A stretch of DNA of 64,000 bases from Rhizodiscina lignyota (Eukaryota): contig ML978129.1 of NCBI GenBank assembly GCA_010015805.1, positions 1,550,001 to 1,614,000 of the forward strand. The letters run 5' to 3'. The notes under the pieces are model-generated. The model was not told the origin of the DNA and searched no databases. It saw only the letters and a list, made by a program, of their open reading frames with translations. Positions 1 to 64,000 of the stretch are shown piece after piece (position 1 is the first letter of the stretch; each line of letters opens with the position of its first letter). Position numbers and translations under genes: made by a program.

Positions 1-1803
1 CTTTCGTCTCGTCTCCTCCAGAGACCGCGTCGAAGCTGTTCTACGTATCTGATGACTTCTCGTCGATCGTATGTGGGACATGATTAGATACTATCGTCTT
101 CAGAATTGGCCGCTCTTGTTGTACGGTCTCGCTGCTCTCAGTGGCCACTTCGTGACTCGGGGGCGTGCGGATTCTGAAGTTGACGCTGGTGGACTTGCTT
201 GCAGTATCGCCTTTGTGTTCCTCTTCCTGTTGATTCCTTACTTTCTAGCTCGAATCCATGGCCCATGCGTCGTTGGTCTCGTTACTACCTGGTTCTACGC
301 CTGTTCTTTCGTCTCATCCATCTTATTCATTCGGAGCTCTTCCAGCGCATCGTTTGATTAACCAGCAAGTTATCATCCATTTTCAAAGTCTGTGCGTTTA
401 TACTTCGTCACTCGTAGTATCTCGACGTCTGCTTTCTCCAATTTCGAAATAGGTTGTTGTGTCTGTAGAGCTCTCGAAATACTCTGTGCGTTTCGTGGAC
501 AAAGCCGATATGATCCACACTTTTCCCTAGGGACCTATCATTTACGAAACAGCTACTATCCGGGCAGCGACATATTTGGATGAGGTTGCACATTTTAGAT
601 AGCGCGGATCTAGAATGGTCAGTCTCGGCTGCCTCTGTTGCTGTTGCGATCTGTCAGATCACGATTGAAAAGCGTTGCTGAGGAGCGTTGGTTTCTGTGG
701 GGAGTGGTTGTTGTTATATGCGGCTGTGGCGCATAGTGCTTGGATGTGCCTGTGTGCTATTTTTCATACTGTGTTATATGTACAGCTCGCGTATTCTAAT
801 CCCTGTGCTTTCGAGCACTGGTTGGGAAAACATCAGGTAATGCTGAGTTTATCCTGGCCCCTCTTGCCCTTAGGGGCTGAGACCTCGTTGAGACGGACTG
901 GGGGGTTCAGGTTTTTTTGCCCTTTGCTACAAAAGGGTCGAAACCCACAAGGGTAACTTTATTCTCCACTTTTTTCTTCTCTTCTTCTTTTTCACCTGTC
1001 CACGCAGTACTTGTTTGTCTTATGCTAAATCAGTAATTAGTGCAACTTATGATATATACGGCTCGAATAATGACACAGCTTTGATTGCTCTCTTCAATCT
1101 GCACTGCCTAGGTATTTGCTCTAAACTATTCCATTTTGTCGCAATTTATTCAGCGTTATAGCTAGTCCTAGATAGCCACCTTACCAAGTTACTATTCGCA
1201 TTCCATATTGAACTTCGAAAATCATCACTAATGGCCTCAATTCTCCCCGTAGCAGTCAGACAACGGAACCGACAACGAGACCACTTTTCGCCTTGACGTT
1301 TAATTGGCATTGTTATGGTCTTGACGCCGACGCGCTATTTACAAGGTTCTGGTCGCTCCGATGTGTTTTCGGGTTGATAAGACATTTTACCGTTAGGCAA
1401 GCTTAACGCCTTAGCCTGATCGGGTCTCACACTTCAACGCAAGCGAGACTATATCTAAAAGCTCACTTATACGTTATTTCCAATGTACTAAACACTAGCA
1501 ACCCATTGAAAAGGTTGTTCACTTTGATGGTTATAGAGGCTTACATCAGAGCCGTTTAGTGCCTTAAAAGCTACGCTGCTACGGTAACCCTTTTTGTTAC
1601 CCTCGAGATATACAAGGAGAGCATGATTGGAGCATGTGCCTTGTCAGAGAGAAGTGGTTGATAGAGCCATCGAGACGAGACGTGAGATGTTGGTATCGGT
1701 TGTTGAGCTGTATATGCTTGTGCAAGCTGCAGATGAAGGCTAATTGATCTATGGAAAGGCTTTCAACTATTGCGAAATGCTCCTTGAATCTTTGAACTTT
1801 GGA

Positions 1804-2290
1804 CACTTTGAAGTTGAGCTTTCTATCTCAACTCCGCCGATTCTTATGCACACCCTCTTCCGCGCCTGTTGCCCCAGTTGCGTTTCTTACTTTTCATTAC
1901 TAGACAGTGCTCTATCAAGCCTTCCACATTGATTATCTGAAGTCCTATGCACTTTGGAATTGAGCTTGCTGCTTCGTAGCTGCCGCGCGTGATATTCGCC
2001 GCTCTATAGAGTCTATCTTGGGCCCACCCTTCTTCCACGTCGGTTGCCCTAGTTATGCACTTTACTTTCCATGACTACGGTTGTTCTATGAAACCTTACA
2101 TTGACAGCTTGAAAGTTTATACACTTGGGAGTTGAGCCTACTACCTCCCTTGTGCCCCTTGTGATAGCCGCTACTTTATATTATACACACCCCTCTTCCG
2201 CGTCTGTTGAGCTGGTTAAGCATCTTACTTTTTATGATTGCAAAGTGCTGTGTGAAGGCTTTAGTATTAACCGTCTGAAGCTTAATTTGT
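1804..2290. repeat. Degenerate tandem repeat, ~150-175 bp period, 3-4 decayed units
   Basis: Anchor CACCC(T)TCTTCCRCG recurs at 1851, 2025 and 2188. Anchor CACTT(T)GRARTTGAGC recurs at 1804, 1950 and 2122. Sequence between anchors can be aligned. Confidence 0.7.
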
Positions 2291-2591
2291 TGTTGCGTTG
2301 GGCATTCGCTGTCGCCTGAGGAGTCTCAATGAATGCACAAGATCACAGCATGAACAGTGTAAGCAAGATAGTCATGATGATTCCGTTGGATTTCCCCATC
2401 TGGGGTCGTATGTTCCGCATCCTTTTCTATCTTACAACAACGGAGAAGGCCCGAACGTCATGGGGAGCTATCAGACCCCCCAACCCGTAGCAACCCGGTT
2501 CGATATACCCATCACTCGGTGTGGCGCCTCGTCCGTTCGGGGAACGGACGCTTCGCACACTGCCTCGATCAGGACTGTCTTCCCAGGCAGC

Positions 2592-5500
2592 CTACAGGCT
2601 ATCGGGCGGACTGATGACGCCCATAGCGTCGTCCTTCTCCGGCTCCTTCTCCACTTCCTTCTCCGCTGGCATCTCTAGCCTGAGCTTCTTCTCGAGAGGG
2701 CCAGACTGGCTCTTCTCTGCGCTTCCGAGACCTCCTTCCGTGGTGGCCTCCTCCAACTTCCTCTTCTTCTTCGCCAACTGCTGCTGCTCCCGGATCGGTC
2801 GCTTGCGCGGACTCGTAATCTTGCCCGTTGGGGGCAGACGAGGCTTCGGGAAGCGTTGCTTGACCGGCAATTCCTCGTCCTCGACAAGGGGTTCGTCACC
2901 ATTCTGAAGCTTCTGTGAGAAGAAGGGGTGGACGAGACCAATCTCCGATTGTAGGTTGTGTGCCGTGATAGGGTCCAAGGGAGGCAAATCCTCCATAACA
3001 GCGCCGGTTGTAGTTACAGCACTGATCGCGATGTTAGTAAATGACCTATAAAAGATGTGATAAAGGTAGAACGTACCCAGGATTCTGTGATTGGTATGCA
3101 CTGTGCATCCTGTTCTGTAACAGATGGAGCGGGACGCTGAGAGATCTCAGGCCAAATTCCTTGTCCAATCCGAGTTCCTTGAATCCAAAGAAATCCACAC
3201 CCAATTCTTCGGCATAGTCGCCTCCGACAAATTGATCGCTACCGTCGTCAAAAGCACCAACACCATCTGCGCCAGCATTGTCACCGAGGGCCGGACGAAT
3301 AAGCTCAGCAAGGTGATCTTTCATGCGCTTGTGCATCACCCCCAGTTTCGAGCCCAGTCGCTCTATATCCTCCTTGACATAGGCTTCAAGGCCTCCAATA
3401 TCAACGCCGCTCGAGTGCAGAGCATGCAAGATTGCTTCTTCTTTGGTGAACTTGCTCTGGTATACTGGACGGCCAGCAGCGGTTGAAGCTTGCTTATCAC
3501 GGGTCTTAGGCTGTTCTCGGTAGAAGTTTAGTCCTCGGGTGAGTCGTTCGAAGAAGTTGCTCGCAAGGTCGGTGGCAGAGTCTAGCGCCGAGGGTTGGAA
3601 CTCTTCGTAACCGGAGTGATAGAAGATCTCCGCCACAGTACGCTGTAGAGCTGCTTTGCAGACGACAGGCGCGATTATGGGTCCCTCGTCGGACACCACG
3701 GTTGGCTCGATGTCTTGCTCGTGCAAGGGAAGCGGATTGTACTTCTGGAATTGATTTTGGTACATCTAAGTTGCGTTACTTTTCGTTGAGAGGGGGTGAT
3801 CAAAGTCTTACCTGTGACTGAAGTTGCATTTGCTTTACAATGCCAATCTTTGCACAGATCTTCCTTGTCTCTTGCATCGCATGCATGTTTCCTGCCATCT
3901 TCGACGAAAGGTTACCAGACGGTGCAATGAACTGACCCTTAGGCGCCAGCCGCAGAGTCTCTTCACAGTGGGTAATGACATTGCCATCAGTGTCTTCAAC
4001 CCAATCCAGGGCCTTGGGGAGGTCTGGCAGCGCAGACATGGTATCATAGTAATCAGGCAGGTATCCTTCCTCTTCCTCTTCCATCCCTTCTGCGATGGTT
4101 TCGCTGGGGATCGTTTGTACGCCGTCCATGTCATCAACTTGGACATCCGCCTCTTGTGAGCCCTCTCCCACCAAAGTTTTCTGATGTCTTAGCCAACGTC
4201 TCATGCCTGCCTTCCTTCTTAGTAACGCTGGAGCGTCTGGATTCAGCTTGTCTCCACGAAAGAGCTGGTGACGCCATCCGGCAACTCTTGCTCTTCCTTT
4301 CTTCGTGACTAGCTTCCAGACTTTGAGCTCCGGATCTTCAAAATCGATCTCTTCACCTTGCGCACCGGCGTTGTCGTATGCATTTCCTTCGGCCTCGGAT
4401 GCATCAGCCTGACTTCCGGGAGCAGCGCTACCCGGAGCTCCAAGAGGAGCAAGTGGTGTCAGCGCACCTGGTGATGCAGTTGCAAACCCATTCGTGCTGA
4501 CATCAGCGGGAGCTTCAGAGTCTGGTCTTAGAAACTCATTTCGAAGACTTGTTGACGGTGGAATGGTTGAACCACCGGGAGGCCTCGCCTCCGCTTCAGG
4601 TGTGCCTTCGTTCACGATAGGCGGTGCTTTCCGAACAGAATTGCCCTTCTTTGGGGCTTTGCGGCCTCTGGAAGCCATGAGTGGTTCCTCTTCCTCGCTC
4701 TCTTCGTCACCTTCTAAACCGATTTCCAGTTTAGCTTTCCTTCGCTCTTCTGCTTCGAAGGTCGCGCGATCCATGATGACAACATCGGGGACGTGTTGCA
4801 ACAGCTCTTCGCTGCGCTTGCGCATGTACAGAGCCTTCTTCCGAAGAAAGTGATTTGGGTCGGCGTTGTACTTGAGGCAGTTCGCCCAGATGAGATTCAA
4901 GTCGTCAACGAACTCTCGCTTAGATTTGTACGTCTGGCCGCGGAGTTTCTTGAACATTGAACCAATGTCCATTGGATGCTTGATGACCGAATAGTAATCG
5001 GGAGCTTCGCGCTTGTTAACCTTCTGCAGGAAGGGGCCAGCATATTCCGTTTCGGCCTTCAGGCTGTTGAGCACCTGCTCAGCTGCCTCGTATAACTCTT
5101 CTTGGTTCACTTTGTCGTCGCTTGCCCACTTGCTTCGTCCCTTTCGTACATCCCGTATGATATTACGGATCTCGGCGTCGGTCGCCTTGATCTCTGCGCG
5201 GCGTTCATCAATACGACGGAAGAGATTCTTCATAACAAGGCTTGTTGCGCCAAGATTGGTTGTACTGAGTGTTTCCAGTGGCGGGCCGGCCATATGGTTT
5301 GTAGATCCTGGAGCCGCTTGACCAGAGGTGTCCGCTTCGATCTGAGCCTCCATAGCATCTAACTTCTGCTGCTCTAACCACGCCGCCCTGTCATTCTCGA
5401 GAGTGTAGAAGTAGTTGTTGAACTCTTTCTTGGCAGCCTCTTCTGCTGCTTGTGCATCCTCGGCCGAGTCTTTCGACGCTTCTGGCGCGGCATTATCGAT

Positions 5501-6061
5501 CTCCATGCGGCCTTGAGCATCAGAGGCAGCTACCTGCGCCTGTTCCTGCCCGCTGGATTGGCCGCCTGCTCCATCAGCTTTGTCTCCTTCTTCTTCCTCT
5601 TCATCTCCGTAATCATCCTCGTCGATCACCCGAGCAGCTCTCTGCACCTGTGGAAGGGGAGCGGGAGGAGCGGGAATGTCCTCTTCTTCGTCATCTTCAT
5701 CTCCGTAGTCGTCCTCATCGATCACCCGAGCAGCTCTTCGAATCGGAGGGGGAGGTGCGGGATTGGCCGTGGATGGGCCAGTTTGGAATGCTCCATCATC
5801 GCGCGTCCTAGAGGTATTGTTTGCAGATGCTGCCGCCCCAACACCAACCCTCCTAGGGTTCTTGCTGCGAAGGAAGGCCGATAAACGCGCCGCACTGTTT
5901 GAAAAGCGCTCCTTGAATATGCCAATTTTTCGATCCATCGCTCGTGACTTCTCCTCCAACATGTCCACACCGGCTCCAATTCCGTTCGCGACCCTGTCCC
6001 CAGTGTTTGGTGTTCTGGCTGTCGCAATGGTTGGCAACAGCCATGGGCTGGTCGCGCTCAT
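2592..6061 (-). CDS. SPT7: SAGA complex subunit Spt7 (bromodomain plus C-terminal histone-fold)
   Basis: Bromodomain PFLQKVNKREAPDYYSVIKHPMD...DDLNLIWANCLKYN, conserved SKWASDDKVNQEELYEA, and DFFGFKELGLD...LSVPLHLL. Exons 6061-3812, 3765-3077 and 3021-2592, joined by GT-AG introns. Confidence 0.93.
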
Positions 6062-6493
6062 GCTTGGTCTTGGCGGACCCCTCGTGGTCGAGCGGCCTGG
6101 GTGCTCAAAACCTCACAGAACGCGTAGAACGCGTGTAGACCTGGAGAAATTTCGTAGCAGTGTTGCGCAGTGACTTCCGGTTGCTGTGGGCAGGTTTTTT
6201 CGATGAAATTCGATGGATGTTGGTCGGATGTCGTGATGCGCAACTGTTGTAAGTGCTTGGTCGTTCTTTCTGTTTTGGCAAGCGAGGCAGGCGCCATGGA
6301 GTCAGCCTGGGGCCCGGTATATTCCACAATCCCTGCAGGCTTGGCACCGATGTTTATCCGGCATTTGGCCGGCCCCAGCTTGCGGTAACTCCTCAGATGT
6401 GTTGCAGAAGAACAGCTTTAATACTCTCATTCATCCAGCCTCCACCCACTCTTGCAGTCATGAATAAACGGTAGTTCTTCGCCAAGCCGAAAA

Positions 6494-7350
6494 ATGCGTA
6501 TCCGACAGTATCCCGCAGGTTCGTGACCTAGCTCTCGTACTTTTCCACTGTAGCCTACCCTGAAGCTTTCGCTGTGCATGTGCAAAAGAGTAGACACTTA
6601 ATGGGAAATGTTGTCGTACAATAGTCTTCAGCCTCACCGAGACTCAATTATGAACTTTTCTACGTCTAACCTGTCTCGTGGCTTCCGAGTACACTGACGA
6701 TTCGTGCTAGCTGCGTTCTGCGTACTCCTTTTGGGATCAGCCTATCTGGGCCTCTCGACCACAAAAGTCCCAAGCTACAAGCAAAGCGACAAGGTCTTGC
6801 ACTTCGTCACCTTCTTCCTCCTATCGCTCTGTTTCTATTGGATCCTAGAAACGAACCGGCGGCGCAACCTCCAATTGACGCTATTTGTTTGCTCCGTGGT
6901 GCTGGGCATTGGATCGGAGATTGTCCAAGGCTTGCTTCCGGTAATCTCTCTCGGTGTGCTATGAATATAAACGTGGCTAATCCAAGGTAGAATGGCCGCG
7001 ACTTCGACCCTTACGATATCCTCGCGAACGTTACCGGCTCATTAGCAGCAGTCGGCTTGAGCAGTTTGTATCATAAGCGTATGCTCGAGCGCAAACGACA
7101 GGCCAAGCAATATACTGCAGTTCCTGGGGAAGAAGGAGAAATTGACGTGGAGCTTGGTGAGGGCGTTGGCCCACAAGAGACTGGTGTCACTCACGATGCG
7201 CCCGCGCGCTCGCTCGAAGACGAGGTTGACAATTGGGATGAAAATGCCGAGGACTGGGAGGATGATGCTTCACCAGCAACTGGAGAAGGTCAGAAGACTC
7301 CTGGCAGCTCAACTGACGGTACTGCGGAGCCTAAGAAGCGTAACGATTGA
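6494..7350 (+). CDS. VanZ-like membrane protein
   Basis: Exons 6494-6518, 6711-6940 and 6991-7350 give MRIRQYPAAAFCVLLLG...SDKVLHF...GSEIVQGLLP/NGRDFDPYDILAN, the VanZ-family pattern, followed by an acidic tail. Confidence 0.8.
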
Positions 7351-7799
7351 ATGAGTGCAGATTATCCCTGGGTCTTCCAGTGAATGTATTTGTAGCATAT
7401 GAACATCTTTTGGACTAACAACGGCAAGGTTGAGCTACGGCTTGACCAGGAGTATGGTCGAGATAACGCTCGTGAATGTCCGAAAGAGACGTTCTGGGAA
7501 ACGCGGGTGCTCATAGAGCGATCAATGTAACATATCCCTGATGATGTGGAGTATTTGGATACACCATTAATACACGCGTGTAATGTGGGGTACGAATATT
7601 TTCTCCTGCTCCAGTCTCCATGCCTGTTCGTTAAAATATCTCTGCTTCCGTCTTGACAATATCGCACGTGATCGAAGCTGTCCCTGGTCGCAGGTCGCCG
7701 AACGCCCGCTCGGCAAGCTCCGTTGCGGATTTCTCAAGCTCGAACGCGAAGACGCGTCTAGAAAGCAGCACATTAAAATACACTAATACACCTCACAAA

Positions 7800-9631
7800 A
7801 TGTCTTTCGGCGGCCAGACTCCAACTATCGTCGTGCTCAAGGAGGGCACTGACCAGTCTCAAGGACGAGGGCAAATTCTCAGCAACATAAATGCCTGCCT
7901 GGGAGTCCAAGGTGTTATAAAATCTACGTTAGGGCCTTATGGCTCTGATGTTCTGCTCGTGGATGGAAATGGGAGGCCCACAGTCACAAATGATGATAAG
8001 TCTATGCCTCGCACTGTATCAAAGTTCTTCTGCTGACTATACTTCACGCGCCACCGTTATGAAGCTCCTCGATATCGTGCATCCTGCGGCACGAATACTC
8101 ACAGATATCGCTCGATCGCAAGACGCCGAAGTTGGAGATGGAACAACATCTGTGGTCGTTCTGGCATGCGAAATACTCAAAGAGGTTCGAGAACATGTCG
8201 AAAATGGCGTCAGTAGCCGGATCGTTATCACTGGACTTCGAAGAGCATCGAATATGGCAGTCAACAAGATCAAGGAAATTGCTGTGAGCACGTCAGAAGG
8301 CAACCAGAGAGAGACTCTGCGGAAGCTGGCTGCTACAGCCATGAGCTCAAAGCTCATCCACCGAAATTCCGACTTTTTCACGAAGAGTAGGTTTATGGAA
8401 GACAACTCTCAACCGCTCAGGAGGCTAACATTGCATACACAGTGGTCGTCGACGCCGTGCTATCGCTAGACCAAGATGACCTGAACGAGAAACTCATTGG
8501 CATCAAAAAGGTCTCTGGAGGTGCCCTTCAAGAATCCCTGTTCGTAAACGGAGTCGCATTCAAGAAAACGTTCTCCTACGCCGGCTTCGAGCAACAGCCG
8601 AAATCATTCGACAATCCAAAAATTGTCTGCCTCAATGTTGAGCTTGAGCTGAAGTCGGAAAAGGACAATGCGGAGGTCAGGGTGGAGCAGGTTTCAGAGT
8701 ATCAAGCGATCGTGGATGCAGAGTGGCAGATAATATACAACAAGCTCGAGGCACTGCACAAGACTGGAGCGAAGGTGGTATTGAGCAAGCTTCCAATCGG
8801 AGACCTTGCGACGCAGTATTTCGCAGACCGCGACATCTTCTGCGCTGGTCGCGTAGCATCAGATGACATGGAGCGAGTATGCCAGGCGACGGGGGCATCC
8901 GTCCAGTCTACCTGTTCCGACATTCACCCAACACATCTCGGCACGTGTGAGCGTTTCGATGAGAGACAAATAGGAGGAGAGCGGTTCAACTTTTTCGAAG
9001 GATGTCCACAAGCGAAGACATGCACTCTAGTGCTCAGAGGCGGCGCGGAGCAGTTTATCGCGGAAGTTGAGCGCAGTCTGCACGATGCGATTATGGTCGT
9101 GAAGAGAGCAATCAAGAATCAGACGATCGTGGCTGGTGGAGGGGCTTGCGAGGTGAGATCATTGTTGCTTATTAGGGGTCCATGTCGACTGACAACTTAC
9201 AGATGGAAATCTCCGCTTACTTGCACCGGTTTGCAGACAAGAACATCCCACACAAACAACAGTCAATCATCAAGTCCTTCGCAAAAGCACTCGAAATAAT
9301 CCCCCGACAGTTATGTGATAACGCTGGATTCGACGCAACAGACTTGCTCAACCGTCTTCGCGTGGAGCATCGGAAAGGGAATACGTGGGCTGGAATAGAC
9401 TTTGTGCACGAAAGTGTCACGAACAATCTCGACGCTTTCGTCTGGGAGCCGGCTTTGGTGAAGGTGAACGCCATTCAAGCGGCCACTGAGGCAGCGTGCT
9501 TGATACTGAGCGTGGACGAGACGATCACGAACCAGGAGTCGGAGCAGCCGCAGGCTCCAAGGCGAGGACTTCCACCTGGAGCGGCGCAACGAGCATTAAG
9601 AGGGCGAGGAAGAGGCATGCCACGGAGATAG
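7800..9631 (+). CDS. CCT7: T-complex protein 1 subunit eta (cytosolic chaperonin CCT)
   Basis: Motifs [32 protein letters not shown] and VWEPALVK. Exons 7800-7995, 8048-8386, 8443-9152 and 9203-9631. The first intron is AT-AC. Confidence 0.95.
7996..8047 (+). other. Non-canonical AT-AC spliceosomal intron (U2-type signals) in CCT7
   Basis: Removing ATAAGT...GCTGAC...TTCAC (52 nt) joins ACA AAT GAT G|GC GCC ACC GTT ATG and restores the conserved TNDGAT motif. No GT-AG alternative restores it. Confidence 0.85.
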
Positions 9632-10349
9632 AGAAATAGCTCATTCTGTAACAGCATGCGTATGGCGCTCTTGGAATCGTTCAGCGGTTGCATCCCATTA
9701 AAAGTAGTACGTTAGACGTGTGACACGATACAATCGGTAGATACTGCGGATCAAAAAATTATATACCCCTACCGTACAGAATGGCCGTTTCTTACTGAGA
9801 TTGTGAAATGTCTTGCCGTTTCCTGTTGGTCATTGGGCTGTTGTCGAGGTGGGACCTTGGCGCTCGACCTGCTCACCTACCCTCAACTTCTACTCACGCA
9901 CCTTCATCTCACCAGACCAACTCCGTCGTCGGAAAACAGCCGTAACACGACGCTCGCCTTCTGATCCCTGATTTCAAAACGTGCAGCCAAACTTCATACC
10001 AACCGGCGTCTTTCGGAGACCCTTAGTTTCTTACCGGCAGACGGAAACTAAATCTTTGCGGGGACAAAGTGGATTCCCGTACCTGGATCCAGCAACAATC
10101 AGCAGTGCGGGGAGACTTCACGACACGGTGATATCATGGTGGTTCGCAGCAATACTACTCCGAGCTGGGAGGACATTCTTGTTACATAGCAATTGGAACA
10201 GGCAGAAGATGCAACGTTGATCCGGAACATGGGGAGATTGACAGGAACTTGAACCCTGACTCCAGGTGCCTTATAAGGGCTAAAAAGGTCACTTCTCCGC
10301 AATGTAGGCCTTCACAGGAAGTTTCTTAATTGATTTCAGCCTCGCAGCG

Positions 10350-12988
10350 ATGGGACTTTCAAAGGCTGCTCTCACTTTCTTTTCGCTCTTGCAACTCTCA
10401 GCTTGTCAGGTTGATTACTCTCAATATGTCAATCCTCTCATTGGCTCCTCCGGCCCTTTCGAAGGGCAAGCTTTTGGTGGAGGTGATATTTTCGTCGGCG
10501 GTGCCCTCCCATTTGGTGTCGCAAAAGTTGGCATTGATACTGCAGAGGCAAATCTCAGTGAAGCAACCCTGAACGGAGGATACACGCCAAAAGGAAAAGT
10601 CACAGCCATCAGCATGATGCACGAATCCGGGACGGGTGGCTCCCCGAAGTATGGAATCATTCCTCAGATGCCCCTGACGACCATTAAGCATCCAGTCAAC
10701 TTGTTGGATAACAGGACGTACTGGCAAGAGAGGGTGGGCGACGATACAGCTCAGGTCGGGTACTTCAAGACCAAGTTTGAAAGCGGCGTTACCGTGGAGC
10801 TCTCCGGCAGTCGGCACGCTGGTATTATGCAGTACTCATACCCATCCGGCAAGCAGTATGTTCTCGTGGACGTATCACACGTAAATAATATATAATATAC
10901 CCACCTCCGCTAGTAGCTGCTGATCAGTTGCAGTATCTCCCAGATGGGCTCGGCGGTTACTCCGACCAGTACTACATCGGTGGTGAGATCCATGTTGAAT
11001 CTAATCGAAGCCAGTATACAGGTTACGGAACTTGGATAGGCGGCTGGAATGGTAAGGAACTGCAAAGACTAGGTTGCTAAAGGTAGCCGCTAATATTGCA
11101 TCAGAGGGGGCGCCATACACTGTATACTTCTGTGGCGAGTTCGAGCAGGCTCCCGATGAGGCCCAAACATTCCGTGGACGCAATACAGATCCCATCCGAG
11201 GCTTCCACACATTCAGCGACCAACCAATTGCGCAGGCAATACTCGGAAATGTGTCTGAGGCATCAGGTCCCCTTAACGACAGAGTTGGCGCACTTTTCAC
11301 CTGGAATGGCGATTCAGGCTCAACCGTACGATCTAGAGTCGGCATATCTTTCATTTCGTCTGAAAAGGCATGTATGTTCAAGAACACGGAGATTCCCTCC
11401 TGGAATCTGAACACTACCGTTAGTGCTGCAGTCAAGGAATGGAATCAGGACGTCTTCTCGAAAATCAAGGTCCCCACGGATGATTCTGCCAACCGCACAA
11501 ACCTCGTACTCCTGTACTCCTCCTTATATTTCATGCATCTGATGCCCTCTGATCGGTCTGGCGAGAATCCACTCTGGGAGTCATCTGAACCCTCCTGGGA
11601 TGACTTTTACACAGCTTGGGACATCTTCCGATGCACTGTGAGCTTGTATCATATACTACAACCTGTCTATTACGAAAGCATGATCCGCGGCCTCATCGAC
11701 ATTTGGCGATTCGAAGGTTACATGCCTGATGGCCGATCCGGCAACTACAACGGTCTCGTTCAAGGAGGCTCGAACGCTGATAACATCCTGGCCGATGCAT
11801 ATGTCAAAGGCCTCCGAGGCGCCATTAACTGGACTGATGGATATGCTGCAATGAAAAAAGATGCTGAAGTTCTTCCTTACAACACATTCAGCCCGAATGA
11901 CGAGACGTCAAGCGTCAAAGAGGGAAGAGGTGCTCTCTTCGACTGGATACCGCTCGGATACGTGTCGGCCGATCGGACTTACCGACCAGTCTCTCGAACT
12001 GTCGAATACGCTCTTAACGACTTTGCTCTGTCCCAAGTGGCCAAAGGAGAGGCTCCAGGAGATGTGCAGAAATACTTGAAGCGGTCCGCGGGCTGGCAGC
12101 TGATTTGGGCACACAATGCTACAAGCATCGATACCTCCCCTAAATTTACAGGCTTCCTTGCACCTAAAAATGCAGACGGCAGGTTCAACATCACTGACTA
12201 CAACCCAGCCCTCTGCGGCGGATGTGAATGGTCCGACATATCGTACGAAGCGACCCCATTCGAATATAGTTTTACCATCCCCCACGATCTCGAGACGCTC
12301 ATTCAATTTATGGGCGGCACAGCGAGTTTTGAACGACGCCTTGACTACATATTCCAGCCCAACACATCGCAGCAGAATCTGGGCGCCAACGGCGCTGGAA
12401 TCACCACGATCATGTGAGTCATTCTGTGAGAGCAGGAGCAGAGACTAACTCCAGAGCTGTGCTAATTTGTGTAGGAACATTGGTAATGAGCCCGACTTTG
12501 CCACGCCGTATCATTACAACTACATCAACAAGCAGTATAAGAGCGTGATGCGGGGTCGCGCTCTGGCGAATGAGTTCTTCCACGATGCGGACTATGGCGT
12601 ACCCGGTAACTCTGATGCGGGTGCGCTAAACAGCTGGCTCATATGGCAGATGCTCGGCATGTATCCGATTGTCACGCAGCCTGTGTATCTGATCGAGTCG
12701 CCGTGGTTCAACGACATCAATATCACAGTTGGGGCGAATAAGACGCTCCGGGTCACTGCTAATGGACTTGGGCAGGATAGTTACTACGTTCAGAGCGTGA
12801 AGATCAATGGCAAGGACTGGAACAAGAACTGGTTCGAGCACGATGACGTGATGGCGAATGGCGGCACGATTGAGTTCAATTTGGGGAATAAACAAACGAA
12901 GTGGGAGACAGGTGATGTACCACCGAGTCCCGGACATATGGTACTGCCAACTTCTTCCAATGGATATCTGAATGGCACTTCGAAATGA
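10350..12988 (+). CDS. Secreted glycoside hydrolase family 92 alpha-mannosidase
   Basis: Signal peptide followed by YVNPLIGS, HESGTGG, WDIFR, QGGSNADN, SRTVEYA, GNEPDF and PGNSDAGAL motifs. Three short GT-AG introns at about 10881-10933, 11052-11104 and 12414-12474. Confidence 0.92.
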
Positions 12989-13226
12989 CGCCGATAGTGG
13001 ACATCCAGCTTGCGAGACGCACGCCCCAGAAATGTACATACATCGTAGTATACTTACCCAGTCTCAAAGGTGACAAAATATTTAGCCGCCAGGCGAACTG
13101 TAACGTCCAAAGGCGAGCAGCTCTTGCACTGCAAGTTAATCCACACAACTCTGTATTCTTCAGAGCATGTTTAAAGAGGCGATTAACATGGTGGAAATTC
13201 GAATAGTATATACTATACCGGACAGT

Positions 13227-13354
13227 CAAGTGGGCGGCAAAATAGTTGAGTCGTGGCTGCAATATATACAACTACGAGGATATGTCCTCGATAGTTAATA
13301 TAAGTTATACACGCTGAAGGTGCATGTTTTAGATAAACGAACTCCAGTATATAA
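13227..13354 (-). mobile_element. Partial MITE-like element (right half), inverted relative to 17104-17338
   Basis: Reverse complement of about 17209-17338, including the terminal repeat CAAGTGGGCGGCAAAATAGTTGAGTC. Differences are mostly transitions. Confidence 0.75.
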
Positions 13355-13402
13355 TCTATATTAACTAGCGAAGGTATTTCTCTTCGCGGTTTGACATATT
13401 AT

Positions 13403-13474
13403 GAGAAGTCTGTCAACGGAACATAGTCGTACCGCGCGCGCTATCGCGAGGAGCCGAAAATGGAATGTGAGGAC
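13403..13474 (+). repeat. ~70-bp dispersed repeat, copy 1 (inverted copy at 17342-17411)
   Basis: GAGAAGTCTGTCAACGGAACATAGTCGTACCGCGCGC...GAGGAGCCGAAAAYGGAATGTGAGGAC is nearly identical to the reverse complement of 17342-17411. Confidence 0.85.
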
Positions 13475-14179
13475 GTCGACTTCGATGGCGTCCGGTCTCC
13501 CCTTCTCCTCTCATGGATGATTCTGGTTGTGCACAATGTCATAGTCAACAAGGCGATACGATTCCCTTCTAAAGCTGAGACGTTTCTCATTTTTTTCTCG
13601 CCTTCTTGAAGCCCCCTTCCGTCTTCACGGTTTTTGATTAGTTTTCTAGCGACCTTCTAGCGGCATTGGCAAAACTATCGTATGCCGATCTTCTCGTTTC
13701 CGATTCGTTTTCGTCATCTTTCTGCTTTAATGATATGTTTGGATGCATGAGATACATGTCAGTGTCTTTAGCATGTTGACTTGGAGTACGGTCGGAGCAT
13801 GTCTCCTACGTACGCTGAAGGATCGAGCATTGCTTGCGCTGAATTAGGGTAAAGTAAAGTATCAGTTATAGCTAATCCACAAATGCTTTTAGCCAGTGGA
13901 GGAATCACTGGCAACTTTCTGTTTTCCCATATTGCAGCTGTCATCTAATACCCCGTGGGGCCATGGAACCCCTGCCATTGCGTCTCGAGCTTGCCCTTTT
14001 CCAGACGACTCCGAGGCGGAAACCGTCTCCGCCAAGATGCACACGGCACACCGAACATCTGGATGTCGTGTCAGCCGAGAGGCACCATCTCCTGCCCCAT
14101 GAAAGCTCGACAAACCTCAACGGCGAGGGCATATGTCCACTGCGCGCTCTAGCGCGTATGCTCGCGACTTCCAATCTCC

Positions 14180-15394
14180 ATGGATGGCAATCTACTCCAC
14201 GTTATCGTCACTTCGGTCATCTCCTTCGTTCTGATATCCTTCCGATGCAGCTATCGACTGCTTTTGAGCAACTGCAAAATCCATGTCTCTTGTCATCGGA
14301 CTTGGCATTCAGATGATTTATGGATGGCAATTGCCGTGCTCCCACTAGCTGGTCGCGCAGTTTGTATTGGCCTGTACAGTTTTATCGTCGACAAACCGAG
14401 TGCTAGTAGCGCTGAGGAAATGACGGCCCTGAAGCTGCTCATTCCAGGGAGGTTAACCTACGCGGGTTTGTACGTCCAATGGCTTCCCCATCATTGAACC
14501 CGGCGTTGACAATGGACAGCGAATGGTGCCTAAAGCTCTGCATCCTTAGCTTCTATTTCAGAATCACAGATGAATCCACGTACATGAGTCGAGGACTGAG
14601 GATCACGTTCTGGTCCATTGTGCTCACGTTTGTTGGCATCATACTCGCAACGGTGCTTGAGTGCCGACCACTGTCGATGTACGCATGATTCTTGCAACCG
14701 CTGGCAGACAGCTGCATGTGCTAATAAGCCCAGGTTCTGGCAGTATGATCCGAAGCGTGCAAGTGAGGCTTATGCTGTCTCTCACTACACACGAGGCTGA
14801 CTTTCTTAGTACCATGTCAAAAAGGCCTCGCCAACCTACTGACAATGGCCATTTCAAACATTCTCACTGATGTCGCTTTGATTGCTTTACCAATTCCCAT
14901 GCTCTACAGAATGCAGTTGTCTCCGGGGAAGTGAGTGCCTTCGATGGTTCTTCTCACAGACACATCCTCCCATGCGCTAATGGTAACAGGAAATTACAAT
15001 TGATACTCCTGTTCAGCGTTGGAATCTTCGTCATTGGCGTGACAATCGCACGTCTTCCGCTGATATTCGATAATTCAGTTGAGCAATCGTCTCGGAGTAT
15101 GGTATGTGATCAATTGGCGCTATTCTGTTTCTCTTTACGGCTGACCAATTGCACCAGTGGGCTTCGATTGAAATGGCGACTTCGTGTATCGTGGCGAATT
15201 TTGCTTTCTACTACGCGCTATTGAAGGACCTAAGGGACGGTCATTCAAATTCAGCAGCGACCATGTCTGCCGCTGCGGCTTTCTCATCCATCAGTTCAGG
15301 CCGAAGTCCTTCCAGACCGAACAATCCAGAACCAGCTAGCAAGAAAACAAGGCGGACATCAGACAAGATTTTACTGATGGACGTTAAGAGATGA
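14180..15394 (+). CDS. PTH11-like (fungal rhodopsin-domain) multi-TM membrane protein lacking CFEM
   Basis: Six exons joined at GT-AG introns give DDLWMAIA, WCLKLCILSFY, ECRPL, NILTDVALIALPIP, KLQLILLFSVG and WASIEMATSCIVAN, which are hallmarks of PTH11-related proteins. Confidence 0.85.
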
Positions 15395-15907
15395 AACCCC
15401 ATTTCGGTATTCAGCATCCATGCCGCTGTACTGCCGTATGAACTACTCAGGCTCGAGAATCGCCGATTCATTTACCTGGCCGAAAAGCAGAGCCGCCTAG
15501 TCGATTACCAGGCCACCTCATACGTGTCGAAGACCTCTTTAGATCTCGAGGCGGTAGCTTTATCAGCGTCTCCATCAATTCTACTTGGAAACCATGCATA
15601 ACGCTGTTGTCCGGGGCGTGTTTGCCAATCAATATCAGGCGTCTGCGGTTTGTGGCCAATAGAGTAAATGTCGCGCTTTATGCTGGCTTTAGGCCTTTGG
15701 CTAGCTCGACGTGGCAAACTAGGTGACTGTCAAGCAAGTTGTAACGCCTCAACGTAGGCACCTCTTGCACTTCAGGGTAAGTGGGATTATCTCTGAATTG
15801 CATGTAATTGAAGCAGGCCTTCGAAAAAGTTGTACCTTTCGTCGTATACATAATTGTTGTTCGGCATCCTAAAAGCTGCGGCCAACCTTTTTGTTACCGT
15901 CGGGCTG

Positions 15908-16840
15908 CTATAAGGAGGCAGAAACACCCGTGGGCAAGTCCATATCAATGAGCCAGCCTGCATTCTCGGCTTCGTACTTCAGATCCACAACACATGCATT
16001 AACTAAAAGTGTCTCCTCGCGCGGTTTCAGTCGATTCTCATCCGAACTCATGTCTACGAACACTGCATGTCTGCGTTTCACTTCTTCAGAATCTCCGATT
16101 CGCTGCGGTATCGAGCGCATATTGTCTTCCCATTTAATCCGCTCCGCTCCCCAGGCTTCATGAATGTGTCCGAAAACGTGCAACCGCGGCCGCACCCTTC
16201 TCAGAGCATCCATGAGATGGACACACCCCGCCCTCGCTCCGCTTGCACACAGATCTAAATGCATGTGTGGTGGTCCATGCGTAATGAATATATCTATCTT
16301 GCCTACTTGTTTAGTTTCGATCTGGCTCCACCTATCTTCGTGATGTGGGTAGTTGAATGCCCAGTTGCGGAATTCAGGCTGCCACGGACTCGCATAGACC
16401 CCGAACTGAGCACCGTTCGACAGCTGAACCTCGTGCAATCCCTCAGTGAGGTATCTGATGCCCGCCTCTTTTGCCCTCGGGCTCGTCCATAACTCCATAG
16501 CTCTTTGCGCAATGCCCTCCTCGTAAAGATGATCCAACTGCATAGGATGTCTTTCCACCGGCCGCTTCTTCTTCCGTATGTAATCTTCGTCAAGAGTCAG
16601 GTCATGGTTGCCTGCGATGACAAGCTTTACCTCCGCATCGATGTCGATGAGCATGCTGAGCGCGTCCTCGTATTCCACCATTTTGCCCGTCATTGTGAGA
16701 TCACCAGAGTGAATAAGCAAGTCTGCCTTTGGAAGCGGCTTGCGGAAGCCTTTATCTTTTGAGTAGAAGGCCGACGGCCGGCCGGAATGGGTATCTGAGA
16801 TACAGAGGATGCGGGTTTGGACTTCCCGTGAGGTTCCCAT
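15908..16840 (-). CDS. Calcineurin-like metallophosphoesterase (MPPED/239FB-like)
   Basis: Intronless ORF with CISDTH, HSGDLT, IAGNHD, ITHGPP and HVFGHIHE motifs. Confidence 0.9.
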   Translation of the reverse strand: MGTSREVQTRILCISDTHSGRPSAFYSKDKGFRKPLPKADLLIHSGDLTMTGKMVEYEDALSMLIDIDAEVKLVIAGNHDLTLDEDYIRKKKRPVERHPMQLDHLYEEGIAQRAMELWTSPRAKEAGIRYLTEGLHEVQLSNGAQFGVYASPWQPEFRNWAFNYPHHEDRWSQIETKQVGKIDIFITHGPPHMHLDLCASGARAGCVHLMDALRRVRPRLHVFGHIHEAWGAERIKWEDNMRSIPQRIGDSEEVKRRHAVFVDMSSDENRLKPREETLLVNACVVDLKYEAENAGWLIDMDLPTGVSASL

Positions 16841-17103
16841 GGCGATATTCAAAAATTTCGCGTAATGCTGTGTGGGAGTCTTCCGGAGAGATGAGAAACG
16901 ATGGCATGCCAACCGATCTAAGAAAATGCAGAAGTTTTGTTTTCAATTCATATTTTGGTAGTCATGGAGAGAGTGACGTTGCTTCCGGTAGGTGACCCCG
17001 ATAGTTGATCACGAGACGGTGTTCTGCCCTTAAAACTAGGTACATAATCGTAGATGACAACGATGTCACCCATAAAGCTTCACTCAACTGTCCGGTATAG
17101 TAT

Positions 17104-17338
17104 CACGAGGGTGATAAAATAGTCGAGTCCTATGAAGTTTGAACGTATTTAGTAGAAACGAGGTTTTCTCTTCAACACTAGCGAAAACATCTCTAAAAAG
17201 TTAATCAGTTATATACTAGAGTTTATTCATCTAAAACATGCAGCTTCAGTATATATAACTTATGTTAACTACCGAGGATATATATACTCGTAGTTCTATA
17301 TATTATAGCCACGACTCAACTATTTTGTCACCCGCTTG
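17104..17338 (+). mobile_element. Full-length ~235-bp MITE-like non-autonomous DNA transposon
   Basis: Imperfect ~26-bp terminal inverted repeats (CACGAGGGTGATAAAATAGTCGAGTC ... GACTCAACTATTTTGTCACCCGCTTG). The body is AT-rich and non-coding. Related copies lie at 13227-13354 and 22878-23028. No clear TSD. Confidence 0.75.
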
Positions 17339-17341
17339 GGA

Positions 17342-17411
17342 GTCCTCACATTCCGTTTTCGGCTCCTCGCGATGGCGCGCGGTACGACTATGTTCCGTTG
17401 ACAGACTTCTC
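17342..17411 (-). repeat. ~70-bp dispersed repeat, copy 2
   Basis: Reverse complement of 13403-13474. Confidence 0.85.
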
Positions 17412-17926
17412 TTAGCTACCTTACCCTGAGGGACACGGAGAACGACCGACATTTGTTTAAAGTCTAGCTTTCTTTCGATGAGACACCAGAGAGCTCAATC
17501 ACAGAGCCCTCTTACTCAAGCCCACCTGAATGAGCGCTCTCAATAACTTCGAGTCTCTCTGCCGTACTCCCTATTAAGGTGCAAAGCTGGACGAACTAGA
17601 ACTTCTATCGGCTTATGGTCTTCGCCTGGAGCTAATAGGACCCATTATGGTCCTATTCGACCTAACAGCGTTGAAAGAAGCCGGTTTCCTTTAATCTCTG
17701 TAAATAACTGTCTGTGACCTGTATGCTCGATTGGCTGGGCGACGGGAGCTGGTGATCCTCGGAATGCTTCAGCCGGGGTAAAGCCCCGCAACGAGCCTCT
17801 CAAAGGCCTTCCTTATGATGAAATGCTACATTTTAGTTTGTAACCGTAGAACCTCATCAGTTGACTGCAGGTACACTCTATTTGTTATCTCCAAATTCTA
17901 TCAATTTGCAATTCGTCATTGACAAA

Positions 17927-18847
17927 ATGTCTCAAGCACTCCCCGCCGACCAGCCAAACCAAAACTATGTCAAAGCTAGCCCACTAGCAGCTGGCTACCT
18001 TACACTCCCGGAGAGGTTTTTTGTCACTCCTTCAGATCCAGAGGCAAAACGAATGGTCCCGTCCCTTGCCTTCGTCGTTACACATCCTGGCAATTCATCT
18101 GGATTCTTCAAGACATCAGGAAAACCATTCACACTCATTTTCGACTTGGGCCTTCGGCGCGCAGCGAATCGCTACATTCCTCCACAGCAGAAGCATCTGG
18201 AGACTCGCGCGCCGTACGTTGTAGAGCCGGGCGTTGCGGCACAGCTCTCATCAAGCGGGAGCTCCCCGGCGGATGTAGACGCTGTCATCATAAGTCACGT
18301 CCACTACGATCATCATGGTGATCCAGAAGACTTCCCAAATGCCGAGTTCTATGTTGGCAGCGGGGCGCTGAACGTCCTAGCGCATGGACTGGGAGGCATT
18401 GCGTCGCATCAGCATTTCGATCCGAATCTCTTTGCGGAGGGCAAAGGAAAGGAGCTTCCACCACCAACGAGTGCTGAGTGGAAGCCGCTAGGCCCATTCC
18501 CTGCAGCGCTGGACCTATTTGGCGACAGCTCTGTATATGTTATCGATACTCCTGGTCATCTTCCTGGACATGTTAACCTGCTGTGCCGCATAGGGCCAAA
18601 CAAATGGGCCGCCTTCTGTGGTGATGCGTATCACGACATAAGGTTGCTGACTGGTGAGAGGGAGATAGGAACGTGGAATGACGAGTTGGGCAGAATATTG
18701 TGCATACACCTCGACAGGCCCAGCGCGGAAGCTTCTATCAAGAGGCTCAGAGCACTGAACGAGCTTGGTAATGTAGAACTTATAGCGGCACACGATGACG
18801 GCTGGTTGGCAAAGAATAAGGCCAGGATGCATCCTTCAGTTCTGTAA
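17927..18847 (+). CDS. Metallo-beta-lactamase-fold hydrolase (AHL-lactonase-like)
   Basis: Intronless. Contains SHVHYDHHGD (HxHxDH), FDLGLR, DLFGDSS, TPGHLPGH, GDAYH and AAHD motifs. Confidence 0.9.
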   Translation: MSQALPADQPNQNYVKASPLAAGYLTLPERFFVTPSDPEAKRMVPSLAFVVTHPGNSSGFFKTSGKPFTLIFDLGLRRAANRYIPPQQKHLETRAPYVVEPGVAAQLSSSGSSPADVDAVIISHVHYDHHGDPEDFPNAEFYVGSGALNVLAHGLGGIASHQHFDPNLFAEGKGKELPPPTSAEWKPLGPFPAALDLFGDSSVYVIDTPGHLPGHVNLLCRIGPNKWAAFCGDAYHDIRLLTGEREIGTWNDELGRILCIHLDRPSAEASIKRLRALNELGNVELIAAHDDGWLAKNKARMHPSVL

Positions 18848-18980
18848 TCGAAAAACGTAGAGAAAGTCCAAAAGAAGCATTGAACCGCTTTTCCGAGCCA
18901 TTGCACTCAAAAAGAGTTAAGGTATACAGCGATTTGTTTCCCCATCAACTACCAAGAAAAGGGACTGCTCCACGCTCAAC

Positions 18981-19933
18981 TTACGGCTTGGGTATATGCA
19001 ATGTCGTGCTAACCATGAGACAGCCGTGAATGACGAAAATCAGGGCAATTGGATGAAATTCGAACACTGTGCTCTGCAATGCAATCCCGAATGGCAGGTT
19101 CTCTAGTATCCAACCTTGTGAAATCCAGTATGACATAACGCCGACCAGAACGAGTGATGTTGGGATTGGCGTGCCTTGGAAGTATCGTGACTTGCCCGAC
19201 GCATCTTTAGGAAGGTATTGAACGGTAACGTTGAAGCGAGCTAGGCGGGCCAGGCCGCAGAGGACGAAGACAGTGAGGAGGAAGTGGTCCACGGGTGTGC
19301 GAACGCCGATCGAGAAGGCGCATGCAGCAGGAGAGACACCGAAGGAGACCTGTACATGTTACTATTGGTGAACTAGCGCGGAGAAAGAGAGCTTACCAAG
19401 TCCGCCAGAGAGTCGAGCTCTTGGCCCATTAAGCTCGCCTTCTGTCTCCACCTAGCGACCTTGCCATCCATGAAATCGAAGAAGAGGCCAAGTGGTATGA
19501 ATGCAAGCGCTGCCCAGATGTTTGCGTGGTCACGCGGGTCGCCTAGGCAATAGCGGAGGGAGGAGAAGATGGACATTACGCCACAGAATCCTAAGGAAAC
19601 GTGTGAGCTTATTACAGTAACGAGTGATATAATGAAGGGTTGTGGTCATACCATTGAGCAGCGTGATTAGATCGGCAAGGTGAAAAGCACTATCGCGAAT
19701 TAGCACTGTAGGCTGAGCGGTGAAAGATGGGCTGCGCGCGTACCGGATGAGGGAGAAATGTCCACTATCTGATGCAAGTAGTCTGGCTTGCTTTTCCTGA
19801 GCTGCGTAGATACTTAGTTCTACTACCCAAAGCAATGTCATGTTGTCGAGACATTGAACATACGCGATTCTCCTGAAGCATTGCTATGCTCTTTCTCAAC
19901 GCCGCCATTGGCAGCTCCGGAACGGCGAGACAT
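18981..19933 (-). CDS. CHO1: CDP-diacylglycerol--serine O-phosphatidyltransferase (phosphatidylserine synthase)
   Basis: CDP-alcohol phosphotransferase motif DFMDGKVAR...[18 protein letters not shown], plus [23 protein letters not shown] and a C-terminal HIPKP. Five exons. Confidence 0.93.
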
Positions 19934-20350
19934 GACCTTGAGCTCAGTTGTAAGGTTGGGTAAGCAAAGGCAATATACTGGTGTTTCTTGGTAGGTATTC
20001 TGAGGTGTAGAATGATGAGGAAAAGGCGGGAGTTGAAGGGTGCGCTGTCGACGTGCCCTTGCCAAGGTAATGCTGGAAAAGTGAAGTCATCGCGGCAACC
20101 GCCAGCGCCAGCCACCATCGGCACAGCCCAGATTGCAGGGATTCGCGCCCTGTTCGGGTCGCTGTGGCTGTTTACACGTGATCACGCTTTTCCATGGAAC
20201 CTTCCTTGGAACGTCGCGGCCTTCGAAGCATCAGCTGTGACATCAGAACTCAGCGCCCTTGAAGACAAAAACTCTTAACGATTCTGCCTTTAATATCACT
20301 CCCAAAGCTCACGGTCCTTCCATAGAGCCACTCGATTCCAGTCGTCTTCG

Positions 20351-20791
20351 CACTTCTAAGAAGCTTCCTCGCGTTAGTGAAGTTGTATTCGAGATTATTA
20401 AGCAGTAGCTTATGTACCGAGCCTGCCTTAGAAGATTTACTTCTCGTTATCATATAAAAGGGGCGCCGTTGCAGGTCTTCGTTCGCTCGCTACAAACTAG
20501 CTCCTTCTTAGAAATTGCAAATCCAGGGCGGTATGCTGCGCAGGAGGACCAAGGCAATACAAAGGAGCTAGTTTCTAGCGAGCGAACGGTTAACGCAGCT
20601 ACGCTATTACAGTTGCCCCCTAACACTTCTAAGAGCTTCTCCATACTAGTGAACTTATATTTAATATTGTCAAGGAGTAACTTTGCCTGGCCTGACTTAG
20701 AGGATTTGCTTCTCGTTATGACAGAAGAGTGGTGCCGTTGTACGCCTCGTTCGCTCCCGAGAAACTACACCTTCGTACTGACACAATTGCA
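20351..20791. repeat. Diverged direct duplication (~168 bp x2) with an internal 27-bp inverted repeat
   Basis: 20351-20519 aligns with 20624-20791. 20480-20506 is the reverse complement of 20562-20588 with one mismatch. Confidence 0.75.
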
Positions 20792-21141
20792 GGCTGTAGT
20801 TGAATAACCAATCTGAAGTCCAGGAAACTCCTGACCTGTGAAACGTTCAAAATAGATGTACCACAATCCACAATATTTTATCTACAACGCCAAGCTTCAG
20901 CTCGCATGTGCCTTTGTCTGTGCGACCCACATGCGACAAAGAGTGGACTGCGCCTCGACCTCTACCACGCCCGGACCCTCCTGACCTCAGGAACATCATC
21001 TAACATCTTACCATTTACAATCTACCTCCAAACCTTCATCTTACAAATGAACTTCTCTAAACACTTTGCTTTCCGCCCACTCCCTTCTTTCTTCTAACCC
21101 GCAAACCACCCCTATCACGCCATCCTTTATCAAACGTGATC

Positions 21142-22623
21142 ATGGCTTCAGCACTTTCCTCCAGCTTACATGTATCGCAGGTGCGACGCGAATACAACAG
21201 TGCGTCTTCTCTCGCGTCGACAGATCCCGCATGCGCAGGATTAAACACGTTCACAATGGTCAATAAGCACATAAACTTCAACGCGATCCCCGACCTTGCT
21301 GAATCAGTCAGGCTGCGACTTTTTGCACCAAATGACAACTGCGACCTCCATTGCTTTGTCATAAATCAACCGATTTTTGGTGGCTACAATATCTGCTACC
21401 CAATCCACTTTACAGACGGCGTTATCTGGCTTGTCAAAATTCCAGCAACCGGCACGCCTGACGGATTTACTGAGCAGGACGCGGCAATGCTCACCACAGA
21501 GGCGAGGGTGATGCAGCTCCTCAGGGACAAGATTCCCGTTCCAGAGATCTTTGCGTTCGATGCATCCTTCAACAGTGCGATAGACGTTCCGTATATCCTG
21601 ATGGAATATATCGATGGGACTCCCCTCTGCCACGCCTGGCGGGATAGATCGGTTCCAGTAGAACAACTCAGAGAGAGAAACTGTCGAACGCTCCAACAGC
21701 TTGCTAATGCGATGCTGCAGCTCAGCGAATTTGAGTTCATGGAGGGTGGATCACCTCAGTTCAACGAGACCGGCCAGCTGCTTACGGCTGTGGGGCCAGT
21801 TTGGTCGGAGCTCCTCGCCGCAGCTGCTCAAACAACCGGAAACGCTGGTTCTACTGGGAAGCCAAAGCGTTTTTGTCGACAGCATGGACCATTCAAGGAC
21901 GCCAAATCTTTCTTTCGAGCTGGTTCCAATCATGAACCACGGGACGATCGAGATCGCGGGTTTCGAATGCTCATTGAACTATTCTTGGACTGGATCCCAG
22001 ATAATCCGCCAGGCTCGTTGCCTTTCGTTCTCACCCACCCTGATCTCAACCTGCAGAATGTTCTGGTCAATGAAGAGGGCGATCTTGTAGGACTGATCGA
22101 CTGGGACGGCGTGCGGGCTGTGCCCCGATGCCTGGGCAATGAAGCATATCCGAAATGGCTCCTGAAGGATTGGAACCCTTTGGTATACAACTGGACTGAA
22201 GCTGGGGAGACCGAGAATGAGGGCCGCCAGCACAACTCTCCTGAGGAGCTCGCGTTTTATCGCCATATCTACGAGTCAGCTATCATCGAGAATAAGACAC
22301 TTTTGGGTTCAGGGCACGGCACTGGCTCGACAACACGATCGTCTCTACTCCTCGGGACTCTCTATGAAGCAGTGGAAAGTTGGTCATTTGGCGACGAGAC
22401 CATAATTCACGGTGTCTTTAATAAAATTCGGGACGCCGCTGAATACGAGATGAACGATGAAGTTGAGAATGGCAAAAAAGAAGACAACAAGGCTGAAATG
22501 GAAGGGGAATATGATGAGGAACTATTCGAGCTACACACGATTCTGGATGCGATCTCGCAGGACGGCTTGAAGGACCGACATTTAGAGTTGCTGAAGAGAG
22601 GCTTCAATTACTTCATGGCATGA
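21142..22623 (+). CDS. Aminoglycoside phosphotransferase/choline kinase-like protein
   Basis: Intronless. Contains GGYN, WLVKIP, IPVPEIFAFD, PYILMEYIDG, LTHPDLNLQNVLV and GLIDWDG motifs. Confidence 0.85.
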   Translation: MASALSSSLHVSQVRREYNSASSLASTDPACAGLNTFTMVNKHINFNAIPDLAESVRLRLFAPNDNCDLHCFVINQPIFGGYNICYPIHFTDGVIWLVKIPATGTPDGFTEQDAAMLTTEARVMQLLRDKIPVPEIFAFDASFNSAIDVPYILMEYIDGTPLCHAWRDRSVPVEQLRERNCRTLQQLANAMLQLSEFEFMEGGSPQFNETGQLLTAVGPVWSELLAAAAQTTGNAGSTGKPKRFCRQHGPFKDAKSFFRAGSNHEPRDDRDRGFRMLIELFLDWIPDNPPGSLPFVLTHPDLNLQNVLVNEEGDLVGLIDWDGVRAVPRCLGNEAYPKWLLKDWNPLVYNWTEAGETENEGRQHNSPEELAFYRHIYESAIIENKTLLGSGHGTGSTTRSSLLLGTLYEAVESWSFGDETIIHGVFNKIRDAAEYEMNDEVENGKKEDNKAEMEGEYDEELFELHTILDAISQDGLKDRHLELLKRGFNYFMA

Positions 22624-22877
22624 TATCGATACCCTCTCGCCTACATGGAAGAGCTAAACCCCGATCTATGTATTCCATCGTATCTACCTTCGTCGTGCTC
22701 AAGTACTTCGAGCGAGTGCCCTGTATTGAACTGATGCTGGGCTTGTATGTGCAAGCTGTACAGCGTGGCGCTCCGACGCGACGGTCGGAATAGACTTCAA
22801 ATATTGAACTATTTGCATCGAATCTATTCGCGTCGGAGATGCTGGAGCCGAACTAGAGGGGTCAGGGGTGGGCCTAG

Positions 22878-23028
22878 CACGAGGGTGGTAAAATAGTCGA
22901 GTCCTGTGAAGTTTGAACGTGTTCAGCAGAAACGAGGTTTTCTCTTCAACGCTAGCGAAAACATCTCTAAAAGGTTGATAAGTTATATACTAGAGTTCGT
23001 TGATCTAAAACAGGCAGCTTTAGTATAT
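22878..23028 (+). mobile_element. Partial MITE-like element (left ~150 bp)
   Basis: Aligns with 17104 to about 17254 and begins at the same terminal repeat CACGAGGGTGGTAAAATAGTCGAGTC. Confidence 0.8.
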
Positions 23029-23532
23029 CTGGGTTCCATGAGGCGGCCCAGCACAGTGAGCGATGCTCTGCGCATTGCTCCATGCACTCTTCTAGTGTCT
23101 CTGTATGAAATAGTCCATTGTCAAAGTCGAAACTACCGAGGTCTTTCCCACATTCAATTTGGAACTGATATCCGTTTGACGTACTCTGCTCCGACTTATC
23201 GGGGCATGGGCAGCGCGTGTCAAATGGTGTAAGCTGACTGCGATTGGCAATAGCACTGTGAACGTATGGTGTCCCAGTAACACCTTATACGTCGTAGACC
23301 GTTAAGTTCTTAAACCAAAACGTAGTGACCGCGACATCGTAGGAGGCACCGTAACACAACGGACGCATAATCGAGCACTGGTTCAAGCAGCCTTCTATGT
23401 CGGTACCATTCCCAGAGCTCTCGTCCCAGCCCACGGTATTCTCTTGGCAGGCTACATCGAAGCTGAGTCCGTTGGGAGCGGTATAAAGTCCTGTTGTACA
23501 AGCGCCGGGATCATCATCCTGCCTAGAGGATA
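23029..23532 (-). pseudogene. Pseudogene of a tandem PAN/apple-like domain protein, truncated by a MITE
   Basis: One frame reads YTAPNGLSFDVACQ...IEGCLNQC...PLCYGASYD, then an in-frame TAA (23285-23287), then NGYQFQIECGKD...HTETLEECMEQC...LCWAASWNP, and runs directly into the MITE. An upstream CTAAC...TAG acceptor lies at 23546-23533. Confidence 0.7.
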
Positions 23533-23770
23533 CTACAACTGGTTAGTTAGATAAAGAAACTCAGGAATCAGAGGTGGCCTGCATAAGTTTGTGAATATAT
23601 GTGAAGTGAAGAATGAATGCATTATGGATCGGTTCACACGAGACCCGATATCGCAAAAGTCAACCACGGCGGCGCTCTAGAAAGAGGTATGCTGTTCGTC
23701 CTAAGCTTCTTCCCTTATTCTCGATCTTAGCTTTACGACTTAGAACTCCTTAGATATTCGTGCATATAGT

Positions 23771-23923
23771 AAGATAGGTTTGAGACGAGATAGGCTTGAG
23801 ACGAGATAGGTTTGAGATGAGATAAGTTTAAGATGAGATAAGTTTAAGATGAGATAGGTTTAAGATGAGCTAAGTTTGAGGTGAGGCAGGTTTAAGATGA
23901 GCTAAGTTTGAGAAAAGCTAAGT
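23771..23923. repeat. 16-bp minisatellite, ~9.5 copies (GAGATARGTTTRAGAY)
   Basis: Units start at 23771, 23787, 23803, 23819, 23835, 23851, 23867, 23883 and 23899, with a partial unit at 23915. Confidence 0.95.
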
Positions 23924-24254
23924 ATCTTAAACGAGATTAGTTCCGAACTCGTTTCAAGCACCACTCTCTATACGCTCCCATTGCTCCGAGATCGCGTAAA
24001 GACATCTGACTTCAAGTCGACTATACAAGCGCTCAATACTTAGTTTGCACGCAAAGTCTGAGCCTTGCTTCAATTGAGTACACTCACTAAGCTCCAAACT
24101 TGCACGTGGAGTTTGAGCTTCCAGCGGAGTAGCCAACCTTCGCTTCTTCATCTAGTGCAGATATCATGGCTGCTGCCATCCACAGTGTGTTCCTGCCTGG
24201 TATCGATGTTTATGGTCCAAGGGTGGGTGTATATCCGGTTCATAGATGTGATAT

Positions 24255-24670
24255 TCATCCGGATGCCATAGCGTGGTCTTGAGCAGTGCTGCCTTTGCCA
24301 TTGTCTGTCCACAATCCAATGGCAGCATCAGCTTCCTTCTGAGAATATGGCTCTTCTTTAAGCTGCTTTAGCCTACGTGATATCTTAGCCTGTGGTCTAC
24401 TCATAGTATCCAAGCTACGCCGAGGACGGGAGCATACCTTCTCTTATGGCCCTTGCCCTTCTTGTGCGCTTCGAAATTCGCTTCACTCTCATACCATTTT
24501 GCACACTCGACGCAGTACCATTCTCCGAGTCCAGGCAGATCCTCCGTCGCTTTAGTATCGGTGTACTGCTTCAAGTGATTCTCAGAGCCGAGATCGGCGT
24601 GAATTTGGTCGATATTGCGGGTGAAGCGCCGCGTCTTCTTCTTCGATTTGGTTCCGCGTATCGCTGGCAT
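24255..24670 (-). CDS. BUD20: C2H2 zinc-finger pre-60S factor Bud20
   Basis: KTRRFTRNIDQIHADL...EDLPGLGEWYCVECAKWYE...HKKGKGHKRR/LKQLKEEPYSQKEADAAIG. Intron 24373-24437. Confidence 0.92.
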
Positions 24671-24836
24671 GGCTGTGAGATGCCACAATTTCGCTCGGAT
24701 GTGACGTTGGCCTTGGACCAGGCTGTGGTGCCGAAAAGAGGCGAGCGCGAAAATTTTGATATGTCTGCAGGCACAGGTCTTGGGTGTCTCCAGACCTCGT
24801 TCGGGTGTGCGGGTGCGTGATCCTCGGCGGCATCGG

Positions 24837-24856
24837 CCAATGGCAGCTCCGTCAAT
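24837..24856 (+). promoter_or_regulatory. CCAAT-binding complex:HapX-type bipartite motif (CSAAT-N12-RWT) upstream of aconitase
   Basis: CCAAT-GGCAGCTCCGTC-AAT about 150 bp upstream of the ACO1 ATG. Aconitase is a known HapX-repressed iron-consuming gene in filamentous fungi. Confidence 0.6.
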
Positions 24857-25001
24857 AAGCTGGCCGCATTTGCTTTTGCGAAGCTTCATCGTCATTCCGC
24901 TTCAACACCGCAGCTATCGCAGCTACTAAATACCTCATCAATCCCACCCTTCGAAGCCCGTGTAGACATCAGAGAGTCTCCCACACTGCATTGCCCTCAA
25001 A

Positions 25002-27744
25002 ATGCTCTCTGCTACACGGCTTTCGGCCGCGAGGGGCCTCTCCGCGAGAGGCCTCGCGAGCTGGCAGCGAGGCATGGCCACCGTCTCTGATGCTCCTCTC
25101 TCCAAGAAGGTCGAGATGACGAATTGGGAGAAGGGCCACTACATCAACTACCAGAAGATGGCCGAGAACCTCTCCATCGTTCGTTCGCGCCTCAACCGCC
25201 CTCTGACCTACGCCGAGAAGATCCTGTACTCCCACCTCGACGACCCGCACGGCCAGGAGATCGAGCGGGGCACTTCCTATCTCAAGCTGCGTCCTGACCG
25301 TGTCGCATGTCAGGATGCCACTGCACAGATGGCAATCTTGCAGTTTATGTCTGCGGGCATGCCCTCAGTCGCCACACCGACGACAGTGCACTGCGATCAC
25401 CTTATCGAAGCTCAAGTGGGCGGGGCAAAGGACCTGGCAAGAGCACAAGAGATCAACAAGGAGGTCTACGACTTTCTGTCTACATCATGCGCGAAATACA
25501 ACATTGGTTTCTGGAAGCCTGGTTCTGGCATCATTCATCAGATCATCCTCGAGAACTATGCGTTCCCAGGTGGTCTGTTGATCGGTACCGACTCTCACAC
25601 GCCAAATGCAGGTGGTCTGGGAATGGCCGCCATTGGCGTTGGTGGTGCAGATGCTGTGGATGTCATGGCCAACTTGCCCTGGGAATTGAAGGCCCCTAAG
25701 ATCATCGGCGTCAGACTCACTGGCAAAATGTCTGGCTGGACGGCACCAAAAGGTAAGGTTCTTCCTTGGCAAAGACCATACACATCCTTGCTCGAATTTC
25801 GAAGTGTGGAAGAGGCCAATTGCATAAGTCTAACGTTCTGTACAGATATCATCCTCAAGGTTGCCGGTATCCTCACCGTTAAGGGCGGCACAGGCGCAAT
25901 TGTCGAGTATCACGGCCCAGGAACTGAGGCACTCTCCTGCACAGGCATGGGTACGATTTGCAATATGGTAGGCCCTTTCTGTTGCACCTGCACATATACT
26001 TGAGTTTTCCCAAGTTGGCGTAAGCCACACAAGCGGATCCCACGTTTATGCGGATCAACGCTTAGTGCTCCAGGCCAGAAGTTATTCTCTGGTGCAAGTA
26101 TAAATCTAACAAGATGCTAATGTGCTATATCTAATCTTAGGGCGCTGAAATCGGTGCAACAACATCTCTCTTCCCCTTCAACGACCGCATGTACGACTAC
26201 CTTGCAGCTACCAAGCGCACGGCAATTGGCGACTTTGCGCGTGAATACGCTGCCGAGCTTCACGAGGACAAGGGTGCCGAATACGACCAGCTCATCGAGA
26301 TTAACCTCTCCGAGCTTGAGCCTCATATCAACGGACCATTCACACCCGATCTTGCCACTCCGATCAGCAAGTTCAAGGAGGCTGTCAAGGAGAATAAGTG
26401 GCCAGAGGACCTTAAGGTCGGCCTGATTGGATCCTGCACCAACTCCTCGTATGAGGACATGTCGCGTGCTGCTTCCATCGCAGAGGATGCCATGGCCCAT
26501 GGTGTCAAGGCCAAGTCTATGTTCACCGTCACACCCGGTTCGGAGCAGATCCGTGCCACTATTGCTCGCGATGGTCAGCTCAAGACTTTCGAGGAATTCG
26601 GCGGCATGGTTTTGGCCAATGCCTGTGGTCCTTGCATCGGTGCGTAAATTTGATTTTCTTCATACCTTCAATGCACTAACGACTCTTCTACGGCAGGGCA
26701 ATGGAATAGGACAGACGTCAAGAAGGGCGAGGCAAACAGCATCATTAGCTCTTACAACCGCAACTTCACCGGCCGCAACGACGCCAACCCTGCCACCCAC
26801 GCCTTCGTCACCTCTCCAGATCTTGTCGTCGCATTGACCATCGCTGGTACGCTCAACTTCAACCCCTTGACCGACAAGCTCAAGGACAAGGATGGCAACG
26901 AATTCTTGCTCAAGGAGCCATCTGGAGAAGGTCTGCCCAAGAACGGCTTTGACCCAGGCCAGGACACCTATCAAGCACCGCCTGAGGATCGCCACGCCGT
27001 CTCCGTCGCTGTCTCCCCAACCTCTGACCGTCTGCAAATTCTTGAGCCGTTCGACGCTTGGAATGGGAAGGATGCGCTGGACATGCCAATCTTGATCAAA
27101 GCACAGGGCAAGACGACTACTGATCACATCTCCATGGCCGGACCCTGGCTCAAGTATCGTGGCCATCTCGACAATATCTCCAACAACATGCTGATCGGCG
27201 CGATCAACAGCGCCAACGGCGAGGCCAACAAGGTGCACAACTTTACGACAGACGGGTGGGATGCCGTACCGGCGACCGCCAGAGATTACAAGAAGAAGGG
27301 CATCAAGTGGGTTGTCATTGGTGACTGGAACTATGGTGAGGGTAGCTCGCGTGAGCACGCAGCTTTGGAGCCAAGGCATTTGGGTGGTTTGGCCATCATT
27401 ACCAGGAGTTTTGCGCGTATCGTATGTTTCCTACTCCCTCCTAACGTATCTATCAAGTACCACTAACCCTCAAACAGCACGAGACCAACCTCAAGAAGCA
27501 AGGCATGCTCCCACTTACGTTCGCTAACCCAGAGGACTACGACAAGATCCAACCTGACGACAAGGTCGACCTGCTGTGCACGCAGCTCGCTGTCGGCAAG
27601 CCCCTACCCATGGTCGTGCACCCCGCTGACGGCAGCAAGCCGTACGAGGTCGAGCTGCAGCACACCTTTAATGAAGGCCAGCTGGAGTGGTTCAAGAACG
27701 GTTCGGCGCTGAACACGATGGCGAAGAAGCATGCCAAGAAATAA
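25002..27744 (+). CDS. ACO1: Mitochondrial aconitate hydratase
   Basis: Presequence followed by [55 protein letters not shown] and [10 protein letters not shown]. Four introns at about 25753-25845, 25968-26140, 26640-26696 and 27422-27477. Confidence 0.97.
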
Positions 27745-28405
27745 ATAATAGCAACAGAACTGATTCATTGAGCGTAGCAGGCTGCAAGCTTGGGGAGGCA
27801 AAGATATCACATGGAGCTGTAAATTCAAACGTGGAATGGGGAAAGGAAGACTATTACGAGGATGAAGGAACGGAAGACGTGTCAACTGTAACTATGCAAG
27901 GTTTCCCTTTCCATTTCTCTATATGCCCTGTGCTACTTAGAGCAATAGCTGCGTCTATAGTTCAACTGAGTTTCTTTGGCGTTCTCACACACTTCCACAT
28001 CATCTAACAGAATCCTTTCTGTGTAATGCAAAGGCTCTTACTTCTGGTAATCTGTCGAAGGAGGTCTAATGGAGCGAGCCAAACGGTCTTGGCATCCCTA
28101 CATCAACCCGGGAGTCGGCGGTAACTCGGAGTCTATTGTATCCCAACATACGGAAGATTGATCCTTATATGTCTTTTCGGTTGGACATAGAGACCATTGG
28201 TGACACTTCGGGCGAAGCGCGGCGATTTGTCCATCCCTTTCCAAGCCTCCCATCCGTCCCTCCTCTTTGCCCTCCCCTTCTACGAGAACCCACAGTCCGT
28301 CCAAGAGGGTCTCAACCCAGGAACCAGTCGCGTGTGCAGACGGATGCTCAAGCGTAAGATGCCATTGATTAATCCAAACATGATGTCCACCAAATTCTGT
28401 CTCCG

Positions 28406-29340
28406 TCAAGGTCCAAGCCGCTGCCCTTGTCCCCAAGTACCCATCGCAACGCCGTTCTCCGCCCTGTTCTCTCTACTATTGCTGCTCATACTCGGCAGTA
28501 CACCATACCGTCCATACGTCTTCTGATCCACGCTCACATAATGCGGTACCCGTCCGAGCAAATTAAGCTTCCCTTCGATCCATCTTATAATACGCTCCGG
28601 CGGCGCCAAAAACTTGATATAATTCAATCCCCATAGATAGCCTATAGCTGCGCCGCAAAGATGCCCTAAAAGTGATGTTGATGGCATGAGAAACGTGATG
28701 GTGAGCATAAGGATTAGCGGTGTCGTCCAGGTAGGGATCGGGTAGGGCCCGAGGGAGAAAGAAGGATTCGAGCGCCACAGCTTGATCGCTTCGGCGCAGA
28801 GGAGGAGGAAGACCCAAACGCTGGAGCCGAGGACAGCGGTGTCGCTACGGAGAATGAATCTCTCAATCAGGGTGTACATGCCACCGGGGAAGGTAGAGAA
28901 GGCTGGACCATTTTATTAGCACGGGACGGTAGTATGATAATGGGGAGGTAAGGGGCACATACGCCCTGAGAAGAGTATGAAGGATACCAAGGTGCCATTC
29001 TCAGCTTCGAAGCGCTCTAGGAGAGGAACGATGGCGAGAATATTGAATAGGGCGTGGAAGAAGCCGCGGTGGAAGAGCGGAAAGGTGTTTAGTCTGTACA
29101 CTGCATTTCGAACCCAGGTTAGCTTGTTCTTTTAAGTTTTGTATATACGAAGCACCTACGCGTCTGAAGGTTAGTCAAACTCGGCTTCAGTGCGGCCCAG
29201 TTGTTCACGTCAGGGTAGAAGATGCTTCCAATGTAGCACGCGACTATGATGAGAAGCATTATGCGCGTGAAAAGAGGCAGACGATACAGATAGGACCGTA
29301 TTCGAGGCGGACTGAACTGCGTGGGGAGATACTGCGCCAT
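28406..29340 (-). CDS. RBD2: Rhomboid-family protease (Rbd2-like)
   Basis: RLPLFTR, YRLNTFPLFH.GFFHALFN, catalytic GSS (VLGSSVWVF) and LLGHLCG. Three exons. Confidence 0.85.
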
Positions 29341-29632
29341 ATTCTTGTCTATTGAGGTCGCAGTGGTGGTGGTGCAGCGCGTTGTGGTAGGACAGGACAA
29401 GTCGTCGGAGGTGAGAAGTGACCGTCCGCCTTCCCCAGATTTTCGTGATGACACTTTCTCGCGCTAAGCACTACCTCGACCTTTATGTCGCGTCTTAACA
29501 AATCTTTACTTTCGTCCTTTGCACTTTTGATTAGGGTGCTGTAGATTCTGGGCTCGCTGTGGCCGCAACAGTGAAGAAATCTATTTACAAAAGCTCCCAG
29601 TATGCGGTAGCAATTGACCTCGACGCTGAAGG

Positions 29633-31711
29633 ATGCCATCTCTCGGTATGCAAGCATCATGTTTCTCCTTCGAGAGCTCCTTGCTGAAATTCGCATAGCT
29701 ACTGCCATCCTCGGCCTTCGCCATGACCCTCGCCTGCTCAAACTCCCGCCGTACCTTTCTGCTCTGTGCATTCTCGTTGGCACTGTCTGGCTACTCCTGT
29801 TACCACTGAACGAGTACTCTCGACAGACATACGTGTCTGAAAACGCGCTTCTACCAGGCCAAGTGCACACGTACTTTGGAGGAAGCGAGCATAATATCTT
29901 TCGGGCGTATAGACATGAGGTGCACGCGTTAGAGCACAAGTCGGCGGAGGAGTATGTGTAGCTCCTGCCATGAATTGCTGGCAGAAGATTGTGCTAATGG
30001 GTTGAGTGTAGGCGCACTGAGAAGTTTGTGGAGCTGTTAAAGGACTGCGGTCTGAAAGTCGGAAGACAGAAATATGAGTATTCTTCTGCGGGCAACACGG
30101 TTTCTGGAGAGAATGTGTACGCCGTACTCCAGGGACCTCGCGCAGATGCGACTGAGGCAATTGTCCTGATAGGAGCATGGAGAAATATGGACAATGTCAT
30201 CAACTATAGCGGTGTGGCATTGGTTCTCACTCTTGCTCGTTACTTCAAAAGTCAGATATTCTGTCAAGGAGATGCTGAACAGTGCTTATATATTGTATAG
30301 GATGGTCACTATGGTCGAAGGATATCATCTTCCTTCTACCATTCGACAGTGCATCCGGGTCCCAAGCCTGGGTCGATGCATATCATGATGCTCACGATCC
30401 TCTCCACGTGCAGCCTCTGTCAATCAAATCGGGCGCTCTTCAGGGTGCCATCGCGGTGGATTATCCCGCAGGGCCATGGGGCCATCGATTCGAAAAACTA
30501 CATATCGTATACGATGGTGTGAATGGCCAACTACCTAATCTCGACCTCTTCAATACGGCTGTCAACATTGCTTCTGGCCAGATGGGAATCGGTACCACCC
30601 TGCAGCGCATGTGGCACCACTCAGACAGCTACCGCGACCGTCTCATGACGATGCTACGCGGAATGCTTTCTCAAGGGCTCGGGCACGTGTCTGGTCCGCA
30701 CAGTGCGTTCATCCCGTACCATGTCGATGCTATCACGGTACAGACTGTCGGTGACGGCTGGCACGACGAGATGAGCCTTGGTCGAACGGTGGAGAGCTTG
30801 TGCAGGAGCTTGAATAACTTGCTTGAGCACCTGCATCAGAGCTTCTTCTTCTACCTCCTCATGCAGGCAAACCGTTTCGTCAGCATAGGGACGTATCTCC
30901 CTAGTGCAATGATCATTGCTGCAAACTTCACCATTACGAGCATTGTTCTTTGGGTACAGAGTGGGAGGCCTGCTGCACCGTCGAAAGTGGCTTCGACCTC
31001 AAACTCAGAGAAAGAGAAAGCAAAAGAGCCTGACTTGACGATTGTCAAGGAAGGTCGGAATGTTGCACTCGTGCCAGCTGCAGCTTTCGAAGTCATAGAG
31101 CGCCATCTTTTCCTCCCAGTCGGCTTCATCGCAACGGTCCACTTCCTCGGCCTCCTGCCACTCTACGTCTTTAACACCGCACCACAAGCAGTAAGTCTAT
31201 GATATTTGAATCCTTATTCTCAGATATACTCACCTTTTCCTCATAGACGCTCAAAGCCTCCTTCACAATATTCACCATCTTGACCCTCGTCCTGCCTCAC
31301 GCCTTCTCCCAAGCGCTGGCTCGCATACCTCCGCAACCACCAACTCCCCAACAAATCACTCTCATCCAATCCTTCTCGCTCCTACTCCTCGGCCTATTCC
31401 TCTCCGCGCTCGCAACTTTAAACTTCTCACTCAGCCTCATGATCGGCCTACTATCTACACCATTCTCCTTCGTCCGGCCGTCCAAGTCACCCATTCTAGT
31501 CGGCTTGATGAATCTGCTATTAGCAGCGATGGCACCGCCTGTAGTCATGGGCGGCATCGCATGGTGGTTTGGCAAGGACGTCGGAGAGCTGCTGGCCCAG
31601 GCAAGCTTTGGGTGGCATGTTTGGGGCATGTGGACGCAGGTAGTGATTTGGCTGGTCTGGTGGCCGGCGTGGGTTACGGCGAGTGTGGTTGCCATTGGGG
31701 CTTTGTATTAG
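29633..31711 (+). CDS. GAA1: GPI transamidase component Gaa1
   Basis: TYVSENALLPGQ, GENVYAVLQGPRADATEA, WSLWSKDIIFL, GVNGQLPNLDLFN, RSLNNLLEHLHQSFFFY and a multi-TM C-terminus. Five exons. Confidence 0.93.
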
Positions 31712-31980
31712 ACTAGATGGCTTATACCCAGATCGATATCTTAGGAGATAGGAAATGATTCGATCGTCCGACTTGAAAATCACGGTGTACATTCGTGTTT
31801 CAGTTTTGATCATTGGTGATTATATCGAAAATATCGCTTGATAATCTACCTCGTCTAGAGCGAGTAGCGCCAGGCGCCGCCCAATGCATGCTTCTGTGAA
31901 CAATACAAGCTTTGATGGCTTTTGCTAATGAGCCAACGTCCATTTGGCAATTATCTTTCACAACGTCATCTTCTATTGCT

Positions 31981-33184
31981 TCAGGCTGCCCAGACATCCT
32001 TGCCCACTCCCTCAATCCAGTTGCCCAAGCTATTCACACTAGCATCCCACTCCTTCAGCCTTACCCTCATCCCCTCGATCTGCCCCTTATCAAGCACCTT
32101 TGGCTGCACCCAATTGATCCGCGCCACCTCCGCTACCTGATCAATCGTTCCTCTTAGAAGCCCCAGGCTCAGCGCCTTCATGATCAGGTGCTCAATCTCA
32201 TCCTTCGGTACCTTCGTCTCCTCGCCTATCGCCTTGAAGGTCATCGTGCGGCTCTGCGGTGGCCGGCGGAATACGGTCTCGGTGAGCGCGGAGAGCGAGA
32301 TTTTCATGTAAAGGAACTTCTTATGCTCTGCAAGCAGCGAGTTTTTCTCCATGTTCGCAGCTAGGATGTCGTACGCGCCGAGGTCGCCGCGGTTAAAGGC
32401 GAAGAGGAGCTCGCGTAGCCAGGCGTGGGGCGTATAGGTTAGGGAATCAAGGATCGGGTGGAGCAGCAGCTCGCCGAAGTTGTAGATCGTCTCAGAGACC
32501 AACGCGGCGATAGACAAGTCGTGTGCGCGCGAGACGCGGTCTTCTGCGGGGAGGGTAGCGAGGTCGATGCAGGCGAGGTAGAGGAGGGCGTTGCGGTAGT
32601 AGGCGGCGAAGTCTTGCTTCTGCTTGTAGTAGTCTGCATTGACGCGGTAGAAGGACGCATGCACGACAGTCTCGACGGAGTCAAAAGAGTCGAGGATGCG
32701 CTCGCACTCATCGAGCTTCTTTCGCGAATCGTCGAGCGCGCCGAGCTGGAGTTGTATGTTGGCTACGGCAACGGTGGCGTAGACGTAAGCGTCTTGTGAG
32801 GCAGGTTTGTTGACCTTGTCGGCGAGCGCAGTACAGAATTCTAGGCGCTCCTTGTCACCTGCAGATTCCGTTAGTTGCTTTGCCACATCATCAAAGTGAT
32901 AAACACATACTTTGACACTGTGATGCTGCACTCAGTCCCAACGTGACCAGCTTGAGCTGATTTATCTTGTCCGCGAAGCTCTTGATGAAGGTGTCATAGA
33001 GCGGTATTCGCTGTGGTGCGCTCTGAGGTTGATTAAAATACTCGATCAGAGCTCCAGTCAGCTCGTGCCACAGCTTTCGTTCCCAATAGTCTTCGAACTG
33101 GAGGAAGTAGTGCTGGAGTTCATCAGGCGCGGCGTCTCGCTGGTCTGCGAGAAGGTTTGGGATGGTGTCGACGTCCATAGACAT
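31981..33184 (-). CDS. RPN9: 26S proteasome lid subunit Rpn9 (PCI domain)
   Basis: WERKLWHELT, IYNFGELLLHPIL and EIEHLIMKALSLGLLRGTIDQV...WVQPKVL. One intron at about 32860-32911. Confidence 0.93.
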
Positions 33185-34070
33185 CGTGACTAGCTTTTGG
33201 CGACGTAGAGGGAATAGGTTGGAGGTAGAGCGTGTGAGTTTAAGAGGCAGGAAGTGGGCGGAGTGGTACAGTACAAAAGTGTGGTGCTTGTGAAGCTCGT
33301 TGGTGATCAACTTTCGAGAAAGCACCACCGCGGCGGTCGTGGCTTGGCATCAACCTCTCGATCGTCAGCTCGTCCACAGCATAAGTTCGGCGACCGGACA
33401 CCACGTTGCAGTAACATCGAGCTTTACTCTTCAACGCAGGCGGGCATATCTCTGAGAGCTTGATTTCTACCCTGGCCGAAACATTCAAGAGTTCCTCTAC
33501 TTGTCTTGCACGTTAAGGCTGTAGTGGCATGTTATAAGAAATTGGTGGACACCTTAGAATTCCAAAGATGCCGTTATTTCACCACAACGCGTAAATAAAA
33601 TCCTTGGAAATTCCATTAGAAATTCGGAATCGTCGTGAAATTACTTAAAAGTTAATTTAAATCCAATTTTCGCGATGTATGTTGCACGAATTTCTGAAAA
33701 TTCGTGATCGTGCCAAGTACTAAAGTGTCCACCTATTTCGTGTACGGAGGGATATCAGGAGAAGCTAAACACAGTGGAGCTGCTTACCAACTAACGAGCG
33801 AATTGGACAATAGATCCTTCAGCTCGACCAGAGCTGTCTCCATCTTCTCTAGTCGGGCATCTGCCTTCTGGCCGTTCGGCAATAAGCCTCAGCAAGTACA
33901 CTATACTGCATTCGGAATTTATCTTGGCGCTCCGCATCCCGACCTCAAGCTCACAGTGGGGAGCTTTCAATACTCCGGAAACCTCACGAACAACCTCAAT
34001 TGCGCTCCGGAATCTCACACCACGTCGAGCTCGCTCTGGGGAGCTGTTGTTCTCTCCATCGCTCGGCAAT

Positions 34071-35536
34071 ATGCGGCAATTGAGCGGTGACATGCTACTC
34101 CTGGCGAGACAATGCTCTCGCTCACGAGTATGCATTCCTAAAGTATCAAGACCTATTCAACGCCGCCAGATTACCCAAGATGTCCAAATAACCCGCACTG
34201 GTCGCCCGATAATAAGTGTCCGAGGTGGAAGGTCATCGCTGGGAGGTATGGAGCGGAAATGACAGTGTCAATTGCTGTTGGCTAAGTAGTACCAGGACAC
34301 ACTTGCACGGTCTTTGGCGCCACCGGTTTCCTCGGTCGATATATCGTCAATCGGCTAGGTAAAATAATACTCTGTAGAGACAAAGGAACAAAGCTTACGG
34401 ATTTGCAGCGCGAGCGGGCAATACGGTCGTTGTGCCATACAGAGAGGAAATGACGAAGCGCCATCTCAAAGTCGCTGGCGATCTGGGTCGGGTTGTATTC
34501 TTGGTATGTACACAGGCAACGTGTTCATCGAATGAGTTATTGACGATATGCAGGAGATGGATCTACGAAACACCCCATCGATAGAGGAGAGCGTCCGGCA
34601 CTCAGACATAGTATACAACCTGATCGGACGAGACTACTACACAAAGTATATACTACATCTTACAGTGTTCCAACGTATTTACTAACATCCCAAGGAACTT
34701 TACCCTAGAAGATGTCCATGTCGAGGGTGCTGCCCGTATCGCCGAAGCCTGTGCGAAGTATGACGTAGATCGATTCGTCCATGTGTCCACCTACAATGCC
34801 GACAAGAACAATAATACCTGCGAATTCTTCCGAACAAAGGTGGGAGTGCTCTGGTAGAGTTCTCTTCAACAGATCACTAATTAGTTACAGGGACTTGGGG
34901 AGCAAGTTGTCAGAAGCATATATCCGGAAACGACAATCGTCCGACCTGCGCCTGCATACGGAGCAGAAGATCGCCTTCTGAATAGACTTGCAACCGTCAC
35001 CAATCTCCTCACGACGAATTGGATGCAAGAACGGTTCTGGCCAGTACACGTGAGTTATAGTATTCGGCTTTCCCATAACACATTCTGACAAGAGAATTCA
35101 GGCCATCGACGTCGGCCGAGCTCTGGAGGTCATGCTCACAGACGACACAACTGCCGGTCAGACATACGAACTTTACGGCCCTACAAACTATTCCATGGCC
35201 GAGATTGCGGAGCTCGTTGATCAAGAGATCTTCAAGAACCGTCGACACATCAATCTGCCAAAGCGTCTCTACCAACCTCTTGCTAAGGTCCTTAGCACAG
35301 TGCTTTGGTGGCCGACAGTCACACCTGATGAAATCGAGAGGGAGTTCCACGACCAAGTCATTGATCCGAACGCAAAGACATTTGCGGATCTTGGCATTGA
35401 GCCAACAGAACTGAAGAACGTGTCTTTCGAGTATCTGGTCGGATATCGGCCGAGCAGGTATTACGATCTACCCCCAATGTCGGAGAAGGAGAGGAGAGAG
35501 GAGAAGAAGTACTTGCATGTCATCGATGATCAGTAG
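34071..35536 (+). CDS. NDUFA9: NADH:ubiquinone oxidoreductase 40-kDa (NDUFA9) subunit
   Basis: GGRSSLGG/HTCTVFGATGFLGRYIVNRL, KRHLKVAGDLGRV, SVRHSDIVYNLIGRD and KKYLHVIDDQ. Seven exons. The start could instead be 34092. Confidence 0.92.
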
Positions 35537-36326
35537 TCGGAAGGCCTTGATAAGCATCAATTTCGTTTGTCGGCAATGTACATAAGACACCAAGTAGAAG
35601 CCTTGGGCCAAAGGCTCTGGAAATAAATCGTTGCATTGTTACAGGTGCTACTAACCTTGAGGTTCAAGTTTCAACTTTGACTGTATCTCTATATGAGAGT
35701 TATTAGCAAGACAAACTGTGACCCTGGCCGGAAATGTTCGTTCTGAACTTACATATCCAGGGCGGCTGAGACCTTTTGCCATAATTCTGGAAGGGACGAT
35801 CAGAGCGAGCCGAAGTCGAGTTCTCGGCGCATACATATTGCTTACTCCCATTTCCCCCGGCTCTGGTCACGCCTCCGAGGGATTCGGGCAACTCCAACCA
35901 AAATGACTACAAACACGTGCCTGAATCATGTATCGACCATCGGGCATCGGGAAAGTTATCAGCCTCGCTCGCTTGGCTTTCGCAATGCAACGTCACAACG
36001 TCTGTCAAGCCACCGACTTAGTACTCCATCAGTCGCAGGAACTGGCAAGCTGGCGAGCAGCATGTTCAGCTCTGTACAACTCTTTGCCGATCAACGGCTT
36101 CCCTGCCAATGGGTCAGATACGGGAGGAACATGACCGCAGCTGTTTCAAAATAGAAACCGCATCACGGAGTACAGGTCTGCGATCGGCCCGCTCTCAGGA
36201 AGCCTCGACTGCCTCAAGAGAGTATAAATGTTGAGGGGCCACAATATAAATTCAAGAGCTAAGTCGTACGACACTGTCTTTCCTTTTGTCTGAATCGTCT
36301 CAATTGCAAATTTGAGTTTCGTCAAA

Positions 36327-37712
36327 ATGGGTTCTCCAGAGATCCCTTCTCTCCTTCAGGAGATCCAGCAGGAAGTACAGGTCCTCAAGCAGGGTGATGA
36401 ACAAAGTCGACAGGCTCTCTTGGATTCGGCACGGGCATTGGTCTCCGCACTTGAGAGTCCAGCGGAGAGAGTAGCACGAATTTCCTTTCATGAGGTACGA
36501 CCCCGTTGCCCAATTTCCGTTCTTCACATCATGAGAGGGCTGACGCCATTCTCTGCTGGTGATAGCCCACGCTCTCTACTGCTATTCGTATATGTATCGA
36601 TATGAAACTCTTTGAGAGCCTGGTCGCGGACAATGGAACTCCTAAGACAACAGAACAACTAGCCAAATTGACAGGCTCAGACCCAAAGCTTCTCGGTATG
36701 AGGATATGCCAGCAGAGCTATTCAGAAGCGCACAGCTCAATACTGACTCGTAATAGAACGCTTTCTCAAGCACCTTGCAACGGGCGGCATTGTACGAGAA
36801 ACTGGTACAGATCAATTCGCTCCAAACGAAATCAGCAAAGTATTTGCAACACCCACTGGACAAGGCGTATTTACCAATTGGTGCAGTCGTGGCAGACATC
36901 TCCCTTGTCGAACTTGATGCTGACTATCCCCGTTTAGCTTTGATGGCATCACCACCATCTCTTCTCGGTTCCCCGAGTTCATGAAGAACACTCAATACAC
37001 AAACCCGAAGAACAAGGACAAGTCGGCCTTCAAATTCTCGCACAACACCGACAAGCACTACTTCGAATGGTGCTTCTCGCCCGGCAACGAGTACCAGGCG
37101 GAGGCGTTCCACAATCACATGAAGTTCAAGACGTTGTCGAAGAAATGGTTCGAGTGCGTACCTGTTGATGACCTGTTTGCGGACTTCAAATCCAGCGATC
37201 CCGATGGCGTGCTCATGGTCGATGTGGGCGGCGATACTGGCTACGACGCGCTCAACTTCCACAAAGCGTATCCGAACCTGCCAGGGCGGCTAGTTGTGCA
37301 AGACCTACCAGCATCGATTGCGAAGCTTGACAAGGAAGCTATTAAGCCTGTCGAGGCGATGCCGCACGACTTCTTCACGCCGCAGCCCGTCAAGAACGCC
37401 AAGGCATTTTACTTGAAGATGGTGCTCCACGATTGGCCGGATGCGTCCTGTCGCGAGATCTTGTCGAATCTAAGGCCGGCATTGGTACCAGGGTATACCA
37501 AGATTCTGATCAATGAGATTGTAGTACCGGACATGGACGCCGACTGGTTCAGCACGAGTGTGGACATGCTGATGATGCTGTTCCATAGTGCGGAGGAGCG
37601 GCGGGAGAAGGACTGGAGGACATTGATCGAGAGCGTGGAGGGCCTGAAAGTTGTGAAGATCTGGGAATGCGGTGGTGCACCGGAGAAGCTGATTGAAGTT
37701 GAGCTGGCGTAA
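36327..37712 (+). CDS. SAM-dependent O-methyltransferase (fungal secondary-metabolism type)
   Basis: N-terminal dimerisation region followed by VDVGG, LVVQDLP, HDFFTPQP, LHDWPD and ER motifs. Four exons. Confidence 0.9.
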
Positions 37713-37832
37713 GCAAAAAGTAGCACGAGTGCACAACAAGGTGGTAAGGGGATTTTAGACGATGGAATAGCAAATCCCGTCTTTTTCTTCTGTGGAAGAG
37801 ACTCAAAGGTCATTGATCAACAAGACATTTAT

Positions 37833-38597
37833 CTATGGCCACAATGGGCCGTCCAAAGGATTAGCTACTATTTTTGAGTGCTCGATGTTGTATGCTAAGG
37901 AAGATATTATGTGTCCACCTCCCATGAAAGGGATCTTAGGACATGGTTTTTGCGCCTGTCGCAAGTGAGATTCAGTCAGCTTCCTTCACACTACAATTAC
38001 CCAAAGAGCGATAGAAAGATAAAGACATAGTTCAGATTTACTGACATCGATTCCATTTTGCATGTTCTTCTTGATACCGTTGCTAAAGTCCGTCGCAAGA
38101 GTCGAAATGGTCGAACTGTCCTCCTTGAAGTTGCCCTTCAGTGACTCGACAAGCATCTTCTCCGTCATCTTGCCCTGTGTGAGCTTCTGGCGTCTGAGTC
38201 AGCCTTGCATCGCACTGTCAATCCGAACGTGAGGGAGCAAGGAACCCAGATGACGTACAGAAGCAAGTCCGCTCTGTGCAGGATTATTCTTCGGAAGCGT
38301 CCTGCTGCTCGTTATAACCTGCCGCAGCCCTTTGTTCACATCATCGAGCAACTCGCTAATTGCCTCTTGAATCCGTGCTTCGTTCGGCGGGTGGGCTTGT
38401 TCGAGCTGCTTGACCTTGGCGAGAGCAGACTGCTCGTTCATCTGATCCTGAATGTCCGCATTGATACTTGCCACGCCAGCCTTGATGGCAGGGGGACAAA
38501 GGGGGTTAACGGTAACAGCATTCTTTTGTGGGAAGAAGCTTGGAGAGAAAGCCGCAGTGAAGGGCAAGGAAATCAGTGCGAAAGATAGAACGCGCAT
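37833..38597 (-). CDS. Small secreted, probably helical protein of unknown function
   Basis: Signal peptide MRVLSFALISLPFTAA. The exons join via GTACGT...GCTGAC...CAG and GTCAGT...GCTGAC...CAG introns to give ...DFSNGIKKNMQNGID/AQKPC. The 3' end is uncertain. Confidence 0.6.
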
Positions 38598-39484
38598 ACT
38601 GACAAGAGGCAAATTGAAATTCAATAATCAAGAAGGTGTTAAATAGCAGAAGAGAATAGATGCTGGGCTGCAAAGTAGTTGGAATGAACTACGACTATAC
38701 TTTTGCATGCAGCTAGATAAAATCGAAAAGAATGCAAACTTCAAAGCATCCGCAGAGAGTATTTAACGGAAGCACAATAAGTTGGTCTGGAGCGACGCAA
38801 ATCTGATATCTGTATTTCCGCCCTGTCCAAAGAAGCAGTCAACAAATTCCTCTCATGGCTATATTGTAAGCCGGCCGACGGCAACTTCGAGCCCGTTGAC
38901 TTGACCTTCACCGTCATGTTGGTCGTCGGTGTAAGGATCTCACTGACAGTGTAAGAAGTTGCCAATCGGTAAGGCAGTTCCGAGCGTCCAGGATCGAATC
39001 TACCATCGTGTGGGGAAGCATCTCCAGTCTAGTCTCGCCGCAAGGCTGAATAAAACAAAGTTTCAACGTTATTGCATCTTCCAGAGTTTTGTCGCAAGGC
39101 CGAACTTCGCGGGGGAGACCAAGTTACACCTGAAGTCTGTTAAATGGTGCCAAACATGGAGCTATTCAGTTTGCTTCCAGTCGTGATAGTTTTTGAGCCT
39201 TGCAACTCGAACTCTGTTAGACAGACTCCAGGATAGTGTTGGGACCTGTAAGCGACAAGATGAGCGCATTGCTCGCACTTGCAAACAGCAATAAATGACC
39301 TGAAATAATGGTTTACAATTCAATCGATACTGTCGCACCTGCTCAAGAAAAAAAATCTATGTGCGATAAGTTATGAGCGTGCATCCGAATTGGTCAACGT
39401 ACATGATGACTAACGCCATGCAGAAGCTGACGAGAGATTGACCTTGCATCATCTAAAATTATCTTACAGATTATACACTACACT

Positions 39485-40811
39485 CTATTTGTTATGAGGA
39501 CGTTGCTGCAACAGACTTCCCCATTGGTTAGGTCTAATATAAAGATTAGCTCCAGAACTTCTTTCAAATCTCCGAACCGAAGAGAGAAATTACTCACCTA
39601 ACAAGTAGCCGCTCAACAAGTGTCAGAATGCCTCGCTCACGCTGCTCATTGCTCGCCTTGACAGTAAGGGCCAACCACATGCCAAGATCTTTCCTGATAT
39701 CGGCGACGGGACGTCCCACTACATCGATGCCTCTGTCGATTGCTGCGAGGCGTACTTCCTCGTCTCTCAACTTCTGAGGTGTCACCATGGAGTTGTATCC
39801 CGCATCGAAGAGCTGCACATCGTCATCATGCAGATATTCGAGGTACATCCAGCATCTATCAGGGACGTTGTAGAAGTTCTTAAGTACGTTAAGGACCGGT
39901 AGATCAAACATTCGAGGATAGAGATTGCAGCTCCGCGCGATGTGATTGAACACCTCTGGATCAAGCTGGCTCGTCCTGACTGTTGCAAGTCGTTCGCCAT
40001 GCGATTCCTTGGCCACAATCTCACTCGTTGCGCCTTTCAGGAGTTCAGGGCTCGGCACCTTGCCGTACACACCTCGAAAGCTCTTCAGTCTTCGATCTTC
40101 AATCTTCTGGCGCTGTTTTCGTATCTGCCAAGGAAGCCGGCAAGGCAAGGGTATTATAGGCGTGGCGTAAAGAAAGATGATTGGAAACCATTCTCCGAAA
40201 ACGATGAATAATATAACGAAGAGGGGAAGGCGTCGCGTCGCGGCTCTTTCTCTCGTCAGAAGATGTCTTTCAGCTCTTGTCTCGCCCCAGTGTACATCAT
40301 ATAAAGGTGTTGACTTCCCTCCAGGCAGAGGTCTGCTCCAAGATTTCAGCCGAAACTGAAGGGTAGGCTTTTTGACACCCCATTCCTGCGAGAGAGATGT
40401 CACGGTTTTGCGATTTGCACGAATGTTCCTCCAGCCCGTCTTGTAGAATGTCAAATACACCTTCCCAACTTTCAGCAACCATATCAAATAGTTTTGGCCT
40501 GGTTCTCGTGCGGGAACGTCGAGAGGCGCGGGCAAGGTGGATTCGGGCGGGTTGATGCACTCGTCGTATTCATGGACTGCGTTGTCCGTCGCAGTGGTGC
40601 GAGGTTTTGGGCTATTTACGGAGCCTTTCTGTACTGTACGAGCGGTAGAAGCGCGTCGAGTCGCGTAAATTTGTCGATGCTGTGGTTCTCGCCAATTTAC
40701 CTGAGCGAATGCAAGCGCAAAGGATGGCTGGAGAAGTCCTGTTCGAGGACATGTTGAGAAGCAAAGCTGTCCTTGGAGTGCCTTGACGGCGATTGGGTGT
40801 CGGAGGATCAT
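39485..40811 (-). CDS. LETM1-like mitochondrial inner-membrane protein
   Basis: INPPESTLPAPL, GKVYLTFYKTG, RRLPLFVILFIVFGEWFP, YLEYLHDDD and EVRLAAIDRGID. A short last exon (RPNQW...) follows a GTGAGT intron at about 39535-39597. Confidence 0.75.
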
Positions 40812-41520
40812 TGCATCAGGTTGACTGTTGAGGCCAGTTGTCCCAGCTGTCGCCAAAGCTGCTGGTAAGAAGGACCAAGCGTGATGTCAACCATTCCCGA
40901 ACTTTTCGAATACGATACGGCATGTTCCGCTCCAAGCAAGCCGCACTTCCAACATCAGCAAGCCCATAAGCCACCACGACTATCTGTTCGAGTTGAACAT
41001 ATTTCCACTGGTCACAAGCAATTGTGGGTATCAGAGTATACAACAGCCGACCTACGTTGACGCAGAATTTTAGACCTAATGGCTAATATGTATGATCAGT
41101 CTCCTGCCTTACTCAAACGCACTGCTGGGAGAAAGTCAAACTACTGGAAAGCCCTCTTCAAACTTAGTAATGGTATGGATGAAATGGATTGATCACATAG
41201 GAGAGATACTCCAGGTGAAGACAACCCCACCCGCGACCATTGAAGCAGGAGCCCGTGAGCACAAATTTCTTGGTATTTAACAGTTTCACTCAACCGACGA
41301 GTACCGCAACACTGTTACCCGACGCTATGCTATACATACTCTGCACAATTCCAGCCATTTACTAAATGATACATACAAGAACAAAATTCTAGATTCGCGG
41401 CCGTCCCTTTTGAACACTCTTCTAAAGCCAACCACTCAAAACCATGAATGGGAAATTCGTTGGGCCCGTTATAAGATACAACGCCTGTGTCAAATGCGAC
41501 ATCGTCTAAGCTCAACGCGT

Positions 41521-42701
41521 CTATTTCGCCGTGAAGAAAGATGGGAAGTAGTTATAGGCCGCAATATCTTTTGCGACTTGTTTGTGGATCGCAACACCCG
41601 CTATAGACCAAGTTAGCGGACCTCAAGACTCTACCAGGTACGGGAAGGATTACTGACGATGATAGTTGTTTAGCCAAAGGCAGGTAGTGCCATCCGGGTT
41701 AAAGCAGAGCGAGTCAGGTGCACCATTTTGCTTCGGCGTGTCTATTATATCCGTGAATGCTGGGTTTGGATCGTAGATATGATACGTCACATCAGGATGC
41801 TTCCCGCCAAAGGATTTGGCGTAGGTGTCGAGGTCATTGTTGAATTCATCACACCCAGCGGATAGCGCATCCCGTTCTTCGCTCGTATAGTTGACTACTG
41901 CTAGTGGCGTTTTGTAAATAGCTAACGCAACGAATCAGCGGCGCTTCCAAACGTATTCTATAGTCCACTTACGAGCCACTTTCATGAAAAGAAAGTTTCG
42001 TGCTCCAGCTTGATAAAGTGCCTCACAATTGGCGAAGTAATGTGACATGGCTTCACCGAAGATGCTGCTAGGATCATGTCTTACAATGACTGCTTGCTGG
42101 ACATCGTTCTGTCCAAACCAGATGGCAACGACAGACTTCTTGCCTGGCCATGGGACAGAGCGTGGTTTTGTTAAATATGGGATAGCCTCTATGACTTGGT
42201 CGTTGAAAGATACACTGATTCCAGGGGGAGGAATGAGCTTCTGATCGATCGTAGCGCCGCCAACTGCGAAGTCGTAAACTAGGGTTAGGCTCTTGTTGTA
42301 GATTGACGCGAGGTCCCCAACCCAGTTGACCCCGCCGGAAGTCGTGTCGCCTGTTGGAAAGTTTAGAAATAGTAATCTTAAAAGTAGCTCATATAAACTT
42401 CAAATAAACCAAGAGAGCGTACCTGGGAATGCTGGATTGCCAAGAGGATCATCTTTTGATGGTTGTTTGCCATGTATGTTAAATTCAATTCGTGAGTATG
42501 AATCTCCGCTTCCATAGATGTTAGTGAATGCGTACAAGGACAGCAGAGGAAGCCTCACAAAAGGAGTAGATAATTCGCGTCCGATCCCTTCGTTGTGGTG
42601 AATTTGGAGATGTAACCGTTCTCGGAGGGCGACTTTCCAACGACAGAAGTAGCGAATAGACAAGATAAGATGATAAATGATTGTATCATCTCGATGAACA
42701 T
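41521..42701 (-). CDS. Secreted SGNH/GDSL acetylesterase (CAZy CE16-like)
   Basis: Five exons, largely missed by the ORF track. Signal peptide, LLFGDSYS, PLGNPAFPGDTTSGGVNWVG, YDFAVGGATID, IWFGQND, LYQAGARNFLF and WLNNYHPG. All introns are GT-AG. Confidence 0.88.
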
Positions 42702-44307
42702 GGTTGCCTCTATAAAAGCGCCACGGCTAGACCAACTAGAATCGCGGGACGCCTCCTTGGCAGATACTATAACAAGAAGGTTGGAAAAGTTCTTGGCTTC
42801 GAGGGCTCCGGACAAAGTAATGGCATGCTGGGATTCCTGGGAGACAAAGAATTGTGAAAGTCACAGTACGCCGTTCGTCAGCAAGTCGCCAGCTAGGGCG
42901 TGTTCGGCCGCGAGGATGGAAATGGCATGACTTTTGTGCGTTGTGCCTGAGAAGCTTTGTGCCTATAAGTTATCTCTGGTGATAAGGTGGAGCGGAGCCG
43001 CTACGTACAATGCTCGCGTCTAGAATTGTACAGCTCCCTGCGTCGGGTGAAATTACGCTTCGTATTCCGACTGGTGATGCTTGTAGGGAGTCACAGGAGA
43101 TCTTACGTGACGCCTGTCACGTCCCCTCTGGCAAAGATGCGGACGACTCGACGAGTATCCGCGCAAGAGATGGAGAGAAGAGAAGGAGATGTGAGGAGCC
43201 CAAAATCAGACATTTCGTCGACAATGACGCGGCTGTTCTCGTGATGGGAATGCTGGCTAGTATCAGGATCTGCGGTCAGAAATTCCAACTTTTGCGGTAG
43301 AGCATTCCGCAGATCCCGAAGGACAGGTTGGATCTCTGCTGGCGCCCACGCGAGACAAGGCCGGCAGGGGCCGAAAAGCTTGACTCGGCCTTAACCACGC
43401 TTTTGGAAAGGCTGTGCTGTGAAGCAGTAATTTGAGGCTGTCTGAAGCGGAAATAACCCCTGCTCATCGACGTGGGAATAAGCCCACCCCGCCGCCCCTT
43501 TCAGCATTTCGCGTGGCAGCCGTGGCTCTGCGCCTCAAGAACGGGCCTTTGCAGTTTCCAAATCAGCCTGAATCGCTGTTGTTTTCAAACTCGCAGTGGC
43601 ATGACAAGGAGATGCTGCGTAACTTCTAGTCCTAGCATGCTGACTCGAGATGGTGGAAATGATATATACCCCTTTGAGAGAATTCATATCTTCTTAAACG
43701 GCATCAACGAGACTATAATTGCCGACTGTTTGCGAATTTTAATGCTCAAATTTCTACATTAGCTCCATGGGCCGCGTAAGCGGCTCAGCGGCATTTCTTC
43801 CGAACGTCTGTCACAGCGAATTGAGACTAGATGTGAGCATCGTGATGTGCTTCTTACCGAGTTACTTCCAACCAAAGACTACGTACCCAATTTATCATCA
43901 AGCGAGCGTTCCAATATCTCTTATCATTGGGGCTGTGTCGCGCTGAGAATGCGCAGCTGTGTCAAGAGGAATCGGCAATATAGCTCGGGTCTCTAGGCTC
44001 TTATTAGATTGCATGAATCTCACATAACCTGGATTGAATATCAATTGGCTGATCAGAGGATCAGATAGGATAAAGCGTCGCCTTGTTCATTGCACGGGAT
44101 GTTGAAGAGGGATCTCAATACATATTAGGAGATTGCTCGGAGACAGGGTATCAAGGGGCAGAAGCACCTCGAATGTGTACTCGTCCTACACGACACCTCG
44201 TGTAGAAGATTGATCTGAGATAGAGTGAATCCATGTTTGGGCAAAACGGCGAGACCAAACAGATTCTCCAGTGTCTAGAATATATTACACAACATCCTAC
44301 ACATAAT

Positions 44308-47300
44308 CTACAGGGACCGCTTCTCAGTCCATTCCTCGTAGCACTGGACCTGATCTCCGACTCGGAAGTCTTCCCAATCCTCAAACGCTAGGCCGCAGTC
44401 AGAGTCCTTTCGCATTTCTGTGACGTCTTTCTTCTTGTTCTTTAGTGAGGTGAGAGATCCTGCAACGAGTTAGTTTATTTGATGCCCGGTATTATAATAC
44501 TCATATTAGTGACAGAACGCACCGTTGTAGATGACATCTTTCCCACGCAGAACGCGGACTTTCTTGCCCGTCGATATCATACCATTCTTAACCTTGCAGC
44601 CCGCAATCTTGATGAAATGTCGCTTCTGATCATTGATGCTGAAAGACTGAAGGACTTCCGCCTCACCAGTGACCTTCTGATGGACAGTGGGAGCAAGTTT
44701 GTCACTAAGAATTGATTTGACCGCGTCGGCGAGGCGATAAATGATGTTTTGCTCGATTATCCCAACACTCTTCGATTCGGCCAACGGTCGCACACCTGGC
44801 TCAGCAGTTGTGTTGAAAGCGATAACGTAGCCTTGAGCAACCGCAGCAAGGTCGATGTCGTTCTGGGAGATGGGACCAACTCCTGAGCGCAAAATCTCAG
44901 GCTGGACCTCGCTGTTTCCCAGCGATGCTACTGTATTGAGGACGGCCTCGACAGAGCCAGAAACATCACCCTTGATGACGAGATATACCTTCTCTGGGCC
45001 GCTGGACTGTACTTCAGCTTTATCCTCTGGGCTCTGAGTTGCTTCTTGATCAGTAGCCTGGCCCTTGGCGGCCCGTTCTTCCTTTTCGCGCTTCTCTTGC
45101 TCTCTTCGTCGAGCTTCGTTTATTGCCTCCGTATCCTCGGCCATTTTAAGTTGCTCTTGTTTTGTCAGGCGGAGGTCCACAACTTCCGTGGCTTTCTGCT
45201 CGGTTGGGGCTTGTAGAAGCTCATCTCCTGCAACTGGCTGATCCCTCCATCCATCTACTTCGGCAGGCATGCCAGGTCCGACCTCCTCGACTAAAGCGCC
45301 CGCTTCATTCTTCAGTGTTCGCACGCGTGCCCACGTCGCTCCAGCAACGATGATATCACCAGGTCTGAGGGTGCCACTACGAACCAGGACCGTCGCAACA
45401 CGCCCATTACTCTTCGTTGATGACTCAAGAATCCAGCCTTCGACGGAAGATGACGGGTCCGCCCGATGGTCAAGGATCTCGGAAAGTGTGACCACTGCCT
45501 CTTCCAGCTCTTCCATACCCAAACCCGTCTTTCCACTAACATAGACAGCTTGCGTATCACCTCCTATGTCTTCGATTTCAACACCGTGTCGAGCCAGATC
45601 GGATTTGACACGTTCCGGAGCAGCATCTGCTTTGTCCATCTTGTTAATGGCGACGATCATTGGCACATCCGCAGTCTTTGCATGTTTGATTGCCTCCAGT
45701 GTCTGTGGCATCACGCTGTCATCAGCAGCGACAACCAGAATCACAATATCGGTGACATTGGCGCCACGTTGACGCATGCTGAGAAAAGCCGCGTGCCCAG
45801 GGGTGTCAAGGAAGGTGATTGACTTTCCAGACTCAAGTAGAACATTGAAAGCACCTATGTGCTGGGTTATGCCTCCATGTTCGTTGGCAGCGACGGAAGA
45901 CTTTCGCAGAAAGTCAAGAAGTGTGGTCTTCCCGTGGTCGACATGTCCCATGATGGTCACCACGGGAGGTCGTTGGGGAAACACAGACATATCTTCGGGT
46001 AGAGGAGCGGCGCGTAGGTCATCGTCTGCGCTCTCAACAACGGGCTCGAAATTGAACTCCATAGCAATGAGGCCTGCATTCTCCGAATTGAGAACGTGAT
46101 CATGGCTCAATTCTCCAAAACCGAGCTGCTTCAGCTTTCTGTCGAAGTTGCGCGATGGAACGTTCAGAGCGGTGGCGAGTTGACCGACGCTTATGAATTC
46201 CGGGATGTTTATGGGTCGTGGTTGATCTTTCTGCACTTCTGATCTTTCTTGACGCCGCATGTCCTTTTGCCGCCTTCTTTCCTCTCGTCCTGCGTTTGAC
46301 AGTGCCATTAACGCAGCCTCTCTAGCATAATTGATATTACGTGTTTTCCGGCGATCGTTATCAAAGCGCTTCGGAGCAACATCATTTGCATCATCGCCGA
46401 ATCTCGAAGATAGACTTCGGCGATTTTTGGACTCTTCTCTGGTAGCACCCCAGTATGGGTCGCTAGTGAGGACGACGTCTGGCTGCTTCGTGCCCGATAT
46501 GTCATCTCTTTTTTGTCTTGACTGATCGGCTAGTCCAAGGGGACATTCGGATTTTCCATGGCCTAGTTCACCGCATCTGTGACAACGAATCTTCGACCTC
46601 GGCTAATAAAATCAACTGAATTAGCGCATTGATTGCCGGACAATGTGTTGGTATGCCTACCTCAAAGCCAACAAATTGACCATCCTTCGCACGCAGCTGG
46701 CGTTCCTGAGACTCTCGAAGATAGGCATCTTGCGCAGTGGCTTGCGCTTCGGGACCGTCTCCGCCAAGAAACATCCGTCTGATCCTCACCGGGCGTTGCG
46801 CCTTGTCGTCTTCCCTGCGAGTGACAATTGGTTGACCGTCTTGCTGCTCTGAGTCTTTCTCTGAGGAATTTCGCCTCTTCAAGTGCGCCCATTGTGCCGA
46901 TATATTCCGGCTGATTTGATTTGTACGTGGTTTTTGGGGGAAAGCTGGGTCTGTTCGAGAGGGCGCATCACTGGCCCGACCCTCAGTCTCCATGAAACGG
47001 ATACGATATTGGCTCTGCCCTTGTTTGCTTCTCTGGTCGGATGACCTTGAGGCTCCCTGTCGGTTCCCACCGTTGTCTGGACTCCTTCCTTTGAAGACAT
47101 TGCCAAACAGTGGGTTATCCGAGTGCGGGATGTATCCATTGGAAGCTTGTTTTCTTTGAGGTTTCTCAGTACTAGCTTGTGTCCTTAATCTATCTCGTGC
47201 TCGTAGTTCATCGGGCGTCAAGAAGTCATCGGAAGGAGCAGATCCCCAAGAACGCCTTTCACCTGTCCATTGAGGACTATTCTGGGGTGTAAAGTCGTTA

Positions 47301-47526
47301 TCGGCTTCTTTATATGCTGTAGCCGTTGCAGGAGGTCGAGAGACAGAGCGAGATGTATGTATAGCTCTTTGAGGAGATTGCTGATATCTCAGCGCGTCTT
47401 TTGAGAGCTGTCGGGCGGTACAGAAAATGCAGACGTCGTTTCGCAGAACGGGCTATTTCTTTGTCAGACCTTGCAATCTTGTCTAGTTAAAATATGAATT
47501 ACCTGCAAAATTCTATGCGCCTTCAT
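44308..47526 (-). CDS. IFM1: Mitochondrial translation initiation factor IF-2
   Basis: G-domain [37 protein letters not shown] and INKMD, with a C-terminal DCGLAFE. Exons about 47526-47503, 47454-46661, 46602-44522 and 44460-44308. The N-terminal model is less certain. Confidence 0.9.
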
Positions 47527-47916
47527 CACAGAAGCAAATACAGTAAAGGGAGCTCTTCAAACGTCTTCCCGAAATTTCAAGATGAAGTCCTGAAAATGCC
47601 GAAAGCCACTCTAGACCAAATCGGGTTAACCTCACAGGCCTGCCGAACTGCATCACCACAACTATGCGCTCATGATACAACTCGACTAATTGATGCAGAA
47701 CACATAAGATTCTATTTCCCAAAGCTCTCTGATGATCTCTACCTTCTGTCAATGGAGATCTCTCGGTCTTGCCAATGAGCAATTGGAAGAAGTGAAGATC
47801 AAGTGGAAAAGACGATGGCACCGCGTCCTTATCTGATACCCCCACTGCATTCGGCGGAACCTAAGACCTCTAATTCAGAACTCTACGTTTGATCCAAGTC
47901 AGCATCTGGAACGACT

Positions 47917-48741
47917 ATGGCATCACACTTTCTACGCTTACCAGTCGAGCTGAGGCTCAAGATCTATGACTTCCTCCTTGATGCCGACAGAGCTGAGAGC
48001 GAGACTGAGCGAAGAACGAAACAGCAAATCGGCTGGGAAGAGTACGATGCCCGCTGCCCGTGTCTTTGGCACAATGAGGCACATGCGTGGATATTCCATC
48101 CTTGTCCGTGTACGACTGGAAAGCCATTCATCCCGTATAGGCGTATGCTCAACATTCACACATCTATCCTGCGGGTTTCGAAATTACTCCATTATGAGGC
48201 GCTGCCGCGTTTGTACGAGAACCGTATGTTCGAGGCTGTGAATTTCCGGACATTTGGCACTCTGCACGAAGCCCTGCTGGAGAGGTATTGGATTCTAGAC
48301 CAATTCCTTGTCACCTTATATGCTTCAGCAAGAGAACAAGTCAAATTCATACGGCTACCAATTTTCCCATCTCTACGCAAGCCCTATGGCGCTGAACAAG
48401 CATTTTCGAGCATAAAGTGGAAACTGCCAAATCTCAAAATTGTTGAACTGGAGGTATTTCCCCCATCAACTGATCCAAAGTATCCAAACGGCCCTCCCAC
48501 CGGTGCTTGGTTGCATCCAGTCATGGTCTTCGAGAGTTGTGATATTGTATTGGTTCAGGATAGCCGTGGATGGTTCTCTCATCCTTTGTCCACCTCTAAA
48601 ATCAACCGATTTGAGACGAGTTTCAGGGCGCAGCTGTACGAGATGGTCCAGAAACGCCGAATACGACGGTCTCGCAAAGAACAAGATGGGATCTGTGATG
48701 ATCATTCAGTCCTTCAAACAGCAAGATCATGCGCTAGCTGA
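47917..48741 (+). CDS. Hypothetical protein with F-box-like N-terminal motif
   Basis: 274-aa ORF with HFLRLPVELRLKIYDFLL and ILRVSKLLHYEALPRLYEN, a pattern common in fungal F-box-like hypothetical proteins. Confidence 0.65.
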   Translation: MASHFLRLPVELRLKIYDFLLDADRAESETERRTKQQIGWEEYDARCPCLWHNEAHAWIFHPCPCTTGKPFIPYRRMLNIHTSILRVSKLLHYEALPRLYENRMFEAVNFRTFGTLHEALLERYWILDQFLVTLYASAREQVKFIRLPIFPSLRKPYGAEQAFSSIKWKLPNLKIVELEVFPPSTDPKYPNGPPTGAWLHPVMVFESCDIVLVQDSRGWFSHPLSTSKINRFETSFRAQLYEMVQKRRIRRSRKEQDGICDDHSVLQTARSCAS

Positions 48742-51700
48742 TACGACAGAACGCGAATAGTCAAATCTCACAGTGTTTATGGAATCGCTGTACGGAGAAA
48801 AGTCGATGAAGGCGCCCGGAATCGCTTCGATCACTGAGCATAAAAACCGGCGTCTTTGTCAGAAGCTCTGGCGGCCAAACTCAAACCATCTCGGTAGAAC
48901 TTTTGCTGGGCACAACGGCAGTGCAGGGAATATTCCTTAGACTTAATTTGATTTTACCATCAAGATGCATATCTGATTCAGGACATGGGAACATATGATG
49001 ACGGTAGCAGTCGCAGCCGTCCGATGCACTCTCCTAGCTGTGCGAAGGTTGGGTTCAACTGCGATCGGACTCCGCTCATGTAGCTTCGGCAGACTTAAGG
49101 AAATTGGAAATCTTAAAAAAATCCTTTCTTCAATTGAGCTTGCACTATATTTAAGTTTAAGCTATTTTCGCCTCTTCACCTTCCGCAAATGCGCGCTGTA
49201 CGTGGAAGGATTCCTATCATTGAAACCTCCCAAGTCAAACAGCAGACTTTACTGAAATGCGGAAAGTTAGGTTTACTTATAATCAGAAGCTGCTCATCTC
49301 GCTTGCACAGACTTGTGCACATTTCCGATTGAGACTACTTCACTTTCTTCTCAACTCCCGTTGTAAGTGGGAAGGCACGCAATACTATCAGCCTTACATT
49401 GTTTGAGTAAAGTTCCATTGCACACGTATACTGCCTCGGCGGCTTCACCTTGTTCGACAAAATTCGCGCTGTCCTTAGAGTCATTCTAGTTTAGATGCCT
49501 TACTTTCTTCGACGAGGCTCACACCATATTCAGAGGCATGCATGATGTTAGGATTTGTAATTCGAACACCCAACCCCGTCAGTGTGCATGGGCTCCGTTG
49601 AGTCAAAATGCCGACTACAGTCATTTCGTTTGCGCGGACCTATGAAGACTGCAGGCCTTGGAAGCCTTACTTTCTGCAACCGGAACTTTACTTTGCACGA
49701 GGTATACTTCTTAAGCACCTCTCAATGTCAGGAGACAAGACTCATCTATTTGCGGAGGTTGTGATCAGTCCGGAAGATTCGCTCAGCCGGGCAGCTCTCC
49801 GAGTGCCGAAAATACGGTCATGATCGGGCGTCTCATATATCCAAGATCTAGGCAGCAATGTTTTGTCCTTTGCGAGTGCTATCCCAGGATGATGTACCAA
49901 TAAGCGCGATGAATCCCAAGGAAATGCGCAATAGACAATAGGGCTGAGACAGGTAAGGTCAAAATAAACTATGAGGGCGTCAAGGAAATCATGCGCCTCA
50001 TTTCTGGAAAATTGGTCTCGAGCACTCGGGAGGCTTGAGCATCGGGACAGGAAGCCACTCGCCCGGTTGGGCATCAATGTACGAAAGTGACGAATCTGCC
50101 ATCCCTGTCGCGAATCCTTGAGGAATAGAATAGATTCATAACACTGCGCGATCGGGACCTGGAAGGCTATCGTTTCGAACGCAGTTCTCCAAAAGGCACG
50201 GAAGCCTCATTACTGGCGATACGAACGTATCTGTCTTACTATAGTCAGACTGTGGGCAGTGGCACATGACTGGACGAAAACGGAAGACGACTCGAAGCTG
50301 ATGTCCAAACAAGAACAGGGTAGAACTCGAATGAGAAGAAATGGTGAGAGAAAGCATGCGGAGGACGCGCATGCATCACATTGTCATGCAGAAGGAGCTG
50401 CTGCAGAACTAGCTGCCGCGAAGCCGCTGTCATCTGGCCCTGGTTCAGTAAACGGTAGAGTAGCTGTCTTCTCTATGCTCGCCTCACCTTTCTTGGGCAT
50501 GATCGGCCCTGGAAAATAGCTGAGCAGCCCAAGAAGCCACTGAAGCCTCAGAATCGAATATCAGAGTTCATCGCAAAATAGCGCACTATCGCTTTTTTCG
50601 ACAATGACAGGCGCATTGCGAATATTGAGTCAAACGACCGATGTCTTCTTACGCGAGCAATGCCAGTAATAATGCGAGTACGAATGTCTTGCTGCGGACC
50701 GCGATACTGGGGCCTTCCAGAGCGGGCCGCGATGAGCCTTGTATTTGGAAGTACTGTCAGCGTTAGTGTCCTTGGTTCTCTCGTCGGAACGATCTCCAGC
50801 GTCATGTCGGATATGTCAATATTGACGATTTCCAGGGTGGCTGGGGATGAGTCTGGCCGTGTAAGCCAATGGATAGTCCCGTTTCCGAGGTATTTGGGGC
50901 ATTTGCTTGGAAAGCGAGCGCCGTCATTTGCTGCGACTCAGCGATTTCTTGGTAATTACTCCGTGCTTGGATGTCCGGTGTACCTCTAATGTGCGCTCGA
51001 TCGAGAACGTGAGTCGTACATTTCATTGTAATACAGCATATGTTCGCAGCCTCGAGCAGCCCAGAGGCGGAAATGGCTCTCAACCCAAACAGTGAGGCAT
51101 TTCCCAGATGCTGCAGTGGATGAGGCTCAGCCGGCACCTTGTGATACTCTGAATGCGGCGCACTGCATGCTGAGGCACTCTAAATGTCGTCAGAAGATTC
51201 GACATCTGTGTCGTGCGACGGCTACAACAATATTTGCAGCACGTTGCTTGATATGCTTTCGTATTCCCCCACTCGCTGTCTCATGACGGCAGGCGGATAG
51301 GGCCGCATGACAAGATCAAGTGTAGAGCGAGAGATGGCACGCTTCTCTGCCAGGCTCGCACCCCGGAAGGAAACATCGGCAGGGCGGAGCTGGGAGCTTA
51401 CGCGTGGTACAATTGGAGGAATGGAGGAGATGGTGAAACAGCGTGTCGGAAGGCGATCGCGATGCGGCTCCACGGTGTCGGCCGGCAGCAGTCTCGCAGC
51501 TGGCCGCAAGAGCAGAATAGAGGCCGGTGCAAATCCATACTGTATCGCGCGTGCTTGAGGCTATTGAAGCAACTGAGCGGCGGCGAGACGCGTGCGAACG
51601 AATGAAGACACAGCGAGCGCGTCCAATCGGGCGATGCTCAGTTGGGCCTAGGGCAGGCGCACGGCGGCGGGAGAGAAGGGCCGCTTCGTCTCGAAGGCCC

Positions 51701-52693
51701 GTCCCTTTGCTGCTGCGCACGCCTTCTGCTGGTCATCCACAGGTGACACCCAGCACACCCCAACGCAACGCAACCAGGAAGAGCCGATCGACCAACTGCG
51801 ACGCGCTGCTTCGTCCGGACTCAGCAGTCTGCTGCAACCGGCTCTTGTCACCGCATCTCCGGGCCGTCTGGATCTTTGGATGAAGCTTCTGCGATGATTT
51901 GGGCCGACAAACACGCTCCCTTCAGGCGGGAATCTCGTGCTGCCTCACCACCAGCCTCTTCCTGAACAGAGCATGGAAGGCTTGCCTGTTTCGCTCCGGC
52001 GTAATCGATGAGCTCTCACTCCTTCGCGGGTGCCGGGATCTCATCTCGCTCGCTCGGATTAGCAGAGAGTCAAGCAGAGCGTACCCTGGATGCGTGCATG
52101 AAGGCCCGCATTGGCGCAGCTCACAGCAGCCAGTCGTCGCAGGACGTCCGCTGTGCCAGGTGCTGCATTCCTACCCGAGCCCAGCGCCTTTCTGGGGCGT
52201 CGAATGGCGAATTCGACGCTTGTTTCGGCGCGCAGGAAATCCCACGGCGACTTGCTGACTGGGGGCAGTTGCAAGCCGAAAGAGCGTGCGTTGCTGAGTC
52301 TCGCTGAGGACAGGATGGTGTGTGGTGTGGGTGTGGTGTGCTTCGCTGCAGTGGGGGGCCCCTCCCTTTGCGCCGGGACCTCCTCCCACCCTCCGCCTCT
52401 ATCGATTACAATATGAAGCGGCAAGCATCTCCCAGCTCTACTTTTCCTGAACCTCGCCACTCTGTCCATTCCGTCCAACTTCTTCTGCCGATCCAGGACG
52501 GCTCTCCCGCCGTCTTTCATATACCAGATCGCTCCTCGGTATATCTGGCGATTGCTATAACCCGCCCACACCTGATCTGTTTTCCTGCGGCTCCGTCCGC
52601 TTGGCCCGATCCGGCTCTGCCACACCGCCTGGCGATTCAACAGCCGACACCGGCCTCACATTCACAATATTAGGAGGCCTCCGTTGCCAAATC

Positions 52694-54843
52694 ATGGCTT
52701 TCCAGGCCAATCTGGACTACAAGAACGCACCTGGCTCGCGTCTAGCTCTGAATCATCAACAGCATCACCAGAAACCACCGCAGCCTGGAGCTTTGCTGGT
52801 CAGCGACATTGACGCACTCGACGACTCAATTTTGGACTCTGCCATGATTTCGCCGGCGAGCGCTGGTGACAGGAGGGACTCCTTTGCCAACAGCACAGCT
52901 CTGTTCTCACCGCAGAGCACCAATTGGGAGGATTTCTCCGCTCCACCGATGGATCGTACCCAGAGCTTGTCGAATAATCCATTCTTCGAGCAGAACAACA
53001 ATCCATACACACGCCTGGAGAGGCCTCATATTGCGACCTACAGTCAGCAACCGTCTTCAACATGGCCTCTCGTTGATCGCACAGCCGATTCTCGGACGCC
53101 ATTCGGGCATCAGGCACATGACGCATATGCCAGTGAGTTTGAGCCAGCGCAACCCTACATGGGAAATGGCTCGAGCGCGACGTACAATGGACTGCCAAAT
53201 ATGCCGAGCAATGTCAGGCCCAGCTCAGTGTTCCCGCCAAATACTCAAGGCATTGACACGCCTAATGCTCTCTCACCTGCACCCGGAGACAAGTGGATGC
53301 AATTCAGCGACATTGAACGACAACCAATACCAAAAAGGATGAGACAGAACAGTCCACCGCGCCCCTTCTCACCTTCCTTTCCAAGGATGCGTGGTGATGG
53401 GATCCGTAAGAAGAATGCTCGGTTCGAGATCCCTCCTGAACGGAACCTCAATACCATCGATAAGATGATCTCGGAAGCCACCAATGATGATGAGATCAAG
53501 GAACTCAAGCAACAGAAGCGACTCTTAAGGAATCGACAGGCAGCGTATGTCTTCCTCTCAGCACACAAGGCCATCCATCCTCGAGGCTCCACATTTGGTA
53601 TACCGATCCACGTTGGCTAACTTCTCCTCACAGACTTGATTCCCGACAGCGAAAGAAGAAGCATACTGAAGAGCTCGAAAAGGAGAAGCAAGGGTGGCAA
53701 GAGCGCATGGCAATGCTCGAGGAAGAGGTCACTAACTTGCGCCTTCAAGCGGACGCTTTCACAATGGAGCGACGTGATTGGGAACAACAGATGATTCAGT
53801 CGCAGGATCAAATCAGAGCTCTGATGTACGAGAAGGAGGATATGGTCGTCGAGCATACTCGTGAGACGGGTGAACTTCGAAAGAAGGTTAATGTGCTCAC
53901 GGAGAAGCTCAACGCGAGAGCCTCTGCTCCTGCCACCGTCACACCGAACTCGACCGACTTCGCTGACTTTGCTACCGAGATGAATGGCTTGACAATGGAC
54001 CAGGACGAGTGGAACAATTACATCTTCGTCGACAACATGTTCCAGGATCAAGATGGCGCTCCGCAACACCCACCTCAAAGCAACGCTCTCGTTGTTGCCT
54101 CAAGGCCCAAGCAACAGCAACCGATCATTGCCGACGCCGAGAAACCTGCGGCTGCTTCTGGCCTCCTGCTGATGCTGCTCCTTTGTGGTGCCTTCTTTGC
54201 TAGCAAGTCGTCTGGCACTCAAGCATTACCAAAACTTCATATGCCTGATGAGGTCCGTGCCGAAGCTGCCAACGTGCTTGACAATATCCTCAAGGAAGGC
54301 TCGCACTCCGCCGGAAACGCGCATGCAACAGCACACCATATGATCGCCTCTCAGGTTAATGCAATGGAGCCCGGGCCATCCGGTGTCGCTACCGCCGCAT
54401 GGCAGCCCAAAGCTACGTTGTCGGGTGCCGAGTTCGCATCGATATCTAACCCGTCCGGTCTCGGCATCGACGACTCCACCCTCGGGCAGATGCATCACAA
54501 TCTCGTCATGCCGACAAAGGAGCAGGAGGCTGAACAGCTGTTCGGTCTTACCCCGAATCAGTACAACAGTCTGACTACGACCGAGTTCAATCGACCCGCG
54601 TACAACATGCAAGATTCGCCGCCAGCAACCGATGAAGCCAGCACTAGTCCTACAAGTGGCAGGAAGACATTGGCTCAAGCATTGCAAAATAGGCATGACG
54701 AAGCATGGACTAATGGCAAAGCCGCTGTCTACACGAGAAGTTTGCTCGGCGAACAGATCCCTGCTGACATTGTGAGGGAGTTCCAGAGGATTGTGCAACA
54801 GAGCGGCGATGCTGGTGAACAGAATGTCAAAAGTGAGGCTTGA
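52694..54843 (+). CDS. bZIP transcription factor (resembles the Neurospora ADA-1 class) with a post-zipper hydrophobic segment
   Basis: GIRKKNARFEIPPERNL...KQQKRLLRNRQAA/LDSRQRKKKHTEELE basic region across an intron at about 53545-53633, followed by a long coiled coil. Confidence 0.88.
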
Positions 54844-56083
54844 ATGAGGAGATTACTGTGCACACACAGGGAAGCTCAAGAGACGTGTTTCTAAATTGCA
54901 CTTGGTGGTTATCAGTGTTTGCACTTTGGTGGATTCATTTTCATGTGTTTCGGGTAGGCCATCTGTTTTCTGCTATTTTGCTCGGCTTTGGATTCATTTG
55001 TCTTTTGGCCCGTGAGCAAGCGATGGGCCTGGGTATTTGTTTCGGTTCTGCTTTCACCCTGACCGACTCTGCTCGGTCTACAGAGAGTTGGTTGCATGCT
55101 TCCTGGTTAGGATTGCTTTTATTGCCTCATGTATATAATGAACAATCGGATGGGTATATGGAATCACGGATGATGGAACGGGACTGGACGGAAACGAATT
55201 GGGTATTCACTCCCGCACGGGCTACCTTTCTTAACGACATTAACACGACTACACGACTCTTCACGATCATAACACACAACGATGGCATGAACCCGGCTAT
55301 CACGTCACTATCAATCACGACCCACCTTAGACACAGCTCAACTGAGCGATGACATGACTCGAGAAAAGGAGCGAGACGATCGATGAAGCGAACGGACCAC
55401 GAGTGATCGAATCACGACCACAACTCCAACCGAGGAGTTTCTTATGTTGGAGGGAGCTTTGGGAGTTATCTGAGGTTCGGCGAGGGTCTGGCTTGCAGCT
55501 GCAGCTTCCTGCATGTGTACAATCTCATTCTCTCTTCTCTTCTTGCCAATCGGACTCGACAGAGGCGATACTTGGAGTCACAAGTGACGGGATATTCAAT
55601 TTAATTGGTATCATTACCTCATTCTACCTGCTCCTTTCTACTTGGGTCTACCGCTGCCGTCAGCGGCCGCAATTATGGAAAGAACAGCCAACCGGCTTTC
55701 CCTTGCTCGTAGACTTTGCGCTCTGCTCCAGTCACATATCGTGATCCAGCTTTTTGCAATTGAAAATCTGTGATTGATCCCTGAGGTCTACATTCTTGAG
55801 ACGGAGCTTCTGCAGTGACTTCGAGCATAGCCTCAATCGCTCTCGTGAATTGCCATCCAACCGTCTGCTGCTCGCCACCCATTTGCCCGTTTTGCCTTTT
55901 TTGCAGCCCGTCCCTGTTTTCCGAGGCCGTTTCTGCGACCGCGACGAAACATATCACAGTACTAATGCCCACGCTGGACTGACCGGTTTTGTAACCTGTA
56001 CCCGAAAACGCCGAGAATAGAATAGGCTGATGCGGAAGAAATGCAGATATCGCTACTGGCGACACTCCGTTACGAGCCCATGA

Positions 56084-58657
56084 TTATGGCTTTGGCTTAG
56101 GTGGCTCAACCTTCTTGGGCCCGCCATATTTGTCTTTCCATATCCTGTGTGTGAGATTCGCGTTAGCCATGTGAACACAACGTGACCCACGCGATCGACG
56201 GAAACAACCAGGAAACTAAAAAAGACAACAGAAGCAAGAGAGAGAGAAAAAAATTCAGATCGTTAAGCCAATAGGCACGCGCGGGTCGTGAAAGCCGTGC
56301 ACTCCCTCGTGACGGCCGGCATGATCCTCATCCACTGGGGGAGATAACGGTCCGTTCCGAGCGAAGTACAGCTGTACAGCTGTACGTCGTTGGCTGCGCA
56401 GGGCAGGCACAGAAAAGCAATATCGGCCGTACGTAGTAGAGGTCAGCTGCGAACCCTCGTGGATGTGCGTCGTCGACTCGACGCGTGAGAGGTGCTGGAG
56501 TGCGGAAAATCCCAGACCAAGCCACACGTAGATTGCCACGTCACCCCAGCCACTTGAGCCTTGCGAACTGGTTCAGCCCACGAGACCGGGACAGCGGCGC
56601 CAGCCATACGGTTGGAGGGGAGGGGGTTAGGTGAGAAGATGGTGTGGTGAGGATGATGGTGGGGGGCTGAAAATGACTGAAAACAGGTGGTGAACTCTTG
56701 GGTGGGAGAGTCAAGGAGTTGCAGAAATAGGAATAGAACGGTTAGAAAAAATGCATGACGGTACAGTAGTACGCAGTGATGAATGGAACGGCCCGCTAAG
56801 CGATGGAATGGTGCGTTGTAAAAGGTGCATTGCTGGCCAATGATTGAAGCTTGGCACCGAGGTGCTGGATCCGCGATGCGACTGGACGCTTCTTGAGTTG
56901 ATACGAGTGGATAAATTGTAAGACTGGCGGTCGCGCCGAGGAAAGGATCCAGAAAATAGGATAATGGCAACATCGTCGATGTTGGGCCGGAAAATTGGCA
57001 GTGTCCAGATTAACGTCCGCCTCGAAGGCAGGTGTCGATGCAAGTGTGTTCGGGCTCCGCATGCTGAGGCACTGTCTTTTGCACTGTCCTCCTGGAGTGC
57101 AGTGATCGAGCGATGGGGCTGCAGTATGCATGACGAACACATGCGCACGCGTGGAGATACTCAAAAAGAGGCATGCAGCAAAGGAGAAAGTGTGGACTGG
57201 CTTACCATTGATTGCCAATTGTCTTACTCCCTTTTTCTTCCGCAAGCCGCAGGTACTGCGCTGCTTTGAACTGTAAAGATGCATTGCATTAGCTTCGATT
57301 CTGTCTTTGTCTTCGTTCGGAAAGAAAATCGCCTGAGTAATTGATGCCCGACATGTGAGGCTGAAGACTCGCATGCGCGATCGAGATGTCGGCAGGGCGT
57401 CCAAGTTCCCCGATTGTTCTGAAGACATGCGACGCAATGCTCTCCACGGGGTTGTCAAACACTCATGTTTCTGAACAAGGTTTTCGAGTTGCTTCTGCAC
57501 GCAATGCTGTCGTGCCTGTTGACATCTGCTGTCGTGACGTGCAGTGAAACACCCTTGCTTTACACTCGGACAATTTCCCGCATCATCTAGTCGCGTGGAA
57601 AGAGAAATGCTTGACTTGGAGGAAGCCTGATACTCACCTTATCCTTCTTCGTCCCAAATCCTTCCAGATAGCACCACGCGACCTCATTCATGGCGTCAGT
57701 ATCGCCCAGGTTCGCCGCAGTCTCATAGTACTGCTTCGCAGCAACAGGATCTTTCTTCACTCCCCACCCGTTTCGGAAGCAATTCCCAAGTTCAAATATT
57801 GCAAGGACCAATTCGCCTTTGGCTGATCCACCTTTCTTCATACCAGCGGCGAGAGCCAGCGATTCGACCTCTGCGCTGTTCGATGCAGCGTAGGACAGAT
57901 ACGTAATAGCGAGTTGGGGGTTCGGCGTGATTCCCCATCCGTGTCGCAGTGCAAGACCGTAGAGAACCTGGCTGAGTGCGTTATTCGCGCCATTCGGATC
58001 TGCTAACTTGCCAAAGATTGCTGTTGATCGCTCTAGATTCCCCTCCTCATGTAGTCTGATCGCATCTTGTATGTCACCGTCATCTTGAGCCGCTCCGACA
58101 CTGACGCTATCAAGTCCCTCTTCGTTGTCTGAATGATTCGCACTTGCGCTTCCACTACCACGCCTGCTGTTGGGATTGCTCTGTGCCAATATTGTAGCTC
58201 GTTTCTCCCACCGTGCCTCTTTCTCCTCCTTCGTCGCCGCATCGTCTGATGGTGAAGGTGCCTCGACTTGTATATCCGGCAGACTGTCTGGCACATTCGT
58301 GCTGTGCATACTAGCCGAGTGATCCCGCCCTAAATGTAACCGTTCTGAGAGTCTGCGATCATGCTTTGGCCGCTCGTCCCGCTCAAGGTCAAGGGAGGCA
58401 CGGTTCTTGCCTGGCGAGGCATTGGTATGACGGCGGAAGCGTGAGAAGCGCTTCGATGTCGAATCGGCTGGCGGTGATGTGACTGGAGCATCTCCAGGAT
58501 ATACGGGAGGTGTGATGACTTCTTGCGTGTTCGTCGTTGTTCGCATAAAGGTGAACTCGGGGACAGAAGGAGACAATTCCGCCTCTCTTGTGGCCGGCGG
58601 CTGGTTCTGGTCCTCGTGGACCCTGTCCTTCTTCTTCAAAAGATCCTTGAGTGTCAT
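56084..58657 (-). CDS. Sel1-repeat protein (Dsf2/Nif1-like)
   Basis: AIRLHEEG, LYGLALRHGWG, ELGNCFRNGWG and YYETAANLGDTDA. The C-terminus is completed by exons 57270-57206 (FKAAQYLRLAEEKGSKTIGNQW) and 56144-56084 (IWKDKY...). Confidence 0.82.
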
Positions 58658-59935
58658 GGCTGTATCCCAAGCTCTTTGCAGCCACCTGGATTCGAGTGCG
58701 CGGCTGCCGTCCTTAGGGCGCGTTTGAGCGCGTCAATATCCAAATTATGCTATCCTGCGCGTGTTTTGATATCTTCTGAGGAATCTGGAAGAGAACACAA
58801 AAGACATTTGAAGTGTGTAAAAGCTGCGACGAGTGCGCAAATTACGGTACAGGTGGTGCGAGCCAAGAGTAAGGCTGTTGGCGCTGCGGTTGGTTACTCC
58901 GCCTCAATTTTGGTGATGATGATCATCAATTCCCACAAGTCCCTGCAGCACACCCGAACTGTTCTCTTTTTAGTAACCACGTGGTAAAGAACACTGTCAA
59001 TAAGCATAATTCCAAGAGGTAGTCCGTGATTGATGATGAAAAGCGCTGGTACGCGGTGGGGAAAGTTAAGTCCGCCGACGTCTATGGCATGTCCAAAGTC
59101 GCTCAAGTCAGGGTCGTGAATGGGTTGGCTTCTGTGTTTTGCTTGCAGGCTGGGAGCCAGTTTAACAGCTATTCTCCTTTTTCGACATTTGCGATACACT
59201 GAGGAAGGTGGGTAATAACTTGATGGTAACAGTTATCCATTCCGTGGAACACTACCGATACACTTGGTAGCCCGTACGGGCATAGTAACAATACACATTC
59301 AGGATGGGGGGCTACTTAAACTTTAGAGATAGTACAGGACTTATCAGATCCGAATTCGACTTGAAAGGAAGCGTAAATAAGCATGACTCCAGTTACGGTT
59401 GTATCAATCCAGGCTCTACCCTAGTTCTAGAACACATAGGGTGAAGTGATCCTATATGAGGAGTACAGTGGAGGTATCTGCTACTGTTGGTTCAAGTATA
59501 GATGCAGAGCAGTTCAATTAAACTTTACCCTTCCTCTCGGACAACGTCATTAAGGTGGCAACTATCACGGTGTTTAGCGCGATACGAAGGCAGAAGCTTT
59601 GCCGAGTGTGAAGCAACGAGCCGGCCTTCACTCTGTAACTTCTGTCTGCGAAGTGTACAAAGTGAAACCACTCTCGCTAAGAGACGCAGCTGATGTCGCA
59701 TCTTCTCTTGCTCTACTCGCAGGCACTGTCTAGTTCAATTTGATATAGAGCCTATTCATAGGCCGTGAAATCAGCTTTTTAACTCTTTTATTCTTGCTAT
59801 TCGTACACTCTTTTCATTATTTGAATCATTGTCGCAGTTCCCAGGGGTATCTAATCATGCCTTACAAACGGAGGAAGAGACTCGGTCGGGAAAGGGAAAG
59901 AAAACGCCGCCGAAGTGAAGCCACGCAGTATACAA

Positions 59936-61445
59936 CTACAGCGGAATGTAATCCGCGTTGCCAGCGAGATCCTGGCCGGCACCATCGACACCTTGGATCA
60001 AGATGTCCTCATCTGAGTCGATGTCCTCCGAAATATCTTCTTCGTCGCTAGACGGATCGGAGGTTCTGTCATCATTGCCCTCTGAGACTTGGGCACTTGC
60101 GGCCTTGCGAAGCTGTCCAGCGCGATCGACATGGGGGAGCTGGCAGCTCTTCTTATGGCAGGCACCTTTGTTAGCATAGTCGGGGCATTCTTTGACATGG
60201 CGCTCATCACAAGCGACACCCTTCTCGCAGTAGCCAAGGGTGGCAAACTGGCGACAGACTGGCGCGCCGGGATTGACCTTGACATGAGCATAGCGGCAGT
60301 CGTCATTAGTGCAGTTGCCACGGAGGAAATGGATGCAAGCTGGCACACGGTTGGGGGTGGGGTCATGAGACAAGTCGCAATTGTCACCATGAGGGCACGA
60401 GCCTTTCGCAAGAAAGTCCTTGCAAATGGCTACTTTGTTCGGATCATGAGTGAAGCGGCAGTTCGGGCCATTTAAGCAGGATCCTAATTCATGATGTCAG
60501 AATGCCTTCGGAATGGGAGGGCGCTTGTCCTATGTTTAAGAGGAGGAGGGTCATGGGGGAAATGGAAAAGTTACCGGTAGTCGTGAACACTGGGCAAAGC
60601 TCAGTGGATTTCGCCTTAGGCCTGCTCCAGGTTAGCTCTGGATGCTCTATAACAACCTTTTCCACCCACTTCTTTGTCTCCGCTTTCACAAGCCCAGAGC
60701 GATAGAGATTGCCGTTCTTGCTGCGATAGAATGTGACACCGGCGATGGTGTGGCCTCTTGGGACTAAGCGTATGGAGTTCGGATCGTCTAAACAGTCAGC
60801 GGAGATGTTTAAGGACAACGCAGAGGACGGACCCGATGCTCTGATGAGTTTACTCCCGCCATCTTGAACACGAAAGCGGACACCGTTGATGTTAATCTCT
60901 TGGCGCTGTTCTCGCTGATTGCCCAGATCTCCGGCGGTGTTTGCGAAGTGGTCACCAAGACTTGCCAGCTCTTTAGCATCATCAGCCTTCTTGCGAGCTG
61001 TGCGCGTCTCCTGCATGTCCTTTGTGCGCTGTTGCGTTATCTTATCGTAGACTTCAGTGTTGATCAACTGCAAGTGTCGGTCGTGTTTGGTAACCCAGCT
61101 GGGTTCTGTTTCTCCCAAATTATCTGTTTCACTAGGATCTGTAGCAAGTTCTGGATCGTTACCGGAATCGCCATTCTTCAGAACCAACGTTCTGTTGCGG
61201 AAACTAGGTTGATGATAGTGTCCGCGACCGGCTCGACGAATTCCGTACGGTGTGCCGCGTTGAGGCGCCCAGTTGCCATGGTATCCGTAAGAAGGCTGCT
61301 GCCCAGACTCTCGACGTTTGTCTTGGTTTATGCGACCTGGTGTGACGCGTCAGTTGGATGTGCTCGACTTTCCGCGAGCGGCGACCCGAAAATACTCACC
61401 GGCGAGAGAGGCGATTCGCCGTTTTAAGTCCTCGTCTTCGGACAT
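59936..61445 (-). CDS. Tandem CCCH zinc-finger protein (ZC3H3/Red5-like)
   Basis: MSEDEDLKRRIASLAG, RNRTLVL, WVTKHDRHLQLIN and FYRSKNGNLYR, followed by five C-x7/8-C-x4/5-C-x3-H fingers. Five exons. Confidence 0.85.
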
Positions 61446-61933
61446 GACTTGACGTTAGGGGAAGTTCGCTACTTGGAAGCGTAGATTAACGGTTTCAAAA
61501 ACGGTCGGAGAGGGCTGGCGCGCGACCGTTGTGCGATTGTTTCGGTGATGTTGTGGAAAGATCGAGAAACAAAGAAGGTGAAGCTCATATCGATGGCGAT
61601 GGCCTGAGAGCCGGAGATCAGCCGAGCGCTCCCAGGGTCTCCCCGGCTTCAACCTTTACCCAATACGGAAGATAGCATTTACATAAGCCATTCATTGGGC
61701 TTTTACTCCCTAGATAATTACATGTGGAGCAGTTTCAGGACAGATGAGAGCATGCCTACGTGTATTACAATGTTCTAGTTATAGTCTCACTCGGTATGGG
61801 TGTGGCCATGCAACTTAGGGGTTACTATGCAACAAAAGGCATTAAGTATGTACCATTCGCTCAGTACTGTGCTTGCTTGGATTCAGCTTCTCTTATATCT
61901 TGGACACAATTCTATGTAAGCGATATCAGAGAC

Positions 61934-63647
61934 TCAAGCCAAGCCCATAGCCTTATCCAACAATATCCCAAAGTTGTTCGGCGCATCCGCATCATCTACG
62001 AGGAATATCCTCTTTGGTATCTGCCATTCCACAACCGGGGCCTTTTTTAATTCCTTCCCAAGCTCTGCCTCGATCAACTGTACTTGATTAGAGTCTCTGA
62101 AACTGCACAATGAGGAGTTGGCTTACACTGTTGTACGAATGGTCTAAGAAATCCTCCAGATTGTAGGACTGCTTCGTAAATTGCTCTGATATGATCTTTG
62201 CTAATGTTGCAACATTTGGGTGATAGTGAGATTGCAAGGTTACAATCTCCCAAAGACTGCTTTCAATAGCGTTGGTCATCATAGGGTCTGGTTCGTTCAT
62301 GTCGAATGGATCGTCCATCCCTTCCGCTTCGAGGCTCTCTTTGTCATCAGGATCGTGCGTCTCTCTATGTACCATATATGTGCATTGGGGGTGTTTCTTG
62401 AACATGTTGTAAATCCATGGGACCACCATAACGATGCCAGCAGGCGGCGCTTGAAGTGACAGACGTGAGAGCCTTTTGATGAAGCTTGCAACCAACTGCG
62501 CGGGCAAGTGAGAGGATTCCATAAAGGTATCGAGAAGTCGGAAGAATCGCGACCTATGTTTCGAATGCAGTATTCCGCCGTCCAACAGCGAGTAAAGTTT
62601 GGCGTAAAAAGCGGGATAGTCGAGATTTCGCTCTTGAATCATGGTGAAGAGACCTGACAGCGCGAGCAGTGAAGTTGCACCACCTTCGTCGAATGAGCTT
62701 GTGAGAAAGTCCATGAGCAAGTCGACTTTTATGAACCACGGAACCACTCTCTGTGTCATGGACAAGAGGATTTCCTTTCGTTGTTCCTTTGTCAGATCCG
62801 CCTGAAGAACAGCAAGCCATGCTTTTTGCGCCTCATTTTTATGGGCGATCAATGAGTAAACACCGTGCTTCGGGTTCTCTGGTGCCTGTCCGTGGAATTT
62901 GGATAATACAGCACCACTTTCAGTAGGTGGCTCGAGTGCTAGAAGGAGAGCCAATGGATTTGATAGCGCGTGCTCCGTGGCGTCTTCTGCAATGGCAAGA
63001 TTGTTAATGACGGTTGTTATGGCACCAAATGTCCAGTAGCGGATGTCGTCGTACTCTACAAGGTATGACCGAGTAAAGCAATCCAGTGCAGGATTAGGGG
63101 ATGTTGAACTCTCAAGCATCTGTCGCATTGCATTGGCGAAAGTTCCCAATTTCCACACTTGATCTCCCTGATTGCTAAGATGAGCCGATTCTTCCTTTGT
63201 AAGTCGCATAAGAAGCTCGACAGCAATTTCGTGTCTCTGGGGCTCCCGGTGTGAAAGGAGATTCAGAAGTGTCTCGGTGTATTCCGCGTATTGGCTTCTG
63301 AGCCATTTGATAATAACGAGCTCAGACTCCGCAGTCGTTCGACTCTTTGTCATACTTCCACCCGCCATCAACAGGCTAAACACGCGACATAGCGCCACAG
63401 AAGCTGAGATTGAGGTATCGGAATCGCCGTCGACTTTGGCAATCGAAACTAGCTCGGCAATGTTGTTATAGTTCCGACGTGATTCAAGTATTCCAGCTTC
63501 GAGCCGCTTGATTTCATTTTCGACATCTTTTCTCTTGGTGGACCTCTTAGATGACGACGCCTCGATGTCGTCCTCCGCTGTGACGCGTTTCGGATCGGTT
63601 CGTTTTCTCTTCTTCCCTCCGGTTCCTTGGACCTCGAGGAAGGGCAT
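61934..63647 (-). CDS. NOC4: Nucleolar complex protein Noc4 (CBF/Mak21 domain)
   Basis: LMDFLT, NLDYPAFYAKLYSL, HLPAQLVASFIKRLSRL, SSLWEIVTLQSHYHPNVA and EDFLDHSY. Last exon LIEAEL...PVVEWQIP follows an intron at about 62078-62126. Confidence 0.92.
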
Positions 63648-63921
63648 AGTGGCCCAAGTTTTTCTAGTGGCGCTTAAAGTTTGTGACACCGTATGGCATA
63701 CACAAAGTGGCAATCTCCGATCTGTAAAGGAAGGTAATAGACGATTTTCGACGGGTTATGCATTGTATGGCATGCGATATCAGAAAGTTTCGACAGATGT
63801 TCAAATTTTCTGAATCGGGGCTAGCGCATTTTCCCGCCAAGCCCGCAGGTCTTCGATCCCGACAGCAGCACAAACTCGGAGCAACAGCACAGCTCTGATC
63901 TCCCCTCCACTATCATCAGCC

Positions 63922-64000
63922 ATGGCTTCACGTCTCGCAAGGAGTGCAGTCGGTATGTAACCCTCTGCTGCTGTCGCAATCGCCGCCATTGAGCATCTCA
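63922..64000 (+). CDS. First exon and intron start of a mitochondrial protein, probably ATP synthase subunit 4 (b); runs off the window
   Basis: ATG GCT TCA CGT CTC GCA AGG AGT GCA GTC G|GTATGT gives MASRLARSAVG, resembling the start of filamentous-fungal Atp4 presequences. Only 10 codons are visible. Confidence 0.45.

Follow-up and report, generated by a model that had tools for sequence, protein, structure and literature searches.

The window, a 64,000-nucleotide stretch of Rhizodiscina lignyota DNA, carries on its forward strand the essential chaperonin gene CCT7 (TCP-1 eta, positions 7800 to 9631). Four exons join into an open frame of 557 aa, and their coordinates are collected in Table 1 together with the introns and splice signals. 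The best matches of the first three exons are the eta subunits of yeast and mammals, and the other CCT subunits score far below these. Between exon 3 and named orthologues the identity is 92%. In the alignments of exons 1 and 2 to yeast Cct7 (4v81_G), what is missing between the two is exactly one split glycine codon.

Table 1. Features of the CCT7 locus, in window coordinates.
Feature	Position	Strand	Basis or remark
CCT7 exon 1	7800..7995	+	ATG at 7800; last base is first base of Gly66 codon; yeast Cct7 1-65, E 4e-24
Intron 1, 52 nt, AT-AC, phase 1 in Gly codon of TNDGAT	7996..8047	+	sole motif-restoring excision of 107; termini apparently conserved in relatives
5' splice site ATAAGT (GTAAGT with A at +1)	7996..8001	+	window sequence
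25-nt GT...AG mini-intron of public gene model	8000..8024	+	P0002, 566 aa; excision reproduced
Branch-site motif CTGAC, branch A at 8036, 11 nt from last intron base	8033..8037	+	predicted from sequence
In-frame TGA, stops translation if intron 1 is retained	8034..8036	+	frame 0 read-through
3' splice site CAC (AC terminus)	8045..8047	+	window sequence; last base in P0159 also read as not G
CCT7 exon 2, starts with GC of Gly codon, contains GDGTT	8048..8386	+	yeast Cct7 67-180, E 1e-35
K/L intron site of other ascomycetes, uninterrupted in window	8064..8065	+	17 nt downstream of intron 1 site
Intron 2, 56 nt, GTAGGT...CTAAC...CAG	8387..8442	+	window sequence
CCT7 exon 3	8443..9152	+	yeast Cct7 183-417, E 9e-121
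Intron 3, 50 nt, GTGAGA...CTGAC...CAG	9153..9202	+	window sequence
CCT7 exon 4, with stop codon	9203..9631	+	C-terminus agrees with homologues

The first intron is the subject of this work. Exon 1 ends in ACA AAT GAT G and exon 2 begins with GC GCC ACC. The 52 nucleotides between them start with ATAAGT and end with GCTGAC, TATACTT and CAC, that is, with AT at 7996-7997 and AC at 8046-8047. When this segment is retained, frame 0 runs into the TGA listed in Table 1. We enumerated all GT-AG, GC-AG and AT-AC excisions with a donor between 7900 and 8040 that leave the frame open. Just one of these 107 excisions restores the motif of the TNDGAT region, namely 7996-8047. Nor can the junction be shifted in either direction, since the pairs 7995/8047 (G and C) and 7996/8048 (A and G) do not match. 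An earlier, sequence-only reading of this DNA had proposed that the motif is split by an AT-AC segment, that only its removal restores frame and motif, and that the unspliced frame stops within it; the letters, the stop codon and the enumeration agree with it on all these points. An intact CCT7 requires the removal of intron 1, which makes this an obligatory intron.

The boundaries that the protein fixes carry TAAGT at +2 to +6 and CTGAC 11 nucleotides from the 3' end, and they give a length of 52 nucleotides. The fit to splice signals therefore exceeds chance. At +2, +3, +5 and +6 the donor has the base that most of the 35 orthologous U2 introns from relatives carry; these introns are 49-83 nucleotides long. 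The distance from the branch site to the 3' end equals the median of 31 related introns (range 7-20).

Further evidence comes from close relatives. The window shares a clade signature, VLACE...ENGVSSR, with six distinct fragments, at 94-96% identity in exon 2. In at least three distinct close relatives (P0122, P0123 and P0159) the fragments are open reading frames that run into intron 1, so that the termini of their introns can be deduced from the protein read-through, not from the DNA itself. The most informative is P0159, in which the exon-2 frame reads through the intron as MMISLAFSDISTFEANIKVR followed directly by ATVMK. As in the window, the intron spans 17 codons and one base, or 52 nucleotides. 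Its bases +1 to +9 encode Ile-Ser-Leu, so it would start with AT. Ala13 is followed by Asp or Asn, which is compatible with GCT-RAC and a CTRAC branch site. The codon that straddles the 3' junction, Arg18, is xGN with C or A as x; of the 3' terminus it gives the last intron base alone, which is not G. The other 12 interior intron codons all differ from those of the window. In P0123 and P0122 the exon-1 frame continues from TND into DKC and DEY, respectively. The Asp after TND must be G followed by AT or AC across the junction, which puts A at +1 and T or C at +2, and the bases after the A fit ATAAGT and ATGAGT. All three relatives would have A at +1. The pairing of P0122 with P0279 and of P0123 with P0280 as fragments of the same contigs is based only on equal-sized contigs and a shared source.

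Three more fragments of the clade (P0004, P0160 and P0281) start with MKLLDIV and are ambiguous on their own as to the intron. We considered whether exon-2 fragments with this start are a sign of the intron in many lineages and rejected the idea; those from outside the clade match loci with an uninterrupted TNDGATVMK, and their start is simply the first ATG. To judge by the read-through proteins, the odd AT-AC termini are conserved in the clade, and the intron appears to be fixed, at a lineage-specific position, in a narrow Dothideomycete-like clade. The gene is under selection and needs the 7995/8048 junction, because the 557 aa are intact, exon 3 is strongly conserved and the ATVMK codons are retained in P0159.

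The base calls themselves are sound. Two sequencing runs matched, X1 at a share of 1.00 and X2 at a share of 0.05, with no run listed as RNA and no joints from either. The contig assembled from the reads of run X1 (12,367 nt, word depth 155) covers 7700-9700 with no differences, including the bases at 7996 and 8047, and may itself be the source of the window. An unrelated run, X2, contributes one 171-letter record over 7913-8043, also with no differences; it has A at 7996, and 8047 falls outside it. This record is unspliced, but its library type is uncertain, so it has no bearing on splicing. These records exclude a sequencing error at the ends of intron 1, and the conservation of the termini in relatives confirms that their oddity is not an error. 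The sequence-only reading had noted that two matched errors would be needed.

An artefact (a mistake in sequencing or assembly at 7996 and 8047) or a dead gene (a pseudogene copy) might still be suggested by the two odd bases, which fall precisely on the splice termini, and by the fact that a canonical public gene model could not be built. Against this stand the read-based contig, identical across 2 kb, and the A at 7996 in the unrelated run, as well as the A at +1 in the relatives and the non-G last base in one of them. The 557-aa frame shows no other damage and is strongly conserved, and a single protein among the 120 CCT7 homologues listed bears the species name. This reading is largely refuted, and we consider it extremely improbable. 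A different possibility, which we rate as very unlikely, is that canonical splicing produces a variant CCT7, via the 25-nt GT-AG excision of 8000-8024 or a 49-nt GT-AG excision of 8016-8064. Both leave the frame open, the public model P0002 (566 aa) adopts the smaller, and the larger is of plausible length and ends where the intron of other ascomycetes ends, which would be the ancestral acceptor position. However, both break TNDGATVMK. Of 121 sequences, 90 have this motif undamaged, and most of the other 31 are N-terminally truncated fragments. The residues that would be added are not conserved: the exon-1 frame gives DKSMPRT for the window, against DKCPRLN for P0123 and DEYPM for P0122, and in P0159 none of the 12 interior codons agrees with the window, while the flanking exons are 92-96% identical. 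Moreover, the mini-intron is about half the length of the shortest related intron (49 nt, n=35) and holds no CTRAY, and removing 8016-8064 would drop the ATVMK codons that P0159 conserves. We judge the mini-intron to be an annotation artefact. The sequence-only reading had anticipated that gene predictors would miss intron 1, and the public model indeed has the mini-intron in its place. The spliced 557-aa form is absent from the protein collection, in which the P0002 cluster has one member.

The two remaining alternatives concern the machinery. In animals and plants, AT-AC termini mostly belong to U12-type introns, and one could expect the minor spliceosome to act here too. The branch site of U12-type introns is TCCTTAAC-like and lies near the 3' end. 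In intron 1 this 3' part reads TTCTGCTGACTATACTTCAC, with CTGAC as the branch site and no TCCTTAAC-like motif within. Its donor is ATAAGT, not the U12 donor /ATATCC(TT), and in the relatives an ATATCC donor would be read as D-I in the exon-1 frame, which instead has D-K or D-E. The consensus 5' splice site of U2-type AT-AC introns is /ATAAGT (PMC5029451), and such introns are defined by a 5' splice site that fits the U2-type consensus save at +1 (PMC1557818). According to two studies (PMC2396436, PMC10639083), Ascomycota have neither minor snRNAs nor minor introns. The view of the sequence-only reading that the signals are those of the major spliceosome, in a group (Pezizomycotina) that lacks the minor one, is borne out to that extent. 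A scan of the 64-kb window with Rfam gathering thresholds gave 0 matches and no snRNA, from a stretch too small to inform on the minor spliceosome. Overall, a U12-type intron is highly improbable. So, too, is a route in which the 52 nucleotides are bypassed or removed without a spliceosome, by translational hopping or another RNA-processing activity, to which we give hardly any credence: conservation in relatives falls only on spliceosomal signals (the 5' site, CTRAC and the last base), and local spliceosomal introns typically have such a length and branch distance.

In our view, intron 1 is very probably a natural U2-type ('type II') AT-AC intron, which the major spliceosome removes exactly, joining 7995 to 8048. 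We infer both the splicing itself and the spliceosome involved. In the proposed mechanism, U1 and U6 would recognise a donor that is perfect save at +1, and U2 would pair with CTGAC. In the second step an A-C pair would take the place of the contact that the first and the last G normally make, as in engineered yeast and human introns; we propose this step because the same terminal pair suppresses in those introns. The joining of 7995 to 8048 would then complete the glycine codon of TNDGAT, a motif of the nucleotide pocket.

How did such an intron arise? We compared 80 metagenome loci listed, none of which belongs to the clade of the window and the best of which has 88% identity in exon 2. An intron at offset +18, the K/L site, is found in 35 of these 80 loci (32 GT-AG and 3 GC-AG), and 39 of them, some being transcripts, have no intron at either site. 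At offset +1, the site of intron 1, none of the 80 has an intron. A GT-AG intron at this site was likewise not seen among 37 exon-1 fragments. The sequence-only reading had supposed that a GT-AG intron became AT-AC at 7996-8047, with an alignment of orthologues to tell when. That ancestor is unsupported, because no other ascomycete locus listed has an intron there; in these the intron lies 17 nucleotides downstream or is absent. A single change from GT-AG, at either terminus, would also be harmful in an essential gene.

Alternatively, the intron may have moved and acquired its AT-AC ends in the course of the move, not via two compensating point mutations in an old GT-AG intron. On this account the ancestral K/L intron was lost and an intron of the same size appeared 17 nucleotides upstream with the protein unchanged, and the route might have been loss plus a nearby gain, or intron transposition. 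We regard this as a tentative and rather doubtful suggestion. The distance between the old and the new position (+18 to +1) is not a multiple of three, as it would be in intron sliding (PMC2891723). Parallel intron gains via introner-like elements are described for Dothideomycetes (PMC4457414). Around intron 1 we found no repeats or introner-like copies, and no second copy of its 52-mer occurs in the window with three or fewer mismatches. Compared with the 35 K/L introns, the interior of intron 1 gives a best score that is equalled by 262 of 300 shuffles, from relatives that are too distant for this to argue against homology. If true, the relocation would provide a dated natural case of the birth of a U2-type AT-AC intron. 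As a further part of this tentative suggestion, the second step, presumably slower, could throttle CCT7 output by intron retention, in which case translation would meet the in-frame TGA at 8034; the sequence-only reading had likewise raised the idea that the intron may limit or regulate CCT7 output.

These results have a practical side. The public CCT7 protein model is wrong at a catalytic-site motif, and the mistake will recur in relatives with any predictor that accepts tiny GT-AG introns and rules out AT-AC ones. The intron is a real and conserved further example of a known, very uncommon kind. Few intron classes are as rare as the U2-type AT-AC introns, natural examples of which are scarce, and the CCT7 case is a clean one: an essential single-function gene, in an organism group reported to lack the minor spliceosome, with termini that appear conserved across the clade, an interior that is free to vary and a clear sister state, the GT-AG intron 17 nucleotides away. 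It is therefore a good substrate for studying how the fungal major spliceosome handles introns with A first and C last, and how such introns arise.

The nearest known systems are each alike in part. Sheth et al. (2006, PMC1557818) count 24 U2-type AT-AC introns among about 610,000 in five species. The CCT7 intron resembles the animal examples in that paper (human SCN4A and SCN5A, and TAF2 of human and Drosophila) in its AT and AC ends, its /ATAAGT donor, its conservation in orthologues and its rarity. It differs from them in that this fungal intron, 52 nt long and with CTRAC as its branch site, lies in a chaperonin gene of an ascomycete, a group reported to lack the minor spliceosome, at a lineage-specific position. 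Removal by the major spliceosome is, in the CCT7 case, only what we infer.

For filamentous fungi, the sole cases cited in that paper are AT-AC introns hypothesised in xylanase genes. In other Pezizomycotina, AT-AC junctions have been recorded by RNA-seq (PMC3577648, PMC4324775, PMC4084796). They are seen in F. graminearum (PMC3577648), make up 69 of 14,305 junctions in T. longibrachiatum (PMC4324775) and account for 0.03% of the introns in SnowyOwl models (PMC4084796). These too are AT-AC introns in fungi without U12 splicing, for which the surveys give counts only. In the literature searched on AT-AC introns we found no earlier report of the CCT7 intron; individual introns may be listed in the supplements of the RNA-seq surveys. 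In S. cerevisiae, a nested AT-AC intron of RPL30 is a minor isoform at 1-2%, with a non-consensus donor (PMC5029451). The CCT7 intron, by contrast, must of necessity be constitutive; it carries the consensus ATAAGT donor and appears conserved in its clade.

In yeast and human introns, a change of the first G to A is rescued by a change of the last G to C (PMC1557818; Parker and Siliciano 1993, cited in PMC5029451). The CCT7 intron has the same pair of changes on a U2 intron. The engineered introns are laboratory mutants that splice less efficiently than wild type (PMC1557818), whereas the CCT7 intron is natural, apparently fixed and conserved, and sits in an essential gene. Finally, the two intron positions in CCT7 recall the near intron pairs and sliding described by Lehmann et al. 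(2010, PMC2891723), in which a widespread and a lineage-specific position lie less than 32 nucleotides apart and never occur together. They differ from sliding in that 17 nucleotides do not make whole codons, in that the protein is unchanged, so that a segment of exon has effectively switched sides, and in the AT-AC ends.

The DNA around CCT7 is ordinary fungal housekeeping DNA, with long frames that match known proteins (see the table) and four further long frames, at 39594-40886, 52451-54843, 56796-57638 and 60489-61349, without a Pfam match at E 1e-5. CCT7 encodes the eta subunit of the cytosolic chaperonin and is a four-exon gene at 7800-9631 (+). Spliced together, the exons give an open frame of 557 aa, and in matches to exons 1-3 eta subunits score far above other CCT subunits. 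The sole residue absent from the exon pieces is the Gly of TNDGAT, whose codon is divided G|GC by the 52 nt of intron 1. If this intron is retained, the frame ends at the TGA at 8034-8036.

CCT7 and neighbouring features, in window coordinates (residues are those of yeast Cct7, 4v81_G, by alignment)
Feature	Position	Strand	Description
Bromodomain protein	3046-6112	-	long frame, match
CCT7 exon 1	7800-7995	+	residues 1-65
CCT7 intron 1	7996-8047	+	ATAAGT...CTGAC...CAC
CCT7 exon 2	8048-8386	+	residues 67-180
CCT7 intron 2	between exons 2 and 3	+	56 nt, ordinary, GTAGGT...CTAAC...CAG
CCT7 exon 3	8443-9152	+	residues 183-417
CCT7 intron 3	between exons 3 and 4	+	50 nt, ordinary, GTGAGA...CTGAC...CAG
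CCT7 exon 4	9203-9631	+	completes open frame
GH92 mannosidase	10308-12417	+	long frame, match
Aconitase-family protein	24966-27466	+	long frame, match
Gaa1	30279-31202	+	long frame, match
Rpn9	31981-32931	-	long frame, match
Mitochondrial IF2-like GTPase	44506-46602	-	long frame, match
CBF/Mak21	62088-63755	-	long frame, match

The sequence-only reading held that removing this AT...AC segment is the only way to restore both frame and motif, and an enumeration bears this out. Excisions were required to have GT-AG, GC-AG or AT-AC termini, to start from a donor within 7900-8040 and to keep the frame open into exon 2. Of the 107 that qualify, only the removal of 7996-8047 restores the TNDGATVMK motif region. 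The 7995|8048 junction cannot be shifted, because the flanking bases differ. These borders, set by the protein, coincide with a perfect TAAGT at +2 to +6, and the A of the CTGAC branch-site motif sits 11 nt from the 3′ end. Among the matches listed, 35 orthologous introns from relatives carry T at +2, A at +3, G at +5 and T at +6 as majority bases; their branch-to-3′ distance has a median of 11 (range 7-20) and their lengths range from 49 to 83 nt.

Canonical splicing could use a 25-nt mini-intron at 8000-8024 or a 49-nt intron at 8016-8064. Both are GT-AG excisions and both are in frame, but each destroys the TNDGATVMK motif, and the residues encoded under either are not conserved among clade members; we consider this reading very improbable. 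The 25-nt excision is the one that yields the sequence at the motif of the public CCT7 model, P0002, a hypothetical protein of Rhizodiscina lignyota (a Dothideomycete) with 566 aa and an exon 3 that is 100% identical to the window. The excised piece is half the length of the shortest related intron and has no branch motif; its removal breaks a motif that 90 of the 121 stored sequences keep intact, the other 31 being mostly N-terminal truncations. We regard it as a gene predictor's repair, much as had been anticipated when it was claimed that predictors would miss the AT-AC intron. The protein collection holds no spliced form of this CCT7, and the P0002 cluster has one member. A sequencing error or a pseudogene fails as an explanation, being contradicted by read depth, conservation in relatives and the intact frame. 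Reads of run X1 assemble into a 12,367-nt contig (word depth 155), possibly the window's own source, that shows 0 differences over 7700-9700, both 7996 and 8047 included; a base error at this depth is excluded. One 171-letter record from an unrelated run (X2, 2025) exactly matches the 131 nt at 7913-8043, and so reaches the A at 7996 only. Its two 20-letter flanks resemble what we take to be sequencing adapters. No other part of the CCT7 gene was found in that run, where the organism seems to be present in trace amounts only. The earlier argument against sequencing error is supported.

The intron ends of close relatives were deduced from ORF fragments called on raw contigs, that is, from protein and not DNA; such fragments run into introns and thereby reveal their ends. 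The clade consists of the window and six distinct fragments (exon-2 identity 94-96%), with the signature VLACE...ENGVSSR vs VLAGE...EQGVSSQ in outgroups. In the window the exon-2 frame is open backwards across the entire AT-AC intron into exon 1 (7933-8469 (+), 178 codons stop to stop), and in the fragment P0159 it is likewise open through the intron, at least from the exon-1 end, so the ends of this relative's intron can be read from its protein: MMISLAFSDISTFEANIKVR|ATVMK. The intron span is equal in the two (17 codons + 1 base = 52 nt), and they have in common Ile-Ser-Leu at +1 to +9; as Ile is ATH, the P0159 intron should begin with AT. Also retained is Ala13 with Asp or Asn after it (window GCT GAC, P0159 GCN AAY), a codon pair that fits CTGAC and CTAAC. 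Both have Arg as the straddling codon; Arg being xGN with x either C or A, P0159 would not have G as its last intron base, the penultimate base not being readable. The remaining interior codons all differ (12/12). Conservation is thus confined to the three splice signals, which is the mark of an intron rather than of a coding stretch.

Two exon-1 fragments, P0122 and P0123, are 92% identical to the window. After TND the window reads DKSMPRT, P0122 DEYPM and P0123 DKCPRLNTGFKS. Read-through of a GT donor is expected to give Gly here and that of the U12 donor ATATCC Asp-Ile. Asp after TND requires G|A[TC], which puts A at +1 and T or C at +2 in both fragments, and the codons that follow are compatible with ATAAGT and ATGAGT in P0123 and P0122. 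Since P0159 is unlike both in its next codons, the odd 5′ end appears to be shared by at least three relatives in addition to the window. Two further clade fragments, P0280 and P0004, run from MKLLDIV straight across the position of intron 2, and P0004 also across that of intron 3; both still begin at MK, unjoined to exon 1. They may come from intron-poor relatives or represent partly spliced transcripts that retain only the AT-AC intron.

The origin of the intron was approached through 80 related loci from metagenome contigs, among the matches listed, scored between TND and LLDIV. An intron is present in 35 of these (L006-L009, L013, L017-L044, L046 and L049), always at the K|L site (8064|8065 in the window); 32 are GT-AG and three GC-AG (L009, L018 and L019). 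Another 39 have no intron in this region, some being transcripts, five are unscorable and one is without exon 1; none of the 80 has an intron at the window's site. The K|L introns of other ascomycetes are in phase 0, 49-83 nt long and 17 nt downstream of that site. Among 37 exon-1 fragments, 27 read TNDGA[TS]VMK followed by V (25) or A (2), which indicates a GT or GC donor at K|L, while three are uninterrupted, one lies at a contig edge and four break earlier; D after TND occurs in only two, both clade members.

The proposal that an old GT-AG intron had both its ends changed therefore finds no support in the listed loci and exon-1 fragments, whose introns in this region lie at the K|L site instead. 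This site is uninterrupted in the window and the clade intron lies 17 nt upstream. Set against other ascomycetes, this makes a 'near intron pair', a concept described in PMC2891723; the shift is not a multiple of 3 and leaves the protein unchanged. No similarity was detected between the interior of intron 1 and the K|L introns (262 of 300 shuffles reached its best score), nor any repeat or second copy of it within the 64-kb window. Loss of the old intron with a nearby gain, or intron transposition, is possible; for Dothideomycetes, PMC4457414 describes introns gained in parallel near old positions. Neither route explains the AT-AC ends of an intron displaced by 17 nt from the ancestral site.

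The U2-type AT-AC class is defined by a good U2 donor except at +1 (Sheth et al., PMC1557818), and its published donor consensus is ATAAGT (Gould et al., PMC5029451). Intron 1 agrees with this class in all of its sequence criteria and disagrees with those of the U12 type, as the claim of major-spliceosome-like signals had it: the donor is ATAAGT and CTGAC stands at the usual distance. U12-type splicing fails on donor, branch site and taxonomy alike. Passages of PMC2396436 report Ascomycota to be without minor spliceosomal RNAs, and those of PMC10639083 no convincing minor introns in Ascomycota or Basidiomycota, in keeping with the assertion that Pezizomycotina lack the minor spliceosome. Non-spliceosomal removal of 7996-8047 has nothing in its favour. 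Comparative evidence gives good support to the reading of CCT7 intron 1 as obligatory, natural and of the U2 AT-AC type, and as overlooked in the annotation.

Such introns have precedents. Sheth et al. (PMC1557818) describe 24 in five species, preserved in orthologues, note that in yeast and human a last-G-to-C change rescues G1-to-A, 'although less efficiently', and mention that filamentous fungi had been hypothesised to have U2-type AT-AC introns in xylanase genes. Published RNA-seq accounts from other Pezizomycotina include AT-AC junctions in F. graminearum (PMC3577648) and T. longibrachiatum (69 of 14,305 junctions, PMC4324775), and 0.03% of the introns in SnowyOwl models are given as AT-AC (PMC4084796). 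Intron 1 of CCT7 is an additional well-documented case of this known, rare intron class.
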